A stretch of DNA of 64,000 nucleotides from Acidobacteriota bacterium (GTDB taxonomy: Bacteria; Acidobacteriota; CAIWXX01), in assembly GCA_040755995.1 (NCBI GenBank), contig JBFMAF010000003.1, positions 64,001 to 128,000 on the forward strand. The letters are read 5' to 3'. This document shows, one piece after another, positions 1-64,000 of the stretch; within the stretch, counting starts at the first letter, position 1; each line of letters opens with the position of its first letter. The notes below the pieces were generated by a model. It was not told where the DNA came from, ran no database searches, and was given only the letters and a program-made list of their open reading frames with translations. A program made the translations under genes and the position numbers.

Positions 1-1
1 G

Positions 2-926
2 AAGCAATGGCCACTATCCATATTCTTACTGAAGGAGGAGCTGACCGATGTCGACGCTGCGGTGCGATCGGCTCGGGACATCCACCGGATACCTATCGGA
101 CGAGGGCGGGGAACCGTCGGCCCCTTGTTCTACCGGTCGACGCCATTGCGGCCTCCGCGGTGGGCCGCGTTTTTCGGGAGCTATCTCGACGCAAAAGACA
201 TACTGTGCGCCGGCGTCGCAGCTGCGCTGATTGTGCGCGCCGATGACAGGCTGTTCGCCGTGACATTCGGTACCGGTAGACACCTCCCGACTCCAGGGAC
301 ATTCCAGGAGGGGTTCGGGCTTCGTGTAACCCTCAACTCCGTCAGCCCTGAGAGCATTCGTATGATTGCCCGAAAGACACTTGATGCAACTGGATGTCGT
401 TCGAGGGAGCAGGCCAGTCGAAACATCCCTATCATCGAATTCGGTGTGGGCATCGGCGAGGAAGTACTCTGTGGCGTCATCGAGACCCCCCGAGGACAGC
501 ACCCTCGGGATTCGCATCGCTGGCGCGGACGCCCTCTCCGTCAGCGTAGAAATGGATCTCGAGGATCTTCGATCACTGCTTGAAGCGTACTTGGTGCAAT
601 CCAAGACGCCCACCTACAGGGAGAGATTCCCTCGGGTGGACAATATCCGCGAGGTTGGCGATCCCCGGATCTCTCAGGAGCTCGATGCACAGCTGGAGAC
701 GAGAATTGGGAGCCGAGTCCTGGAGTGTGTCTGGATGGCTGTGCCGGAGCTGGGCGATTCGCACGACGTCGCAGATTGGACAACAGACCACGTTGTGCCG
801 TGTGGACCGTGGGCGCTATACTCCTGTGAACGCGCCCTGATCTGGAGGAGGTGGAGATGCGCTGGGATCTGGCCCCGCACATGCTGTCCGTCCCTCCCGC
901 TGTCGATTCACCTAGCATTCGTATGA
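2..926 (+). pseudogene. DUF6119/TIGR04141-like protein, 5'-partial, frameshifted and truncated
   Basis: Frame 2 is open from the window edge (LSIFLLKEE...RLFAVTFGTGRH...FGLRVTLNSV...SREQASRN) and continues in frame 3 (LGIRIAGADALSV...FPRVDNIREV...VWMAVPE). The switch is at a C6 run (486-491). Similarity fades near 790. Confidence 0.7.
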
Positions 927-935
927 GAGGGTACC

Positions 936-3134
936 ATGCCAATGCGATCAAGCCTCGTTATAGCTCACATCTCTGACCTGCACTATCCTCTCTGGGAGGA
1001 TGACGCCTGGCAGGATCTGAGAACCTACATCTCCTCGAAGAAGCCCGATTTGATAGTCGCCACTGGAGACCTAACAGACCATCCTTGGTCTCGGAAAGGA
1101 ACAAGAGACAAGTTGCTTGAGCTTGTGCGAGACTGTCAGCGGGTCAGAAACAATTCCGAAAGCCCCGCAGGAAAGGTGGTGCTGAGCGTAGTGCCCGGAA
1201 ATCATGACTACCGAATCTCTGGCATTCTCCCTTCGGCGTTTGGCAGAAGGCTCTTTGCCCGGGTTTTCAGCGAGCACTTCGGACGGTTCCTGGAACTGGA
1301 GGCGGGGGATTGCTTGGTCTATCTGTTCAGCTTCGACTCGAACCACTTGATGGCCGGCTGGGCGAAAGGCAGAGTCAGCGCCCGTCAGCTTAAGGGATTC
1401 GCTCGCACGATCAACAACCTGCGAACTGACGGGGAGAAATACAAGCGCGCGTATAAGATCGCGGTGCTACATCACCATCCGTTGCCGATTCTCCATGCGG
1501 GGCTGCTGGAGTCGTTCCTCGTTCTCATCAATGCGGGAGAGTTCCTTCGTCATATGGCTCAAGCTGGGGTGGATCTCATCTTGCACGGACACAGGCACCG
1601 CCGAGTTGTGTCGTTTCTGAATCTCGGATCAACGTCGGGTCTGAGGAGAAAGCTCTCTGTTGTAGCCAGTGGGACCACACTGATGAGGGGTGGCGGCGGG
1701 AGGGGCAATTCATGTAACGTGATCACTGTTCATGGTGACCATCTGGCTGTAGTCACCGAGGCTCTGAGGACGGGTGGAGCGGCTTTTGCTGAAGCCGATC
1801 CCGTCTTCTTGCCGCCATGGGAGGAGTACGTTGTGGATCGGTACCAGGACCTAGTTCGGTCACGGGGATACCGAATCGAAGCCATTAGCAAGTCCATCGT
1901 TATCGATGAGCAGGGATACGCTCGGGTAGAACTGAAGCTGGATCGAGTGGTGGTGGCGGACAGGATGGTGTTCAAGGGCGTCGAGCCATTGGAAGTGGAG
2001 GTAGAAAGGGGACGCATAGAGCATCTGGAGCTTACCGGATCACCGCACGCACCGAGCTTCCCGGTGCGAGGCGGCTCTCGGCATAAGACTATCGAGATAC
2101 CCCCGTCGGAACTCCTCAGAGGCAGTCCGCTGTCCTTGGCCGTTTCCTATTGGCATTTCAATTCTTGGGCTCTGGACACTGAACAGTTCAGAAGAAAATA
2201 CCCCCAGCGAAAGGAAGCTCGCGAGGAGTCCTGCTTTGAATGCATCCGACCGGTAAGAGTCTTCCATCAGATCATTGGCTTACCCAGAAACTGCAAGCTT
2301 GGCGAGCCTCCCGAGCTCATTGTCTACCGCATGATCAACGATGGAAAGAAGCCATTTCCGGAAGAGGACAGGCATCTCACAGAACACTTTTCATCATCAC
2401 TTCAGTTCTTTGAACGCGAGAATACCATCTCCTTGACGCTGAACCATCCCTTGCCGGGGTTCCGCTATGCCGTACGGTGGTGGCTGCCCAAGCCGTATGC
2501 GAGACAAGTCAGCCACGTGTACTCGGCCGAACAAGAACGCATGATTCAAGAGCTTCGAAAGGAAGCCAGCCACAGAAGACTCAACGAGTTGATGCGCAGA
2601 ATCGAGCGGGCAGCCAAAGATCAGTTGGGTATAGGGGATGCGGAGGAGATTGATGTCTCGTTTTCGATACCGGTCTACGAACCGGACAAGCCGGCTGCAA
2701 TGAAGTTCATTGCTTCAAATGACGCTAATCTTGCCATTTTGAGTTTGGAACTGGAGGTTGGCGACGGCGCGGCGGGGGCGGCTTATGAGGAGAATCGCAT
2801 CGTGTCCTTTGTTCGAAGAACCATCGACCCGCGTGATCCTAAGAACAACATCTACGTCGAGTTCGGGACGTATCAGCACCAGGCGCTATACGCAGTGCCA
2901 GTCCGGCATCCACTCGATAGAGAGCTGGTCATAGGAGTTCTGTCAGTGGGTTCGCAGCAGGTCAACTCCAAGTTGATTCCTGATAGCAAGGAGAAGCGTG
3001 AAATGATCGGAAACACAATCCAGGGGATCGCCTGTGAGCTCATGATCGGCGCGCTTTGCGCGCTTTATCCTGGCATTCTCACCGTGCACCCTCCCACCGG
3101 GGCGATCCCGGCATCGGCATCCCAGCCAGCTTGA
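936..3134 (+). CDS. Calcineurin-like metallophosphoesterase fused to an unknown central domain and a C-terminal GAF-like domain
   Basis: SDLH, TGDLT, VPGNHD, HHHP and LHGHRH motifs. C-terminal GDGAAGAAY...YAVPV...VIGVLSVGS pattern is GAF-like. Confidence 0.85.
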   Translation: MPMRSSLVIAHISDLHYPLWEDDAWQDLRTYISSKKPDLIVATGDLTDHPWSRKGTRDKLLELVRDCQRVRNNSESPAGKVVLSVVPGNHDYRISGILPSAFGRRLFARVFSEHFGRFLELEAGDCLVYLFSFDSNHLMAGWAKGRVSARQLKGFARTINNLRTDGEKYKRAYKIAVLHHHPLPILHAGLLESFLVLINAGEFLRHMAQAGVDLILHGHRHRRVVSFLNLGSTSGLRRKLSVVASGTTLMRGGGGRGNSCNVITVHGDHLAVVTEALRTGGAAFAEADPVFLPPWEEYVVDRYQDLVRSRGYRIEAISKSIVIDEQGYARVELKLDRVVVADRMVFKGVEPLEVEVERGRIEHLELTGSPHAPSFPVRGGSRHKTIEIPPSELLRGSPLSLAVSYWHFNSWALDTEQFRRKYPQRKEAREESCFECIRPVRVFHQIIGLPRNCKLGEPPELIVYRMINDGKKPFPEEDRHLTEHFSSSLQFFERENTISLTLNHPLPGFRYAVRWWLPKPYARQVSHVYSAEQERMIQELRKEASHRRLNELMRRIERAAKDQLGIGDAEEIDVSFSIPVYEPDKPAAMKFIASNDANLAILSLELEVGDGAAGAAYEENRIVSFVRRTIDPRDPKNNIYVEFGTYQHQALYAVPVRHPLDRELVIGVLSVGSQQVNSKLIPDSKEKREMIGNTIQGIACELMIGALCALYPGILTVHPPTGAIPASASQPA

Positions 3135-3159
3135 CAGCGACTTGCATGGGTGATAGCAT
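3131..3159 (+). promoter_or_regulatory. sigma70-type promoter for the small ORF at 3178
   Basis: TTGACA (3131-3136), 17-bp spacer, TAGCAT (3154-3159). Confidence 0.6.
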
Positions 3160-3177
3160 AAGATGAGGAGATTCTCA

Positions 3178-3327
3178 ATGATTGTTGACTCACGGGATGA
3201 CGGAGGCGGACACGTCAGCTACGATTTTACGATAGAAGCCCCTGAAGAGACCATCGAAGACAGCAGTCTTTATAAGCAGGGATTGGACATAGGCAAGGAC
3301 ATCCGCAGCGAAGTGCCCGAAGAATAG
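3178..3327 (+). CDS. 49-aa acidic small protein (below the ORF-track cutoff)
   Basis: GAGGAG RBS at 3165-3170, ATG at 3178; translates as MIVDSRDDGGGHVSYDFTIEAPEETIEDSSLYKQGLDIGKDIRSEVPEE*. Confidence 0.6.
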   Translation: MIVDSRDDGGGHVSYDFTIEAPEETIEDSSLYKQGLDIGKDIRSEVPEE

Positions 3328-3443
3328 GCGGCAGCCAAGCCCGGCAAGCGGACTACGCCTCACCCATCCAGAAGTGAGAACGGGCGGATTGCCCGTTTCT
3401 GACGAGATTCGAGCGGACCACGCACTGGTCCATTCCACGGTCG

Positions 3444-3899
3444 TCACGGGCGCGACTTGCCTCCTGGCCGCTGACGCGATGCGCGAGACCGTGCCAGAGC
3501 GCCCCTGATTCGTCGAACGCAGCGCGACTCGTTCCTGTGCGTGAGTTCGTGCTGCCATATGCGAACGACACGCCATCCCGCCTTCCGCAGCGCACGCGTC
3601 ACGCGCCGGTCCCGGGCTTTGTTGGCCGCCAGCTTCCTCTGCCAGAAGGCGCGATTCGAGTCTGGCAGATGCGAGTGCTCTGGGCAGCAGTGCCAGAAGC
3701 ACCCGTCCACGAATACAGCCACATTACTCCCGGGGAAGACGAAATCGGGTCTGCCGTATAGCGGCCAGCGTCGTCGCCACCCGGAAATCTTGTGGTGTCG
3801 GAACAACCCGATCAATGCGAGTTCGGTCTTCTTGTTGCACCCTCCACGAACGTGGGACATGATCAACGCACGCTTGGCCTTGCTGTAGATGTCTGCCAC
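3444..3899 (-). CDS. vsr: Very short patch repair endonuclease
   Basis: MADIYSKAKR..IMS, GRPDFVF, VFVDGCFWH and GWRVVRIWQHE motifs; adjacent to a C5 methyltransferase. Confidence 0.95.
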   Translation of the reverse strand: MADIYSKAKRALIMSHVRGGCNKKTELALIGLFRHHKISGWRRRWPLYGRPDFVFPGSNVAVFVDGCFWHCCPEHSHLPDSNRAFWQRKLAANKARDRRVTRALRKAGWRVVRIWQHELTHRNESRCVRRIRGALARSRASRQRPGGKSRP

Positions 3900-3913
3900 T
3901 TTCCGTCGACAGT

Positions 3914-4990
3914 CTACGGGGCGAAACTGTGATCCTCTTGGAGCCGTGCTTCCCGGGCTCCGACCCCAGCCAGACGCAGGATTTGCTCTCCGATGGCTTC
4001 GCCTAATTTCACGGGGACCGCATTTCCGATCTGGGCTGCCAACGCTCCCATCGAGGGCCCGTAGAAGATGAAGTCATCCTCGAAAGATTGCAGCCGCGCC
4101 GCCTCCCTTACTGAGATGGCACGGTCCTGTTCAGGGTGTCCATACCTTCCGTTGGAAAGACTGACGCAACGGCATGTGAGCGCAGGCGCTGGCGCGTCCC
4201 AGCGCATCCGGCCGTATACGTCCGTATGACCGTCGTAGTTCTCCGAGTGACAGGGCAAAGCGAGGGAGCGCGGCCAATGCAATCGTCCACCGCCATCCTG
4301 GGGGGTCGCGCGGAGTCGACGGAGGTTGAGATCCGAGAGTCCGGCCGCTCGATGATTGGGAACGGTTGGGTCGGTCGAGCCGGCCTGGATTCTCGGATAG
4401 CCATAGATGGCCTCCCTGACAGTGCAATACGGCAGCCCCCCGGGCCCGTGCGTTCGCGGAGGCAGCGCAGCTTGCACTCCCAGCGCGGCAAGAACCAGCC
4501 AGCGGCAGCGCGTCTGCGGCACGCCGAAGAACTTGGAATCAGATCGACCCTCGGCCACTGAGTAGCCAAGCGACTCGAGGCGGCTCAGTAAGCGCCGGTA
4601 GGTGCTGTTTCCCGGCACCCTCACAATACCGGGTACGTTCTCCACTACCACGAACCGCGGCCTGAACTCGGCGACAAGCGCCGAAAAGGCACCGAGAAGG
4701 GTCCGATCCCGCCTGTCGCCGACCACGCGTCTTTGTTTGCTGAAGGGCTGGCACGGAGCACACGCCGCGAACACCAGCAGGTCGGGCGGGATGCCGTCGA
4801 CGAGCGCCGCGACATCCTGGCGTGTCATCTCCCGGAGATCGCACGCAACGAATCTTGCCGGAGCGTTGTTTTCCTCGTACGTCCGACGACACCCTTCGTC
4901 CACATCTATGCCTGCCACGACCTTGATTCCCACGTTGAGGAATCCTCGTGTCAGCCCGCCTGCGCCGCAAAAAAAGTCCAGAGCGAACAT
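3914..4990 (-). CDS. DNA (cytosine-5)-methyltransferase
   Basis: DFFCGAGG (motif I), APCQPFS (IV), ENVPG (VI), GVPQTR (VIII), REAARLQSF and QIGNAVP (X). ATG at 4990. Confidence 0.95.
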   Translation of the reverse strand: MFALDFFCGAGGLTRGFLNVGIKVVAGIDVDEGCRRTYEENNAPARFVACDLREMTRQDVAALVDGIPPDLLVFAACAPCQPFSKQRRVVGDRRDRTLLGAFSALVAEFRPRFVVVENVPGIVRVPGNSTYRRLLSRLESLGYSVAEGRSDSKFFGVPQTRCRWLVLAALGVQAALPPRTHGPGGLPYCTVREAIYGYPRIQAGSTDPTVPNHRAAGLSDLNLRRLRATPQDGGGRLHWPRSLALPCHSENYDGHTDVYGRMRWDAPAPALTCRCVSLSNGRYGHPEQDRAISVREAARLQSFEDDFIFYGPSMGALAAQIGNAVPVKLGEAIGEQILRLAGVGAREARLQEDHSFAP

Positions 4991-4998
4991 GAGCCGAG

Positions 4999-6114
4999 TC
5001 AGGCGCCCTTGCCCGCCTTGATCGTCCGAATGATCTTCTCTGTGAAGTCGGCTGCGTTGGTCACGGGCATTGCCGGCCTTCCGCACACTTGTACGTAGGC
5101 CCATGCGAGCTGTTCGCGGAATGGGCTGTCAATGGAGCAGACTCGTACGAAGTCGCGCCCGGCATCCCCGTCTGTTAGGTCGATGGCAGTCAACGGAACC
5201 AGATGAAGATCTTTCAGATCGACCGCCATCAGCGGGATGTGATCCGGGAGGCCCGGGAGGATTCTCACGCCTTCTTGTTGGTCGCGTGTGACCTCCTTCG
5301 GTAGCCTCTCTCGCAACTTCTTCTCAGCCGTCGTGGCGTCAAGACCCACCTTCTTGAGCCACTTCGAGACACGATCGCAGCGGGCAACCAGGGCCTTCTC
5401 GACCGCGCCCTGGCTCACAACCAGGTCGCAGGAAGGCGAAAGAACTACACGAAAGGCGCTTGGCTCGTCCGGGTCTCCCCTCGTTTCCCGCAGTATGTCT
5501 CCAGTCAACAGGTCCGAACTCAGAGGGGGATAGATGTACTGCTCCCAGGCTTGCATCCGCGTGCCCCCGTAGGTCGGCGAGTCAAACGAAGCCGCCAGCC
5601 GCCTGCGAGTGAGACGAACGAGAATATCGCGCCGGTCATTCTCATTCGCCGCCTCCTTCCATACCAGGAGGCTGACATGCCGGAGTGATTCGGCTGCCTT
5701 CATGGCGACTTCATCATTGAATGCACGAAGACTGTCGACATGGGTGCGGTATGATGCCAGCTTGTCAACCACTCGCTCCTGGCTGTCCGCTGTCTTGGGC
5801 TGGAAGCACACGAACGGATGCTGTTGTTTCCCCTCCAGGAACGTAGGCATGTCGCGGGCGCTGTGAACGACGACGGGGCAGAAGTGGACGTCCCAAATGT
5901 GCTCCCAGGTGGCCCCCGCACTTGCCGTCGATCCTGTTTGGTCCTCGAAGACGTCCATGATCACAGCATCGGGTCGCAGCGACTCCACAGTGGTCCTGGC
6001 TTTCTCGAAGCCCGTCCCCTCCACCTTGACGTCGTCCAAACGTGTTTCAAGAACCGACCTCAGACTGTCGATCATGGTGGGGTCGTCCTCGATGATGAGA
6101 ACAGTGAACCTCAT
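4999..6114 (-). CDS. Response regulator receiver protein with a non-HTH C-terminal domain
   Basis: LIIEDD and VIMDV receiver motifs; C-terminal LLTGDIL...VLSPSCDL domain; directly downstream of the kinase. Confidence 0.8.
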   Translation of the reverse strand: MRFTVLIIEDDPTMIDSLRSVLETRLDDVKVEGTGFEKARTTVESLRPDAVIMDVFEDQTGSTASAGATWEHIWDVHFCPVVVHSARDMPTFLEGKQQHPFVCFQPKTADSQERVVDKLASYRTHVDSLRAFNDEVAMKAAESLRHVSLLVWKEAANENDRRDILVRLTRRRLAASFDSPTYGGTRMQAWEQYIYPPLSSDLLTGDILRETRGDPDEPSAFRVVLSPSCDLVVSQGAVEKALVARCDRVSKWLKKVGLDATTAEKKLRERLPKEVTRDQQEGVRILPGLPDHIPLMAVDLKDLHLVPLTAIDLTDGDAGRDFVRVCSIDSPFREQLAWAYVQVCGRPAMPVTNAADFTEKIIRTIKAGKGA

Positions 6115-6123
6115 GTCAGTTGG

Positions 6124-8292
6124 TCACCTCGAAGCAATGGGCAGGTCGAACCTGAACGTTGCTCCGCCCAGCTTCCCGGGGCTCTTCACGCCCATCTTTC
6201 CCCCATGACCGAGGATTACTTCCGAGGCTATCGTGAGCCCCATCCCAAAGCCATTGGGGCGTCTCGTGACTCCCGGTAGGAAGATGCGAGTCTGGTCTTC
6301 CCGATCAACGCCCGGCCCCGAATCGTGTAGGAGGCACAGTATCCGCCCCGCCTCCCCTGTCGGCCGGGTTTCGAGAAGAATCCTTCGGGTCCCGTCCTTG
6401 GTGCGTCCCAGCCAGTACAACGTATTGTCGAGCAGGTTGTACAGCACAGTCCACAACTCACCGGGGTCGATCCTGAGCGAGTCAACACCCCTTAGGCTCG
6501 TATCGCACCTGACGCCCAGTTGGCGCAGTTCACCGCCCTTCGCTTCGAGGCATGCAGTCCATATCTCCCGTACAGACGCCTCGCGTTTGCCTCGCGCGAA
6601 GGTGCGACTCGCCAGAGGTCGGAACAACTCTGCCAAGCGACCCAGCGCCTGTACTGCTCGCTCGGCAAGCTCGGTGTGCTTCTGCAAGAGTGTAACATCG
6701 CGATTCGAACCCACGAAGAAGTCACGAACAAGCCGCAGGAACGCCCCGATGATGCTTACATTGTGCCCCACTTCGTGAACGAGTTTCTGAGCGATCGTCC
6801 CGATGCTAGCCAACCGGCTGTAGTAGCTGAACGTGGTCTGCAACTCCTTTTGGATCCGTTCTACCTTGCCGCCATAGTCCGCCAACAAGGGCACCATCTC
6901 GGAGGCAGACCCACCCTCTGCCACGACCTCCCGCGCCTGGGCGAGCAGTGGCTCCGGTGAGAGCTCGCGAAACATGTCGTGCATCGGCTTCTCCTCGGTT
7001 ACCTTGTCCTGGGCCCGTTCGGCCTCAAGGACACTGACCGTGTAGAGCAGCACATGTCGGAATTCCTTCGCCTCGGGTGTGTCAACGAGCCTCTCCCGAT
7101 CGCTCGTGTCCTCGATCTTCGTGTTCACCTCAGCCGAAATCGCAACATAGCCGACTATCTGGCTGGTACTTAGGCGACGCCCAACCAGGCTGACACGCCG
7201 AAGATCAAGGCCGAGCCAGTCCCGGTTCGTCTCGGACTTCGGCAGAACCAGGACCCCATCGCGATACAGAGAGAGACCTTTGAAGGACCGGATCTGACTC
7301 CTGAGATCCGAACGCGAAATGGAGAAGAGCTGTTCAGCCTCTTCGATGCTTTCCTTCTCAAAGTCCCAAGCGCGGACCTCGAAATCGAACGGCCCACACG
7401 TGGGCCTCAGCTCGTCTGCCACCTTGAAGTCGTAGTACCGCTCCAGGTCCGTCCGGATTTCGCGCCACGAGTAAGAGTTCCTCTGACGTGATCTGCCGCG
7501 TCCGTGGTATGGACGGAAAACATACTTGTACGACAGCTTTCCATCCGCCCCGAACTCACCCGTCAGGCGGTAGACCGGCTTGTCCAAGAACTCCGAGGTC
7601 TTGACCTCCATCGGGACCGCTAGCGAGCCGGGAGCCGTGAGGTAGATGGTGAAATCCAGCAGCTTGGAGAACGGTGATACCAAGCGGGAAAGCCCTTCAC
7701 GTAGCTCCTCCACTCGTTCGGGCGTCCACGAGGACTTCAGAAAGATGCGCAGTCTGGTTCCCGATTCGTGGGAGAGGTCCTCAGGTGGGTGTGCAGCACG
7801 GCGTGCAGAACACACGTTGATGTCTTGTGCGTTCGCGAGGTCATCCCATGACACATCCACCTTCCAGCACTGCCCGCCGGCGGTCTTCGTGACAAGTTCC
7901 AGCCGTGTCCCGAGTCTGGCGACCGACAGACGTCCCAGTCCCTTTGCGCCGGTCACGCGTCGCAGTGCATCTCCGCGCCTGGAGTGCTTCGCTGTCAGCC
8001 GGAATGGGGTTGCGACCGTGCACCATACCTCGTCTATGGTCTTGTCGTCCATGCCGTGGCCATTGTCTTCAACTTCGAGCACCGGCCGGCCAGTTTCGTC
8101 CTGGGTGAAGCGCACGTCAACTCTACGCGCGAAAGCGTCGTAAGAGTTCTTCACCTGTTCGATCACGGCAACGACATCGCTTGTGACGAGGTCGGCGCCC
8201 AGAGCAGCGAAGACACGCGGATGCAACTTGAATGGAACGTGAATCCCGGCTGGGCGTTCGCTCTCAGACTTGCTCTGAGATGCCATCTTCAT
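6124..8292 (-). CDS. GHKL (MORC/MutL-like) ATPase fused to a histidine kinase
   Basis: N-terminal EQVKNSYDA, DNGHGM, GAKGLGRLS; C-terminal HEVGH, NLLDN, DSGPG, GFGMGL. No TM segment. Start at 8292 or 8286. Confidence 0.9.
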   Translation of the reverse strand: MKMASQSKSESERPAGIHVPFKLHPRVFAALGADLVTSDVVAVIEQVKNSYDAFARRVDVRFTQDETGRPVLEVEDNGHGMDDKTIDEVWCTVATPFRLTAKHSRRGDALRRVTGAKGLGRLSVARLGTRLELVTKTAGGQCWKVDVSWDDLANAQDINVCSARRAAHPPEDLSHESGTRLRIFLKSSWTPERVEELREGLSRLVSPFSKLLDFTIYLTAPGSLAVPMEVKTSEFLDKPVYRLTGEFGADGKLSYKYVFRPYHGRGRSRQRNSYSWREIRTDLERYYDFKVADELRPTCGPFDFEVRAWDFEKESIEEAEQLFSISRSDLRSQIRSFKGLSLYRDGVLVLPKSETNRDWLGLDLRRVSLVGRRLSTSQIVGYVAISAEVNTKIEDTSDRERLVDTPEAKEFRHVLLYTVSVLEAERAQDKVTEEKPMHDMFRELSPEPLLAQAREVVAEGGSASEMVPLLADYGGKVERIQKELQTTFSYYSRLASIGTIAQKLVHEVGHNVSIIGAFLRLVRDFFVGSNRDVTLLQKHTELAERAVQALGRLAELFRPLASRTFARGKREASVREIWTACLEAKGGELRQLGVRCDTSLRGVDSLRIDPGELWTVLYNLLDNTLYWLGRTKDGTRRILLETRPTGEAGRILCLLHDSGPGVDREDQTRIFLPGVTRRPNGFGMGLTIASEVILGHGGKMGVKSPGKLGGATFRFDLPIASR

Positions 8293-8362
8293 GGGCGTCC
8301 TACGTTCGACCGGAACTAGCATCAAGAGTATCACGGAGTCCGATGTAGCGACAAGTGTGTCT

Positions 8363-8386
8363 CGTGGATGCGTGGATGCGTGGATG
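8363..8386. repeat. Octamer tandem repeat (CGTGGATG)x3
   Basis: Read directly in the intergenic gap upstream of the kinase operon. Confidence 0.8.
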
Positions 8387-8407
8387 GTCTATTCCTCTCA
8401 TCGAGAG

Positions 8408-9109
8408 TCAGAGAAAAAGCTCCTTCAGTTTCGCATCATCGCGCTTCAGATCATCTGGCGATCCATCGAAGGCCATCTTGCCGAGCTTCATCGAATACAC
8501 CCGGTTGCAGATTCCCAAGACTTGGCGGACTTTCTGCTCAACGACTAGAGTGGTGACTCCGCTCCCGCGGTTGATCTCTGCGATTGTCGCAAAAACGGTT
8601 CTGACAAGATCGGGCGACAGGCCGAGGGATGGTTCGTCAAGCATCAGCAGCTTCGGCTCAGGAACGAGAGCGCGCGACAACGCCAGCATCTGTTGCTGGC
8701 CGCTAGAGAGCCTGCCGGCGTCCTGGTTGATGCGCTCTTTGAGTGTCGGGAAAAGGTCCAACACGTACGCGATGCGTTCTCTGGCTGTCTTTCGTTGAAG
8801 CTGGTACCCCGCGATTTCGAGGTTCTCCATCACCGTTAGGTCGTGGAAGACGCGGCTTCCTTGGGGTGCGTAGACAATCCCGCGAGAGACGTTGTGCGCG
8901 GGCGTAGCACCTGCGGTCGACGACCCGCAAAAACGTATCTCGCCCTTCCATGGCGGAACCAAGCCGCACACGGCTTTCAGCACGGTGGACTTACCCGCCC
9001 CGTTGGGCCCTATGAGCGCTACGACCTCACCCTGACGGACCTCCAAGGACAGACCGAAAAGTACCTGCTTCTTGCCATATCCGGTCTCCAGCCTCCCGAT
9101 TTCCAACAT
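8408..9109 (-). CDS. livF: Branched-chain amino acid-type ABC transporter ATPase
   Basis: GPNGAGKS, LSSGQQQM and MLDEPSLGL motifs. Confidence 0.9.
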   Translation of the reverse strand: MLEIGRLETGYGKKQVLFGLSLEVRQGEVVALIGPNGAGKSTVLKAVCGLVPPWKGEIRFCGSSTAGATPAHNVSRGIVYAPQGSRVFHDLTVMENLEIAGYQLQRKTARERIAYVLDLFPTLKERINQDAGRLSSGQQQMLALSRALVPEPKLLMLDEPSLGLSPDLVRTVFATIAEINRGSGVTTLVVEQKVRQVLGICNRVYSMKLGKMAFDGSPDDLKRDDAKLKELFL

Positions 9110-9117
9110 CTGGATGC

Positions 9118-9876
9118 TCAGTCTATGTATGCTTCGATGACCCTAGGGTCGTTCCTGACCTCGTCGGGTGGACCCTCGCCTACCATGACGCCCGCGTCCA
9201 TGAAAATAGCCCGGTCGCACACCGTCATCACCGCATCGAGGTTGTGTTCGATGAGGATCACTGACTTGCCTCTCGACGGCAACCCACGGATTGTCGCCAG
9301 GATTCTCTCGGTCATTTCCGGCGCTATCCCAGCGACGGGCTCATCAAGAAGCAGCACCTCGGATCTGGCTGCCAAGCAGCATACAAGGCTCAGGATTTTC
9401 TGCTGTCCATAGGACAGCTCCACTGCCGGGTCACGTGCTTTGTGCGCCAAGCCTGCCTCCTCTAAGAGAGCCAGGGCCTGTTTCCGATGTTCATTCTCTC
9501 GTCCCCGAATGCGCCACCAGTTGAAGAATATGTTCCTCAGCTTCTCACCTGGCTGGTTTTGAAAACACAGTAATACGTTGTCTAGCACGCTAACCTGACG
9601 GATGAGACGAGGATTCTGGAAGGTCCGGCTGATCCCCTGGTTCGTGATGCGGTAGGGTGGAGCACCCGTGATGTCTTTGCCCTTGAAAAGAATCGTTCCG
9701 CGGTCGGGTGCTATGAATCCGGTCACGAGGTTGAAAAAGGTGGTCTTCCCGGCTCCGTTGGGGCCTATGAGTCCCAGTATTTCTCCATGCCGAAGAGAAC
9801 AGGAAAAGCTTGAAAGCGCCTTGACGCCATCGAAACGCTTGTCCACTGCTTGGACATCCAGCACCACTGCGTTCAT
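9118..9876 (-). CDS. livG: Branched-chain amino acid-type ABC transporter ATPase
   Basis: GPNGAGKTT, RTFQ, LSYGQQK, LLDEP and VIEAY motifs; TGATG overlap with the upstream permease. Confidence 0.9.
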   Translation of the reverse strand: MNAVVLDVQAVDKRFDGVKALSSFSCSLRHGEILGLIGPNGAGKTTFFNLVTGFIAPDRGTILFKGKDITGAPPYRITNQGISRTFQNPRLIRQVSVLDNVLLCFQNQPGEKLRNIFFNWWRIRGRENEHRKQALALLEEAGLAHKARDPAVELSYGQQKILSLVCCLAARSEVLLLDEPVAGIAPEMTERILATIRGLPSRGKSVILIEHNLDAVMTVCDRAIFMDAGVMVGEGPPDEVRNDPRVIEAYID

Positions 9877-10760
9877 CACCGGCCATCCACCCCAGGCAAC
9901 GTATACTCGCCCAGCAGCCCTCGCGGCCGCCACATCATGAACGCGACCAGTAGGCCACCGTAGAGAATCTGCCGGATGTCCGCGGCTGCTGAGCTGGGTA
10001 GCCCTAGAAACCGAATGAGCTCAGGGAGCAGTACCAGCACAGCCGCCCCAACCACGGGCCCCCAAAGGCTGCCGGCCCCGCCGACAATCACGGTGGAGAT
10101 GATGAAGATCGATTCCATAGTCGTGAAGCTGGTAGGATCGACGAAGCTGATATAGTAGGCGTGCATCACTCCCGCCGCAGCAGCCATACCTGCCCCGATG
10201 ATGAAGATTAGCACCTTGTAGGTGGCCACGTTCTTGCCGGCCGCTTGGGCGAAGATCTCATCTTCTCGGATGGCCTTCAGCACACGCCCGAACGGAGAAC
10301 GGACTATCCTCTGGGTCATGCTCAGGGTGATAGCGCAAACGATTCCGACAACTACAAGGAAGCCTACATGTGAGGAAATCGACAAGCCGAATAGCATCGG
10401 CTGAGGAACTCCCGGAAGGCCCATGGGACCACCGGTCAGAGCGACCCAGTTGTTGAAGACGCTGAATGTGATGATCTGGAACGCAAACGTCGCAATCACG
10501 AAGTAGTCATCGCGGATGCGTAGGGATGGGATGCCCACCGTCGCGCCGAGCAGGGCGCCAAGTATGATGGCGCAAACAAGGTTGATCAGGAAGCCACTAT
10601 GTACATTGAGCGCCATGAGCGCTGCAACATAGGCCCCAACACCGTAGAACGCTGCATGCCCGATAGAAAGGAGTCCGGTGTAGCCGGCGATGAGGTTGAG
10701 GGACACCGAGAGGATGACATAGATAGCTGCCAGGATCATGATATGCAGCACGTATTCCAT
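9876..10760 (-). CDS. livM: LivM-like ABC permease
   Basis: SLNLIAGYTGLLSIGHAAFYGVGAY, LTGGPMG and SPFGRVLKAIREDE motifs. Confidence 0.9.
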   Translation of the reverse strand: MEYVLHIMILAAIYVILSVSLNLIAGYTGLLSIGHAAFYGVGAYVAALMALNVHSGFLINLVCAIILGALLGATVGIPSLRIRDDYFVIATFAFQIITFSVFNNWVALTGGPMGLPGVPQPMLFGLSISSHVGFLVVVGIVCAITLSMTQRIVRSPFGRVLKAIREDEIFAQAAGKNVATYKVLIFIIGAGMAAAAGVMHAYYISFVDPTSFTTMESIFIISTVIVGGAGSLWGPVVGAAVLVLLPELIRFLGLPSSAAADIRQILYGGLLVAFMMWRPRGLLGEYTLPGVDGR

Positions 10761-10772
10761 CTTGCGTCTCTC

Positions 10773-11657
10773 TCACGCCGACGATTTTCTCAATCGCTTT
10801 CCCAGGATCCCTTGAGGGCGAAGCAGCAAGAAGGCCAACAACAAGAGGAAAGCTGCCGCTTCTTCCCAATGCGTTCCGAGATTCCAGCCAGCAAGCTCCT
10901 CAAGGAAGGCGAGGAGCAGAGACGCTACGGCCACGCCGATGGTCCTCCCGTTTCCGCCCACGACAACAGCCACCACTCCCTGCAACAGCATGGGCAGGCC
11001 CATAATAGGTGTCATCCCCACATCAAACGCTCGAAACAACCCCGTCGCACCTCCCAGGAATGACCCAAGGCAAAACGCAATCCCGATGATCTTGTCGCAG
11101 TCAATCCCGCTTACCCTCGCCAGTTCAGGGCTGTCTGCCACGGCTCTCAGAGCCAATCCGATCCTCATTTTGTCTACGAGAAAAATCTTGACGAACAGAA
11201 CTGCTACCGCGGCTCCCATCACCGCCACCTGGATGCTGGTTACACGGGCCCCCAGAAAGCTGTAAGAAGATGCAACTCCATGACCTGCAATGACCTTGGT
11301 ATCATCACCAAACGCAATCGATATGACGCTCTGAAGGACGGTATAAAGGCCGAGAGAGGCCAGCAACAAGACTAGCGGCGTCGCGCCGTCCCGCCTCAAC
11401 GGTCGGTATACGACCTTGTCAAGACTCCAGCCAAGTCCCGTACTAGCAGCCAGCGCGAGTACAACAGATGGCAAAGCCGACAGGCCGACCCACTGCGAAC
11501 AGGCCAAGCTCACGTACCCGGCGGTCGTGATGACTGCGGCATGGGCGAAATGGAAGAACCTGGCAGTCGAAAATGCTAACGAGAAGCTGATGCCCACCAA
11601 GAAGATGGTGGCAGCTGAGTAGAGGATGTTCGCCAGGAGCTGGGACCCTAGGGCCAC
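10773..11657 (-). CDS. livH: LivH-like ABC permease
   Basis: FHFAHA, GLALRAVAD, VVVGG and LRPQGILG motifs. Confidence 0.9.
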   Translation of the reverse strand: MALGSQLLANILYSAATIFLVGISFSLAFSTARFFHFAHAAVITTAGYVSLACSQWVGLSALPSVVLALAASTGLGWSLDKVVYRPLRRDGATPLVLLLASLGLYTVLQSVISIAFGDDTKVIAGHGVASSYSFLGARVTSIQVAVMGAAVAVLFVKIFLVDKMRIGLALRAVADSPELARVSGIDCDKIIGIAFCLGSFLGGATGLFRAFDVGMTPIMGLPMLLQGVVAVVVGGNGRTIGVAVASLLLAFLEELAGWNLGTHWEEAAAFLLLLAFLLLRPQGILGKRLRKSSA

Positions 11658-12922
11658 TTGGTGACACCGTTCAGTAGGTGGTCGACAACCACACCCACCT
11701 GGTCCTTCGGAACTACATACGGGGCCTCCCTACCATCGAGAGCCGAGAGATCGTTCTTGAACTTGCGGCCCCCTTTGTTTTCAGCCTCCTTGATCAGGTC
11801 ACTTGGGGTTGCAAACAACCTGTCGCAGAGCCCAAGCTCCACCGCCTTTTGCAGGTACGCAAAAGGCTTCCACCTTGCGTCGTTATCGTCGACATCCAAC
11901 AGAATCTGGGCCCTTTTCTCCCCGGGATCCCAGGATATCCCTATGCGTGTCCCTTGGACTTCGTAAAGGCCATAGTCGCCCCTTAACGCCTGCCCCAGTT
12001 CCGAGCGCTTGCCTATCTCTTTCAGTTGGGTAGCTTGGTCTGCTCTGTTCTCACCTACTTCGAGCATGCCCGGGTGGGAGAACCACAACTTCGTCCCTTG
12101 GAACTTGCTGAGGAACCTCCTCAATGCTTCGCGAACGTCGATGATACAAGTTCCATCCTGGTTATCGATCATGAGCCAGGCCGGGCTGGTTGTGACCTTG
12201 GCCACTAGCTCGGTAGATATGATGCTTAGCTTGTCCTCAAGGAGGAGTGTGTTGTAGAGGTTTGTGGGGAGATAGACGATGCGCAGAGCAGCGCCCTCAT
12301 AGGTACAGAACGCTGCCCATGGTGCTGGGTCCCCCCCTGTGTGCTCTCCAACAGAATGATAGACTGGTGAGAATGGGCATGTCCAATAGATACGTTCGAA
12401 GAGCTTGCCTTCCATGATGTCTTTGAGAGTTCCCTTGTAGCTATCCTTGTCCATGGCGAACTCCAGCGCGCCAAATGTCGCGCGGCCAAAGGCATGTAGG
12501 CATCGGGCCATCACGTATCGTGTTCGATGTGATCCAGCGCCCCTGACATGTAGCTGACGTAGCAAGCGGCCCAATGGCCTCTCATTGGGTGGTGCAGTGT
12601 CAGTGAGGTACATCAAGAGCGACCACTCTCGCCCAAACCCCGCTGCCACCTCTGCTTGCCAGTGGCTTTCGAGCTCGCGACACGCGCTCTCTGAGACAGC
12701 CCGCGCCAGATGCTTCGCCATCAAGTTGGCCAGTTCGATGACGAGCGTGAGCGCAGCCAATGTGTAGCCGAGTATCGATGCCAGGCGGTCGAATCGACCA
12801 AGATCCGCAAAGGCATCCCAACCGCCGATCACCAGTCCGAAGAAGATTATCAAGAAGGGCAACCAGGGAGAACGGCTCCCGCTCCACCACTCAAACGCGC
12901 GATACAGGTGGTCTTCTCTCAC
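11648..12922 (-). CDS. Hypothetical protein with two N-terminal TM helices and a soluble domain
   Basis: 424-aa ORF with GAGGAGG RBS, overlapping both neighbours; hydrophobic N-terminus. Confidence 0.75.
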   Translation of the reverse strand: MREDHLYRAFEWWSGSRSPWLPFLIIFFGLVIGGWDAFADLGRFDRLASILGYTLAALTLVIELANLMAKHLARAVSESACRELESHWQAEVAAGFGREWSLLMYLTDTAPPNERPLGRLLRQLHVRGAGSHRTRYVMARCLHAFGRATFGALEFAMDKDSYKGTLKDIMEGKLFERIYWTCPFSPVYHSVGEHTGGDPAPWAAFCTYEGAALRIVYLPTNLYNTLLLEDKLSIISTELVAKVTTSPAWLMIDNQDGTCIIDVREALRRFLSKFQGTKLWFSHPGMLEVGENRADQATQLKEIGKRSELGQALRGDYGLYEVQGTRIGISWDPGEKRAQILLDVDDNDARWKPFAYLQKAVELGLCDRLFATPSDLIKEAENKGGRKFKNDLSALDGREAPYVVPKDQVGVVVDHLLNGVTKWP

Positions 12923-13751
12923 GACCCCCTCCTCTAGACCCGTGGCTCCGACCGACCGCAGACTTTCTGGCCATCAGAATCGCCGCACTGGAGCGAGCAG
13001 CGTGGAACGCGTTTCCTGACCAGCTGCCCAGAACACAGATGTCGCCCTTGTCGAATCCGACCTGCACGAGCATGGAAGCCAATTCCTCCGCGGTGTACAG
13101 CCGAATCTTGAATGGAAGCTGCGTCACCTCGCTACCCGATTCATATTCGTAACTGCCAACCCACACGTGCCCGTCCTCCACGATCTTGGACCGCTTCCGG
13201 TACCGTAGGTGGTCGGCAAGGCCGCGTTCCTCGTTCAGCCTCCAACGTACCTGCCTCGCCCCGAAATTCACCTGTTCAAGTATGAAATACCCACCCGGCT
13301 CCAAGACCCGGAAAGCTCCTTCCAGTACTGACATATTCTCATCATGATCGGCGAAGTACCCCCACGACGTATCAAGGCACACCGCAAGTCTGTATTCCCT
13401 CGGCGGCCACCTCCAAGTCCGCAAATCCGCGAGTGTCAGCGTCACCTGCTTGCGTGCAGCTGCCGCACGCCGCAGCGCTTCCGAAAGCAATTCCGCCGAT
13501 TGATCAACACCGTGAACCAAGAATCCTTCTCGCGCGAACGCTAAACAGTGTCGGCCGTAACCACACGCGAAATCTATCACCGGGCCAGGAGGGTTGATGC
13601 CGGTCAGGCGCGAGATGCTCCTGGCTTGCATGGCTGCGACACGTCGTGGCTTCCGAATCTGATCGACAAGGGCATACCTGAGATCAAACAGGTCCACATA
13701 CCAATCGTCTGGAACCGATCTCCAGTCATGTTGCCAGTCCAAGGCACTCAT
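12891..13751 (-). CDS. Class I SAM-dependent methyltransferase
   Basis: IDFACGYGRH, GVDQS, TSWGYF and LEPGG motifs; ATGA overlap with the rSAM stop. Confidence 0.9.
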   Translation of the reverse strand: MSALDWQHDWRSVPDDWYVDLFDLRYALVDQIRKPRRVAAMQARSISRLTGINPPGPVIDFACGYGRHCLAFAREGFLVHGVDQSAELLSEALRRAAAARKQVTLTLADLRTWRWPPREYRLAVCLDTSWGYFADHDENMSVLEGAFRVLEPGGYFILEQVNFGARQVRWRLNEERGLADHLRYRKRSKIVEDGHVWVGSYEYESGSEVTQLPFKIRLYTAEELASMLVQVGFDKGDICVLGSWSGNAFHAARSSAAILMARKSAVGRSHGSRGGGRERRPPVSRV

Positions 13752-14938
13752 TGTCGCACACCCAAGTTGAACGGGATGGTGTCACCGCGACGAGTACTCA
13801 CAAGATCAGGTGCCGATGAATGGCAGGTCGAGACCCGGCTGTCTAAGTAGAGGCACCTGTCGATCGTCCCGCTGAGGCATCTCTTGTGCATTGGCCCGCC
13901 GTGACAGAAGGACCACTCCTCGCACTGTGCACAAGGTCCCGTCTTCTTCCACTCGGCACGACGGAACGGTTCGTATCTGCCCTCCCAAACATCCTTGATT
14001 CGCTCACGGCGAAGGTCACCTTGCACGAAGCTACGTGAGATATTGCTGCAGGAGCTGAGTTTGCCATCAAATAGAACTCCAAGGTTGTTAAGCCCCGCAA
14101 TACAGTGAAACACAAAAGGGCGCAGACGGCCCTCCAACTCGGGGCCCATCCATCCGCCGCAGCCCAATTCCACCATGGTCACCGAGGAATCAGAGTAGTT
14201 CGAACACGAGCGCTCGTATTCCTGGCGGAGGAAACCGATGACCTCTCGCACTTGGTTCGCAGTCGGATAGAGATCCGAATTGCCCTGCGCACGTCCCTGC
14301 TTGTCGATGATCATCACCCTGAAGACCCTTGGTCGGATTTCCTGCTTCGCGAAACGATGAAACGCCGGGAGTTCGTGGATGTTCTTGGAGTGGGCCACGA
14401 AGGAGACCGTCACCACGTATCCGGCGTCAACCGCGAGGCGGGCGGCGTCGGTCGCCTTCGCCCACGTTCCTGGTTGGCCCCTCAAGGAATCGTGGCTTGA
14501 CTCAAAGCCATCGATGCTGATCCCCAAGCCGGTTACTCCCAGACTACTCAGTTCCTCGAGCACGCCCGGATTGTCGGAGAGGAAGACGCCATTTGTCTGG
14601 ATGTCGATGTTTCGATAGAAGGGCCAATGCGAGATGGCCCGTAGCACATCAAGGAGATCACGGCGAACGAACGGTTCGCCGCCCGTAATGTTGATGTGCC
14701 GGAACCGGTCCATGTCGAAATCGCGGGCGATCTCATCGAAGGCTCCGACAACTTCGTCGGTGGAGAGTTCGTCTGAGCTACTCACCTCCTCGCCTGGTGA
14801 GCCGCAGTGCAAACATCGCAGGTTGCATCGTCGAGTTGCTTCCCAGCTGATGATCTGGAGGGGGTGCTCCCTTATGAGGGCTTCAATCCGAGTCCTCCAG
14901 GTCTGGAAGAGAGCTCTTAGGTCCTCACCACGATTCAC
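13748..14938 (-). CDS. Radical SAM/SPASM enzyme (TIGR04133-like)
   Basis: CNLRCLHC, TGGEP; SPASM-type CIAG...SSC...CAQCEEWSFC. Confidence 0.9.
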   Translation of the reverse strand: MNRGEDLRALFQTWRTRIEALIREHPLQIISWEATRRCNLRCLHCGSPGEEVSSSDELSTDEVVGAFDEIARDFDMDRFRHINITGGEPFVRRDLLDVLRAISHWPFYRNIDIQTNGVFLSDNPGVLEELSSLGVTGLGISIDGFESSHDSLRGQPGTWAKATDAARLAVDAGYVVTVSFVAHSKNIHELPAFHRFAKQEIRPRVFRVMIIDKQGRAQGNSDLYPTANQVREVIGFLRQEYERSCSNYSDSSVTMVELGCGGWMGPELEGRLRPFVFHCIAGLNNLGVLFDGKLSSCSNISRSFVQGDLRRERIKDVWEGRYEPFRRAEWKKTGPCAQCEEWSFCHGGPMHKRCLSGTIDRCLYLDSRVSTCHSSAPDLVSTRRGDTIPFNLGVRQ

Positions 14939-15138
14939 TTGGCGAATACCACCTTGAAGTACTCGTTGCCGTCATCATTCGGGTGGCAGCCGTACATGTT
15001 GTTCACGTATTCCACTGGACTGGGCCATTCGAGCATCCGCTTTTTGAACTTGAGCACCTCCTCTTCACTCGCTGCGGGACGTTCACAGGCCTGATGGTCT
15101 TCGACCGCCTGGGATGTACGCCGTATCTCGATCCGCAT
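14935..15138 (-). CDS. 67-aa peptide, candidate rSAM precursor or partner
   Basis: AAGGAG RBS; stop overlaps the rSAM start (GTGA); fills the gap between the binding protein and rSAM genes. Confidence 0.75.
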   Translation of the reverse strand: MRIEIRRTSQAVEDHQACERPAASEEEVLKFKKRMLEWPSPVEYVNNMYGCHPNDDGNEYFKVVFAK

Positions 15139-15149
15139 TGGCTATCTCC

Positions 15150-16283
15150 TTAGCTGATGTCGACAGCTTGGCCGTTCTTGATGGTCTTCTTGCCGAAGGC
15201 CTCGGACTTGAGATCACCGTTGGGGCGGAAAGCGACTTCACCCGAAACTCCTTGGAAGGAGATCGCCAACAAGGCTTCGCGCACCTTCTCGGGGTCTGTA
15301 GTGCCAGCGGCCTCCATTGCCTTGAAGATGGCCATCGCTGCGTCGTAGGCATAGCATCCAAACACGTCCGGTTCCTCCCCATACTTGCCCTTGTATCGCC
15401 GGGCGAATTCATCAAATGTGGGGCTCGTACTCCCGGAAGGCGACGTGTAAAAGACACCTTCTGCCCCATCCCCGGCGACATTGCGAAATTCGGGAGACCC
15501 CCAATTGTCGCCTCCGAATAGTGGGACATTTAGGCCGAGTTCCTTCATTTGCCGCACAAACACTCCACCCTCTTTGGGGTAAGTAGGAGAGACTACCGCA
15601 TCAAGCATCTCCATTCCCTTGAGCTTTGCGATGATCGTGCGGAAATCTGCCGTGTTCTCCTGGACGCCTTCTGCATTGATCACCTGTCCGCCCAAGGCTT
15701 GGAATCTCGTCTGAAACCCCTCTGCGAGCGGCTTACCCCATGAGTTGTTCGTATAGACCACCGCGACTCTCCTTGCACCGGACTTGAAGACCCAGCCGCT
15801 CAGCACTTCTGCCTGCAAGTCATCGGCGGGAACGGTCCTGAAAAAGAATTCACCGCCCCGAGTCGAAAGCTGGGAAGATGAGGAAACGGGCGACATGAGA
15901 ACGACCTTGTACCTGGTCGCAAGGGGAGCAACGGCAAGACTCACGCCGCTCCCGGCCGAGCCAAATACGACGGGCACCTTGTCGATGGTGGCGAATTTAG
16001 TCATGATGCTGACCGCCTCTTTCTTGTCGTTGCGGTCATCCTGAAAGTCTACCACGATAGGCTTGCCGAATAGGCCGGCTTTGGCGTTCTGATCCTCCAC
16101 GGCCAACTCAATCCCGCGCTTCGCCTTCTGGCCGTATGAAGCAACCTCGCCAGTGAGGGGGAATGTCGCCCCGAGTTCAATCCTGTTGGAGGAGGGAGCC
16201 CGTGGCCTTGTTACCAGCAAGGCTACGGCGACGACGCCTACTACGAGGATCGCTGCTGCTACCCATCCCTTTCCTACCGTCAT
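15150..16283 (-). CDS. LivJ/K-type ABC substrate-binding protein
   Basis: N-terminal TM anchor; GATFPLTG, FFRTVPAD, YAYDA and FQGVSG motifs. Confidence 0.92.
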   Translation of the reverse strand: MTVGKGWVAAAILVVGVVAVALLVTRPRAPSSNRIELGATFPLTGEVASYGQKAKRGIELAVEDQNAKAGLFGKPIVVDFQDDRNDKKEAVSIMTKFATIDKVPVVFGSAGSGVSLAVAPLATRYKVVLMSPVSSSSQLSTRGGEFFFRTVPADDLQAEVLSGWVFKSGARRVAVVYTNNSWGKPLAEGFQTRFQALGGQVINAEGVQENTADFRTIIAKLKGMEMLDAVVSPTYPKEGGVFVRQMKELGLNVPLFGGDNWGSPEFRNVAGDGAEGVFYTSPSGSTSPTFDEFARRYKGKYGEEPDVFGCYAYDAAMAIFKAMEAAGTTDPEKVREALLAISFQGVSGEVAFRPNGDLKSEAFGKKTIKNGQAVDIS

Positions 16284-16607
16284 CGAGTTTCTCCTTCCAA
16301 GAAGATCTGCTTCGTTTCACCGCAACGCCGATTGCGACTCCGTAGAAAACGACTGAGTGCGACGTCGATTGCCGGCCGCCACTCCGCTCCGGTGCTGGTT
16401 GCTCTATTGGCAGGGCTTCGCACCCCGCTTTCATGCACGTGACGAAGGATAGTGCGTTCCCGCCTGCAACAAACCTGCCCTGTCTCTTCACCAGCCCGGT
16501 AAGTGTCCTGTGGCAGGTCGTCGGGTTCGCCGGCGTCAGATCGCCCTCGTTCTCGTCACAGAGATCCGCCGATGGCGGCACCTGACGTCGTCTAGTAGCC
16601 TGCCGGC

Positions 16608-17024
16608 TCAAGCGTCGCTGGCCCGGCTGTTGAGAAGCCATTTCTTGTAATTCACAATGTCGCTCTTCGCGGACTCATGTGCCACGAGCGCAGCGAAGGC
16701 GGATGCCAGGCCGGCGACCCACAGGGCAATATCACGCAATCCCCATAGGAAGACGAAAGCAACCATAGCCAAGAGCGTCTTCACGCCATTCCTGCCAAAT
16801 CGGAACCCCGAGACCGCCAGGACCAATACTATCACCATGTGGGGGAGATCGCCCAACCCGATCTCATGCAGATCGGCAAGGCTTATCCTTCGGGAATGGA
16901 CGAGGGCGAGAAGCCGGGGGTCGGAGGCGAGGGGCAGCGCGACTGAGCACACGAGAACCCACGCCAACAGCCGGTAGTGTTTGATGGGTCGAAGCTCTCC
17001 CTCACGAGCTGCGAACACACTCAT
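16608..17024 (-). CDS. Small hypothetical membrane protein
   Basis: 138 aa with 3-4 hydrophobic segments. Confidence 0.5.
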   Translation of the reverse strand: MSVFAAREGELRPIKHYRLLAWVLVCSVALPLASDPRLLALVHSRRISLADLHEIGLGDLPHMVIVLVLAVSGFRFGRNGVKTLLAMVAFVFLWGLRDIALWVAGLASAFAALVAHESAKSDIVNYKKWLLNSRASDA

Positions 17025-17312
17025 CCTACCCCGCCATGATTGCTTGCTTCCAACATTCCCGCAGCCTACCTGATCCCTACCGGCAAAGCCGCACTACAAA
17101 CCGTCTCGTATCATATCACGAGAGCGCGAGGACGCGGGACTCTCTTCTTCCGTACCACCCCGTGCGTGATCGCCGTTTCTAGTCCGCGCTTCCTGCGCCG
17201 TTGGCACGGGTCGGCTCACTTGAAGACAACCCGTGTGATCGCCGCACTGTCCAACGGTCTGAACCGGACAAACACCGACGGCATGTTCAGGTTTGTCAGG
17301 CAGTCCGTGTTG

Positions 17313-18200
17313 CTATCTCTGCTCATGTCTGATGAAGGTCAAGATCGAAGGGCACTCGTCGGTAATCATACAAAGGACTAGCACCAGACCGACGACTCGG
17401 AAGATCCCATCCGATTTCTCAACGAGCGCATTCACTAGGACCCTTACATTGGGGCGGGCGATCGCCCGATCGATCTCAACCTGCAAAGCTTCGACCAAGG
17501 ACGGGACCAAGCTCTGACCGCGTGCCGTATCCACTCTCCGAATGCCGGCCACACCGGCCAACCATGTCTGGAGCTTCTGTGCGATGTCGGTCGCCTCTCT
17601 GAAGGTTATGGCCGAGCCCACCCCAGGCGCGGCACCCACGTGCTCCCTCGAGTTGCATGAAAGGAAGATCGGCAGTTTCCCCTGCTTCGTTGCCTCCCTG
17701 GCTAGGCCAAGCAGGCCGAGCCCACTGCCGTCAGGAAGCCGGAGAATCCCAGCGGCGTTGTGCCCGATGATAAGAACGATCTTGGCGGGTGCATTGGCGA
17801 TCGCCTTCCTCAGCACTTCGTCGCCACCCGTGTTCTCCAGGAATCTAAGCTCCGCGAAAGTACTGAGGAGATTCTGCTTCGCCTCCAGTAGTTCATCCGC
17901 TCTTGTCTGGCTGTAGACAGCTTCGTGACCGAACACGTTCTTGAACGGCACCTCTTCGGTGGGCACGATGGCGACCACCGCGACAGTTCGTAGGTCGGAC
18001 GCCGACAACACCGGAAAGGACAGCCGATTCGGATCCACCGCAACGTTGGGTGCAAGACGTTCCGTGAACTCCTCAGGCGATGTTCGTGCGAAGAGCTTCG
18101 AACATTCCTCACTTGTCGCCGAAGTCGGTACCCCGATGAGCAGAATCGCAAGTCCTGCAGAAGCGATCCCATCGCAGCTGCGCATGATCACGCACCTCAT
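17313..18200 (-). CDS. Exported protein with a possible divergent CHAT/caspase-like domain
   Basis: Signal-like N-terminus; LIIGHN and IFLSCNS strand-His / strand-Cys motifs. Confidence 0.55.
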   Translation of the reverse strand: MRCVIMRSCDGIASAGLAILLIGVPTSATSEECSKLFARTSPEEFTERLAPNVAVDPNRLSFPVLSASDLRTVAVVAIVPTEEVPFKNVFGHEAVYSQTRADELLEAKQNLLSTFAELRFLENTGGDEVLRKAIANAPAKIVLIIGHNAAGILRLPDGSGLGLLGLAREATKQGKLPIFLSCNSREHVGAAPGVGSAITFREATDIAQKLQTWLAGVAGIRRVDTARGQSLVPSLVEALQVEIDRAIARPNVRVLVNALVEKSDGIFRVVGLVLVLCMITDECPSILTFIRHEQR

Positions 18201-18201
18201 C

Positions 18202-18564
18202 TCAGCGAATCGCTAGATAGGCACGCAGGAGACTCTTGATTCCCGCGGGAGACGCACCCAGCTGCAGATCGCCACGATCGAGGAAGGCCGTGCCGACCTT
18301 CTTCATGAGGAGTGGGAATGCAAAACCGAAAAGCATGGCCGTTCGCGCAGTCGGCCAAGGATCTCCGTGAAACCAATAGTATGCGCCGGGCCCAGCGATA
18401 CCAATCATCACGATAGTGATGCCCCAGTAAGCGATCGACCGTCGCAATCGGCGGTACTTCGCGAGCTCCAATCTCTCTCTGACCTCCCAGTGGTGAATAG
18501 CCTCCTGGATTAGAGAGCCGAAGCAGGACGCAACCATGACCTCGAACCCTGTCTCAAGGCTCAT
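18202..18564 (-). CDS. 120-aa three-TM protein
   Basis: GAGGTGG RBS before ATG 18564; three hydrophobic segments. Confidence 0.7.
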   Translation of the reverse strand: MSLETGFEVMVASCFGSLIQEAIHHWEVRERLELAKYRRLRRSIAYWGITIVMIGIAGPGAYYWFHGDPWPTARTAMLFGFAFPLLMKKVGTAFLDRGDLQLGASPAGIKSLLRAYLAIR

Positions 18565-18581
18565 ATTTCCACCTCTCTGCC

Positions 18582-20372
18582 TCAGTGTCCCTGGCCTGCC
18601 TGCGACCAGACGCAATCCAGAAGCCCGACGGGCATCTGCAAGTGGGATGCCATCCATTCCCTGACATTCGTGGCGAACACTCTCCGATCAAACGAGTACA
18701 CTGCTGGGGCACTCTCCACCGCGGCCCCATCAGCGACCAAGTAGTGTGGCCCGGGCAGTGCCGCGACCCAGTCGGGATCGAAAAACGGAGTATCCCCGGT
18801 ATCCCTCCGTAAGACGGAGGTGCGGAGCGAAGCTTCCTCCACCGACATGCCTTCCTCCTCAAGGGTCTTGCGCACATCTGTCCACTCATCGCATAGGAAG
18901 AATACGAAATCGACGTTGTCAAGATACCCTGCGAGCCGGATGTCCCTGACCACCCGTACGAACTGCTGTGAGTAATGGCACCAGGATGCGACTGCGACCG
19001 GAATCTGATTGACTCCGATGATCAGATCGCGCTCCTGCCCAGCTTCGATGACCGGGACTGCTCGCTGCTCGACCTCTCTCTCCCAGTCGGCGAGCGGATG
19101 GCTCGAGCGTGACAATGCGGTGAGCAGGTCAGAGGCGATGTCTGGGGAATGATCGGCGATTTGGCGGAGGCGACGCTCGAAACGAGCAGGCTGTGGCCCG
19201 AGCCGTCCCAGAAGGGATGCTGCGGCTGTCCGAACCTCGGGGTACCTGCTCTGCATCATTTTCTCGACTGACGGCCACGCCCGCGAGAGGTCAACTCCGT
19301 GCGCTGCGAGCAACTCGAGTGCGCGGAGCTGCACGGTGGGATCCCAGTCGGTCAACGCTTTCACGACAGTGTCTCGGAAATCCGTGCCGCAAGCGCCGAT
19401 CGAGTTGAGGGCATCGAGGGCCGCGGCCCTCACCTCTCCCAGTGGGGCGACGGTGAGCCCGAGAAGGGCCGGAATTGCATCTTCCGCCCCGCGACCAATC
19501 GACTTCAGCGCACCGGCTGCCGCCACCTGGACATCGGTGTCATTATCCGTGAGCAGCGATACCAGGGAACTGACAGCGGCGGGTCTCTCCCGAAGCTCCT
19601 CTGCCTCGGCCCTCTTGTCAGCAGCCAACTCCTCGGGGGAGAGGAAGACTTTCTGCAGGGCTTCTGCCAATTGGCTCGTCGTCCTATCGGCATGAATCTG
19701 GCCAAGCGCTGCAGCCGCCTTCACCCGGACCGACCAATTCTGGTCTCGTACCATGCCTCGGATGGCAGCCAGCGCTGGGACTGCGTGTATGTCGAAGGAG
19801 GCCAGCGTTTCCAAGGCCATCTCTTTCACCCACGGGTGCTCATCACTCAGACTGCTGGCTACCATCTCTACCAGGCGATCATCGGGCGTAGCGAGTTTCG
19901 CGGCGTACTCTGCTGCTGCTGCACGCACGCTTAGAACCGGATCGCGCAGTAGGCTGCCGAGCGCATCTACGCTGCCCCTGGGACTGGCACGACCCAGGGC
20001 CTTCGGCACAGCGGCGCGAACCTCGGCCACCGGGTCTCTTGCCGCATCTAGCAATACTCCTCCCACCTGCTCTGGGGCTTGTGGGTGCGCCGCGAGTACT
20101 TCGACTGCGAGCAGCCGGATGGAAGGGTCTGGGTGCTTGACGGCCGCAACCAGCGACGGTACGATGCAAGCCGGAACGACGGCGTCTTCCTCAGCGAGGC
20201 GCTCCAGCGCAGGGGCAAGAACTGCCGGATCGCACCCCGCGAGTATCTCTACATTGTCTTGTCGAGCTGACGCAGGCACGTTGATGACGGCGAGTACCAA
20301 GAGGCCCGAAATGAGTGTGCTGAACTCTCCTGGCTTTGCTGCGGTACCCGAGGGCGTGGCGTGGATTCGCAT
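18582..20372 (-). CDS. Exported HEAT-repeat protein with a C-terminal thioredoxin-like (WCHYS) domain
   Basis: AAGGAG RBS before ATG 20372; repeated D...VR.AA..ALG units; VAVASWCHYS. Confidence 0.8.
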   Translation of the reverse strand: MRIHATPSGTAAKPGEFSTLISGLLVLAVINVPASARQDNVEILAGCDPAVLAPALERLAEEDAVVPACIVPSLVAAVKHPDPSIRLLAVEVLAAHPQAPEQVGGVLLDAARDPVAEVRAAVPKALGRASPRGSVDALGSLLRDPVLSVRAAAAEYAAKLATPDDRLVEMVASSLSDEHPWVKEMALETLASFDIHAVPALAAIRGMVRDQNWSVRVKAAAALGQIHADRTTSQLAEALQKVFLSPEELAADKRAEAEELRERPAAVSSLVSLLTDNDTDVQVAAAGALKSIGRGAEDAIPALLGLTVAPLGEVRAAALDALNSIGACGTDFRDTVVKALTDWDPTVQLRALELLAAHGVDLSRAWPSVEKMMQSRYPEVRTAAASLLGRLGPQPARFERRLRQIADHSPDIASDLLTALSRSSHPLADWEREVEQRAVPVIEAGQERDLIIGVNQIPVAVASWCHYSQQFVRVVRDIRLAGYLDNVDFVFFLCDEWTDVRKTLEEEGMSVEEASLRTSVLRRDTGDTPFFDPDWVAALPGPHYLVADGAAVESAPAVYSFDRRVFATNVREWMASHLQMPVGLLDCVWSQAGQGH

Positions 20373-20802
20373 TGTGTCCTTCTCCTTGTAATCTAGCCAT
20401 TGCCAGCCGAAGGCCTGGGCCGCGGCCAGCATGCGCGTTCGGCGATGCCGACCCCGGCTTCGGGGGGCGGACTCGCTAGGTACTGCGTGGCCGTAAAACG
20501 GATCGAAGGTAGCCGTTCTTGGGCTCCAGAACTTCGGCGGGCCTCGCACACGGCATGCCTTCGTCTGGAGCGCCCAGCGCTTGGCTTGAAGCAAGCGGCA
20601 AGAGATCGATCTCCGCATTGGCATAGCTTTCCACATCGTTCCCGAGTCGAGACGCCGTATGTCCGCGCGCTGGGCTATCATCTCCTTTCCCGGGCGATCT
20701 CCAGATGTGGCCCCTCGCAGCATTCGCGCATTCCTATCACCACCTGTAGCCGGACTTAGCGGTGGCCGTGGTTCGTCCCAAATGGTCCACCCCCTGCACC
20801 TT

Positions 20803-21699
20803 CTAGCCGACTCCCGCGGACCCCCCAAATCGCTGCCGTGCTTTCAATATGTACGCCACCTCGCGACCTGGTGCTTGGCGTTCAGCTTCGTACAGGGCGG
20901 CCCGCTGACGCACCACTTCGAAGGGTGCCTTGGCCATCTTGCCCCACTTCATCTTCACGAGGTCTTCGGCTATTTCGGCCGCCGTCGTCACAAGGACTTC
21001 GACGATGCCCTTCGTGCTCTTGATGCGATGTGACTTCATGAACTCCTCATACTCATACTGCAGGTGAAGCAGCTCATCTTCGAGCTCGTGAATGGGAACG
21101 GAGAGCTTGGCCACCTTGTTGATCCAGTCCTTGAGGCGCATGTGCTTCAGGATCGAGTCTGGATCTCGACGGAACTCGGCGATCGCCTCCCAGGGAGTCA
21201 GGTCAGACGGTGTAGGCAGCGCGTTGAGCGTAATGCGCACAACATCGCCCCTATCCGCCGGCGCGTCAATCGAGACCTGATTCTCCCTTCCTGCAGCCAC
21301 TGCGTCAAATTGTCGGGTCTCTCGGAGGTGAAGAGCAAGTTGACGGAGCCCGGGTCGCTGAATGCGCGCGGCCGGGCCAACACGGCCAGCGGCGATAGCC
21401 AGCACGCGGCCTATGCCCTGAAGGCCTACCACATCGGCATCCTGTGGGTCGGGGGTGACTTCGGGAAGATACTTCCGATCCGCTGCCCTTGTACCCTCAA
21501 CAGTCGTTAGCAGCCCCTCCTTGCGTAGGAACTCAAAATCGTTCTTGCCCAAGGAGAGTGCTCGCCGCTCAACAAGCGTCAGATGCTGCTGAGTCAGATC
21601 CAAAGCGAGCCGCTCGAACAGGAGGAGTAGCCGCTTCAACTCCCCTGGATCCGCGAAGGTGCTGGCTGCGATCACGGCGACGAACAACGGCATCGTCAT
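20803..21699 (-). CDS. Hypothetical protein
   Basis: 298-aa ORF with protein-like composition (LPTPSDLTPWE...APGREVAYI); ATGA overlap with the upstream ORF. Confidence 0.75.
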   Translation of the reverse strand: MTMPLFVAVIAASTFADPGELKRLLLLFERLALDLTQQHLTLVERRALSLGKNDFEFLRKEGLLTTVEGTRAADRKYLPEVTPDPQDADVVGLQGIGRVLAIAAGRVGPAARIQRPGLRQLALHLRETRQFDAVAAGRENQVSIDAPADRGDVVRITLNALPTPSDLTPWEAIAEFRRDPDSILKHMRLKDWINKVAKLSVPIHELEDELLHLQYEYEEFMKSHRIKSTKGIVEVLVTTAAEIAEDLVKMKWGKMAKAPFEVVRQRAALYEAERQAPGREVAYILKARQRFGGSAGVG

Positions 21700-22154
21700 C
21701 CTCGGCAGAATCCGCTCAGTCCTCCGCCCAGCCCAGGTTCAGATGGTTTCCAGGCAAGGTGGGTGGCGGCCAGTCGGCGTACTGACCATGAGAGCATGTC
21801 AATCAACTCACTCTCGCTGTCCGAATGCCCGTCGGCGAGGCTGATCTTGAGGTGCTGCCACACGCCCTCATCCGTCCTCAATTCGGCCGGGTGGACAAGA
21901 AGAGGAATCCGATGGAGGTGTGATGTGTGGGAGAGAAGCTCCTCGAGAGCCTGTGCTTCGTGGATGTTGCGAATGTCCAGGGCGACGAGGTCATAGTGTT
22001 TCTCCGGCACCTGTCCCGACGAGTGCCCGGCCACCCGATCGTTCTCCTGGATGTTGTCGTGACATGGCGGGCATTGGAGCGCGCAATGGCGGCGGCCCGG
22101 ACTGGCGGAGATCCCGGAGATAGATCTCGGCACAGCGAAAGCAGGATCGACCAT
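21696..22154 (-). mobile_element. Degenerate IS630-family transposase DDE fragment with an internal inversion
   Basis: SISGISASPGRR...NI, D...IH and PAELRTDEGVWQHLK (cf. PELNPxExxW). The central IS630-like segment reads on the opposite strand (GDEVIVFLRHLSRRVPGHPIVLLD). Confidence 0.75.
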
Positions 22155-22203
22155 GTTGTCACTAGCCTCCTCTCAGCCGGGGTATGATGCGTGGAATCAT
22201 TCC

Positions 22204-22304
22204 AGGAGGGCCATGGGGCGCGGGGTCGATGTCGGGCGGGGATGCCCTCGGATCATGGCTCCGGTGACCTTCCTCTGGCGCTCCCCGCTGTCCATGGCCC
22301 TCCT
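22204..22304. repeat. 13-bp perfect inverted repeat enclosing a GC-rich 75-bp segment
   Basis: AGGAGGGCCATGG (22204-22216) / CCATGGCCCTCCT (22292-22304); overlapping direct repeat (GCCCTCCTAT)x2 at 22297-22316. Confidence 0.7.
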
Positions 22305-22319
22305 ATGCCCTCCTATCTT

Positions 22320-23654
22320 TTATAGTGCGATGTGGCTGCAACAATCCTGGAGAGATGAAAAAAATACCTGTGCGGCAGATGCTGGGCCTGGGACTGAGCC
22401 CTGGCAGGCTTGCATCTTATTGATAATTCGTCTCGCTGGCTGCGCCAACTGCCGGAGCAGGGCCGTGTTGTGGCACCGGATGCTCTGTGTGTCGGTGGCT
22501 ACTACGCAGGCGTTGCAATTGTCGCATCGGGCGCGGTCGGTCCGGCCGCTGCGGAACTTGTTCGGCAGGTCGGGCTCCAGGATCAGCGGCCTGGCCATAG
22601 AGCAGAAGTCGGTGTGCCCCTGGTCGATGGCGGCCTCCATGAACGCGCGCTCCCGCATCCCCCCGACCGTCACTACCGGCAGCTTGATGCTTCGTTTCAC
22701 TCTTGCGGCCGTCGCCAGGTTGTAGCCTTCGCGGAACCTGGGCTGGAAGAGGCTGGCTGCCGGCATCACTAGGCGCTTCGTGACGAACCGGTACGGTGGC
22801 GACATGTGGCAGAAGGGGCGAAGGTATCGAAGCATCGCGTTTGCCGGGAATGCTCCGCGGGTCATCACGAACCCAGCCTCGTTCGTTCCGCAGCTCAGCT
22901 CGATCGCATCGCAACAGCCGGTCTGTTCGACTCGCCGCGCGGTCTCGACGCACTCATCCGGCGTGATGCCGCCGGAAACGCGCTCCTCTGTGTTCAGCTT
23001 GATCAGCACCGGATAGCCTGGCCCGACTGCATCCCGCACGGCCTTCAGGACATCGCCGACGATTCGGAAGCGGTTGCTCAAGTCTCCGCCCCAGCGATCC
23101 TTGCGCCGGTTCGACCGTCTGGCCAGGAAGGACGACAACAGATACCCGTGGGCACCGTGGACCTGCACGCCGTCGTAGCCGGCATCCTTCGCCCTTCGCG
23201 CCGCGTCGCCGAATCCCCGGACTACCTCGGCGATGTCCGCTTCGGTCATCTCCTCAGGCTTCTCGCCGTAGAACCCGCACGGGATCGCCGAAGGAGCCTT
23301 CAGCGGCTGCCGGGTCTCCGTTGACCAGGTCTGCCGGCCGCAGTGGGCGATCTGCAGCACGATCCGCCCACCGATGGCGTGAAGACGTTCGACCATCTCC
23401 CGGTGAGCAGGCACCAGGTCGTCTGAGTCGATCATGGTCATGCGGTATAGAGCGCTCCGGCCGGCTTGCAGCACTCTGGCGTAGCCGGTGATCACCAAGC
23501 CGATCCCGCCTTCGACGAAGCCCTTGTAGAACCGGAACTGCTCTTCGGTGGGCCGGCCACGCGCGTCGGCCAGGCCCTCGTGCGAGGCTGCCCGGATCAT
23601 CCGGTTGGGCAGCTCATGCCTCCCAATCGCTTTGGGCGAAAACAGGATGGACAT
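22320..23654 (-). CDS. NADH:flavin oxidoreductase (old yellow enzyme family)
   Basis: NRMIRAASHE, QIAHCGRQ, HGAHGYLLSSFL and SMARPLI motifs; C-terminal CDNCNAC. Confidence 0.92.
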   Translation of the reverse strand: MSILFSPKAIGRHELPNRMIRAASHEGLADARGRPTEEQFRFYKGFVEGGIGLVITGYARVLQAGRSALYRMTMIDSDDLVPAHREMVERLHAIGGRIVLQIAHCGRQTWSTETRQPLKAPSAIPCGFYGEKPEEMTEADIAEVVRGFGDAARRAKDAGYDGVQVHGAHGYLLSSFLARRSNRRKDRWGGDLSNRFRIVGDVLKAVRDAVGPGYPVLIKLNTEERVSGGITPDECVETARRVEQTGCCDAIELSCGTNEAGFVMTRGAFPANAMLRYLRPFCHMSPPYRFVTKRLVMPAASLFQPRFREGYNLATAARVKRSIKLPVVTVGGMRERAFMEAAIDQGHTDFCSMARPLILEPDLPNKFRSGRTDRARCDNCNACVVATDTQSIRCHNTALLRQLAQPARRIINKMQACQGSVPGPASAAQVFFSSLQDCCSHIAL

Positions 23655-23674
23655 GGCTCGCTGTCCTCGGTTTC

Positions 23675-24262
23675 CTACTTCTTGGACCGCGCCGCTTTGA
23701 CGAAACGACGATCCCGGGCGCGGAGCCACAGGTAGCAGAGGACTAGCGAGCCCCAGAAATACACGCTCACTATCAGCCAGCCCGTGAAGAAGGGGTGTGA
23801 CCAGAAGGAGTAGAACTGCCCGGCCTCGTACTTGTCCATGGTGCTGGCGATGTTGAACGTGATCTTGCGTGTCGCCAGAACTATGACTCCGATCAGGACG
23901 GCCATGGATATGTACCCGATGCGAACCCAGAGGTCGCGGCCCTGTCTGAGCCAGCGCCTGCCGATCTCGAAACCGATGTAGGCCGGCCCCGCTGTCAGCA
24001 GAAATACCGCGAACGACACCGCAGCTCTCAGCGGGCTGTCGTGCAGGTTGTCCTGCCAGCGCCATAGGAAATTCACTTCCCAGGCGGGCCACCCCATGAA
24101 GAAGTAGAACGGAATTGGAGTAATGAAGAACACGGCAAACAAGAGCACCGTCGTCCGCATGAAGTAGTGGCGGTTCTGGTTGTCGCTCTTGAGCATGTTC
24201 TTGCCGGCTTCCGCAAGCGCTAGCCCGGAAAGCAGGGCGACCGGAACATCAATGGCCAACAT
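23675..24262 (-). CDS. Membrane protein, paralog of 24323-24940
   Basis: About 5 TM segments; IDVP...GWPAWE. Confidence 0.8.
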   Translation of the reverse strand: MLAIDVPVALLSGLALAEAGKNMLKSDNQNRHYFMRTTVLLFAVFFITPIPFYFFMGWPAWEVNFLWRWQDNLHDSPLRAAVSFAVFLLTAGPAYIGFEIGRRWLRQGRDLWVRIGYISMAVLIGVIVLATRKITFNIASTMDKYEAGQFYSFWSHPFFTGWLIVSVYFWGSLVLCYLWLRARDRRFVKAARSKK

Positions 24263-24322
24263 GCTGTCACCTCCTTTGAGTAGTCTCGCCTGCTGCCCAT
24301 GGCAGCCCGGCTGCGCTTCGCA

Positions 24323-24940
24323 TCATTTCCCTGCGGCCTCTGCGCTGTCTCTCCGGATGCGCCACACCGCAACAGCCAGCCCTGCCACGAAATAGCACAT
24401 CACACCCACCCAGGCGGCCGAAAACCCGTACGCATTGCTCCACACCGACGCCATCTCATCGCGGCTCTGGCCATTCAGGTTGTGGTACTGGTCGTAGGTG
24501 CCTACCAGCAGGAACGAGGGATAGTTGCACAGCACGACGATTCCTACGGCGACGAGGACTCCGATGTACGTCCATCGCAGGAGCCTCTCTTTGCCCGCCA
24601 TGAGCCATCGGTAGCCCAGAACGTGACCAAGGTAGCCGGCGAGGACTATGGCCATGACGAAGCCGGCAGGGAGAAGCGGGTTCAACCACCCCGTGTGCAT
24701 CACCTCCTCGAATCGCCTGCTCCAGTAGATCTGCTCCCACCCCGGCCAACCCGCCAAAAGGTAGATTCCTGCCGGCGCAATCACGAAGCCTGCAAAGAAG
24801 ACGGCGCGATAGAGGTAGCGATAGTAGATCGCCGGTTTCCGGCGTTCTTCTGTCGATGAATCGGCCTTCAGGGTCTTTCGACCCAGGTCGATGAAGAGCA
24901 TGCTGGCCACGAATGCGGCCGGGATATCGATCTGAACCAT
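24323..24940 (-). CDS. Membrane protein, paralog of 23675-24262
   Basis: About 5 TM segments; IDIP...GWPGWE. Confidence 0.8.
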   Translation of the reverse strand: MVQIDIPAAFVASMLFIDLGRKTLKADSSTEERRKPAIYYRYLYRAVFFAGFVIAPAGIYLLAGWPGWEQIYWSRRFEEVMHTGWLNPLLPAGFVMAIVLAGYLGHVLGYRWLMAGKERLLRWTYIGVLVAVGIVVLCNYPSFLLVGTYDQYHNLNGQSRDEMASVWSNAYGFSAAWVGVMCYFVAGLAVAVWRIRRDSAEAAGK

Positions 24941-24959
24941 ATGCGTCCTCCTCTTGCGC

Positions 24960-25967
24960 CTACGTGCTGAGCCTCACCGCACAGCCCCCAGGGCCAAACT
25001 CCATATCAGTACCCGCACCCGAGCGCGGCACCCCAGCGGTGATTCGCCGCAACATCTCCTCGATCGATCGCTCCTCTGCAGCGCTCAAGAAACGTCGCGG
25101 GAGCGCCGGCGTAAGCCTCCCGAGGGCGCGGTGCATCGCCAGCCCAAGCGGGTTGTACGGCAGCAGCTCCACCTGGCTCACACGCAGCTCCCTCAGGATC
25201 GCGACCAGCCCGGACAGATTCTCCTCGGTCGCCGTGATCCCTGGCACCACGGGAATGCGGACCGCCGTTTGGACCGGCTCGCGCAAGAGTCGTTCCAGAT
25301 TCATCAGAATACGGCGATTGCCGCGCCCGGTGAGCTGGCGGTGAGCTCGCTCGTCGGCCAGCTTCAGGTCGAAATAGACGAGATCGACATGTGGCAGGAT
25401 CTGCTGATGGAACGAAGCATAGTCGAACCAGCCCGCAGTCTGAATCGCCACGTGGACGCCCCGAGCCTTCAGCGGCTCGAGCAGCATCTCCAGGTACTCG
25501 GGGTAGAGCGCGCACTCGCCGCCCGAGAGCGTCACGCCTCCACCCGAGTGCCTGTAGTACGGCTCGTCCCGCAAGAGCAGATCCACGAGCGCTCCCGGCG
25601 AGTAGTACCGGCCCACCGTCCGCAACGCACCGCCCGTGCAGGCGTCGACACAAGAGCCGCAGCGTGAACAGCGGTCGCGGTCGATGCGGCCGTCCAGCTG
25701 GACGCTCGCCGCGCCCGCCGGGCATGCTTTCACGCATTCGCCGCAGCCGACGCACTTCTGTACGAAGAACGCGATCTCCAGCCGCGCGTCCTGTGTCTCG
25801 GGGTTCTGGCAGAAAACGCAGCGCAGGGCGCAGCCCTTGAAGAAGACGACGCTCCGGATGCCGGGGCCGTCTTCGAGACTGTGGCGTTTGACGTCCACCA
25901 CCAGAGGGTAGTCGCTCGCGACCCGGCCGGTCGCCACCTCATCCAACACGGTTATTGTCGTCTCCAT
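24960..25967 (-). CDS. Glycyl-radical enzyme activating enzyme with ferredoxin insert
   Basis: DGPGIRSVVFFKGCALRCVFCQNPE, two CxxCxxCxxxC motifs, GGVTLSGGE. Confidence 0.95.
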   Translation of the reverse strand: METTITVLDEVATGRVASDYPLVVDVKRHSLEDGPGIRSVVFFKGCALRCVFCQNPETQDARLEIAFFVQKCVGCGECVKACPAGAASVQLDGRIDRDRCSRCGSCVDACTGGALRTVGRYYSPGALVDLLLRDEPYYRHSGGGVTLSGGECALYPEYLEMLLEPLKARGVHVAIQTAGWFDYASFHQQILPHVDLVYFDLKLADERAHRQLTGRGNRRILMNLERLLREPVQTAVRIPVVPGITATEENLSGLVAILRELRVSQVELLPYNPLGLAMHRALGRLTPALPRRFLSAAEERSIEEMLRRITAGVPRSGAGTDMEFGPGGCAVRLST

Positions 25968-26455
25968 CACACCAATCCCAGCTCTTTTCCAAGGTCGCGC
26001 GCCATGAAGGCGAACTTGTAGACGTAATTGAGGTTGCCGTCGATCTCGACTTCGTTGCGCAGCAGCGAACTCAGGATGTCCTGGTCGCGTGAGAACAGGA
26101 AGGACCTGAGCGCCGGTACGTTCTTGAAGCTGACGCGCACGTCCCAGTCCTCGATTCCATTGGGATGGCGCATGATTCTCTCATTGTCGAACACGACGCC
26201 GCTTCTGACGCGATCGTCTACCGTTCTGAACAGGTACCGCCCGCGGAAACCTTTGATGTTCCTGCGATAGGGCTTCCACAGGCGCAAGAACAGCTGCATG
26301 CCAACCAACAGCAGGTCCACGAAAGCGTCGGTCGCCGCCCCGGAAAGTTGGTCCGAGAGCTGCCTGCAGCCCTGCCTGGCGATACGGTGTCCCAGCTGCT
26401 CGGGCCAGAGATACCGAAATGGACGCCATGACGCAACTCTTGGCCAGAAAGACAT
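25967..26455 (-). CDS. SCP2-like (lipid/sterol-binding) small protein
   Basis: Ends with LLRNEVEIDGNLNYVYKF, an SCP2-like pattern; lies between the GRE and its activase. Confidence 0.6.
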   Translation of the reverse strand: MSFWPRVASWRPFRYLWPEQLGHRIARQGCRQLSDQLSGAATDAFVDLLLVGMQLFLRLWKPYRRNIKGFRGRYLFRTVDDRVRSGVVFDNERIMRHPNGIEDWDVRVSFKNVPALRSFLFSRDQDILSSLLRNEVEIDGNLNYVYKFAFMARDLGKELGLV

Positions 26456-26457
26456 GT

Positions 26458-29025
26458 TCAGTCCCTCGCTTGTTGAATTGGGAATGGCTTGTAGAACACC
26501 ATCGAGCCCGTGGACAGCAGGTACTCGGTGCGGTCGATGATCTCTTTCTGCATCTGTGGATTCAGGTCCTTGAAGTAGGCCGTGTAGCCCGAGACTCGCA
26601 CCAGCAGCTCTGGGTAATTCTCCGGATGCGCAACTGCATCCACGAATGTGTCGTGCGTCGTCACGTTGAACTGGATCTCCATGCCGCCCTCGGTTCGGCC
26701 GTCGCGATCGTCGAAATAGCCCTCCACCGAGGCCACGAAGTTGTCGAGCATCCGCTCGGGATCCCCGCTCTCCGGCGTGTACTTGAGATTCAAGGCCACG
26801 CCGTTTGAAAGGCATTGGGCAGGCTGGCGGGCGACCGAGTTCAACGCCTTGGTCAGACAGGGGGTGACTCCGGATACAGGCGTGATGCCGCTGGTGAAGT
26901 TCTCGTGGGCCTTGCGGCCGTTCGGAGTGGCTCCCATGAGGCGGCCGAAGCCGGCGTGGTTGGTCATGGTCCAGTAGCCCACTCGATAGCGCCCTCCACG
27001 GTAGTTCACCTTCTCGCCAAAGGCCTGGTCGAGCATGTCGACGATCCACGTGACAGTGGCATCGGCGTCGGCATCGTCGTTGCCGTACTTGGGTGTCTTC
27101 TCGGGGTCGATCAGGCGCTTGTGCAACGCTTCGTGCCCTTCGAAGTCCTTCTGAAGCGCATCCAGGAGAGTGGCGAAGCTCACCCTCTTGTCTTGAAAGA
27201 CGACTCGACGTAGGGCGCTGAGCGAGTCGGCAACGTCCGCGAGGCCGATGATTGTGGCGGCCGAGGCGTTGATGACCGCGCCGCCCTGGATCAGATCACG
27301 ACCGCTGTCCATGGGTCCTTCGAAGAAGGCAGAGAGAATCGGAGTCGGATAGAAATCCTGGTGGACTCGCCCGAGCAGCTCGTTCAGGCGCACCGCCTGC
27401 TCGATCAGCCAGCGGGTCTGCTTGCGGAACGCGGTTCGAAAGTCGGCAAACGAGGCGAACCGCGCGGGATCGCCGGTCTCGAAGCTGATGAGCCGGTCCG
27501 GCCCCGTGTGCCGGTGCCGGCCGTTGAACAGCGTGAGCTCCAGAGCCGACGTCAGGTTGAGCAGGATCGACGCGCTGCTCCCGTAGGACCTCCCGTTGCT
27601 GCCCGGCTCCACACACCCGATCACTCCGTAGTCACGCGCCTGTTCCGGAGTGTCGTGCTTGGAGGTCAGCGCCTTGATGACGGCGCGATCGTTGTGCAGA
27701 GCAGGAGTGGCGCCGGTCGTGATATTGACCTCGCACAATCTGCGGAGGTATCCCTTCGAGTTGACTCCCGGGAAGTACCGGGCATTGAGGTTCGGATCTC
27801 TCAGGCGCATCAGCTCGGTGGCTCTGAGCATCACGTAGGTCAAGTCGTTTACCGCGTCGTTGCCGTCTCGGTCAACACCGCCGATAGTGATGGCCTGGTT
27901 GGAGCCCGTGCCGCCGAACAGCTGCTCGCCGGTCTCGGGGATCATGGGGACGTGGTCGCCGATCTTGAGCCACAGGCAGCAGATCAGGTCGACGGCGTCC
28001 TGCACGGTGATGACGCCGGTTTCGACGTCGTGGCGATAGAGGGGCCAGAGCACCCGGTCCAGCCTGCCGAGGCTCATACCGATGTTCGGGTTTTCGAGAT
28101 GGATCGCGGTCCAGCAGATCCAGACCGTCGTGAGCCCCTCGCGGAAGCTCTGCGCGGGGTGCTCGGGCACGCGCCTGTGGACTTGGGCCAGATCCAGAAG
28201 CTCGCGCTTGCGGACGGGGTCCGGCTCGGTCCGGGCCATGGCTTCTGCCTGATCCGCCAGCCGCCGCGAGTAGCTGACCACACCTTCGAGCACCTCGGCG
28301 ACGGCCTGGTAGAACTCCTTCTGAGACGAATCGCTCGTGGCTGCCGCCCGGGCTGTCGCTTCTTCGATCATCGCCCGCAAGCCGACGCCGATGGCCTTGC
28401 TGAAGTCCGGGATGGTGTGAGAGATGCATTCGGGCTTGCTGACCAGGAAGAAGACCAGCCACTGGAGGAGCTTGAACTCGAGCAAATTGTGTTCGGATGC
28501 GCGGCAGGCCGGTTTCCCGTTCAGCGCCCGCTTCCGTGCCAACTCCAGAATCGTGTTCTCGATCCAATGCGGGAAGATCTCCTCGTTGAGCGCCTTCACT
28601 TCGGCTTCAGTGATCTGAAACGGGTTGCTCGCACGGCTCTGCATCGTCCAGAGCTCCGGCCAGAGACTCAGCGCGAGGAACTCCGGGTACAGGGGGACTC
28701 CCTTGAACTTGCTGGTGGTGGAGCCGGCGAAGAGCGAGTCCTCGACGAACTCGAACCGCTTCATCCCCTTTTCGTAGCCGCACGTGTGGCTGACGACGGG
28801 CGTGCGGTTTTCCAGCACGTACCGGTACATCCTGGCCTTTTCCAAGATGGAGATCCGAGCTCGGCCGAAGAGCCCGTGTTCGAGGCTGTACCGGGTGATC
28901 AAGCGAGGCCGTTCGACGCAGATCTCGGGCATTGCCCGGAAGTAGATCTGCTTGAGTTGGGTCACACGGGGAGTCAGCCAGCACTCCCGTAGCGAGATGT
29001 CCTGAAGTGCCATGGTTGTCGTCAC
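26458..29025 (-). CDS. Glycyl radical enzyme (PFL2/dehydratase-like), substrate unknown
   Basis: GCVEP Cys loop, PKYGND, LLVRVSGY Gly loop. Confidence 0.95.
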   Translation of the reverse strand: MTTTMALQDISLRECWLTPRVTQLKQIYFRAMPEICVERPRLITRYSLEHGLFGRARISILEKARMYRYVLENRTPVVSHTCGYEKGMKRFEFVEDSLFAGSTTSKFKGVPLYPEFLALSLWPELWTMQSRASNPFQITEAEVKALNEEIFPHWIENTILELARKRALNGKPACRASEHNLLEFKLLQWLVFFLVSKPECISHTIPDFSKAIGVGLRAMIEEATARAAATSDSSQKEFYQAVAEVLEGVVSYSRRLADQAEAMARTEPDPVRKRELLDLAQVHRRVPEHPAQSFREGLTTVWICWTAIHLENPNIGMSLGRLDRVLWPLYRHDVETGVITVQDAVDLICCLWLKIGDHVPMIPETGEQLFGGTGSNQAITIGGVDRDGNDAVNDLTYVMLRATELMRLRDPNLNARYFPGVNSKGYLRRLCEVNITTGATPALHNDRAVIKALTSKHDTPEQARDYGVIGCVEPGSNGRSYGSSASILLNLTSALELTLFNGRHRHTGPDRLISFETGDPARFASFADFRTAFRKQTRWLIEQAVRLNELLGRVHQDFYPTPILSAFFEGPMDSGRDLIQGGAVINASAATIIGLADVADSLSALRRVVFQDKRVSFATLLDALQKDFEGHEALHKRLIDPEKTPKYGNDDADADATVTWIVDMLDQAFGEKVNYRGGRYRVGYWTMTNHAGFGRLMGATPNGRKAHENFTSGITPVSGVTPCLTKALNSVARQPAQCLSNGVALNLKYTPESGDPERMLDNFVASVEGYFDDRDGRTEGGMEIQFNVTTHDTFVDAVAHPENYPELLVRVSGYTAYFKDLNPQMQKEIIDRTEYLLSTGSMVFYKPFPIQQARD

Positions 29026-29105
29026 CTCAAAATGGGTTGCCCTGGGTAACGGGACCTTGCTTCTCCGTCAAGCAAATCCCTGCGCCATTGTCCTTCCGCA
29101 GGTCT

Positions 29106-29426
29106 CTATGGGCATTTCCGCGGGGGCTTGCAGACGGAGCAAGGCTTGTAGCCGTGGCTCTTGGCCCAGTCGAGCGTGACCCGTTTCTTCGAGCGGTTCA
29201 AGTACCGGCAATTGGCCCGGTGATACTTGGTGCCGGTCTTGGTGATGTAGACGTAGCAGGTCGCGAGGTCATTCTCGGACATGGTGGGTTCCGGGGCGCT
29301 CGGCGCAACGAGAGCCAGTTCCTGGCTTGGCAGAGTCGGGGTCTGCTGGCATGAGGCTGCGGAGAAGACGACGGCGAAAACGAATGCAACGCATGCGAGC
29401 AATAGGACGGTGCGGTGCCTGTGCAT
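29106..29426 (-). CDS. Small lipoprotein-like protein with an Ada-like metal-binding domain
   Basis: AAGGAGG RBS; signal ending SAASC; VYITKTGTKYH...C...GYKPCSVC. Confidence 0.8.
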   Translation of the reverse strand: MHRHRTVLLLACVAFVFAVVFSAASCQQTPTLPSQELALVAPSAPEPTMSENDLATCYVYITKTGTKYHRANCRYLNRSKKRVTLDWAKSHGYKPCSVCKPPRKCP

Positions 29427-29728
29427 GGTCAACCTCCTTGATAGTGAGCACGCCTGGGGCTTGCGAGGGAACGTCGGCGAGATCCCGGCAGCGCCGGGTG
29501 CGTCATCGATTCCCACACATCCCTCTCTGCAGTATTAGTGGCACCTGGAAGTGAGAATCTTGGGTCATCAGAAATAGAGCTCCCCGCCCGCCAATCTCGC
29601 CCCTCGTTCCGGCAGCCTTCCTGGCTTCAAGTGCTACTTCCACTCATCAAGCATCCCCCCTCACGCGTGGCTCAAAGACCGTCGACCTCGCCCGGCCAGC
29701 GGGTGTAGGCTGAGTCATTCGGTGGTCT

Positions 29729-30835
29729 TCACCACATCATCACCACCGTCTGGCCGGCGCGTTCGCTGTAATACAAACGAATACGGAGCACGTATTTGAG
29801 ATCTTTGGTCAGTTTCAGCCGGATGTGGGCGTTGTAGTCCTCGCCACTATCATCATCGGCAGTCAGGTAGCGCAGCTCCCCGGCGGCGTCCTCGAAGAGG
29901 ACCATGACGGTGTCGGACTCACCGAAGGTCCTGATTTCGTAGTAGCGAGTCGCATCGGGCTTGATGAGGAAGTTGCGTTGCTCACCCGGCGCGATCGCGA
30001 GCTCCACCGACTTCAGTGGCAGTAGCTCCGTGTAGTCGGCTGCCGTCAGCGGAGGGTAGAACGTTCTGACCCATTGCTTGTCGCGATCGGAAAGGCCGCC
30101 TGCCGGCGCCAGACCATCGCGGTACTGCGCCGGTTCCTTGATGAGGCCGGCCTCGAAGGGGTAGTGCATGATGGAATTCGGGTCCCAACTCGACCCCTGC
30201 ACAGCGTCAGGGCTGATCTTGCGGATGATGTTGTAGTATGTCTTGTCCCGATCCCACTCATTCGGCGGCTGGGCGAGCGCTGCATATACGGCTTCCTCGT
30301 CCCAGACGATTCCGGCGTTCGGATTCTGATGCTCGTGGGGGAAACCGAGCGTGTGGCCGATCTCGTGGACGGCCGTGTCGATCTCAGTCGGATCTCGGGT
30401 GAGATCCCAGCCGAAGTTCATGGTCCGCTCATCACGCCCTTGACCGAGGATGTCTCTACCGACGTACGACCATGCTCCATCGCCCCGCATGAACCCAATC
30501 CTGATTTCCGCGTCATCGCGCGAAGCCACTTCCTTGAGATCGAGCCCGATACCCATCTGCTTCCAGACTGCGAATGCCTGACGTACTACGTCCTTCTCCT
30601 CCTGAGTGGTGGTCCACGGGCGCCACTCGCTCGTGCCGTTGGACAAGAGAACGGACTGGCCGTCGGTTGGCTTGTCGAAGAAGTAGTAGTGCAGCACGGT
30701 GCCGTTCACCCACTTCTTGGCCGTCATGAGTATTAGCCGGGCTCTCACAAGTCCGACATCAGGTCCGAAGACCCGTTCCGAAACCTGCGGCAACGAACAG
30801 TAGGAATGCTTGTGTCTCGCTGCTGAATCGACCAT
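29729..30835 (-). CDS. M12/astacin-like zinc metallopeptidase with a C-terminal beta domain
   Basis: HEIGHTLGFPHEH zinc motif; SIMHY Met-turn. Confidence 0.92.
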   Translation of the reverse strand: MVDSAARHKHSYCSLPQVSERVFGPDVGLVRARLILMTAKKWVNGTVLHYYFFDKPTDGQSVLLSNGTSEWRPWTTTQEEKDVVRQAFAVWKQMGIGLDLKEVASRDDAEIRIGFMRGDGAWSYVGRDILGQGRDERTMNFGWDLTRDPTEIDTAVHEIGHTLGFPHEHQNPNAGIVWDEEAVYAALAQPPNEWDRDKTYYNIIRKISPDAVQGSSWDPNSIMHYPFEAGLIKEPAQYRDGLAPAGGLSDRDKQWVRTFYPPLTAADYTELLPLKSVELAIAPGEQRNFLIKPDATRYYEIRTFGESDTVMVLFEDAAGELRYLTADDDSGEDYNAHIRLKLTKDLKYVLRIRLYYSERAGQTVVMMW

Positions 30836-30930
30836 CTGTCTCGACCTCCTAAATGGCGAAATCGTCTAACCCTTGTTCATGCGGCATTGATACGACGCCC
30901 TACGGGCAAGCCTCAGAGCGCGCCCACTGC

Positions 30931-31746
30931 CTACCCCAGTACCTTCCATTTCTTCATGGACTTCGAGCCATACAGATTCGGCGTCTGCGGATATTGCTGC
31001 GAGGGCAGCGCATCGCGTATGGCCCTGTACCAATCCGCGTATGTGGCGTTCGCCGGCAACGGCGAAAGGGCGCGCAGGGCCACGAACGTGAAGGCACCGT
31101 TGGGACGTCCCTGGAAATAGGCGTCGTAGCTGTACTCAGTGTCCTGGCATCCCGCCATGAGGAGCGCGGCGTAGCGCCCGGGCGGGCTGGATTTGCGCAT
31201 TGCACGCCGCACACCGAGCTTCGCAGCGTCGCGCTTCGCCAGAAACACAGACGGAGGCAGGAAGCGGACTTTCCGCTGGGGCGCGTGCTTTGCCTTCGTG
31301 GTTGGGGGAGTTGTGATCGGAGCGAATCTCGCCACGGTGCCGGAGTGGCAGGAATCAGAGATCATGAGGAGGTTCACGCCCTGCTGCCTTGCGCTATAGA
31401 TCTCGAACAGCTCGTCGTCGGTGATTGGACCCTTGGCGCCGATGTCGTAAGGGCAGAGGCACTCATCCGTGCCGTCTGGCTCGTCACCGTCCTCATCGGG
31501 CACGAACGACCCATGGCCGGAGTACTGAATCACGACGAGGTCGCCCGCGCTTGCACCGGTGACCGCCGCAAGCATGGCCGACCGCATCGCCTTTCCCGTG
31601 GCCTGCTGATCGAACAGCTGCTTCACGGCGAATCCTCGGTTCGAGAGTGCCTTGGCCCAGTCGTTCGCGTCGTTGACGCATCCGGCAAGGTCACTGTTGG
31701 TTCCAGGGTAGTTGTTGATCCCCATGCACAATGCATACTTAGCCAT
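30931..31746 (-). CDS. Caspase-family (C14/metacaspase) protease
   Basis: LAGCVND, YSGHG, SDSCHSG and GAFT motifs. Confidence 0.93.
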   Translation of the reverse strand: MAKYALCMGINNYPGTNSDLAGCVNDANDWAKALSNRGFAVKQLFDQQATGKAMRSAMLAAVTGASAGDLVVIQYSGHGSFVPDEDGDEPDGTDECLCPYDIGAKGPITDDELFEIYSARQQGVNLLMISDSCHSGTVARFAPITTPPTTKAKHAPQRKVRFLPPSVFLAKRDAAKLGVRRAMRKSSPPGRYAALLMAGCQDTEYSYDAYFQGRPNGAFTFVALRALSPLPANATYADWYRAIRDALPSQQYPQTPNLYGSKSMKKWKVLG

Positions 31747-31798
31747 GTCTTGTTCTCCTTTCTCTGAAAGCCGATAATCTTGTTCACCCGGGGAACTG

Positions 31799-32137
31799 CT
31801 AGCCGCCGGCTGCCGAATTGACGGCGGGCTTGGGCGCTTTGAGCCTTGCCAGGCGCTCGGTCGCGGTCTCCTGCACGATCATGCCCTGCTCCATCAGAAC
31901 CCCGAGCGTGAAGAGGTAGGTTCCCAGGTCCCTGACGATTGCGTCCCGCACCGCGGCGAGAACGGGGGAGACGATCAGGAGAGATAGCGGGATCCCGAGC
32001 AGGAGCTGCTTCCGGAGCGGCGGGCTGTTGGGCCCCGGCATCGCTTTCTTTCGAACGATGATGCCGGCGAAGTACGCGAGGAACGGCACTGCCAGAACAA
32101 GGACGTTCAGAAGGAGGAAGCTGGGTTGGACGCCCAT
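31799..32137 (-). CDS. 112-aa membrane protein
   Basis: GAGG RBS; about three hydrophobic segments. Confidence 0.65.
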   Translation of the reverse strand: MGVQPSFLLLNVLVLAVPFLAYFAGIIVRKKAMPGPNSPPLRKQLLLGIPLSLLIVSPVLAAVRDAIVRDLGTYLFTLGVLMEQGMIVQETATERLARLKAPKPAVNSAAGG

Positions 32138-32141
32138 GGCA

Positions 32142-32519
32142 CTATTCCTCCTTCCTCGGGCTGGCCTTCAGGGTCATCTCAGCGTCCTTCTTGCCCAGGT
32201 ACACCCAGCCGGCCTTCTTCTCATTCGAGTCGGCCGGATCAGTCAGTTCTACCTTCAGCCACTGGTAGTCGCCAAAAAGGGTCCGGACGGGTGCAACCTC
32301 AGTCGCCTTGAGGACCGTGCCTTTGGGGACGGTCCCGATCTGATCGCCCGGGAGGTAGAAGAGACCCGACGGGTGCTTGCCTTGTCCGGCCAGTCTGATC
32401 AGCGTGTTGTCGAACAGGTCCCTGTCGACGACCATGCGAATCGCATCGAACTTCACGTATCGCATGGCCGCCTGCGGATCGGGCGGGTCCAGCGTCTTGT
32501 CGAGTCGTTCGATCGCCAT
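32142..32519 (-). CDS. Hypothetical protein with an SH3b-like beta domain
   Basis: GAGGGG RBS; IGTVPKG...WLKV...GWVY pattern. Confidence 0.55.
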   Translation of the reverse strand: MAIERLDKTLDPPDPQAAMRYVKFDAIRMVVDRDLFDNTLIRLAGQGKHPSGLFYLPGDQIGTVPKGTVLKATEVAPVRTLFGDYQWLKVELTDPADSNEKKAGWVYLGKKDAEMTLKASPRKEE

Positions 32520-32698
32520 AGCCTTCCCCCTCGTCAGACTAAGTGTCATGACCAGGTCATTATCTTGGCCCCAGGGCGAGAGAATAGGTCAGCCTGGGGG
32601 TACGCTTCTGGCGTGCCGAGCAGCGCGACCCGCACGACCAACACCGAGCTGCACAGCGACCTCAGTTCGTTCATCGCACATTTCCTCCGTCCACCACC

Positions 32699-34351
32699 TC
32701 ATTGATTCTCATCCGCCCCATGAAACAGCGAGCTGCCCTGGAGAGTCCGGCCGACGCAAGCGAGGGCCCCGGATTCGACTACGGACTTCGCGGCGAGCTG
32801 GCCGATACGATCCGACAGCCGGGATAGCTTTGTGGCGAACTCATCATGTTTGACTGCCACCTCGGTGGCAAGATCGGTGACTGCTGCAGGCCGTACCGCG
32901 GCCGAGGACGACCGAAAAGCGTCAGCCAGAGATTGGCAGGAACGGATCATGAAACGGTTCGCCGAGGACACAGTGTCCCATAGGGCGGCTTGGGTATCTT
33001 CGCCATCGGAGTAAAAGCGGCGCAGGGCCGCCGCCTGGAGGTGAACCCAGCGACTGAGTGTCATCACCCCACCGTCCCCGTGCATCCACAGCCTGAAGGC
33101 ATCTGACAGCGCCCGGAAATACTCATCCAGCAGGCCGTCCCGAAAAGCGTAGTCTTCGTATGGGGATGTCCCTCGAAGACGCTTCAGTTTCCTGAGCTCT
33201 TCGTCGATTCTCGTTCCGGCCAACGGCAGCATCTTTCCGAGTGAGACAGCAGCAGAACCGTCTCCGCAGAGGGACTCCAGGAAGCCCAGGTTCTCTCTGA
33301 CCGTGTCAAACGTACTGTCGGGGTCGAAGAGCATGAATCCGAACTCGTACGCCATCCCGAGTTTCTTCAGGGTTCTCACCGCCGCAAGGTTGGTTTCGGG
33401 GCTGATCTGTTTCCTCATCAGTTCAAGCCCGGCACGAGTGCCGGACTCGATACCCAAGTAGACCATGCCGAGGCCATGCTCCATCATGAGAGAGATGTTC
33501 GCCTCGTCAACCTCGTTGGGCCGACAACTGACCTTCCAGAGCAGGCTGTGCTGCAATCCGGCGGTCCTCAGGGCTCCACAGAAGGCCTCAAGCCAGGCCC
33601 TGCCGGGTCTCCCTCCCATCGGGAAGTCATCGTCCTGGAACAAGAAGACGGCGCAGCCTGATTCTTCGTAGTGTAGCTGCATCTCCCTGACCACATACTC
33701 TGGTTGCCTGATCCGCTTGACCTTCCCCGGGGGTTGGGCATAGAAACTCCTGATGCTGCAGAAGCTGCAGTTGTAGTAGCAGCCCCTTCCCGCCAGGATG
33801 TTGACGATCTTTCTGCCCAGAACCTCCGGCCGCGTGACTTTTCGGACAGGCAGTGGGAACTTGTCCAGATTGTCCGCCAACGGCCTCAAGCCGGTGCAGC
33901 GCACCTGGTCGGCGTCTCTATAGGCTATGCCCGTCACATGCTTCCAGTCCCGCCCGTCGCGTATCGCTTCTGACAGTTCCGCGAAGGTATGTTCGCCTTC
34001 GAACAGCACGACCGAATCCAGTTGAGGAGCCAGATACAGGAGTTCCTTGTATCGGAAGCTGGGGTAATGTCCTCCCGCACAGAAGTGGCACTCAAGTCCG
34101 CCCTCTCTCAGGTAAGTCATCAGATTCCGGAACTCGTCCAGGTGGTATTGAAATACAATCGAGAAGCCGGTGATCAGGGGCCGTGGGTTCAGGAGGCTCT
34201 CCAGAATCGTGGGGAAGGGCTCTCTCATGTCAACCAGGGTGATGGCGAATCCCTTTTCCAGAAGGATCGAGGCGATGTACCCTACCCCCAAGTTGTCATG
34301 GTCGAGATAGGCAACAAACGCAATCTGATTGCTTGACATCGGACCACCCAT
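32699..34351 (-). CDS. B12-binding radical SAM enzyme (class B methyltransferase-like)
   Basis: NLGVGYIAS, GGHYP, FEGE, RGCYYNCSFC, FQDDDF and GIESG motifs. Confidence 0.92.
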   Translation of the reverse strand: MGGPMSSNQIAFVAYLDHDNLGVGYIASILLEKGFAITLVDMREPFPTILESLLNPRPLITGFSIVFQYHLDEFRNLMTYLREGGLECHFCAGGHYPSFRYKELLYLAPQLDSVVLFEGEHTFAELSEAIRDGRDWKHVTGIAYRDADQVRCTGLRPLADNLDKFPLPVRKVTRPEVLGRKIVNILAGRGCYYNCSFCSIRSFYAQPPGKVKRIRQPEYVVREMQLHYEESGCAVFLFQDDDFPMGGRPGRAWLEAFCGALRTAGLQHSLLWKVSCRPNEVDEANISLMMEHGLGMVYLGIESGTRAGLELMRKQISPETNLAAVRTLKKLGMAYEFGFMLFDPDSTFDTVRENLGFLESLCGDGSAAVSLGKMLPLAGTRIDEELRKLKRLRGTSPYEDYAFRDGLLDEYFRALSDAFRLWMHGDGGVMTLSRWVHLQAAALRRFYSDGEDTQAALWDTVSSANRFMIRSCQSLADAFRSSSAAVRPAAVTDLATEVAVKHDEFATKLSRLSDRIGQLAAKSVVESGALACVGRTLQGSSLFHGADENQ

Positions 34352-34451
34352 CGCGTGTCTTGCGGCGGGCTGCGCATGGCAAGACCACTACGTTTTCCGA
34401 AAACCCCGAGATCAGACTCCACATGCCCTCCCCTTGGGGGGCACACGGAGC

Positions 34452-34706
34452 CTAGCGCCCCAGGCCCTCGATCAGCTTCTGCATCTCCACAAGCGCTTCC
34501 CTCTCAAGTTTCAAGCGTTCCATGTCGACGGCGATCATCTTCTCTTGGAACCTCAGGCCTACTGCCGCCACCTGTATCAGCTGCTTCACGTCGAGCTTTC
34601 GATAGAGCTCCGGCACCGGATCCGCAATCTCCATGAGTCGAGTGTGGAACGGAGAAACCACGCGGACATTCTCCATTCTCGGAAGGGTCAAATCGTCGGC
34701 TCCCAT
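34452..34706 (-). CDS. 84-aa candidate precursor peptide (DPVP motif plus helical tail)
   Basis: AAAGGAG RBS before ATG 34706; immediately upstream of the B12-rSAM gene. Confidence 0.7.
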   Translation of the reverse strand: MGADDLTLPRMENVRVVSPFHTRLMEIADPVPELYRKLDVKQLIQVAAVGLRFQEKMIAVDMERLKLEREALVEMQKLIEGLGR

Positions 34707-35179
34707 AACGGCTCCTTTCACCTGTCGCAGCCCGCCGGCAAGGTGTTCAGCCAGGCTCCGGGGTCGGTCCAGCCTGGCAGCGATCGCATCAATTCCAACA
34801 TCTCCCCCTACCTAATGAAGTGTGGTCACGCCTTCGATATCTTGGCGTCCACCGACGAGATAGCGAGGTGCCCGTAGCTCGCAAGACGTGGCGGCCGATG
34901 CTGCAAGCTTGCGGACAGTCCCCACAGGCATCGTTGGGATCTCCTGTCCATGATCGAGAGTGGACCTCGACCACACCTGGCGATCGACCGGTGTCCTGTG
35001 CGCCGCACCTGTGTCGTTGTCTTGCGCGGCTGGTCTGCCTGGTGGTACAACACGCCGTTCCCGCCGTGTGATGAAATGATGTTCCAGACCATCGCGCTCA
35101 GGCCCAACAGGTGAAACAGGATTCCCCACGACGGTCTGTCATCCATTCCGATTCTCCTCTCGGTCACACAATTCGATCG

Positions 35180-36277
35180 CTACGTGCACTTGTCCGGCGG
35201 CTTGCAGACCTTGCACGGGGTATATCCCTTGTCGAGAGCCTCACACACGGTAGTCTTGATCTTGCTCTCGCTCAGATATCGACAGCTGCCGCGATGATAC
35301 TTGTCCCCGGTCTCGGTGATGTAGACAGTCTCGTCCTTCAAATGCCCTTTGTAGATGTGCCTCACGCCGTCGAAGGAAACGCTGAACGTGCCCCATCCGG
35401 AGGTGGTGATGACGATGTCAGTCTCGGTCACCCAGCCTGAACGGGATGGGAGCTCGCCGCCAGATCCCTCCTCGGTGAGGTACATCTTGCATCTCGCCTC
35501 CGCCAACCGATCCAGGACGCCTTGAGCAGGATGCCCATATGAGTTCGGCCCCACCAGGATGATCCCCACCGGCGGTTTGAGCGTGTCCACGAATGCCTGG
35601 TTCGTCGCGTGTGAGCTCCCGTGATGGTTAGCCTTGAACGCGTCCCTCAGACCAACCACCGGCGCAAGCGGGGTTTCCAGGTCGAGGCCGGATGTGCTGT
35701 CGCCCCCGCAATCGCCGCCGGTGAAATAACGGAACTTCCCGAAGCTCAGGATGAAGGCCAGACACAGGTCGTTCTCACCGCGAGCGGAGCCCACCGGACC
35801 GTAGTTGAGGACAGACCCGTTGGCGGCGACGCACTGCAGGGTGACGCCGCCTCCGAGCGTGATCTTCTTGCCGAGAATCATCATCATCCGACCGGCGGCC
35901 CTCGCCGCGGCCGCATAGTCATGGTAGGCGTCAGTCCCACTGGGAGGCGGCGTGGTGCCGCGATCGTAGACTGTCCCCACTCTCGCGACTCCCAGCCCGT
36001 AGATAACCTCATCCAGGCCGCCGACGTGGTCCGCGTCATAGTGGCTTGCCACGATGTACTGCAGCCGTTTGACACCAAGGGTTCGAATGTAAGGGAGGAC
36101 GTGACCAACCCCCTTCCCGCTGCTGCCTGCATCGATCAGCATGTTCTTGCCAGTTGGCGAGGTGATCAGTGTTGCGTCTCCTTGCCCGACATCCATGTGG
36201 TGGATATAGAGATCCTCCGCGACGCTTGTTCCACCAAGAACGAAGCCCGTCAGAACGACAATGCCTATCTTCCTCAT
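35180..36277 (-). CDS. Exported ComEC-like MBL-fold hydrolase with a C-terminal Ada-like domain
   Basis: DVGQGDA, SHYDADHVGG, HHGS, YGHP; tail VYITETGDKYH...GYTPCKVC. Confidence 0.9.
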   Translation of the reverse strand: MRKIGIVVLTGFVLGGTSVAEDLYIHHMDVGQGDATLITSPTGKNMLIDAGSSGKGVGHVLPYIRTLGVKRLQYIVASHYDADHVGGLDEVIYGLGVARVGTVYDRGTTPPPSGTDAYHDYAAAARAAGRMMMILGKKITLGGGVTLQCVAANGSVLNYGPVGSARGENDLCLAFILSFGKFRYFTGGDCGGDSTSGLDLETPLAPVVGLRDAFKANHHGSSHATNQAFVDTLKPPVGIILVGPNSYGHPAQGVLDRLAEARCKMYLTEEGSGGELPSRSGWVTETDIVITTSGWGTFSVSFDGVRHIYKGHLKDETVYITETGDKYHRGSCRYLSESKIKTTVCEALDKGYTPCKVCKPPDKCT

Positions 36278-36384
36278 TGCATCTCCTCCCCACGATCCGC
36301 TGTTCGGATCATGTACAGCCTGCGCCATCAGCCGGCGCCCCACAGCCGATCGAAAGCCGCCCGGATTTCAGACGACAATGTCCA

Positions 36385-38289
36385 CTACTCCCCTCGCCCT
36401 ATTAGTGTCATCACCGGCCGCGTGCCTTGGACTCCGTGAGAAATGGCAGCCCCGGCGGAACCCGTGGTTTGGAGATGCCAGAGCAAGGGGTTGCCGTTTT
36501 GAGCCAGGTAGATCCATGCGGTTGGGGAGACGCCGGGCATGGTGGTGGTCCACGGAGCGACCGTGCCGCCGTACCAGTTGTCGCAGCCGCTCGGGAAGGA
36601 ACCGTCGCTCCTCTGCAGGGGGTATAGCTGGCGAAGAACGTAGTTCGCACCAAGGATTCCTGCCGCCGCTGCCTGAGCACTGGCTTCGACCGACACCGTC
36701 CACGGCCCGGCGATGTCGCCATAGCCGTAGACGATCCTTCGAGCCGGATTGTTCTTGTCGAATGACTGGGTTCTGAGGAGCGTGGCGGCAAACCCCTGCG
36801 AGGACAGCGCGTCGGCTTCCCTGCCAGCCAGACGCAAGAGCTCAACACCCCAGCTCCCAGCCGTATCCATGGCTGTTCCAAAGTCGTTCGGTCCTGCCCC
36901 GATCTTCATGCGCTTCAGGACGCTGTCCCACCCATAATTGAGGATGCTCTGCGAAAGCCGTCGCGCGTCCGCATCCCTCCCGGCTGCAATCAGTCCAAAG
37001 TAGGTGGAGATGTTCCCCTCGAGCCCTTGCGTCACGAGCTTGGGGTAGTCCTTTACGCGTCCGACCTGTCTCACCATCCAGCTTCCCGCCTTGATGATTG
37101 CCTTGTTGAGACTCGCTGGACTCGGATGCATCTTCGCGTCTCTCAGACGGTCGAGCGCCACGACACACCACGCCGTGTTGCCGATCCATTGACAGCGATC
37201 AATGTCCCCGGTCTGCGTCTCGTTTCCGGTGCAGCTGGAGTCGACCGGCACGACCTGCTTCTCTTCGTCCAGCGTGTAGCCGGTGAACCACGCCCCGGCG
37301 TTCTTCTTGCCAGAGATCTGAAGCCTGAGCAGCTCATCTGCAAGATCGTTTGCGGCGTCTCTGAACGCTGTATCTCCGGTGCGCCCGTACTCATCGACGA
37401 AGACCAGAAGCGCAAGTGCCTCCGAATACGTGTTGTAGTTCGGGTAGGCGGGATCATTCGTGTCAAACCACGCCGGTACCAGACCATTGTCAGCATCCTG
37501 CTGTCTCAGGATCGCCTTCGCCGTGGATCCCCGAAGATCCGGATTGGCGATCACGGGCTCGAACGAGGTCTCGACAAGCCTGTGCTTGGAACCGGGACGA
37601 AGGTCAACCGCGGCGAGCTCGTCCAGGTACAGAATGCCGCTGTCCGACCCCGGCTCGCACTCTTTGCCGTCGCGAATGCAGCGGGCGATCGCCAGCTGGA
37701 TCTCCGTGATGGAGGAAGTGTCGAGTGGTGGAGCTTTCTCGCAGACTGACGACTCTCCGAAGCACTGGAACTCGCGGAGATCCACGTACATGGGCCGCCA
37801 CACCCGTAGATCCAGCACGCTCTCCGCCGAGATCCAATACAGACGTCCACTGCCGTCCTTCAGCTTGATCTGCAGATTGTGGTGGGTGTCCGTCGTCGAG
37901 TTTTTGAAAGATAGGCGCAGGTGGTCGTAGCCGGTCAGGTCCAGGGGACTGTCATGCGGGAAGGAACGGTAGATCACCAGCCAATCGCCATCATCGAGGT
38001 CGTAGCGGACGGCCATGGACTTCCCCGAGCATCCGGCTGAACTGGTCAGCTTAGGCGGTGGGACGCCTTCATCGGAGCAACAGAACGACCAAACCGCGGG
38101 CTTCTCGAAGCCATCGATCACCAGATCGATGCGGCCGTCCTTACAGGCATTGGGCCACAGCGAGGGCGCCGCGACAGAGTCGGCTCCGGGTGGGGCGGGG
38201 ACTGGGAGCACACAAACGAGCGCGAATGCGCTCACCGGGATCAGCGATCTGCGGTCCACGCTTCTGCCACGCGCTGCTATGGATCTCAT
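36385..38289 (-). CDS. Exported protein with a CBM11-like beta-sandwich and an (alpha/alpha)-toroid domain
   Basis: AAAGGAGG RBS, signal-like segment, LDLTGYD...LYLDEL jelly-roll pattern, helical C-terminal half. Confidence 0.65.
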   Translation of the reverse strand: MRSIAARGRSVDRRSLIPVSAFALVCVLPVPAPPGADSVAAPSLWPNACKDGRIDLVIDGFEKPAVWSFCCSDEGVPPPKLTSSAGCSGKSMAVRYDLDDGDWLVIYRSFPHDSPLDLTGYDHLRLSFKNSTTDTHHNLQIKLKDGSGRLYWISAESVLDLRVWRPMYVDLREFQCFGESSVCEKAPPLDTSSITEIQLAIARCIRDGKECEPGSDSGILYLDELAAVDLRPGSKHRLVETSFEPVIANPDLRGSTAKAILRQQDADNGLVPAWFDTNDPAYPNYNTYSEALALLVFVDEYGRTGDTAFRDAANDLADELLRLQISGKKNAGAWFTGYTLDEEKQVVPVDSSCTGNETQTGDIDRCQWIGNTAWCVVALDRLRDAKMHPSPASLNKAIIKAGSWMVRQVGRVKDYPKLVTQGLEGNISTYFGLIAAGRDADARRLSQSILNYGWDSVLKRMKIGAGPNDFGTAMDTAGSWGVELLRLAGREADALSSQGFAATLLRTQSFDKNNPARRIVYGYGDIAGPWTVSVEASAQAAAAGILGANYVLRQLYPLQRSDGSFPSGCDNWYGGTVAPWTTTMPGVSPTAWIYLAQNGNPLLWHLQTTGSAGAAISHGVQGTRPVMTLIGRGE

Positions 38290-38508
38290 GTGGCGGAACC
38301 TCCTTTCATCCAGGTATGCCGTGTACCCCTCTGAACAACCACTGTCTCGTAGTAGGGTCACTTCGGGTGCATTACTCAACCTCGGTTCTTGCCTTGCAGC
38401 GAGCCTCCCGATTCCACTCAGGTGCGTGGCAACCTCCATCTCACAGTCTGCCACGGCGTGATCGGAGCCCAACCAGCACCGGCTACTTGGCCAAGTCTAC
38501 TCCCCGGG

Positions 38509-38664
38509 CTATTTCTTTGGATCCTTGCACACTTCCTTCGCGTGCTCTATCGCGTCGCCGTGGCTCTCCCCTCGGTCGCGCTCGTGGTCATACGTCTCCT
38601 TGACGCATTCTCTCTCGCGGTCGGCCTTGTCCGGCTTGTCTTTGTCAGGCTTCTCTTCTGGCAT
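38509..38664 (-). CDS. 51-aa charged peptide with two Cys
   Basis: GAGGAAAGGAG RBS before ATG 38664; in frame with the longer ORF 38509-39222. Confidence 0.55.
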   Translation of the reverse strand: MPEEKPDKDKPDKADRERECVKETYDHERDRGESHGDAIEHAKEVCKDPKK

Positions 38665-39222
38665 TGTGTTCTCCTTTCCTCTTCTATCGTGCATCGGCCA
38701 TTCGGCAACTTGCAGATGGCTGGTTGGGGGATGCGGGATCAAGCGCAGGTTTCCGTCGGCATAAAGGACCAGAAACTGCGGCCATGAGTCCTCTCCGCTC
38801 AGCTTCTTCGATACTGCGAGGTAGTGAGTGTCCTCCAGGGAAGGACCCCCAACACTGGAGGCAGTCATTCCCTGCGGCCGCCAGAAACTGGATTCCCGAT
38901 AAGCCCATACCACCCAAGTCCCGTCGTCGTGAAGCTTGAGCTGCGCGGGCGTGAAGTTGTAGCTGTCGCCCGAGGGGGGCGGGCAGTTGGTGGAATTCGG
39001 AGGGCAATCATATGTCGTCACTGCATACGCTGGATGCGTCGCCTCGATCACGAATCTCGACGACACACCTCGAAGCGCCATGTTAACGTTGTCCTCCTCC
39101 GCGCACAGGGTGGCTACGGAGTTGTTCCGGAGCTCCACGCAGGCCTCTTCACAGAAGCATGGATCTGAGAGCAGCCATCCGACGGTCAGATACGCTAGCA
39201 GTAATCTTGACTTCGCTAGCAT
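38665..39222 (-). CDS. Exported hypothetical protein, probably truncated and reading through into the 51-aa ORF
   Basis: AAGGAG RBS and signal peptide; composition changes abruptly after LIPHPP. Confidence 0.5.
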
Positions 39223-39334
39223 GGTCTTGTCTCCTTCGCGATCTCGTTCCCTCCGGTCCCACTGAACCCCTCACCGATTAAGTGCCTCTACATCACCAGA
39301 ATCTTGGAAACATTCGACACGACGACACGAATCC

Positions 39335-40606
39335 TCACTGGAGGCTCAGCTCGATGCTGGACCCTGCCGTCAGGAAGCGGTACTCCATCGTGCCGCCGGA
39401 GGCCAGGGCCAAGTTGCTCACCAGATCTTCCACCTTCGCCATATGGTCCTTGTTTGTCTGCTTGTCGCTTGCCGCGGAACTCGAGTTGAACCAGAAGGTG
39501 AACGGCTGGGGCGCCGCGGCCAGACGGGCGCGGGCGATCAGGTCCACTACGGCGAGGTCGGGGTTGTTGTGGGCGCCGTTGCCGCAGAAGATGTAGTGGT
39601 CGGCGGTGACCTTGTTGCAGAAATCCTCGTGGATGTTGTGCTCGGAGCCGTGGTGCTGGACCTTCAGAACGTCCACGTGCAAACGGCCGCCTTCCAGGCG
39701 GCCCTCCAGTCCCTTCAAGATGTCGTCTGCGTGGCCGTCTCCCGTGAGCAGCACCTTCCTCCCATCCTCTTCGACCAGAAGCATCAGCGAGGCGAGGTTC
39801 GGGGTGGTCACGTTCTTTCGATCGCCTAGTTCATTGGCCAGCGCCACAGCCGGCACGATCAGGCGGTCTATGGCGTTCGCGTGCAGACGCTCCTCGTCCT
39901 CGCGGGCCCGGCGGGCGATCTCCAGCAGCGCCTTGCGATTGTCGTCGAGCCACTCGTTCCACTCCTGACGCAGCTTGTCGAGATCCTCCTCGAACGGCCC
40001 CACCACCGTGATGCTCATCTGACCCACCGTGACCGGTTGCTGCGCAGGCCGCGCCATCGCGAGCTTCCCGCCAAATGCCCGGTTGAGCGGGATGCCGAGC
40101 TGGGCATCTCCGACCCGCCGCGAGAGCTGAATCGCCTCCTTCGTGCTCGTGACCAGCTCGGCGTACCCAGCCGCGCCGAGCTTGATCTCCTCGTCGTCGG
40201 AAGCCGAGAGCACCGAGGCGATCGCGGCCAGCATGTCCGAGATCGGCCCTGCGTTCTCACCGACAAGCTCGTGGAAGGCATTGTGCCAGATCTCGCGTAC
40301 ATCGGGCGGCGCCGGGCTGTTGGGAGGCGCCGGGTTGGGCGGATCATTCCTCTGGACCCGGTAGCTGTGGACGCGCCACGCCACCGTGTCATCCATCAGC
40401 TGCAGTATCCCGGAAATGTGATCCGAGTCGATATGCGAAACATACACAAGGTCCAGCGGCGCTCCACCAGTTGCCCCGCGCAGCACGGGCGCCACGTGTT
40501 GCGAAAACGATGAACGCATGCCGCCGTCTACCAGCAGGTAGGTCGGTCCTTTACCCTCGATCAACAGGCAGTCGCCCTTGTCGGATTGGAAAACGGTGAG
40601 CTTCAT
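39335..40606 (-). CDS. MBL-fold hydrolase (ComEC/Avs1a-like)
   Basis: KGDCLL, VDGG, SHIDSDHISG, LLTGD and KVQHHGS motifs; ATGA-coupled to the S8 gene. Confidence 0.88.
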   Translation of the reverse strand: MKLTVFQSDKGDCLLIEGKGPTYLLVDGGMRSSFSQHVAPVLRGATGGAPLDLVYVSHIDSDHISGILQLMDDTVAWRVHSYRVQRNDPPNPAPPNSPAPPDVREIWHNAFHELVGENAGPISDMLAAIASVLSASDDEEIKLGAAGYAELVTSTKEAIQLSRRVGDAQLGIPLNRAFGGKLAMARPAQQPVTVGQMSITVVGPFEEDLDKLRQEWNEWLDDNRKALLEIARRAREDEERLHANAIDRLIVPAVALANELGDRKNVTTPNLASLMLLVEEDGRKVLLTGDGHADDILKGLEGRLEGGRLHVDVLKVQHHGSEHNIHEDFCNKVTADHYIFCGNGAHNNPDLAVVDLIARARLAAAPQPFTFWFNSSSAASDKQTNKDHMAKVEDLVSNLALASGGTMEYRFLTAGSSIELSLQ

Positions 40607-42651
40607 CGCGTTATGTCCTTTCGCGTGCCGACCTCGGCTGCCTCGGCAAGGCAGGCCTCCGGGTCTATCCGGCCGAAACCGGCGTCGTTGGCCCACTGGA
40701 AATCGGCCCCCGGGAGCGGCCGGGCCGTACGGTGGATGATGCCCTCGATCTGCGCGGCCGTCAGCTTGGGCTCGACGGCAAGCATCAGCCCAACTACGCC
40801 CGCTACGAACGGGCTCGCCATGCTCGTCCCCGTCATCTTCACCCAAGGATCGCCGGGCGCGCCGAAACCCTTCGCCGCCACGATATCGGTGCCCGGAGCG
40901 GCCACATCCGGCTTGCACCTCCCGTCGCGCGTCGGCCCCTGGCTCGAAGTGATGTTCACCCTCTCGGCCGCTTCATCGAGATTGGCCACCGAGATCACGC
41001 GATGGCCGCAAGCGAGCGAGCTGACGGAGGAGTTGTCGACGTTGGACTGCTCGGAGAAGAACGACGGGAAGCTCCAGGCCTGCCTCGGACCCACCCGGCC
41101 CACCCGGCGTGGGTCGTCTCGTTCGATCCAGCCGTGGAAATGCCCGTCGCGGACGTCGAGGCCGTGCAGGCGGACGGTCCACTGTCCTGCCGGGATGCCG
41201 ACGACAGCTCCGTCGCGCAGCAGAGGGCTCAGGTAGACGGAGACCCAGTTGGCGCCGTTGGCCGGATGGTAGAGCTCGTTGTAGATGGAAAGGAAGCTGC
41301 CGTCGGCGAGCTGCCGGTTCTCGACATACTGTCGCGGATCGATCGGCCCGATCCAGTCGCCGCCCGGCGGCCTCACGGACACCGCGAATCGGTCCTGCGG
41401 GCTGTACCAGATCTCCAGCTCATTCTCCGAGATGTCCAGCACACCGTTGCCCGCCACCAGCCACTCGATGTCGGTCACGAGGCCGCGCGCCGCGATCTTG
41501 CCGGAGGTGTGGATCCGGCCCATGACATAGCCGATGTCGCCCTCGAACGCCGCCACATCCTGCCCCGCGTTTCCAGCCGCGACACAGACGCTGCGTCCCG
41601 GAACGGTGAGCGCAGCGTCGATCCAGCGGCTCACAGCGGCGCTTGCGTCGTGGGCGTGGCCGTTGGTCCCAAGACTGACGTTGATCGACAGGGGCACATG
41701 CATCTCGTCGGCAAGCCCGATGAGATAGTCCACCGCGTGAGCTATGCGCGTTGAGTCGTAGAACGACACGCGCCGGTCCAGGTCGGCCTCGGGGAGTGAG
41801 ATGAGGACCCCCGCCAGCATCGCCTTCGGGCAGAGCCCGGAGTTGCCGGCAGCGATGCTGGCGACATGGGTGCCGTGCGAGGCCTCGGCCATCTGCGACT
41901 GCCGCTCCAGCTCTTGCGCCGGGACGCGAACGCTCGGCGCGGCCGCGATGGCTTCATTGAGGTGCTTCTGGAGGAGCTCAGCTCCGTAGTTGAACGGCGG
42001 CCCTGTGGTTGGGCTCGGGCGGGCGTCGCCGCCCTGGTCCCAGATCCGCACCCATCGAGTCGTGCCGTCGGGATTGAGGAAGTCCGGGTGAGCGAAGTCG
42101 AACCCCTGGACGTCGATGACGCCGATGAGCACTCCTTCTCCGCCACGGTGCTTCGCGACCGGTGCCCACCGGCGCCGCTCCGCCGGAGCCGTCGCCGTCG
42201 CTTCGTTCGAAATGATCGGAGTCGGCGCCGCAAGGGACTGCCCTAGCTCGATGTACGCGACGTCGGGGCGGGCGGCGAGCCTCCGGAGGTCGGCGAGGGA
42301 GACGGTCGCAGTAGTCAGATCGCCGCGCCGGGCAGTCTCGCCGGGGAGCGGTCGCACCCGCCGCGCGCGGTCCAGCGTATGCACGAACACGTTCGCAAGG
42401 ACATCGTCAGGGGTGTGATCGAGCGTCCGGCGAGCCACGTCCACTGTCGCGGGCACCTCGGATTTCGTGAGGGCCACGGCCAGCTCGCCCCGCTGGGCTG
42501 CGACCTTCCGCAGCAGAGGGCTTTTCGGCGCAGCAAGCGCCGACGCGTGCTCGGCCCGCAGCACGTTGACCTCAGAGCTGCCGTTAGCAAACATACGGAG
42601 CTTGGGTTGGATCTTCAGCGACTGTCTCGCCGTTGCTTTCGTCTGTATCAT
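40603..42651 (-). CDS. S8 subtilisin-like serine peptidase, no signal peptide
   Basis: GVID, HGTHVASIAAG, AAGN, KPDVAAPG and GTSMASP motifs. Confidence 0.93.
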   Translation of the reverse strand: MIQTKATARQSLKIQPKLRMFANGSSEVNVLRAEHASALAAPKSPLLRKVAAQRGELAVALTKSEVPATVDVARRTLDHTPDDVLANVFVHTLDRARRVRPLPGETARRGDLTTATVSLADLRRLAARPDVAYIELGQSLAAPTPIISNEATATAPAERRRWAPVAKHRGGEGVLIGVIDVQGFDFAHPDFLNPDGTTRWVRIWDQGGDARPSPTTGPPFNYGAELLQKHLNEAIAAAPSVRVPAQELERQSQMAEASHGTHVASIAAGNSGLCPKAMLAGVLISLPEADLDRRVSFYDSTRIAHAVDYLIGLADEMHVPLSINVSLGTNGHAHDASAAVSRWIDAALTVPGRSVCVAAGNAGQDVAAFEGDIGYVMGRIHTSGKIAARGLVTDIEWLVAGNGVLDISENELEIWYSPQDRFAVSVRPPGGDWIGPIDPRQYVENRQLADGSFLSIYNELYHPANGANWVSVYLSPLLRDGAVVGIPAGQWTVRLHGLDVRDGHFHGWIERDDPRRVGRVGPRQAWSFPSFFSEQSNVDNSSVSSLACGHRVISVANLDEAAERVNITSSQGPTRDGRCKPDVAAPGTDIVAAKGFGAPGDPWVKMTGTSMASPFVAGVVGLMLAVEPKLTAAQIEGIIHRTARPLPGADFQWANDAGFGRIDPEACLAEAAEVGTRKDITR

Positions 42652-42887
42652 GGCTGCCTCCCGGTCCTGGTCGCACGCCCGGGATGGAATACGTGGACCC
42701 GGAATTCTGCGATGGCCCCCCGTTGGTATGCCTCATGAGCGCGCTGCGGCGTCCTGCGACGGACGGTGTGAGGGGGAGCCGCGGAAACGGAGCCCGGACT
42801 GATCGCCGCGTGTCCATCTCTCTCCGTCATCGCCCCCCGTCTGTTCACTGCCTTGAATGGCAGGCTGCGCATTCTGGTGTCCGACTG

Positions 42888-43451
42888 CTAGCTGTTGCGG
42901 CGGCGCCTGAGCATCGAAATCCTGTAGTAGACCGTGCCCTCCGGGACGCCGATGCGGCGGGCTACAGCGCGAACCGTCTCGCCCGCGACCAGCATCTCGC
43001 GGGCGCAGTCGGCGCCGGGGCCGAAGATCTCGCCAATGGCATTCAGAATCGCCTGGCGGGGCGAGCAAGGCTCGGGTGTCCCTGCCAGGCCGGGTGGGGC
43101 GGTTCCAAACGCGGCGCTCGACCGGCGCAAGCGCAACCTCATCTCGCCGATCGACTGCCGATCGAGTGTGCCCCTGATCCAGGCAGTAGGGTGCTGGATC
43201 TGGTGCCCCTTGAGAACGGCCAACGCGAATGCCTCCTGCACAATGTCCTCTGCATCCTGCCAGCTCACTCGAAAACGCCTGTACACGGCCGTCACGAATC
43301 GTCTCCTGTACCGCCTGTAACAGTGGTCCAGCTGTTCCGGCGAACACGGGCCCGCCATCGGCGGCAACCCACCTCCGCTCGGGCCGCAATGGGCGTCCGA
43401 GGACACCGGCGGCGGACTGATACCCCCTCCGTGAGATGCTCCCATTGCCAT
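42888..43451 (-). CDS. ECF-type sigma factor, divergent
   Basis: DAEDIVQEAF (region 2) and VARRIGVPEGTVYYRI (region 4); start uncertain. Confidence 0.75.
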   Translation of the reverse strand: MAMGASHGGGISPPPVSSDAHCGPSGGGLPPMAGPCSPEQLDHCYRRYRRRFVTAVYRRFRVSWQDAEDIVQEAFALAVLKGHQIQHPTAWIRGTLDRQSIGEMRLRLRRSSAAFGTAPPGLAGTPEPCSPRQAILNAIGEIFGPGADCAREMLVAGETVRAVARRIGVPEGTVYYRISMLRRRRNS

Positions 43452-43806
43452 GCCCTCAATCTCCCCTTCTGATTTGGTCCCAGCCATCCCACACCCCCTG
43501 CGTGCGAAACAACCCTCTGCCTAAGGAGGATTTGGGGAAAAGGCCGTATCTTGCGTCTGGGAATGAAAAAATCTTCGAAAAAAAACGTGATTGGGCAGCA
43601 GCCGATCTTCGCTGAACCGCCGGGTCAGCACCACGGGGCCAGACGAAGCCATAGGCTCGCACCGAGCCGCCGGCGGCTTGGCCGCGCGCTACTGGGCGGT
43701 GCGCGCGCGTCGCACCGTCAATCGCGGGTCAGGAACGGCACTCCATGACGCGGGGAAAAGCAGCTGCGGCAAGCCAGACCGAGGCCTGCAAGTGTCGCCT
43801 CGGCCC

Positions 43807-44217
43807 CTACCCCTTCCTTGGGCGCTTCTCCGTGCGGCTCGACCTCGTCGACCGCGATGTGTGGGTTGCAACGATCACCCAACGCCTCCCAGTGCGCTTC
43901 CATACCCGAGTGAATCTGTAGCAGCCGGATATCGATCTACCGCCGACCTTGCCATCCACCTCTGAACGCCCGGTGACGACGGCACCGCCGCGCAGGAGGA
44001 TGATCCTGTCCACCTCGACATCCAGCTTGGTGAGGCAGAAGTCAACGCGGGTGAAGTCGCTGAGTGCGTGCTCCCGGCCCCAGACTTCTCCGTCGCCGCT
44101 TGTGAAGACGTATTCCCGCGCGAGGAGCCGCGACAGGGTCGGAAGGTCGCGCGACCGCATGGCCGACAGCAGCTCTCGCTCCTGTACCAGCAGCGCCCGC
44201 GCGTCTACGGTAACCAC
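43807..44217 (-). CDS. NTF2/SnoaL-like (DUF4440) protein
   Basis: DL..LSRLLA..YVF...G, AVVTG and FTRVW...W.IVA.H patterns. Confidence 0.8.
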   Translation of the reverse strand: MVTVDARALLVQERELLSAMRSRDLPTLSRLLAREYVFTSGDGEVWGREHALSDFTRVDFCLTKLDVEVDRIILLRGGAVVTGRSEVDGKVGGRSISGCYRFTRVWKRTGRRWVIVATHTSRSTRSSRTEKRPRKG

Positions 44218-44279
44218 TCCGCCTACTGCCCGCGTCCTCTCAAGGTCGCAGGAATCACTCTGCCGGCGACGGCGTGCGG

Positions 44280-44798
44280 TCACCGGGCCTTCACCCCGTA
44301 CTTGCTCAGGTCGCGATCCGGCGTCCAGAATGTGCCGTCCGGGAGCCGTGTGGTCGGGTCCAACCTGGCGCAGTCGAGACTGGCGCCTGCGATGTTCGCG
44401 CCGAGCATGTCGGCACCCTCCAGTCGCGCACCATGCAGGTTGGCGTCCTGCATCCGGGCTCCACGCAGGCCGGCCCTCCGCAGGTTGCTCCACCGCAGGT
44501 CCGCGCCGCGCAGATCCGCCTGGTCAAATGCGACACCCTGAAGATCTGCAGCCCTCAGGTTCGTCTTCTCCAACGCGGCTCCAATGCCGCCGTCGCTCCG
44601 CAGCTTCTCGACCAGCTTCACCTTCTGCCGCTCTTCCTCCCTGATCGATCCCGACCGTGACATGTCCTTATCGAAGCATGCGTGGCAAATCCCCCAGTAG
44701 ATGTCCATCTCTGAACCGTAGACGTGGCTCTCGCAGCAAGGACGGCCGCAGTCACGGCAGGAATCCCGGGCGGGTTCCCCACAGATGTGGCATCGCAT
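44280..44798 (-). CDS. Pentapeptide-repeat protein with an N-terminal Cys/His zinc finger
   Basis: CHICG...CRDCGRPCCESH...CHAC followed by A(D/N)LxG repeats. Confidence 0.85.
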   Translation of the reverse strand: MRCHICGEPARDSCRDCGRPCCESHVYGSEMDIYWGICHACFDKDMSRSGSIREEERQKVKLVEKLRSDGGIGAALEKTNLRAADLQGVAFDQADLRGADLRWSNLRRAGLRGARMQDANLHGARLEGADMLGANIAGASLDCARLDPTTRLPDGTFWTPDRDLSKYGVKAR

Positions 44799-44984
44799 CA
44801 GGATGAGTCTCGCCGAAAAGCGCCGGTGGGTCAAATGCCTGCGCCCCTGCGCAAGCGTCAACGTTGGACCAGCGATCGGGCGATCGGTTGCCATCCTTGA
44901 CTGGCCCACCGAAGAGTCCTACTCTGGACATGTGCATGCGGGAGAACGAGGAGCTTGGGCTGCGACCGCCCGCAAGCCGAACAT

Positions 44985-46577
44985 ATGATGTTGACCAACG
45001 GCCTGAATCGATCGACCGTTCGCTATCCCGACGACACTACCGCGCACGCCCTGTTCGAGGCTCAGGCGGCGCGCACGCCGGATTCCACAGCCGTAGTATG
45101 CGGCGATGAGCGGTTTACTTACCGGGAACTCGACGAGCGCGCGAACCGCGTGGCTCACGCGATTCGCGCTATGTATGCCAAGCTTGCGGGCAGGCCGTTC
45201 TCGGCCGACACGCTGGTCGGGCTATGCATGAGCCGGCGGGCCGACCTGATCACAGGCATGCTGGCGATCTTGAAGGCCGGGGGCGCCTTCGTTCCACTTG
45301 ACCCCGCATATCCGGAGCGCCGTCTGAAGTACATGATGGATGACGCAGGGGCCCCTATCGTCGTGAGCGAGCATGGCTGCCTGGAACAGCTTCTGTTCCT
45401 CAACCGGGGCGAGTACGGAGTGATTTCGATCGACGGCGGGTGGCCGGCGATCCAAAGGCATTCGGCCAAGATCCCCGCGCCTCTGAGCTCGGCGCGCAGC
45501 CTGGCCTATCTCATGTACACGTCGGGATCGACCGGGCGGCCGAAGGGAGCCCTGATCGAGCACCGAGGGATGGTGAACTGCGTTCTCAACGAGGCCCGCG
45601 TGCGGGGCTTCGGGCCGCAGAGCCGCTGCCTGCAGTCCTCCTCGATCGCATTCGACGCGGCAGTCCTGGAGATCTGGCCTGCTCTGCTCTCGGGGTCGGA
45701 GCTGCACCTGGTGCAAGAAGACGTGCGGAGGGACAGCATCGAGCTGATTCGGTACATGTCGGATCGAGGAATCACGCACGCGTTCTTCACGCCCGCGCTG
45801 TTGCGCGCCCTGCCGCGCGCAGACCTCCCGTCGCTGCGTTCGCTGGTCGTGGCCGGCGACGTCTGCGACGCGGACACGATGGGCTACTGGAGCCGCGGGA
45901 GGGCACTGTACAACGCGTATGGGCCCACGGAGACCACTGTGGCGGCCACGATGTGCCAGTACGGCGAGGGCAAGCTGGCCACGGAAATCGGCGGCCCGAT
46001 TGCGAACGTCGCGCTCTACGTGCTGGACCAATACCGGAATCCGACGCCGGTCGGCGTGCCCGGGGAGCTCTACATCGGAGGCGACGGCGTCACGCGCGGG
46101 TATCACAACTGGCCCGAGCTGACGGCCGAGCGGTTCCTCGAGAATCCATTCGCGACGGATGAGGACCGGGCACAACGTCGCAACCTCCGCATGTATCGGA
46201 CCGGCGATCGCGTGCGGTGGCTTTCGAACGGCTCGCTCGAGTTTCTCGGGCGCGTCGACTGCCAGGTCAAGATCCGCGGGTTTCGCATCGAGCCGGGCGA
46301 GATCGAAGCGGCGCTCGCTGCTCATCCCGAGGTCCGCAGCTGCGCAGTCATGCCGTACGGCGACGGCGCCGACCGGCGTCTCGCTGCGTATTTCGTGCCT
46401 GTCGCCGGCGCCGCGGTCACGGCGGACTCGATCACGGCGCACCTCCGTTTGACCCTGCCCGAGTACATGATTCCATCGGCGTTCGTCGAGCTGGAGGCGC
46501 TTCCGTTGTCGCCGAGCGGCAAGGTGGATCGCAATGCCCTTCCGGCGCCGAGGCAGGCCGCTGCGGGCGGTATCTGA
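44985..46577 (+). CDS. Stand-alone NRPS-type amino acid adenylation domain
   Basis: TYRELD, YTSGSTGRPKG, FDAA, NAYGPTE, GELYIGG, YRTGD and SGKVDR motifs; no C or PCP domain. Confidence 0.92.
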   Translation: MMLTNGLNRSTVRYPDDTTAHALFEAQAARTPDSTAVVCGDERFTYRELDERANRVAHAIRAMYAKLAGRPFSADTLVGLCMSRRADLITGMLAILKAGGAFVPLDPAYPERRLKYMMDDAGAPIVVSEHGCLEQLLFLNRGEYGVISIDGGWPAIQRHSAKIPAPLSSARSLAYLMYTSGSTGRPKGALIEHRGMVNCVLNEARVRGFGPQSRCLQSSSIAFDAAVLEIWPALLSGSELHLVQEDVRRDSIELIRYMSDRGITHAFFTPALLRALPRADLPSLRSLVVAGDVCDADTMGYWSRGRALYNAYGPTETTVAATMCQYGEGKLATEIGGPIANVALYVLDQYRNPTPVGVPGELYIGGDGVTRGYHNWPELTAERFLENPFATDEDRAQRRNLRMYRTGDRVRWLSNGSLEFLGRVDCQVKIRGFRIEPGEIEAALAAHPEVRSCAVMPYGDGADRRLAAYFVPVAGAAVTADSITAHLRLTLPEYMIPSAFVELEALPLSPSGKVDRNALPAPRQAAAGGI

Positions 46578-46713
46578 GCACTGCGGGCATCTCTGGAGGT
46601 GGGCGCCGCTGCCTTGCTCCGGCCTTCGGGTGGTCAGCCCGGACTCGACACCGAACGTCGATCACGCTACGATGTGTGCCTTCGGGTAGCAGTACTTGGA
46701 GACGGAGGGACTC

Positions 46714-48102
46714 GTGAAACGTAAGGCCGCTGTTCTGCTGGCGCTCGTGGTTGCGTCTCTTCTGCAGGGGCAGGGCGTTGCCCGCGCATGTACCACCATC
46801 ATCGTCGGCAAGGACCGTACCGCCGACCATTCGGTCCTGATCGCTCACAACGAGGATGATGAGGGCACCGTCGTCACGCACTGCGACGTTCACCCGTCTC
46901 GGAAGGGTGGGGCTTACCAGCTCTTCAGCACCGGCAGTGTGGCCGAGCCGAACGAGACAGTCGCGTACATGGGCCCGTCGGTCTATGACAAGGCCTACAT
47001 TCCCGGCGACTACTTCGGTGGGGTCAATGCATACCAGGTCGCCGCGTACAACAATCAGGCCCCTGGCAAGTTGGGCACTCTGGACACCCGGGGCGGCGTG
47101 ATGTGGACTGAGTTCAACGAGCTCGCCATGATGCAGGCGAAGACGGCGAGGGAAGCCGTGCAGATAATGGGCCGGCTCAACGAGAGCCATGGCCTGACAT
47201 CGGATCCCGGCACCTCGTTCGGTGTGGCCGATCCCGACGAAGGCTGGTGGATCGAGATCGCCCCTGGCGGCCAGTGGGCGGCGCAACGCGTACCAGACAA
47301 CGCAGCGCAGGTCATCGCCAACTGCTACCGGATCGGCGTGATCGACTTCAAGGATCACGAGAACTTCATGTGGTCATCGAACGTGGCCGGCTACGCGCAG
47401 TCGATGGGCTGGTACGATCCGGCCAGCGGCCCCTTCAACTTCGCGCAGGCCTACGGCCTGGAATCCAGCCTGGCGGGCCCGTACAACGTGGTGCGGCACG
47501 CCATGGTCCAGCGATACCTCGACGCGCTTCCCAAGATCACGCCCCGTGATCTCATGTCGATCATGCGCTCGCACTACGAAGGAAGCGAGTACGATGTGAG
47601 CGCCCGCCAGCCGGAGAAGTTCCCGCACCACAGCACGGTACGGACGGTTTGCACCGACAGCACGCAGGCGAGCTTCGTCACTCAGCTGCGCGGCTGGCTG
47701 CCGGCTCCCATCGGCGCCGTGGTCTGGGTGTCGCAGCGCAGCCCGTGCAGCAGCGTCTTCGTGCCGTGGTACGGCGGGGTCAGCGGCTTCCCGGCGCCGT
47801 ACTCGACCGGCACAGACACTGTCCGGGAGGGCTCGGCCTGGTGGGCGTTCGAGGATCTGGCCGGGTATGTGGACGCCCACTACTCCGACACGAACGCCAG
47901 CGTGAAGGCAGGGTTTGCATCGCTCGAGCAAAGCGAGCTCGCAGAGCAGTCGACGATCGACGCCGTCGCACTCATTCTATGGAAGCAGAATCGGGGTCTG
48001 GCGACGTGGTGGATCACCAAGGCGAGCGGCGACTACGGCATGTTGGCGTACGGTCTGGCCCGATCATTGCTGGCGCAGGTCAGCCAGCCCGCACCGCGCT
48101 GA
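46714..48102 (+). CDS. Exported C69-family dipeptidase (Ntn hydrolase)
   Basis: Signal peptide then nucleophile Cys in CTTIIVGK...AHNED; RSHYEG. Confidence 0.9.
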   Translation: MKRKAAVLLALVVASLLQGQGVARACTTIIVGKDRTADHSVLIAHNEDDEGTVVTHCDVHPSRKGGAYQLFSTGSVAEPNETVAYMGPSVYDKAYIPGDYFGGVNAYQVAAYNNQAPGKLGTLDTRGGVMWTEFNELAMMQAKTAREAVQIMGRLNESHGLTSDPGTSFGVADPDEGWWIEIAPGGQWAAQRVPDNAAQVIANCYRIGVIDFKDHENFMWSSNVAGYAQSMGWYDPASGPFNFAQAYGLESSLAGPYNVVRHAMVQRYLDALPKITPRDLMSIMRSHYEGSEYDVSARQPEKFPHHSTVRTVCTDSTQASFVTQLRGWLPAPIGAVVWVSQRSPCSSVFVPWYGGVSGFPAPYSTGTDTVREGSAWWAFEDLAGYVDAHYSDTNASVKAGFASLEQSELAEQSTIDAVALILWKQNRGLATWWITKASGDYGMLAYGLARSLLAQVSQPAPR

Positions 48103-48304
48103 GCCTCCCGGCTCCGGCGGCGGAACGCGGCGCGAGTTCCGGCAGCCGCGAGGATTGCGCGCGCCCGCACTCCTCACTCCTCCCGACCGCCGCTTGTCCG
48201 GACCTGATCGGCGCCCGCCCGGCATGGCCCCCGCGCGAGGCCCACCGGAACCCCACGCGCATACAGCACGACCCATGTCGCGCTGATCAAGAGCCGGACC
48301 CCGC

Positions 48305-49270
48305 TCACACTTCGACGATCAGTCCGTCGTAGGCGAGCAGGACCTCCAGGGTGGAAGAGGATTCGTGGATGGCAAGGTACCGGCGCGTGTCTTCGAAGAA
48401 GGCATCGAGCGCCCAATCGTCGCTGGTAGGTTCGTTGTGGTAGAGACAGAGCCGTTTCACACCGGCACGCACTGCCAGCTCGACCCCAACCAGATTGCTC
48501 GAATGTCCCCAATCCTCCTTCGTGTGAATCGCTTCCTTGAGGTTGTACTGGGCGTCATAGATCAACAGGTCTGCGTTTCTGAAGAATTCCACGAACGGGT
48601 ATTCTTCATCGTCCACCTCGCTCTTATGTTCACAGTCGGTCGAATAGACGATCTTCTTCCCTTCTTTTTCGAAGCTGTATCCGTATGATGCGCCGGGGTG
48701 GTTCTGCTTGATTCCCCGCACGGTGAAACCGGCGATCCGGCATTCGCGTTCCAGATCGAGGACCGTAAACCGGATGTCGGCCTTCATCGACTTGAGAGGA
48801 ACGGGGAAGTGAGGTGCATCCTGCTGAGTCGTGAGAGCTTCCTGCAACTCATCGTGGAATCCGTAGACGTGTATTCGGTAGCCCGGAATGTACGCAGGCA
48901 CGAAGAATGGAAATCCCTGGATATGGTCCCAATGAAGATGCGACAGGAATATGTGGAAAATCTCCTGGCGTTCCCCTGCCCGGTGAGCTGCTGACCTGAC
49001 GACATGCTGACCCAGGTCTCTCAGCCCGGCACCGGCGTCGCAGATGATGTGTTCATCTTGATTCTCGATCTCGACGCATGAAGTGTTGCATCCATAGCTT
49101 CCGGCTACGGAAAATGGCAGCTCAGCATCCACAAATTCCTCGATTGACTCATGTTGCCGCAGTCCGTTCTTCTGAAACTCTCTGATCGCAGCCACTATCT
49201 TCCTGCGGACGTGTTCGTGCGTCACGGTCGATGGAAGCGAACCTCGCGTCCCCCAGAAACGAACTCGCAT
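48305..49270 (-). CDS. MBL-fold metallo-hydrolase (phosphodiesterase-like)
   Basis: FWGTRGS, GCNTSC, SHLHWDHIQG, DAQY and WGHS motifs. Confidence 0.9.
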   Translation of the reverse strand: MRVRFWGTRGSLPSTVTHEHVRRKIVAAIREFQKNGLRQHESIEEFVDAELPFSVAGSYGCNTSCVEIENQDEHIICDAGAGLRDLGQHVVRSAAHRAGERQEIFHIFLSHLHWDHIQGFPFFVPAYIPGYRIHVYGFHDELQEALTTQQDAPHFPVPLKSMKADIRFTVLDLERECRIAGFTVRGIKQNHPGASYGYSFEKEGKKIVYSTDCEHKSEVDDEEYPFVEFFRNADLLIYDAQYNLKEAIHTKEDWGHSSNLVGVELAVRAGVKRLCLYHNEPTSDDWALDAFFEDTRRYLAIHESSSTLEVLLAYDGLIVEV

Positions 49271-49384
49271 CAATCCTTCTGCCAGGCGACGGTTGTAGCC
49301 CAACCCGGTTTCAACAAGCTATATACCATACTAGAGCGGCCGAACGATTCTCAACCGGGTCCGTCCGGAAGTCCGGAAGATGCC

Positions 49385-50605
49385 TCACCGGATGAGCCCG
49401 TCGGCCAGTATGCGCTTGGCCGCCAGGTCGGCGGCCAGGTCCTGGCCGGCCGAGTTCCAGTGGTCGTTGCCGTGGCGGAAGTAGAGCGAGTCGGGATTGC
49501 TGGCGGCGTAAGGATCGTACAGATTCAGCGTGTCGATCCCATGCCGTTTCGCAAGGTCCTCGGTAAGCGTCGTCAGCCGCGTGGGTCTGTAGTTCTCGTA
49601 GACGCGCCGCTTCACTCTTGTCTCGTATGTCTTGCACACGTCGATGGGAGACGGGATGATCATCAGGAGAAGCGGCACGGAGTTGTCGTCCGAGATCCGC
49701 TTGATCCTGCCCAAAACCTGTGCCATCAGGCGCACTTTGTAGCGCGCCGAGTCGGAGGTTGGAAACAGGCTGACGTCTGCATCATAGGCGTCTCTGAAAA
49801 TCGCAAAGACCTTGTCGTTCCCACCGACGACGAAGTCCTCATAGTCCTCGGCGCACCTCCGCAGCGAATGCTCGATGTGGTTGCGTGCCAGCACGTCCGG
49901 GTCCAGGGTCCGCGCCGAGCCCTCTCCGGACGAAAGCATTCGCGCCACCAGCTGGGCTCCTCTCACCACCTGCAGGTCGCTTCGCCGCCGCGCGCCTTCG
50001 AAGTCCCGCTCGAGCGACGAATCGACTTTCCAGCTGTTCTCGACCATGCGGCCGGAGTCGTCGAGGCGGTAGAGCTTGTTCCTCAGCAGGTCACCGAAGT
50101 CGTTGCCGACGTAAATCGAGACGACGACAACTGACGGCTTGAGCGAGCCGATCTCATCTTGCATCCGGACGCTGATCTGGTCCGGCCCGTAGCCGGCAAC
50201 CCCTGCATTGATGACTTCCACGGGACTCTGCAGACCGGCGCTCAGCTTCTCCTGCAGCCGCCATGCGAAGGTCTCCTCCGTGCGCGTGTACTCCGCCTCG
50301 ATGAACGAATCGCCGTAGACCAGGACTCGCCGCGGCGGCGGCCCCGAGCCGAGCTCCGGGCCTCTGTAGCCGCTGCTGTTGATCGTCAGAAGCACCCGAC
50401 TCCTGCCCTCGTCCGTGTCCACCCACACCGTCTTGCGAGCATTTGGAATCAGCCTGTATATGCACCGCGGGTCAAGCTGATAGACCAGTCCCTGGATCGG
50501 AAACCACCGGCGCAAGAACACTTCTGTGGCCGCCAGACACACGAAGCACGACACGAGCAGTACGGCGAGATTCAACGCGGCCGCCCGCCAGTTAATCGGT
50601 TTCAC
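49385..50605 (-). CDS. Membrane-anchored SGNH/GDSL hydrolase
   Basis: YGDSF, INAGVAGYG, GND and DHWNSAG motifs. Confidence 0.85.
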   Translation of the reverse strand: MKPINWRAAALNLAVLLVSCFVCLAATEVFLRRWFPIQGLVYQLDPRCIYRLIPNARKTVWVDTDEGRSRVLLTINSSGYRGPELGSGPPPRRVLVYGDSFIEAEYTRTEETFAWRLQEKLSAGLQSPVEVINAGVAGYGPDQISVRMQDEIGSLKPSVVVVSIYVGNDFGDLLRNKLYRLDDSGRMVENSWKVDSSLERDFEGARRRSDLQVVRGAQLVARMLSSGEGSARTLDPDVLARNHIEHSLRRCAEDYEDFVVGGNDKVFAIFRDAYDADVSLFPTSDSARYKVRLMAQVLGRIKRISDDNSVPLLLMIIPSPIDVCKTYETRVKRRVYENYRPTRLTTLTEDLAKRHGIDTLNLYDPYAASNPDSLYFRHGNDHWNSAGQDLAADLAAKRILADGLIR

Positions 50606-50655
50606 TGGACCTCGGCATCATCTTCTTTGGCTGCTTGCTGAAGCCCGTGCCTTGT

Positions 50656-50695
50656 GCGGCAGACGCGGGGACGCGGCGAAGCGGAGACGCGGAGA
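50656..50695. repeat. Degenerate octamer tandem repeat (consensus GACGCGGR)
   Basis: gcggcagacgcggggacgcggcgaagcggagacgcggaga; related units at ~53172-53204. Confidence 0.6.
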
Positions 50696-50736
50696 GCCGA
50701 ACCCGGCCTCAATGCCGGCCGCGAAGAAGCCGAGAC

Positions 50737-51876
50737 TCATTCGAGCTTCAACTTCCGCTTGACCACCTTCAGGCTGGTGACGAGCGTTTCGTCGAGCGGA
50801 TCGAGGGCGTGGGCGTTCTCCCACGCATCGAGCGCCCCGGTGAAGTCGTGTTCGCGGAACCTCTCGCACCCCTCGTCGAACAGGGCGTTGAACTTCTCGC
50901 GCGACGACTCTTGAAGACGCATCTTCCGGATCGTCTCCGCGTTCAGCTTCTCTCTGGTCTCCTTCTCCACCGCGCTGTGCTGTGTGTCGATAAGTCTCTC
51001 GAGCTCCTCGCGCGATGCGCCGGCCGGAGGGTATCCGGTGCGCGTAAGAACCGTCCGCCCGTCCACGGTGACCGTTGTCACGATCTGATTCTGCGGGTGA
51101 GTCGAAAACTCGCTCTGGATCTGGAACAACCGGTTTTCGACTCGCAGGGCCGATAGGCGCCCCATCGGTCTCGGCGCGCCTCCGCCGCCACCGGCCGCAT
51201 CGGCTCCCAATGCGATCGCTGCCTGTTCCAGATCCCTGAAATCGAACGGCTGGGCGTGGATGACGAACGTGCCCGCCGTGAGATTGAACAGCCGTTCCAA
51301 GAAGTCCGCCGATTCCTCGGACGTGCTGAGGCCGAGCGTCCCACCTCGGAACTGAAGCCGCGTGTGCATGGTCGGGCTCGTCACCACAACTTCGCCGGTC
51401 AGTCCGCGACGTTTGCAGAACTGCAGCAGCTTTGCGAATGAGAAGCCCGTCAGGTCTCCGTAAAACGTCGGTGTCGTGTATCGCGTCTTCTTCTGAATCA
51501 CCGATCTCACCTTGGCCCGCAGGATGTCCAGGTGAATCGGCTTCACCAGGAAATCATCGGCTCCAAGGTCGAGCCCGAGAATCATGCTGTAGCGGTCAGA
51601 GAGTGAAGACAGAAAGACGAACGGCGTGAGGCGGTGAGGAAAACGCCGCGAATATTCGCCAAAAAACTGGAAGCCATCCATCTCCGGCATCATGACGTCG
51701 GACACAACGAGGTCCGGCTCGATCTTGTCCGCCTGTGCCAGCGCGTCGACTCCTGAAGAAGCGGCGCCGACCCGGTAGCCTTCACCCCTAAGGCCGGTCG
51801 CGATCATCTCACGTATCGGCGCCTCGTCGTCCACCAGGAGGATCCTGATCTCCCTTTTCGATTCCTGCGCTGCCAT
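50737..51876 (-). CDS. Response regulator with a DUF4388 (PATAN-like) domain and a TPR-like tail
   Basis: LLVDDE, SDVMMPEMDG and GADDFLVKP; GDLTGFSFAKLLQ...TGEV. Confidence 0.88.
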   Translation of the reverse strand: MAAQESKREIRILLVDDEAPIREMIATGLRGEGYRVGAASSGVDALAQADKIEPDLVVSDVMMPEMDGFQFFGEYSRRFPHRLTPFVFLSSLSDRYSMILGLDLGADDFLVKPIHLDILRAKVRSVIQKKTRYTTPTFYGDLTGFSFAKLLQFCKRRGLTGEVVVTSPTMHTRLQFRGGTLGLSTSEESADFLERLFNLTAGTFVIHAQPFDFRDLEQAAIALGADAAGGGGGAPRPMGRLSALRVENRLFQIQSEFSTHPQNQIVTTVTVDGRTVLTRTGYPPAGASREELERLIDTQHSAVEKETREKLNAETIRKMRLQESSREKFNALFDEGCERFREHDFTGALDAWENAHALDPLDETLVTSLKVVKRKLKLE

Positions 51877-51933
51877 GGGAATTCCATTATACAACGATCG
51901 CCGGCGGCCGGAAGGGAATCGCGACGCGGCAAC

Positions 51934-53088
51934 CTAGCGGTTGGCGGGCGATGAGGACGGCCGTGTCGAGCTGTGGAGCGTGATGCGCACGATCTCGCTC
52001 GGGCGCCACAGCCGCATTCGAGGCCCCCACGTGCCGGTGCCGCGGCACACGACCAGGCTCATCCCGCCGATCTGGCGGAGCCCTCCGGTCAAAGGGTACT
52101 GGCTGCGGACGACGTACGTGAACGGCCAGATCTGGCCGTCGTGTGTGTGCCCTGAAAGCATCAAGTCTACGCCGCTCGCGGCCGCCTGGTCCATCTTCCA
52201 CGGCGTATGCGAGATGAACACCGTGGCTCCAGCTGGTCGGCCCGAAAGCGCGTGACCGACCGCGTCGTCGGCGACGCCGAACTGGCGGCGGGCGGTCAGA
52301 TCGTCCACACCGGCGAAGACGAGTCCTGGGACGACCTCCCGCCACTGGTCTCTGAGGACGCGAAATCCGGCGTCCCCGAACACACCGAGTGAGTGTTCGA
52401 CGCCGGCGTAGTACTCGTGATTCCCCGTCACGGCCCAGACGCCGAGCGGCGCGCGCAGGCGCTGGAGCACCGGCCGGAGCGGCTCCATTTCTCGCGCATC
52501 GCCATCCACGAGATCGCCTCCTACGACGATAACGTCGGGCTTCAGCTCCTCCACCCGGTCGACCACGTTCCCCAACCAGCGCACGCCCAGCAACGACCCC
52601 ACGTGCAGGTCGGAGATATGGACCAGCACGAGCCCATCCCGATCGGCGGGCAGCCCGTCGAGCGTAATATCATAATTGGTGAGGACCGGCCGCCGCGTGC
52701 CCTGCACAACCGCGACCACCGAGAGCATCCCTGCAGCGACGACGGCTCCAGTCCTGAGCGATCCCGACGCGGAGGGCAGAAGGCGGCCGAACCCGCTGAC
52801 GACGTCCACCGCCAGAAAAGCCACCATCAGGAGAAACAGGACCCCCATCCAGTCGGCTCCCACGTATTCCAGCAAGCGACAGATGTACTTCACCCCCAGC
52901 CGGTCGAGCAGCCGTGACAGAGGATACGACGCCCACAGGAAACCCACCACAGCGATCAGCGCGCGGGTGGAAAGGTGCGACTTCACCACAGGCGTGTGCA
53001 GCAGCCGCCAGGTCACATAGACGTGCATGATCGTCCAGATGCCGAGGACGATCGTCAGAAAAACCACGAAACGCCATGTCTGGCTCAT
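51934..53088 (-). CDS. Membrane-bound metallophosphoesterase (YkuE/YaeI-like)
   Basis: SDLHVG, GDLVD, TGNHE and SGHTHDGQ motifs; N-terminal TMs. Confidence 0.92.
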   Translation of the reverse strand: MSQTWRFVVFLTIVLGIWTIMHVYVTWRLLHTPVVKSHLSTRALIAVVGFLWASYPLSRLLDRLGVKYICRLLEYVGADWMGVLFLLMVAFLAVDVVSGFGRLLPSASGSLRTGAVVAAGMLSVVAVVQGTRRPVLTNYDITLDGLPADRDGLVLVHISDLHVGSLLGVRWLGNVVDRVEELKPDVIVVGGDLVDGDAREMEPLRPVLQRLRAPLGVWAVTGNHEYYAGVEHSLGVFGDAGFRVLRDQWREVVPGLVFAGVDDLTARRQFGVADDAVGHALSGRPAGATVFISHTPWKMDQAAASGVDLMLSGHTHDGQIWPFTYVVRSQYPLTGGLRQIGGMSLVVCRGTGTWGPRMRLWRPSEIVRITLHSSTRPSSSPANR

Positions 53089-53211
53089 AGAGACATTCTA
53101 CGCGAATCGCGGCCTCTGAGTTCTAATGGCTGCCAATTGTCGCAGGGCATCCTTGTGCCCACTTGCGACCAACGCGGAGACGAGCTGACACGGGGACGCG
53201 GAGAAGGGCTT

Positions 53212-53240
53212 TTGAAATCGGCCGGGCTACTCGGTAGAAT
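53212..53240 (+). promoter_or_regulatory. sigma70-type promoter of glmS
   Basis: TTGAAA-N17-TAGAAT. Confidence 0.65.
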
Positions 53241-53272
53241 CGTCGGATGCAGGTGGAGGAAGTGAGGCATCA

Positions 53273-55096
53273 ATGTGCGGAATCATAGGGTACATCGGTT
53301 CGCGCGAAGTCGCGCCGGTGCTGATCGAAGGATTGAAGAGACTCGAGTACCGTGGCTACGATTCGGCGGGGATCGCGGTTGCACAGGGAGGCCGGCTGTC
53401 GGTCTGGCGGTCGAAGGGCAAGATCGCCGATCTCGAGTCGCAGGTCGACGGAAAGGATCTCCGCGGCTCCGTGGGGTTGGGGCACACGCGATGGGCGACA
53501 CACGGCCGCCCGAGTGAAGAGAACGCGCATCCGCACCGGGACTGCACCGGTGCCATCGTGGTCGTTCACAACGGCATAATCGAGAACTACCTGGATGTGA
53601 AGCGTTCGCTCATCGCCGAGGGGCACACGTTCCGAACGGAAACCGACACGGAGGTGATCGCGCACCTGGTTGAGAAGCACTTCCGCGGAAGCCTCGCAGA
53701 AGCGGCCGCGGCGGCCGTCCGCGAGCTCGATGGGATGTTTTCCTTCGCGGTGCTGAGCGCCGCTGACCCCGGCGCCATCGTCGCGGCCCGCAACGGGCCT
53801 CCGCTGGTACTGGGCATTGGCGAACAGGAGAGCTTCGTTTCGTCGGATGTGGCGGCGGTCCTGCCATACACCCGCCGGGTGGTGTTTCTGAACGACCGAG
53901 AGTTGGCCGTCGCGACTCGCTCCGGATGCAGCGTCGCTACGTTCGACGGAACCGCCGTGCAGCGCGAGCCGCAGGCGCTGCGGTGGGACCCGATCATGAT
54001 CGAGAAGGGCGGATATCGGCACTTCATGCACAAGGAGATCCACGAGCAGCCCGGCGCCATACGCGAAACGTGCAACGAGCGGATCTCGCTCGACACCGGT
54101 CAGGTGTTCCTCGACGAGACGGCCCTGACCCCAGCCGCCGTCCAACGGCTTCGCGGTGTGAGCCTCATCGCTTGCGGCACCTCGTGGCACGCGGCCCTGG
54201 TCGGCAAGTTCTATGTCGAGCAGATCGCCCGGATCCCATGCGAGGTCGACTACGCGTCAGAATACCGCTATCGCCAGCCACTCACGGACGATCGCGTCCT
54301 GACGGTCGTGATCACCCAGTCCGGCGAGACCGCCGACACCCTTGCCGCGCTGCGCGAGGCCCGCGGCCGGGGCAGCCACGTGGTGGCGATCTGCAACGTC
54401 GAAGGGAGCATGGCTGTGCGGGAGAGTCACGGCAAGCTCCTGACCCACGCCGGACCCGAGATCGGCGTTGCATCCACAAAGGCGTTCACCTCCCAGCTCG
54501 TCGCCCTTTACATCCTCGCGCATTATCTGGGCCAACAGAAGGGCACGTTGACACCCGCGGAGTCCCTCCCGGCCCTGACGCAGCTCGCGCGAATTCCGCA
54601 CGACGTCGAAATCGCCTTGCATCGCGAGAAGGATGTTGAGGAGCTGGCGCGCAAGTTCTTCCGAGCCTCGAACTTCCTCTACATCGCCCGCGGGATCAAC
54701 TACCCGGTGGCGCTGGAAGGCGCCCTGAAGCTCAAGGAGATCTCTTACATTCACGCCGAGGGCTACCCGGCCGGAGAGATGAAGCACGGGCCGATCGCTC
54801 TGATCGACGAGGACATGCCCGTGGTGGTCATCACGGCGAACCGCGGGCTCGCGCAGAAGACGGCGAGCAACATGCAGGAGGTGAAGGCAAGGAACGGGAT
54901 CCTGATCGCCGTAGCTAGCGACGATCAGGACGGCACGGGCGCGGACCACGTCCTGCGCGTGCCGGCGACCAGCGACCTGCTGTCGCCGATCGTCGCCGTC
55001 GTGCCGCTGCAGCTGCTCGCCTACCACGTCGCGCTTCTCCGCGGCTGCGACGTAGACCAGCCGCGCAACCTGGCCAAGAGCGTGACGGTGGAATAG
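53273..55096 (+). CDS. glmS: Glutamine-fructose-6-phosphate transaminase
   Basis: MCGIIG, LEYRGYDSAG, QSGETADT and PRNLAKSVTVE motifs. Confidence 0.98.
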   Translation: MCGIIGYIGSREVAPVLIEGLKRLEYRGYDSAGIAVAQGGRLSVWRSKGKIADLESQVDGKDLRGSVGLGHTRWATHGRPSEENAHPHRDCTGAIVVVHNGIIENYLDVKRSLIAEGHTFRTETDTEVIAHLVEKHFRGSLAEAAAAAVRELDGMFSFAVLSAADPGAIVAARNGPPLVLGIGEQESFVSSDVAAVLPYTRRVVFLNDRELAVATRSGCSVATFDGTAVQREPQALRWDPIMIEKGGYRHFMHKEIHEQPGAIRETCNERISLDTGQVFLDETALTPAAVQRLRGVSLIACGTSWHAALVGKFYVEQIARIPCEVDYASEYRYRQPLTDDRVLTVVITQSGETADTLAALREARGRGSHVVAICNVEGSMAVRESHGKLLTHAGPEIGVASTKAFTSQLVALYILAHYLGQQKGTLTPAESLPALTQLARIPHDVEIALHREKDVEELARKFFRASNFLYIARGINYPVALEGALKLKEISYIHAEGYPAGEMKHGPIALIDEDMPVVVITANRGLAQKTASNMQEVKARNGILIAVASDDQDGTGADHVLRVPATSDLLSPIVAVVPLQLLAYHVALLRGCDVDQPRNLAKSVTVE

Positions 55097-55125
55097 ATTT
55101 CAGATCTCAGATTTCAAATTTGAGA
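55095..55125. repeat. Heptamer tandem repeat (AGATTTC-like) x4
   Basis: agatttc agatctc agatttc aaatttg aga, directly after the glmS stop. Confidence 0.7.
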
Positions 55126-55165
55126 GGGCGCCTCGTCGGTACGAGGCCGCGCCTCCGAGGATTGA

Positions 55166-57361
55166 GTGCCGGTGATTGATCTGTCGGGGCTGAACGAACA
55201 GCAGCAGGAGGCGGTGGTGCACGTGGGCACGCCGCTGTTGGTCTCGGCCGGCGCGGGCTCCGGGAAGACCCGCGTGATCACGTACAAGATTGCCCACCTG
55301 GTGTACGACCTAGGCGTGGATCCAGCGTCCGTTCTGGCTGTGACGTTCACAAACAAAGCGGCCAACGAGATGCGCGAGCGCGTGCACAGGCTGTTCGGGG
55401 GTGCGTCGCCGCCGGATCACGGCGCAGGCTCCCAGGTCACGCGGCAGCTTACGGTTTCTACGTTTCACTCGTACTGCGCCCGGCTGCTCCGTCGCCACTC
55501 ATCTCTCCTGGGCTTCCCGCCGTCCTTCACGATCGCGGACGTGCCGGAGCAGGAACGGATACTGAAGGATGCGCTCGCGCGGGCCAAGCTCTCGCCGCAG
55601 GGCACGGCGCGCAAGTGGTTGGGCATGATCTCGCGGGCGAAGGAGCGAGGCATGACGCCGCGCCACGTCCGCGAGGAGGCGGGGTCCTGGGATTCGGACA
55701 CTCTTGCTTCGGTCTACGAAGCTTATCAGAAGGCGCTGCTGGAACAGAAGGCGATGGACTTCGACGATCTGCTCCTGTTCGCAGTCCAACTCCTGAGAGG
55801 GCACCCGGACGTCCTGTCAAGGTATCGTGAGACGCTCGGCCATATCCTCATCGACGAGTACCAGGACACCAACTTCCTGCAGTCCGAGCTCGTGCGACTG
55901 CTGGCGCGTGACCGGGGCCAGGGGCTCTGCGTGGTCGGCGACGAGGACCAGTCGATCTACGGATGGCGGGGCGCGTCTATCGACCACATCCGCCGGTTCG
56001 AGAAGGACTTCCCGGGAGCGAGGGTGATACTGCTCGAGCGCAACTACAGGTCCACGGGCCACATACTGGTCGGTGCGTCGAGCCTGATCCGGAAGAACAA
56101 GAATCGCTACGAGAAGACGCTGCGTGCGAGCAGACCCATGGGACAGCCCGTGGTGCACTTCGACGGGGAGACGGGACAGGACGAGGTGGAGTTCGTAGTG
56201 CGAGAGCTGCGGCGGCTGATCGAAGAAAAGACCTCTCCTGCCGCGGTGCTGTACCGGGCGAACTATATGAGCCGCGCCTTCGAGGACGGGCTCGTGAGGA
56301 GCGGCCTGAGGTACACCATCGTTGGGAGCCTGCGGTTCTACGAACGGAAGGAGATCAAGGACCTCGCCGCCTACCTCCGCCTGCTCGCCAACCCGCGCGA
56401 CGCGCAGGCCTTCGTACGGGCGGCCAACGTGCCGCCGCGCCGCGGGCTCGGGCCGAAGACGCTCGAGAGCATCGTCCAGCACGCGAGGGACAACGACACG
56501 GATATCGTCGAGGCGGCGCGCAGGTTCACAAGATCCAACCGCGCGGGCACCGTGGCGGCGGCCTCGATTCAGGACTTCCTGCAGGTGATGGATCGTGTCG
56601 CCGGCGGCGCGCCGCCGGAGGCGCGCGACGACGTCTCCCCCGAATCGCCGCTGGACCCTGCCGCTCCGCCAGGCGTCGCCTCGGTGCTGCGGCGGGTGCT
56701 GGAAGCGTCGCGGTACGAGGCGGCGCTGAAGGAGGCGGAGGCGGCGGAGGAAGCGGAGGACAGGATCGGCAACGTGCGCGAATTCGTGGAGGCGGCGGAG
56801 GAGTTCGATCGGGACCGCCGTGGCACTCTCGTCGAGTTCCTCGACACCATCTCGCTCACCACCGCCCAGGACGACCTCAAGGACAGGGCTCCGATCGTTC
56901 TCATGACGATCCACTGCGCGAAGGGGCTGGAGTTCCCGGCGGTATTTGTGGTCAACATGAATCAGAATGCCTTCCCGACGCCTTACGCGTATCAGAAGGA
57001 TGACATCGAGGAGGAACGGCGATTGTGCTACGTCGCCATGACCCGCGCGATCGACCGCCTCTACCTGACTTCCAACGCCGACACCGGCCCGAGCCGCTTC
57101 CTGTACGAGATCGATTCGTCCTGCTTCGTCGAGCGCGGAGGCGGTGAGGATGAGGCGGCCGGCGAGGAGGGCCCGGCACCCGTGAGCCCACCTGGGAGGA
57201 GATCGCTCAAGCGAGCGGATCGGGTCCAGCACGCGACCTTCGGGCAGGGCACGGTGTTGTCGGTCGAGGGCAAGGGCGAGTCAGCGATGGCCACCGTGCG
57301 CTTCGACCAGCACGGCGTCAAACGGATGGTGCTGAAATACGCGAAGCTCGAGCGCGCTTGA
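55166..57361 (+). CDS. pcrA: UvrD/PcrA-family ATP-dependent DNA helicase
   Basis: AGAGSGKT, DEYQDTN, GDEDQSIYGWRGA, AKGLEF and EERRLCYVAMTRA motifs; Tudor-like tail. Confidence 0.93.
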   Translation: MPVIDLSGLNEQQQEAVVHVGTPLLVSAGAGSGKTRVITYKIAHLVYDLGVDPASVLAVTFTNKAANEMRERVHRLFGGASPPDHGAGSQVTRQLTVSTFHSYCARLLRRHSSLLGFPPSFTIADVPEQERILKDALARAKLSPQGTARKWLGMISRAKERGMTPRHVREEAGSWDSDTLASVYEAYQKALLEQKAMDFDDLLLFAVQLLRGHPDVLSRYRETLGHILIDEYQDTNFLQSELVRLLARDRGQGLCVVGDEDQSIYGWRGASIDHIRRFEKDFPGARVILLERNYRSTGHILVGASSLIRKNKNRYEKTLRASRPMGQPVVHFDGETGQDEVEFVVRELRRLIEEKTSPAAVLYRANYMSRAFEDGLVRSGLRYTIVGSLRFYERKEIKDLAAYLRLLANPRDAQAFVRAANVPPRRGLGPKTLESIVQHARDNDTDIVEAARRFTRSNRAGTVAAASIQDFLQVMDRVAGGAPPEARDDVSPESPLDPAAPPGVASVLRRVLEASRYEAALKEAEAAEEAEDRIGNVREFVEAAEEFDRDRRGTLVEFLDTISLTTAQDDLKDRAPIVLMTIHCAKGLEFPAVFVVNMNQNAFPTPYAYQKDDIEEERRLCYVAMTRAIDRLYLTSNADTGPSRFLYEIDSSCFVERGGGEDEAAGEEGPAPVSPPGRRSLKRADRVQHATFGQGTVLSVEGKGESAMATVRFDQHGVKRMVLKYAKLERA

Positions 57362-57506
57362 CACGTCGCCTGCTCATGTCCCGCAGCGCCGACCACGGAG
57401 TCGGTAGCGCACCCCCGGCCCCCGCCATGTGCGCATTGGGATTCTGGAGGGCGCGCCTCCGGGTATGAGACGCCGCAACAGCGGCGCCTTACCGCGCGGG
57501 GTTCGG

Positions 57507-58655
57507 TTACTGAAAGGTGATGATGTCGAGGTCGAGGAAGCGCTTCAGTATCAGGAGCGTTTCTTCCTCGGCCAGGGATGATCCGGCGATCAGGCTCTTC
57601 ACGTCGCGCCGGCCGTCGATTCCCATGAAGACCTTGATCTCGAGCGGCGCGAAGACGAGGTTCTTAGTGCGGAAGTCACCCTTGACGACGGGGATCTTGT
57701 CACGCGGGATCGACTCGCCCGCCTTGAGCTTGGCGGCCATGTTGCGGATCTTCAGCGTGTATACCTTGGCATACTGGTTCAGCGGGTCCAGCTTGAGCAC
57801 CTCGGCGAACGTCTTCTGAGCCTCCGGATAGTGACCCTCCTTGAATTCGCGGTCGCCGCGCTTGACCAGCACCCCGATCTGCCGCACCATCTCCTCTGTC
57901 TTGGGTTCCTCGCCGGTGGAGTCGACGGCCAGGACCTCGGCCGCCAGAAGATCCGTCAGCAGGCAGCTGACCTCGTAGTCGGACCGATTCACGTCGAGGG
58001 CGATCCGGCCGACGCTGTATGACTTGCCGGCCAGCCTGAACACCGCCTCCTTGAGCTCGTCCAGCTCCCCCTCCGGCGCCCGGCCGGTGTGCTTGAAGGT
58101 CGTACTGTTGCTCGGGATCACCTCGCGAATTCGCGTCCAATCGTCGATCCGTTTGATACCCTCCAGCACGATCTCCGAGACATTCTGCGACAGCGCGATC
58201 TTGATCCCCTCCGGAACCTCCTCCTCATAGAACCCGAACTTGCCCTCGGTCCAGAAGAACATGTCGAAGATGGCCTCGCGAGTCTTCAGTTCCAGGGTCC
58301 CGCGGATCTGATCCTCGCTTGCAATGCCGTCCTCCACGAGTATTTCGCCCAGCAGCTTCTTCCGCTTGTGCTGCTTCAGCAGCCCCCAGAAGAGCTGCTC
58401 TTCCGTAATGTACTTCTGCAAGACGAGGAAATGCCCGAGCGACTCGCGCGGGTTGTTCGACGAGCTCGAAACAATCACCCCGTCCTTGAAGTAGATGAAC
58501 TTCTTCAGCGAATCCCTTTCGACGAGCAACCTGCCCGTCTTCCTCCCGTACGCGACCCACTGCAGCAGATCCGAGAGGCTCATCGACTTCAGGCTGCCGC
58601 CCACCGCCAGAGTACTCTGGGTGCTTCTCATCTCGGATTCCATGCTGAAGTTCAT
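57507..58655 (-). CDS. DUF4388 domain protein with TPR
   Basis: GSLKSMSLSDLLQW...KTGRL, LGEILV, W.EGKF.F; TPR-like C-terminus. Confidence 0.88.
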   Translation of the reverse strand: MNFSMESEMRSTQSTLAVGGSLKSMSLSDLLQWVAYGRKTGRLLVERDSLKKFIYFKDGVIVSSSSNNPRESLGHFLVLQKYITEEQLFWGLLKQHKRKKLLGEILVEDGIASEDQIRGTLELKTREAIFDMFFWTEGKFGFYEEEVPEGIKIALSQNVSEIVLEGIKRIDDWTRIREVIPSNSTTFKHTGRAPEGELDELKEAVFRLAGKSYSVGRIALDVNRSDYEVSCLLTDLLAAEVLAVDSTGEEPKTEEMVRQIGVLVKRGDREFKEGHYPEAQKTFAEVLKLDPLNQYAKVYTLKIRNMAAKLKAGESIPRDKIPVVKGDFRTKNLVFAPLEIKVFMGIDGRRDVKSLIAGSSLAEEETLLILKRFLDLDIITFQ

Positions 58656-58776
58656 CGCCTTAGAGCCTCCGACCTGCTGTCACTCGAAAGAACTCGGCTG
58701 CTGGATTCGGCTGGATCTTCCACTCGCTCAAGACGCAACTACGAAGAGCCCTCCCGGCCGGCATGAACACCCTGTG

Positions 58777-58805
58777 ATATTAAGCGCCCTATCGGTGGAT
58801 GTCAA
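58777..58805 (-). promoter_or_regulatory. sigma70-type promoter of the DUF4388 gene
   Basis: TTGACA-N17-TAATAT on the minus strand. Confidence 0.65.
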
Positions 58806-58842
58806 TTGATGACGAGCCCGCGCGGTGGAGTCAGGGCCGGGG

Positions 58843-59769
58843 CTACTTGCGCACGCTGGACCTGCCGCGCGCGCGGTCGCGGCGTGCGTCCTCCATGTAG
58901 CCGATCAGCTTGTAGACAAGACGCGCGGCGAGGAAGTCCGGGGCGTGCAGTCCGGGAATGGGGGACAACTCGACGATGTCCGCGCCGACCACCCTGCGCC
59001 GCCTGGCGACCTCTCTCAGCAGCGCCGTGACGTCGTGCCACAGCAGGCCGCCGGGCTCCGGCGTCCCCGTCGACGGCACCACGGACGGATCGAACGCGTC
59101 GAGGTCGATTGTGACGTATACCGGCTCCCCCAGCGCGTCGACCACACGATCGATCCAGCCCGCATCCGCGCGGATGTCGCCGGCGGTGAACATGGAGAAC
59201 GGGCCGCCGCTCTTCACCAGCGCGGCGCACTGGGGGGTCATGGAGCGAATGCCGACTCCCGTCACTCCGGCGAACTCCCCCATCCGCCGTGCTGCGCAGG
59301 CGTGATTGAAACGTGAGCCCATGTAGGAATCGCGGAGGTCCGAATGCGCGTCGAACTGGAGGACGTGCAGATCGCGGTAGCGCGCCGCGTGCGCCCGGAC
59401 GAGCGGCGGCGATATGGAATGATCGCCGCCGAGCGTGACCAGCGTCTTTCCGCTCGCCAGCGCCGAACGGGCCGCGCGGAAGATGCGGCCCACGGTCGCT
59501 TCGACTCCGGAGGTGTCCACATCGAGCGGGGGCAACGTGTGGATGCCGGCTCTGCACGGCTCGAACCCCAGCTCCTCGTCATAGAACTCCATGAACCGGC
59601 TCGACGCGATGATCGCCTCCGGCCCGTACCTTGCCCCCGATCGGTAGCTTGTAGTGGCATCGTAGGGGACGGGCAGTATGAGGTATCGACTCGTCTCGAA
59701 CTCGCTGAGGCGCCGTCCGAGCCCGAGGAAGTTCCAGTCGGGCTCCGACGGATACGAAGGTCGTCGCAC
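58843..59769 (-). CDS. speB: Agmatinase
   Basis: GGDHS, DAHSD, DLDAFDP and GTPEPGG motifs; next to arginine decarboxylase. Confidence 0.93.
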   Translation of the reverse strand: MRRPSYPSEPDWNFLGLGRRLSEFETSRYLILPVPYDATTSYRSGARYGPEAIIASSRFMEFYDEELGFEPCRAGIHTLPPLDVDTSGVEATVGRIFRAARSALASGKTLVTLGGDHSISPPLVRAHAARYRDLHVLQFDAHSDLRDSYMGSRFNHACAARRMGEFAGVTGVGIRSMTPQCAALVKSGGPFSMFTAGDIRADAGWIDRVVDALGEPVYVTIDLDAFDPSVVPSTGTPEPGGLLWHDVTALLREVARRRRVVGADIVELSPIPGLHAPDFLAARLVYKLIGYMEDARRDRARGRSSVRK

Positions 59770-59778
59770 GGTCGCGGG

Positions 59779-60330
59779 CTACTCGAAGAGCAAGATGGCG
59801 GATGCGAGCACCGTCGTCCACAGGCCGGTCTTGTCGCCGACGGCGGTCTGAGTAATGTTGCGACTGCTCACGATCTTGCCCGAGATGCGGTAGATCTCCT
59901 TCTTTTCGTCCCAGCTCTTGTCCGCATCGAACTCGACGCCCAGGATCGTTGCCAGCATGCTCGCCGCCAGGTCCTCCGCGTAATCCCCTGCGAAGTCCTC
60001 TTTCTGGCCGAATGAATGATGTTCGGCCAGGTAGCCGTACATCGTTCGATCCTTCGGGATGGCCACGCCTATGGAGGCCGCGATGAGACGGTGCGGTTCG
60101 TTGGTCGCGTTCTCGCTCATGACGCAGAAGGTCACCTGGCCCGGGCGAAGGCGCTTCAGGCCCTCTTTGAGCGATACGAGCTCGCAGCCGGGCGGAAATA
60201 TGCTGCTCACTCTGACGAGGTTGCATGATGAGACCTGGGCGTCGCGCAGCGCCAGCTCGAAGCTCGTCAGCTTCTCACGATGCTTGCCCACTCCCTTGGT
60301 CAAGAAGATCTTCTGCGGTACTAGCTCCAC
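59779..60330 (-). CDS. pdaD: Pyruvoyl-dependent arginine decarboxylase
   Basis: [17 protein letters not shown] (Ser-Ser self-cleavage site), YGYLAEH; GTG start at 60330. Confidence 0.92.
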
Positions 60331-60360
60331 CTCTCTCCCCCTTCTCACAGATCGACGCAG

Positions 60361-60389
60361 AATATAGTGAATGTCTTCGGCCAAATCAA
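60361..60389 (-). promoter_or_regulatory. Possible promoter of pdaD-speB
   Basis: TTGATT-N17-TATATT on the minus strand. Confidence 0.5.
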
Positions 60390-60403
60390 CGATTCTTCTT
60401 CGG

Positions 60404-63001
60404 TCAGTGCAGCAGCTTCTTCTTGAAGGCGAGCTCGCGTCCGCGCAGATCCACGTCGACCTCGATATGGTCCCCGTCCTTGAACTCTCCGGCAAGCAGA
60501 CGCGCGGCCAGGGAGTTCATGAGCATCTTCTGGATGGTGCGCTTGAGCGGCCGCGCCCCGTAATGCGGATCGTATCCGCGTTCCGCCAGCAGTTCCTTGG
60601 CTGCCGGCGTCAGTGAGATCTCGATCTTGCGTCCAGTCAGGAGCTTGGTGAGAACGCCGAGCTGGATATCGACAATCACCTCGATCTCCTTGCGCGTCAG
60701 CGGAGCGAAGATGATGGTCTCGTCGATGCGATTCAGGAACTCGGGACGGAACGCCCCCTTGAGAATCTCCGAGATGGCGTCCTGCAGCCGCTCGGGATCG
60801 CGCATGCTCGCGAACTCGTGGCTGCCGAGATTGCTCGTCATGATGACGATCGCGCTCCTGAAGTCCACGTGCCGGCCCTTGCCGTCGGTCAGCCGCCCGT
60901 CGTCGAAGACCTGGAGGAGGACGTTGAAGACGTCCGGGTGGGCCTTCTCGATCTCGTCGAGGAGGATCACGGAGTACGGCCGGCGCCGCACTGCCTCGGT
61001 GAGCTGCCCGCCTTCCTCGTAGCCGACGTAGCCCGGCGGGGCCCCGATCATGCGACTGACGGCGTGCTTCTCCATGTACTCCGACATGTCGAGGCGGATC
61101 ATCGCCTTCTCGTCGTCGAAGAGGAACTCGGCGAGCGACCGCGCCAGCTCGGTCTTTCCTACGCCGGTCGGTCCCAGAAACAAGAACACCCCCAGCGGCC
61201 GCCGCGGATCCTGCAGGCCGGCTCGCGCCCGGCGGATCGTGTCGGAGATTCGCCGTAGCGCATCGTCCTGGCCGATCACGCGCTTTCGCAGCTGGTCTTC
61301 CATGCGGATCAGGCGGCCGACTTCGCCTTCGAGCATCTTCGAGACGGGGATGCCGGTCCATCGCGACACGACATCCGCGATGTCCTCCTCGTCCACCTCC
61401 TCCTTGAGCATCTTCCCGTCCTTCTGGACATCCGCCAGCCGGGCGGCGAGCGCCTGGAGTTCCTGGCCGAGGGCCGGCAGCCGGCCGTGGCGGAGCTCGG
61501 CGACTCGGTTGAAATCCGGCAGCTCCTTCGCGAGCTCCCTCTCCTCCTCGATCTTCACCTGCTCCATCTCCGCCTTCTTCTCGCGGATCTTCCCGATGAT
61601 CTCCTTCTCTGTCGCCCACTGCGTTTTCAGCCGATCCGCCTCCTCCCGCAGCTCGCTCAACTCCCTATCGATTGCCGCGTGCCGCGCCTTCGCCTCCGGG
61701 TCCTTCGCCACCGCCTGCTTCTCGATCTCGAGCTGTATGCGCCTGCGTTCCAGCGTATCGATCTCGGTCGGCATCGAGTCGATCTCCATCTTGAGGTGCG
61801 AGCAGGCCTCGTCCATGAGATCCACGGCCTTGTCCGGCAGGAAGCGATCGGAGATGTAGCGATGGCTGAGGGTGGCGGCGGCGACGAGCGCCGCGTCCTT
61901 GATCTTCACGCCGTGATGGATCTCGTATCGCTCCTTCAGCCCGCGCAGGATCGCGATCGCGTCTTCGACACTCGGCTCGCCGACGTACACCGGCTGGAAG
62001 CGGCGTTCGAGGGCCGCGTCCTTCTCGATGCGCTTCTGGTACTCGTTCAGCGTCGTCGCGCCCACGCAGCGCAGGTCGCCGCGTGCGAGCGCGGGTTTGA
62101 GCATGTTGCTCGCGTCCATCGCGCCTTCGGCCGCGCCGGCTCCGACCAGCGTATGGAGCTCGTCGATGAAGAGCACGACGTTGCCCGCGCTCGCCTCGAT
62201 CTCCTTCAACAGCGCCTTCAGCCGTTCCTCGAATTCCCCCCGATACTTGCTTCCGGCGATGAGGGAGGCGAGATCGAGCGCCACGAGGCGCTTGTTCTTC
62301 AGTCCTTCGGGTATGTCCCCTTTCACGATGCGCTGTGCCAGACCCTCGACGATGGCCGTCTTGCCGACGCCGGGCTCGCCGATCAGCACCGGGTTGTTCT
62401 TCGTGCGCCGCGAGAGCACCTGCATCACCCGCCGGATCTCCTCGTCGCGTCCGATCACCGGATCGAGCTTGCCGCGGCGCGCGAGCTCGGTGAGGTCGCG
62501 GCAGTACCGCTCGATTGCCTGGAACTTCTCTTCGGGTGTCTGGTCGGTCACGCGCTGCGAGCCGCGGATGGTCATGAGCGCCTGCAGCAGCCGATCGCGG
62601 CCGGCGCCCTGCGATTGCAGAATGCGCGCCGCGTGGCCGTCGGGCTCACCGGCGATCGCCAGAAGAAGGTGCTCAACGGAGATGTACTCGTCCTTGAAGG
62701 AGTCGGCCTCTTTCAAGGCGTGATCGAGCACGCGGGAGAGCCGGTTGGACACCTGTGCCCCTGCCTGCGTGCCGGAGACCTGGGGGAGGCGGTCGAGCTG
62801 TGCGGCGAGGGCGTCGCGCATCCCTTCGGGCGAGACGCCGATCTTCTGGAGAAGCGGAATGACGATCGTGTCGCCGGATTCCAGAAGCGCCGTCATAAGG
62901 TGCTCGGGTGTGATCTCGGGGTTCCCCCGCCCGCCCGCAATCTCCTGCGCGGTCTGCAGCGCCTCCTGCGCCTTGATCGTGAACTTGTCCATTCGCAACA
63001 T
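60404..63001 (-). CDS. clpB: ATP-dependent chaperone ClpB
   Basis: Two AAA+ modules ([16 protein letters not shown]), KYRGEFEER, long coiled-coil M domain. Confidence 0.97.
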
Positions 63002-63024
63002 CCTCAGCACCTCCGAATGTAGGG

Positions 63025-63053
63025 ATTTTACGGTCGAGGGGCGGAAAGAGCAA
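63025..63053 (-). promoter_or_regulatory. sigma70-type promoter of clpB
   Basis: TTGCTC-N17-TAAAAT on the minus strand. Confidence 0.6.
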
Positions 63054-63128
63054 TGCCGCGTAGGCCGCTGCGGTCAGGCGGTGTCGCAGGCGCATCGTTC
63101 AGCACGCGCAGGCCGGCGGGCGGAGCAG

Positions 63129-64000
63129 TCAGATGGTGTCGAGAGAGTAGGCGCCGCCGTAGGAGCGCTGGACGATTGCTGCAGTTGTCTTCGAGAGCCG
63201 CGCGACCAGCTGCCCGCAGTTGCTACCAATGCGGTTCTCCTCGAGTTCGCCCGCCGACAGCAGCACGTCGAATCCCTCTCCGCGCAGCTCCTCGATCAGC
63301 GCCGAGGTGCGCTCATCCGGATCGGACTCGAAGGCCGTGTCGATTCGCGCCGCGCCGGCCGAATCGGTCGGGTTTACGGGTGTGAGCTTCACGAGGAAGC
63401 GGGCCGGATCGAACAGGCGGGCCAGCCTGACGGAGGACACTTCGAAGCGCCGGTGCAGCGCGAAGTTCAGAGTGATCTTCCGGTCGCCGTGGTTCCAGAA
63501 GTCGCGACCGTACGCGGCGATCCGATCGAGGCTCCACTTGCGCGCAGGCATCAGCCGGTCGCGCTCCTGCTCGTCGGTGGAGTGGACGGAGAACTGGAGC
63601 TGGAAGCGGCCGGCAAGGCGATCCTTCACTCGAGCGAGCTCCTCGAAGAACGGCTCGCGCCCGGCCGGAGCGATCGTTGACACGCAGAACATCAGCCCCG
63701 GCGCAGAAAGGCGCTCGCGGATCAACCCCATAGCCCGCAGAACATCGTCATTCAGGGCCGGCTCGCCCATGCGGGCGAACTGGATCTTGAAGTGGTCTAC
63801 CGGGACGCGCCGTTCCGGGAAGCGGCGGGCCACGAGATACTCGACCTGAGCGAGCATCTCTTCGGCCGAGAGATGCCCGGCGAAGCTGCCGCCGGCGTCG
63901 CAGATCGCGCATCGGACGGGACAGCCGAATGAAACCGACAGGATCAAGACCCACTTGCGGTCCCAGGGGATCGGCGGCTGCCGCGATTCGACGAACTCGA
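63129..64000 (-). CDS. RlmN/Cfr-like radical SAM protein (5'-partial)
   Basis: GCPVRCAICD, RMGEP and SNCGQL motifs; runs off the window end. Confidence 0.8.
   Translation of the reverse strand, partial: EFVESRQPPIPWDRKWVLILSVSFGCPVRCAICDAGGSFAGHLSAEEMLAQVEYLVARRFPERRVPVDHFKIQFARMGEPALNDDVLRAMGLIRERLSAPGLMFCVSTIAPAGREPFFEELARVKDRLAGRFQLQFSVHSTDEQERDRLMPARKWSLDRIAAYGRDFWNHGDRKITLNFALHRRFEVSSVRLARLFDPARFLVKLTPVNPTDSAGAARIDTAFESDPDERTSALIEELRGEGFDVLLSAGELEENRIGSNCGQLVARLSKTTAAIVQRSYGGAYSLDTI

Follow-up and report, generated by a model that had tools for sequence, protein, structure and literature searches.

A conserved small protein and a radical SAM/SPASM enzyme inside a HAAT-type importer operon: a candidate for splicease-like protein editing

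Organization of the operon

HAAT (Liv-type) ABC systems are importers, which raises the question why one of them should enclose the genes of a 67-residue protein and a radical SAM/SPASM enzyme. The window analysed here is a stretch of 64,000 nucleotides from an Acidobacteriota bacterium. According to the ORF calls it contains nine minus-strand genes at positions 8408-16283 that form one tight operon, with order and strand as given in the initial annotation. The first gene encodes a substrate-binding protein of the HAAT type (15150..16283; Pfam Peripla_BP_6, E 4.7e-57), and is followed by the genes of the small protein (P0001, 14935..15138), the radical SAM/SPASM enzyme (13748..14938; Pfam Radical_SAM and SPASM), a class I SAM-dependent methyltransferase (12891..13751; Pfam Methyltransf_25, E 8e-15), and a 424-residue protein with two predicted N-terminal transmembrane helices (11648..12922). 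Next come a LivH/UrtB-like permease (10773..11657; Pfam BPD_transp_2, E 8.9e-28), a LivM-like permease (9876..10760; BPD_transp_2, E 1.5e-47), a LivG-like ATPase (9118..9933; Pfam ABC_tran and BCA_ABC_TP_C), and, as the last gene, a LivF/UrtE-like ATPase (8408..9109; Pfam ABC_tran). Because the genes flanking this unit in the window, including the next gene at 6124-8334, are not common to related loci, we delimit the unit from the binding-protein gene to livF.

The binding-protein gene and the small ORF are separated by 11 nt, the small ORF/radical SAM and radical SAM/methyltransferase junctions are 4-nt overlaps (GTGA, ATGA), and the ORF of the 424-residue protein overlaps livH by 10 nt. Gaps of 12 and 8 nt lie between livH and livM and between livG and livF, respectively. 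The earlier claim that all junctions measure at most 12 nt is therefore correct for most of them, but fails for methyltransferase/424-residue protein (32 nt) and livM/livG (58 nt) if the longest ORFs are taken; both overlaps hinge on the choice of the start codon. The family alignment of the LivG-like ATPase starts at residue 21, and its true start may be downstream of the GTG at 9933. The non-coding DNA of about 320 nt 5' of the binding-protein gene (16284..16607, minus strand) is presumed to contain the promoter and a leader region. Neither a sigma-70-like site above chance nor a notable terminator was found in it, and an Rfam scan at E<=1 gave no family there and a single chance-level match elsewhere.

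The small protein

The small ORF has an AAGGAG 7 nt 5' of its ATG. Its product has no match in Pfam, NCBIfam, or PADLOC, and none of its 136 relatives bears a family name. In the alignment, a variable N-terminus precedes a near-invariant core, FKKRMLEWPNPVE[YF]VNNMYG[C/S]HP...EYF, which in full reads FKKRMLEW-P-[NS]PVEYVNNMYGCHP-(acidic run)-EYFKVVFAK and contains a near-invariant module of 14 residues; the C-terminal tails past the motif vary in length. Within the core, pairwise differences at the three codon positions are 0.14/0.14/0.53, the third position varying fourfold compared to the first two. Because of these differences and the 136 relatives the small ORF is regarded as a selected protein, and, judged from these comparisons, the ORF belongs to a real gene family.

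Tyr-Gly, in the form of Met-Tyr-Gly, is present in all 120 of the members listed (of the 136 relatives), and the Met, Tyr, Gly, His, and Pro of the MYG-x-HP site are invariant among these 120. The residue after Tyr-Gly is a Cys in 107, a Ser in 12, and an Ala in one of them. One relative, P0175, has the module in two copies, one with MYG and the other with IYG. The AlphaFold2 model of the protein alone is of low confidence (pLDDT 56.5), with a helix at residues 25-36 (pLDDT about 70) and a disordered N-terminus. An export signal was not found in the small protein. The disordered and variable N-terminus, the predicted helix, the near-invariant module, and the duplication in P0175 together give the protein a substrate-like anatomy, and it is predicted to be the substrate of the radical SAM enzyme.

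The radical SAM/SPASM enzyme and known peptide-modifying systems

The enzyme has the CX3CX2C motif (C38/C42/C45) and seven more Cys that are invariant in the alignment, and its SPASM cysteine set is complete; an RRE domain was not found in it. Among its 741 relatives, the best 120 are at least 60% identical and spread across phyla. The best curated family is TIGR04133 ("rSAM_w_lipo", a hypothetical equivalog), whose match spans residues 16-354 and thus nearly the full length; the score of 217.7 bits is about half the cut-off of 425, and membership was rejected. No operon protein matches the partner lipoprotein family of TIGR04133, which we take to be TIGR04134, at E<=0.01. The PlpX family, TIGR04103 (IPR026482 in PMC11002830), comes twelfth among the NCBIfam matches; as its 84.3 bits fall short of the cut-off of 725, it was rejected as well. 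Counter to a splicease, the enzyme therefore misses the cut-offs of both the proven family TIGR04103 and the uncharacterised TIGR04133. Assignments to PqqE (TIGR02109, 87.8 versus 381 bits) and MftC (TIGR03962, 95.9 versus 265 bits) were also rejected, and a PqqD match is missing. The closest paralogue in the same genome is 30% identical; its best family is TIGR04103 with 213.9 bits, again below the cut-off of 725, and it scores 171 bits on TIGR04133. Only 10 nt after this paralogue lies an ORF of 113 residues with three X-Tyr-Gly sites, MMYGLP, LRYGLIP, and MKYGIAP.

Spliceases, as presented in three reports (PMC11414181, PMC10533398, PMC11626197), are radical SAM/SPASM enzymes that cut at X-Tyr-Gly, with MYG and LYG among the natural sites. 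The tested splice tags in Table 1 of PMC10533398 include ...LYGLPI and ...GYGVVFP, to which MYGCHP in the 67-residue protein may be compared. Binary spliceases, according to PMC11414181, rely on a helix in the leader and have no Y protein. The operon resembles the spliceotide systems (PlpX and PcpX with a Y protein, and the binary RhaX, RcsX, and RasX) in that a radical SAM/SPASM enzyme is encoded beside a small X-Tyr-Gly protein, that Met-Tyr-Gly also occurs naturally as a splice site, in PlpA, PcpA, and RcsA, and that the module is repeated in one relative. As in the binary spliceases, a separate RRE protein is missing; a PqqD-like or RRE protein or domain was not detected by Pfam in any operon protein. 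A helix is predicted upstream of the site. However, the enzyme is distant from PlpX, the putative substrate is near-invariant across phyla and has neither a Nif11 nor an NHLP leader, a protease and an exporter are missing, and the pair is embedded in the operon of an ABC importer. A small and highly conserved peptide adjoining a radical SAM/SPASM enzyme is also found in PqqA/PqqE/PqqD and MftA/MftC/MftB, and a fixed product, as in those pathways, would explain the conservation of the core. Unlike these pathways, the operon encodes no PqqD/RRE and none of their follow-up enzymes.

Conservation and distribution

Synteny was evaluated across 85 related loci, of which 80 were reached through the small ORF itself; they are not independent, as the 82 cores recovered include 68 distinct ones. 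Of the 77 loci with at least 500 nt of room, 72 have the radical SAM gene directly 3' of the small ORF, and conversely the small ORF lies directly 5' of the radical SAM gene in all five orthologous loci reached via the enzyme. Directly 5' of the small ORF, the binding-protein gene is present in 57 of the 74 loci with room; where it is present and the DNA extends at least 7 kb downstream, 15 of 17 loci continue with two or more liv genes. Since the same arrangement recurs in dozens of unrelated contigs, it is far beyond chance. In three loci (L148, L151, L163) the order is livGF - binding protein - small ORF - radical SAM, and the association therefore outlasts rearrangement. Thus, small ORF and radical SAM/SPASM enzyme are a conserved pair, and across phyla this pair stays linked to a Liv-type binding protein and LivHMGF, which supports the initial annotation in this point. 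The opposite outcome, homologues of the radical SAM gene without small ORF and transporter, was checked and does not apply.

Some loci run counter to a single functional system. In L122, L155, and L160 there is a small ORF and no radical SAM gene within the DNA examined, and 16 of the 74 loci, mostly archaeal-looking, have no binding protein. Archaeal-type loci also include cases in which small ORF and radical SAM gene have no transporter gene close by. The small ORF is 3' of the radical SAM gene in L145, and in L160 it is isolated, with its neighbours on the opposite strand. The package recurs in many uncultured bacteria and also in some archaea, and its distribution is rare and patchy: it was found in none of 400 further genomes sampled from the phylum of the window and in two of 201 genomes of the order around G401, G401 included. 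A conserved protease, exporter, or leader-cleavage motif was not found in the loci examined. The literature searched contains no description of this arrangement, and to that extent the system is undescribed, as had been claimed; outside that search stands the survey by Scott et al. 2022 (Chem 8:2659), which reportedly classifies splicease types.

The importer and the variable slot

The operon encodes a complete HAAT importer according to Pfam, with one Peripla_BP_6 protein, two BPD_transp_2 permeases, and two ABC ATPases, and the set is conserved in related loci. The parts and the gene order are the same as in LivJ/LivK-LivHMGF of Escherichia coli, including the BCA_ABC_TP_C tail of one ATPase and the binding-protein gene in first position, whereas three to four extra genes are inserted here between this gene and livH. 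Orthology to LivJ/H/M/G/F or UrtA-E was rejected because all five proteins score under the NCBIfam equivalog cut-offs: the binding protein under all of them (e.g. LivJ-type subfamily, 166 versus 477), the LivH/UrtB-like permease under UrtB and LivH, the LivM-like permease under the LivM subfamily (183 versus 366 bits), and the ATPases under LivG (208 versus 362 bits) and under UrtE (207 bits, cut-off 286) and LivF (189 bits), respectively. The binding protein has an N-terminal hydrophobic anchor or signal and is 25-26% identical to E. coli LivJ and LivK in the alignment. Its orthologues, with identities of 50-85% across phyla, represent a strongly conserved family of their own, and the nearest solved structures are the amino-acid binders 4gnr, 3td9, 3ipc, and LivJ. 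A Ser, a Ser, a Tyr, and an Asp align with Ser79, Thr102, Tyr202, and Glu226 of LivJ, which are presumably the ligand-anchoring positions. Because the LivJ-type residues holding the amino and carboxyl groups are kept, the imported ligand is predicted from the alignment to be an amino acid or a close analogue.

The initial picture of the cassette has to be revised for the methyltransferase and the 424-residue protein, which are not conserved in it: they occupy the slot before livH in only two of 24 complete loci. A relative of the methyltransferase is in the slot of a few incomplete loci, too (L010, L126-130, L144). It matches the daptide methyltransferase family weakly (49 bits, cut-off 175), and is a lineage-specific tailoring gene outside the conserved core. 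The 424-residue protein has hydrophobic segments at 20-39 and 47-65 in the hydropathy scan, followed by a domain of about 350 residues that is predicted to be cytoplasmic. It has no match in NCBIfam, nor in Pfam even at E<=1, only two relatives besides itself were found in 5.8 billion clusters, and among the related loci it is common to L090 alone; its AlphaFold2 model has a pLDDT of 42.5. Elsewhere the slot mostly contains a B12-radical SAM enzyme and a membrane protein of about 600 residues, or else other unrelated membrane proteins. The slot is occupied by interchangeable cassettes.

Possible functions of the enclosed pair

We consider the chances to be about even that the genes represent one conserved operon in which a HAAT/Liv importer encloses the 67-residue protein and a radical SAM enzyme that likely modifies its Met-Tyr-Gly-(Cys/Ser)-His-Pro site in a splicease-like way. 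In a cytoplasmic protein, the enzyme would edit Met-Tyr-Gly-(Cys/Ser), most likely by tyramine-splicease chemistry, by which a tyramine unit would be excised at X-Tyr-Gly and an electrophilic alpha-keto-beta-amino acid would be left in the backbone. In this genome the class I methyltransferase may add a lineage-specific methyl group; relatives would have a B12-radical SAM enzyme in its place or lack a methylase. Because an export signal is missing and neither a protease nor an exporter belongs to the conserved set, the edited protein is predicted to stay in the cell and to cooperate there with the importer and with the membrane-anchored product of the gene immediately preceding livH. Counter to such a coupling, no ketoamide protein is known to be linked to an importer. 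The splicease-like edit at the invariant X-Tyr-Gly is a more specific lead than the initial annotation offered.

The alternation of Cys and Ser after Tyr-Gly fits chemistry on that residue equally well. The enzyme might act there, either by oxidation to formylglycine or by a thioether or ether link to another residue, which we regard as unlikely although several features agree with it. Anaerobic sulfatase maturases oxidise Cys or Ser to formylglycine in the motif Cys/Ser-x-Pro/Ala-x-Arg, whose start Cys/Ser-His-Pro resembles, the Cys or Ser is followed by the invariant His-Pro, the SPASM cysteine set is complete, and the profile of the enzyme aligns full-length with the maturase 4k37 (E 1e-10). 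However, the latter match is weak (40-44 bits), one member has an Ala at this position while Met, Tyr, Gly, His, and Pro are invariant, and the Arg at +4 is replaced by Asp, Gly, or Asn. Membership in a formylglycine system was rejected given the missing Arg and the maturase family TIGR03942, which is not among the 25 best NCBIfam matches of the enzyme. It is also rather doubtful that the enzyme transforms an imported small molecule with the 67-residue protein as a non-substrate adaptor, carrier, or activator. Small-molecule SPASM/twitch enzymes such as NirJ, AhbC/D, and MoaA exist, and their families are among the NCBIfam matches here; the conservation of the small protein is similar to that of enzyme and binding protein, and the conserved set has no RRE, protease, or exporter. 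Counter to this reading are the poorly ordered model of the small protein alone, the module doubled as in multi-core precursors, the X-Tyr-Gly site of a known radical SAM reaction within the module, and the archaeal-type loci in which the pair has no transporter gene close by.

A classical secreted RiPP or peptide-derived small molecule, with the product or a derived signal re-imported by the Liv-type system, seems improbable to us. The alternative tailoring enzymes of the slot (class I methyltransferase, B12-radical SAM) resemble those of natural-product clusters, the distribution is rare and patchy, and a small beta-amino-acid-like product would suit the amino-acid-type binding pocket. But HAAT systems work as importers, the loci examined lack a conserved protease, exporter, and leader-cleavage motif, and the core is near-identical from bacteria to archaea, unlike the cores of antibiotic-type RiPPs. 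The earlier proposal that the system makes and re-imports its product is thus not supported as it was written, the absence of a conserved protease and exporter weighing against it. A regulatory role, in which the small ORF would act as a leader or ribosome-arrest peptide that senses an amino acid and controls translation of the overlapping radical SAM gene, is very improbable. The C-terminal 40 or so conserved residues correspond roughly to the length of the exit tunnel and leave the N-terminus free to vary, the conserved part includes a Pro followed by the acidic run, and the stop codon overlaps the radical SAM start. Such a control is, however, disfavoured by the ORF following the radical SAM gene in L145 and standing alone on the opposite strand in L160, by C-terminal tails of variable length beyond the motif, and by the duplicated module in P0175.

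Conclusions

If splicease-like editing takes place, it could be speculated that the 67-residue protein then carries an alpha-ketoamide in its backbone and serves as a pyruvoyl-like carbonyl cofactor of ribosomal origin. Working with the membrane-anchored partner on the inner side of the dedicated importer, it would capture or transform the imported amino-acid-type ligand. We regard this extension as a long shot. If true, it would mean a new role for backbone splicing, in primary-type metabolism and not in the making of secreted inhibitors.

Organisation of the operon

ORF calling fills the stretch 8408-16283 with nine minus-strand ORFs, and the gene order of the initial annotation stands as given. 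Pfam and NCBIfam assign Peripla_BP_6 to the binding protein, Radical_SAM and SPASM domains to the radical SAM (rSAM) enzyme, a class I methyltransferase to the next gene but one after the 67-aa ORF, BPD_transp_2 to the LivH-like and LivM-like permeases, and ATPase families to the LivG-like and LivF/UrtE-like proteins, all on the minus strand. The genes overlap by 4-10 nt or are separated by gaps of 8-12 nt, except for two bigger overlaps of 32 and 58 nt, whose size hinges on the choice of the start codon. About 320 nt of non-coding DNA lie upstream, and searches for promoters, terminators and riboswitch or other Rfam elements in and before the operon returned nothing above chance. No sequencing run was listed for 13700-16300, nor any RNA data set. 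It is very probable that the operon is a functional unit. None of the curated families in Pfam 2025, NCBIfam 20.0 and PADLOC covers the small protein, the 424-aa protein or the rSAM enzyme. A defence-system reading of the operon was rejected because the PADLOC matches are generic only, namely those of the rSAM enzyme (viperin) and the methyltransferase.

The source genome has a size of 7.7 Mb and is 99.8% complete. The genes that flank the operon in the window were found in none of the related loci. Just below the operon, at 3914-8334 (minus strand), there is a 736-aa protein with two HATPase_c-type domains and a weak PADLOC match to a type II restriction enzyme, a 371-aa ORF without a family, and a C-5 cytosine DNA methylase. 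This module looks like restriction-modification or defence, and its genes are not common to the related loci. On the other side, a 748-aa HEAT-repeat protein (18582-20828, minus strand) is encoded upstream of three family-less ORFs (16608-18657). A PFL-like glycyl radical enzyme of 855 aa with a radical SAM activase-like gene nearby (336 aa, ferredoxin-type insert; 24960-29025, minus strand) and an Oxidored_FMN protein (22320-24092) point to an anaerobic lifestyle.

The small protein

The 67-aa ORF (14935-15138, minus strand) is preceded by a good ribosome-binding site and ends in a stop codon that overlaps the GTG with which the rSAM gene begins. Its 136 relatives found among 5.8 billion protein clusters are 54-96 aa long, and none of them has a name. 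In an alignment of 30 sequences the N-terminal stretch of about 25 residues is free to change both its sequence and its length, and the rest is nearly fixed, consisting of FKKRMLEW-P-NPVE[YF]VNNMYG[C/S]HP, an acidic run of four to six residues, and EYFKVVFAK. All 120 members listed contain Tyr-Gly; after it, 107 have Cys, 12 have Ser, and one has Ala. In the 83-aa metagenomic relative P0175 the NPVE..YGCHP module is present in two tandem copies, one with MYG and one with IYG, between a single FKKRML helix and a single C-terminal YF tail. Modelled alone, the small protein is predicted with low confidence (pLDDT 56.5), the N-terminus being disordered and residues 25-36 forming a helix. When the 68 distinct DNA versions of the core are compared in pairs, they differ by 0.14, 0.14 and 0.53 at codon positions one, two, and three. 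Such a pattern marks selection at the protein level, and the ORF is a real gene under selection.

Conservation of the gene neighbourhood

An alignment scan with the rSAM enzyme, covering one genome per species, returned mostly unrelated rSAM enzymes and true orthologues at five loci (55-64% identity), belonging to a Deltaproteobacterium, a Thermodesulfovibrionia MAG, a Sedimentisphaerales MAG, and two archaeal MAGs. The small ORF is located directly upstream of the rSAM gene in all five, and the binding protein precedes the small ORF in all three bacterial loci. Scanning metagenomes with the small protein added 80 further loci to give a total of 85, of which 80 were accordingly found via the small ORF and several are near-duplicates. 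An rSAM gene directly follows the small ORF in 72 of the 77 loci with at least 500 nt of room. It is located upstream instead in L145, matches the rSAM enzyme at only 33% identity in L100, and is absent within the DNA examined from L122, L155, and L160. The binding protein is found directly upstream of the small ORF in 57 of the 74 loci with room, a count that omits L151, whose overlapping match escaped the distance rule. Where the binding protein is present and at least 7 kb of downstream sequence are available, liv genes follow in 15 of 17 loci, the exceptions L126 and L129 being near-identical to each other. The expectation that homologous rSAM genes keep both the small ORF and the transporter is thus borne out. 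In three loci (L148, L151, L163) the ATPase genes come before the binding protein, and therefore the association of small ORF, rSAM gene, and importer survives a different gene order.

The loci without a binding protein look archaeal and often contain a B12-rSAM enzyme or a methyltransferase. In four archaeal-type loci (L122, L146, L150, L161) the small ORF adjoins a divergent gene for an about 320-aa protein with two AsnC-type HTH domains. A heme-pathway reading of the archaeal loci was considered, but the double Lrp/AsnC proteins match the NirDL-like HTH only weakly and are treated as regulators. L122 has genes for a Liv-type binding protein and LivHMGF after the small ORF, but no rSAM gene in the 20 kb examined. 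The small ORF stands alone with an intact motif in L155, between an Fe-hydrogenase-like gene and a DUF4344 metallopeptidase, and in L160, on the strand opposite RNA polymerase and NusA-like genes.

The small ORF was not found in 400 other sampled genomes of the same phylum, two of which belong to the same family. Of the 201 genomes examined from the order of the Sedimentisphaerales MAG, two have it, that MAG included. With this distribution the package combines rarity and patchiness with a highly conserved sequence, which is what a mobile accessory module would be expected to show. Each of the four genomes checked has one copy of the small ORF. Among anaerobic and largely uncultured bacteria the linkage to the importer holds across many phyla, and the pair of small protein and rSAM enzyme is also present in very small archaeal genomes.

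The variable slot between the rSAM gene and livH

Twenty-four loci, including that of the window, are complete from the rSAM gene to livH. The slot between these genes encodes an about 510-660-aa protein with N-terminal hydrophobic segments together with a B12-binding radical SAM enzyme in 11 loci, a single 390-460-aa protein with two transmembrane segments in six, and a third family with or without a fourth in five. The class I methyltransferase and the 424-aa protein, which had been regarded as parts of the cassette, occupy the slot only in the window and in L090, that is in just two of the 24, and this view of them does not hold for the family. One or the other type of methylase is encoded in 13 of the 24 complete loci, and methylation is therefore frequent but not universal.

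The unnamed slot proteins comprise five groups without BLAST similarity between them and with hhalign probabilities of at most 1.4%. A short "TC..SP" string common to two groups was not counted as homology. When 15 slot proteins were compared with Pfam at E<=1, only chance-level matches were obtained, and the 424-aa ORF has no Pfam family even at this threshold. In our hydropathy scan the 424-aa protein shows two N-terminal hydrophobic segments. Its family has two other members in a large protein database, AF2 modelling from four sequences gave a pLDDT of 42.5, and the best ESM Atlas feature score (0.87) and structural TM score (at most 0.27) are both at chance level. In the Thermodesulfovibrionia MAG an 875-aa ORF after the rSAM gene (L010:4663 onward) fuses an about 470-aa family-less domain to a class I methyltransferase domain. 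This ORF has no predicted hydrophobic segment, and its about 470-aa domain is stand-alone in L144.

The rSAM enzyme and its predicted chemistry

The rSAM enzyme has 741 relatives, the best 120 of which are 60-75% identical; the few named ones belong to Zixibacteria, Deltaproteobacteria, Sedimentisphaerales, and Phycisphaerae MAGs. In the family alignment the CX3CX2C motif never varies, nor do seven additional cysteines. The radical SAM domain begins near residue 30, leaving no space for an RRE domain; Pfam also gave no PqqD-like match. Among the curated families, the uncharacterised TIGR04133 scores best (217.7 bits versus a cut-off of 425). Related solved structures are all distant and include SkfB, PqqE, MoaA, and, over the full length, anSME.

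According to several studies (PMC11414181, PMC11626197, PMC11002830, PMC10849128), spliceases are rSAM/SPASM enzymes whose natural sites include MYG and LYG, and the cyanobacterial type I enzymes require a small Y protein whereas binary systems use a leader helix instead. Tested splice tags in another study include ...LYGLPI and ...GYGVVFP (PMC10533398). The small protein resembles splicease substrates in its invariant MYG followed by C-H-P, in the predicted helix upstream of this site, and in the duplication of the module in one relative. The enzyme, however, scores far below the cut-off of the proven PlpX splicease family TIGR04103 (84 bits versus 725). Alternatively, the rSAM enzyme might act on the Cys or Ser next to Tyr-Gly and generate formylglycine or a thioether or ether link, and the Cys/Ser alternation beside Tyr-Gly fits chemistry on that residue. 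The small protein is a probable substrate of the rSAM enzyme; tyramine splicing itself is a tentative assignment that we put somewhat short of an even chance.

The closest paralogue of the operon rSAM enzyme (30% identity) is a second rSAM/SPASM gene of the same genome (G000:C16:87868-88824; L002:1417-2580). It scores best against TIGR04103, with 214 bits still below the cut-off, and reaches 171 bits against TIGR04133. A 113-aa ORF (L002:2590-2931) starts 10 nt after it and contains three sites, MMYGLP, LRYGLIP and MKYGIAP, each of the type X-Tyr-Gly-hydrophobic-Pro; a large methyltransferase-like ORF is found upstream. The two genes are likely a separate spliceotide-type pair, which agrees with the splicease reading of the operon, and the wider clade nearest to the operon rSAM enzyme therefore pairs with Tyr-Gly substrates.

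The binding protein and the imported ligand

The nearest solved relatives of the binding protein are true amino-acid binders. We aligned it with Escherichia coli LivJ and LivK and eleven orthologues. At the LivJ positions that we take to grip the amino and carboxyl groups of the ligand, it has Ser, Ser, Tyr, and Asp. Elsewhere the pocket departs from that of LivJ (e.g. Tyr150 is replaced by an invariant Trp), and the family has fixed motifs of its own. From these residues we infer a ligand that would be amino-acid-like, but not necessarily Leu, Ile or Val. That the small protein and its enzyme are truly coupled to import in function seems rather more plausible than the opposite.

Proposed mechanism and implications

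The rSAM enzyme would target the Met-Tyr-Gly-(Cys/Ser) site of the small protein, with tyramine excision as the most likely edit, and tailoring would differ by lineage. Since there is no signal, cleavage motif, protease or exporter, the edited protein would act within the cell, together with the importer and the membrane-anchored slot protein. The core motif strings were in no paper found, and the arrangement is undescribed in the literature found, although Scott et al. 2022 might include the enzyme family in their survey of spliceases. Literature searches for SPASM enzymes or RiPPs with Liv-type binding proteins found no relevant combination. The operon probably represents a splicease-like rSAM enzyme that acts on an X-Tyr-Gly protein, in a context that is new genetically and probably also in function.

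Radical SAM peptide editing is familiar from secreted natural products and a few cofactors. The substrate predicted here is a near-invariant cytoplasmic mini-protein that is genetically tied to an amino-acid-type ABC importer. The slot, with its class I methyltransferase, B12-rSAM enzyme, and at least five unrelated membrane-anchored proteins, is a natural experiment in cassette diversification. If the edit is tyramine excision, the cells would carry a built-in electrophilic ketoamide internally, for a purpose that nobody has described.

Follow-up and report, generated by a model that had tools for sequence, protein, structure and literature searches.

A candidate splicease-like radical SAM system with an uncatalogued Tyr-Gly precursor peptide in an Acidobacteriota bacterium

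The window, a 64,000-nucleotide stretch of a contig from an Acidobacteriota bacterium, encodes a 67-residue peptide which is very probably the substrate of the adjoining radical SAM/SPASM enzyme. Our preferred reading, to which sequence comparison lends a probability of roughly 55%, is that peptide and enzyme constitute a two-component splicease-like system that would excise a tyramine equivalent at Met48-Tyr49-Gly50 of an uncatalogued precursor type. The reaction proposed here has precedent. Neither Pfam nor NCBIfam has an entry for the precursor family, the sub-lineage of the enzyme, its occurrence in archaea or the cassette of transporter, regulator and methylase. No account of TIGR04133, TIGR03913, the MYGCHP, VNNMYG or YGCHP motifs, or of a Woesearchaeota RiPP with a radical SAM enzyme was found in the literature searched, although Scott et al. 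2022 or its supplements may list the family. If the splicing reading is true, spliceotides would gain an uncatalogued precursor type and an enzyme lineage, ribosomal β-amino-acid formation would reach Woesearchaeota, Pacearchaeota and related archaea, and a small splicease of two components would become available together with a short candidate tag; in L023 and L030 the peptide occurs naturally fused to a larger protein. The cassette comprises the following elements.

15150..16283, minus strand: ABC substrate-binding protein of the Liv type (branched-chain amino acid family), whose gene immediately precedes that of the peptide in bacterial loci (NCBIfam, Pfam, related loci)
15146..15151, minus strand: ribosome-binding site AAGGAG, overlapping the stop of the binding-protein gene (sequence)
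14935..15138, minus strand: peptide gene, 67 aa, probable substrate of the adjoining radical SAM/SPASM enzyme, uncatalogued family (open reading frame and homologues)
13748..14938, minus strand: radical SAM/SPASM enzyme, 396 aa, forming a sister lineage of TIGR04133 and lacking an RRE-sized extension at the N-terminus (HMM, structure, tree)
12891..13751, minus strand: class I SAM methyltransferase, optional cassette member (Pfam, recurrence)
11648..12922, minus strand: 424-aa protein with a hydrophobic N-terminal region (weak similarity, indirect)
8408..11657, minus strand: LivH, LivM, LivG and LivF-type permeases and ATPases, end of the cassette (NCBIfam, Pfam, related loci)

The peptide gene and the conserved core of its product

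A sequence-only reading of the window had described this 67-residue open reading frame as a candidate precursor with a charged, helix-like N-half as leader and a C-half carrying WPS, YVN and HPN triplets and one Cys. The frame on the minus strand, the triplets (residues 38–40, 44–46 and 52–54) and the single Cys of the C-half (Cys51) are all present, with a second Cys (Cys18) in the variable N-half. The AAGGAG element precedes the ATG by 7 nt, and the peptide stop and the radical SAM start codon, GTG, share 4 nt; the same overlap is seen in 71 of the 105 loci whose stop could be read. Among 84 distinct homologous DNAs compared with the window over residues 31–53, codon positions 1, 2 and 3 differ 193, 275 and 976 times, and 757 codon differences are synonymous versus 348 non-synonymous. 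Because the differences fall mainly on third codon positions, the frame is, as judged from these comparisons, a genuine gene under purifying selection.

More than 130 relatives of the peptide were detected. A word-seeded search gave 136 proteins from 136 candidates, 120 of which, including the query, are among the matches listed; an unseeded HMMER search, clustered at 50%, yielded 55 representatives, of which two proved spurious. Neither Pfam nor NCBIfam holds a family for the 67-residue peptide, and NCBIfam produced only unrelated weak matches in 4 of 30 aligned members (E 0.07–0.17). For conservation counts we relied on 51 representatives from the search without word index, the word-seeded and pattern-seeded searches being biased towards the core motif. 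Positions 41–43 and 45–47 were set by the anchor pattern and their invariance is therefore partly circular, while Tyr49, Gly50, His52 and Pro53 lie outside the anchor. P0163 and P0169 were left out as repeat-rich chance matches, P0148 and P0162 were not scored by the anchor and L082 is truncated; the anchor also missed L014, L020, L116 and L120 (Asn47 replaced by Asp), all four of which retain MYGCHP.

The peptide can be divided into the following parts.

15058..15138, minus strand: residues 1–27, variable in sequence and length, predicted to be disordered, not a conserved leader (alignment, AlphaFold2)
14980..15048, minus strand: residues 31–53, conserved block of a basic helix, aromatic38-x-N/S40-P41, helix 41–48 and M-Y-G-x-H-P (alignment, model)
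14989..14997, minus strand: Met48-Tyr49-Gly50, predicted X-Y-G site of tyramine excision (conservation; function inferred)
14944..14961, minus strand: residues 60–65, C-terminal helix Y-F/L-x-x-x-F/Y, conserved and present once, following an acidic linker (alignment, model)

Conservation is thus not spread evenly along the chain but concentrated in residues 31–53 and in the helix from Tyr60 to Phe65, the latter being found in 53 of 53 representatives. Within the core, Tyr49 is present in all 51 distant representatives and in 106 of 106 locus cores. Gly50 is retained in 49 of 51 and 102 of 106, with Ala or Ser in the other 2 and 4, respectively. His52 is likewise present in 51 of 51 representatives and in 106 of 106 final units, Pro53 in 49 of 51, and residue 48, the X of XYG, is Met in 45, Leu in 4 and Ile in 2. 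This Met-Tyr-Gly site had been overlooked in the sequence-only reading. A helix is indeed predicted at residues 25–37; the leader assignment itself does not hold, since the duplication of the core also takes in a portion of the conserved basic helix, whereas the actual N-terminus shows no conservation. The Pro41 equivalent of the first unit lies anywhere from position 17 to 65 in 167 proteins, and the N-terminus is polar and devoid of a lipoprotein-like hydrophobic stretch. AlphaFold2 predicted short helices at 25–37, 41–48 and 60–65 and no strands (pLDDT 59, pTM 0.34), the model pointing to a peptide without a compact fold; a structural Atlas search with the peptide reached a best feature score of 0.75 at a TM under 0.5.

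In six relatives (P0056, P0132, P0142, P0151, P0173 and L031) approximately residues 34–53 are tandemly duplicated and followed by one C-terminal helix each. The first units of P0132 and L031 have lost the aromatic residues at 38 and 44 and that of P0151 has lost His52 (His to Arg), all three retaining YG; the first unit of P0173 is degenerate. A repeated core combined with one constant helix suggests the layout of a multi-site substrate, and the C-terminal helix possibly serves as a recognition (follower) element. The concentrated conservation and the duplicated core make it very probable that the peptide is modified by the adjoining enzyme, as had been supposed. Composition is a poor guide to the modified residues: three aromatic-x-(S/N) triplets arise in 4.5% of whole-peptide shuffles and in 6.9% of shuffles of residues 38–61, which places the three observed ones marginally above chance, and a single YG arises in 8.9%, so that neither triplets nor YG count from composition alone.

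The radical SAM/SPASM enzyme and the proposed excision reaction

The enzyme matches PF04055 and PF13186. Cys38, 42, 45, 260, 279 and 336 are conserved in 27 of 27 orthologs, Cys297, 339 and 345 in 26 and Cys362 in 25. Its best NCBIfam model is TIGR04133 (217.7 bits), followed by the next match at 101.1, TIGR03913 at 100.7 and TIGR04103, which we take to be IPR026482 (PlpX), at 84.3 bits. The curated TIGR04133 cut-off of 425 is reached neither by the window enzyme nor by two of its orthologs (214.8 and 235.4). The SPASM half alone also matches TIGR04133 best (96.9 bits), ahead of a generic SPASM model (33.5), and in the Atlas a TIGR04133 cluster is the structurally closest entry that bears a name (TM 0.84/0.94). 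Sequence identity amounts to 29–31% with TIGR04133 members and to 23% with a fetched TIGR04103 protein. A profile of the 27 orthologs scored TIGR04133-type enzymes at 182–221 bits, a NirJ-like protein at 130.9, TIGR03913-type enzymes at 125–131, TIGR04103 at 117, PqqE at 85–95 and MftC at 89; a PDB sequence search returned only distant matches to PqqE, SkfB and MoaA.

In a 36-row tree the enzyme family is sister to three TIGR04133-type enzymes (92/84), and after removal of 12 long or redundant rows this link rises to 100/98. The tree rows include no biochemically proven splicease sequence; XyeB, HaaB and YxdB, likewise absent from the rows, were compared through the NCBIfam listings. Deeper in the tree, a clade uniting the family with TIGR04133 and TIGR04103/TIGR03913 obtains 86/85 with two long unrelated branches inside, and in the pruned tree it becomes an open fork with PqqE. 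An archaeal radical SAM/SPASM enzyme (L143:1435-2502, G001) branches near the family and TIGR04133 (81/84), its locus containing no obvious YG precursor.

TIGR04133 enzymes are said to be proven spliceases, reportedly by Scott et al. in Chem in 2022. The systems of TIGR04133 and a "radical SAM-associated putative lipoprotein" from Bacteroidota and Treponema are also two-gene pairs with a Tyr-Gly partner, and the extra Cys before the SPASM domain (Cys260) is again Cys in two aligned TIGR04133 proteins, whereas TIGR03913/TIGR04103-type enzymes carry Asn. Partner lipoproteins with Cys-(x)-Y-G-x-P occur in three of three fetched TIGR04133-type loci. The TIGR04103 locus contains a Nif11 precursor with LYG, and in two DUF1843 loci examined YG, YA or YM stands near the N-terminus of the partner. 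The present systems differ from those of TIGR04133 in several respects: the enzyme attains half the cut-off; the partner is a peptide of 50–90 residues, not a lipoprotein, and in it Y-G-x-H-P takes the place of Y-G-x-P; a Liv transporter or Lrp and methyltransferases join the cassette; and archaea are among the hosts. The TIGR03913 systems (GDL-motif peptide, DUF1843) likewise involve short helical partners of 55–65 residues with YG or YA. The peptide in the window, however, does not match DUF1843 and its YG is internal, not N-terminal, and the long C-terminal extension of TIGR03913 enzymes is lacking. Complex prediction with residues 1–366 of the enzyme and the peptide alignment gave 0.57, 0.04 and 0.01 in its runs and is counted for neither side.

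Spliceases are described to excise a tyramine equivalent at XYG and to leave an α-keto-β-amide behind (PMC11414181, PMC9811515, PMC10849128, PMC11626197), X being natively Met or Leu according to PMC9811515. In PMC11002830, PlpX corresponds to IPR026482. The spliceotide systems PlpX/PlpY/PlpA and PcpXYA (type I) as well as RhaX/RhaA, RcsX and RasX (type II) share with the present one a radical SAM/SPASM gene beside an XYG precursor with Met or Leu at X, and precursors with several sites. Type I systems of the PlpXYA kind possess a Nif11 leader and a Y protein, both missing here. The binary architecture agrees with that of non-cyanobacterial types, which PMC11414181 describes as lacking a Y protein. 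Instead of a conserved leader the present peptide has a variable N-terminus and a conserved single C-terminal helix.

On these grounds we propose the following scenario. The enzyme would bind the peptide via its conserved helices 31–37 and 41–48 and the single C-terminal helix, and thereby Tyr49 would be placed at the radical site. A tyramine equivalent (C8H9NO, ca. 135.07 Da) would then be excised from the backbone and the chain rejoined as an α-keto-β-methionine amide between Met48 and Gly50. More speculatively, the optional class I or B12-dependent methyltransferases might modify nearby residues, e.g. His52 or Asn46/47, and the product might persist as a modified miniprotein that carries an electrophilic ketoamide or, alternatively, be trimmed by host proteases to something that the Liv transporter or Lrp regulator handles. 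Native spliceotide products are called still elusive in PMC9811515. All candidate modification sites are contained in the tryptic fragment of residues 35–62.

Splicing is favoured by the position of the conservation peak at M-Y-G-x-H-P, by TIGR04133 as the nearest catalogued family of the enzyme, by the Tyr-Gly sites in the partners of related enzymes, among them a 113-aa peptide encoded in the same genome, by the near-invariance of Gly50 as XYG splicing predicts, and by the survival of YG in duplicated units that have lost the aromatics at 38 and 44 or His52. Against it stand the open fork by which the deep tree joins the family to the PlpX-type TIGR04103/TIGR03913 clade, the NirJ-like protein scoring equal to TIGR03913-type enzymes, the score at half the TIGR04133 cut-off and the orphan peptide copies that carry the motif but adjoin no radical SAM gene. 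In addition, final units show no more variation at His52 than at Tyr49, and splicing needs no His.

Alternative explanations

The invariant His52 leads to an alternative which we regard as unlikely. The peptide would again be the substrate, and the chemistry centred on Tyr49 and His52 would, for example, either link Tyr to His across Y-x-x-H or resemble an MftC/PqqE reaction on tyrosine, with the B12 radical SAM enzyme possibly finishing a small amino-acid-like product. The distinct enzyme lineage, with its open position relative to PqqE, would accommodate this explanation, as would the recurring Liv importer or Lrp regulator and the B12 radical SAM gene, which 11 of 26 genome loci and 15 of 35 metagenome loci possess when those with at least 3.5 kb downstream are counted. 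However, TIGR04133 partners carry Y-G-x-P without His, the P0151 unit with His replaced by Arg keeps its YG, and Gly50 is nearly invariant, which is expected from XYG splicing.

That the peptide is not modified at all, but an accessory or activator subunit (a helix donor resembling PlpY) or a small regulatory protein, the enzyme acting on some other substrate, appears improbable to us. Its size corresponds to that of PlpY-type proteins (71 aa in L037) and it is helical, its conservation across bacteria and archaea is unusually strong, and five genome loci contain the motif without an adjoining radical SAM gene, two of these carrying it as a fusion with a histidine-phosphatase domain. On the other hand, Tyr-Gly is invariant, the core is duplicated in six relatives, no other recurring small protein was recognised as a possible substrate, and the Y-type gene of L037 has no YG. 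The folded accessory subunit considered in the sequence-only reading is also disfavoured by the predicted lack of a compact fold; a PqqD-like RRE fold or Pfam match is absent as well, although a single activating helix of the PlpY kind would be compatible with these results.

The triceptide interpretation put forward earlier is in our view very unlikely. The likeliest place for a three-residue cyclophane would be aromatic38-x-Asn/Ser40, and Tyr/Phe44-Val-Asn46 might hold another. It is the triplet at 38–40 that speaks for this interpretation: residue 38 is Trp in 36 of 51 representatives and Trp, Tyr, Phe or His in 49 of 51 and in 106 of 106 locus cores, residue 40 is Asn in 44 of 51, and aromatic38-x-(N/S)40 is retained in 46. 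Links between residues i and i+2 of the Trp-Asn, Phe-Asn and Phe-Ser type are recorded for XncB, OscB and MscB in PMC11002830. Yet residue 40 (Asn, Ser or Asp) precedes Pro41 at a predicted helix start, and a helix cap would account for its conservation. The other two triplets are not conserved: residue 44 is Tyr in 23, aromatic in 39 and non-aromatic in 12 of 51, the last group including L015, L029, L031 and L032 which are coupled to a radical SAM gene, and aromatic-x-(S/N) at 44–46 is retained in 39; residue 54 is Asn in 2 and H-x-(N/S) at 52–54 is found in 3 of 51. All three triplets together persist in 3 of 51. Although systems such as XncB/XyeB, OscB/GrrM, MscB/FxsB, HaaB and YxdB also employ a SPASM enzyme, the enzyme family belongs to a different lineage. 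The ortholog profile scored GrrM at 49.5, FxsB at 27.9 and HxsB at 26.3 bits, compared with the much higher values of TIGR04133-type enzymes; the triceptide/ranthipeptide branch is set apart at 100/97 in the 36-row tree and the triceptide-containing branch at 100/99 in the pruned one; and no cyclophane maturase family is found in the best 25 of 63 NCBIfam matches or among the 11 matches of the SPASM half. A sactipeptide- or ranthipeptide-like thioether at Cys51, the other earlier suggestion, is most improbable: Cys51 is present in 41 of 51 representatives but replaced by Ser, Ala, Thr or Asn in 10 of 51 and in 15 of 106 locus cores, including the radical SAM-coupled L010, L011, L013 and L028, and the enzyme groups apart from ranthipeptide maturases, ScfB and QhpD scoring 26.8 and 17.4 bits against the family profile.

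Distribution and gene neighbourhood

The system occurs in uncultured bacteria and DPANN-type archaea, the hosts by record title including Planctomycetota, Zixibacteria, Cloacimonadales, Armatimonadota, Woesearchaeota, Pacearchaeota and Iainarchaeum. The peptide gene is directly followed by that of the cognate radical SAM enzyme (42–75% identical) in 26 of 31 genome loci and in 70 of 74 metagenome loci, the latter being those with at least 300 nt downstream (80 of 95 metagenome loci were covered, some redundant). Of the four metagenome exceptions three repeat genome orphans, and in the fourth, L119, the radical SAM gene lies upstream; this rearranged locus (L119:1100-5908) has the order radical SAM, peptide, methyltransferase and also encodes a B12 radical SAM enzyme and a divergent regulator of the TrmB family. 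At L029:6149-8382, two tandem radical SAM paralogs follow one peptide, the first being 42% identical and without one SPASM Cys. Among 60 relatives of the host genome searched, the peptide was not found; its distribution is therefore patchy and it probably spreads by horizontal transfer. None of 14 pattern matches in viral contigs could be confirmed as the peptide.

The five orphan genomes, which are small and possibly incomplete, yielded no close ortholog of the radical SAM enzyme (best 27% identity). In two of them (L023:5362-6114 and L030:4244-4996) the peptide forms the C-terminus of a His_Phos_1 protein with no radical SAM gene nearby, a divergent Lrp gene upstream and genes with PEP-utiliser domains downstream. 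A second independent histidine-phosphatase fusion was suspected in P0148, for which Pfam gave no confirmation. The other three orphan copies (L007, L017 and L019) have an intact motif; the Bacillota label of L019 may be wrong, because RNA polymerase subunits and a NusA-like gene stand nearby in an archaeal-looking order.

The cassette partner is a Liv-type ABC transporter in bacteria and an Lrp regulator in archaea. The position immediately preceding the peptide gene is taken by a Liv-type binding protein in 12 of 28 genome loci and in 54 of 69 from metagenomes; for a divergent double-Lrp/AsnC gene the corresponding counts are 14 of 28 and 10 of 69. Class I methyltransferases recur; neither a protease nor an exporter was recognised among the recurring cassette genes, and the 31 genome loci contain no second recurring small gene of at least 70 aa. 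The recurring importer or regulator of amino-acid type and the optional B12 methyltransferase point to a biological role.

Between the radical SAM and Liv permease genes lie fast-evolving membrane proteins of at least three weakly related families. In one of them (e.g. L005:7302-8516) the soluble domain is modelled with a PLD/TrmB-effector-like fold, an assignment which rests on concordant weak matches and a VIA Z of 9.3–9.7; Foldseek gave no match at E 0.001 or better. The 424-aa protein of the window is weakly similar to this family (hhalign probability 80%) and has two relatives among the matches listed. As a rather doubtful idea, the peptide may be a scaffold for a small amino-acid-like ligand or cofactor built by the radical SAM enzyme (from Tyr49, perhaps with His52) and a B12-dependent or class I methyltransferase, which bacteria would take up via Liv and sense via the membrane PLD/TrmB fold and DPANN-type archaea would sense by the divergent double-Lrp, so that it would be shared across domains. 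A peptide-derived signal or cofactor would then link reduced-genome archaea and uncultured bacteria, possibly by non-splicing chemistry.

Several further genes surround the cassette. Directly after it (3444-8334, minus strand) follow a GHKL-ATPase/histidine-kinase fusion, a response regulator, a C5 DNA methyltransferase and a Vsr endonuclease, which look like a restriction or defence-type module, and a 732-aa protein with an N-terminal calcineurin-like phosphoesterase and an unassigned C-terminal portion is encoded at 936-3134 (plus strand). Upstream (16608-21699, minus strand), genes of 138, 295, 151 and 298 aa without clear families and one for a HEAT-repeat protein (18582-20828, minus strand) are not found in related loci. 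The same genome contains a second splicease-like pair (L049:1414-2928, G000:C16), in which a radical SAM/SPASM gene is followed by that of a 113-aa peptide with MYG, RYG and KYG; its enzyme scores 170.8 bits to TIGR04133 and groups with the TIGR04103/TIGR03913 clade, and genes for a PRMT-like methyltransferase and a TPR protein adjoin the pair.
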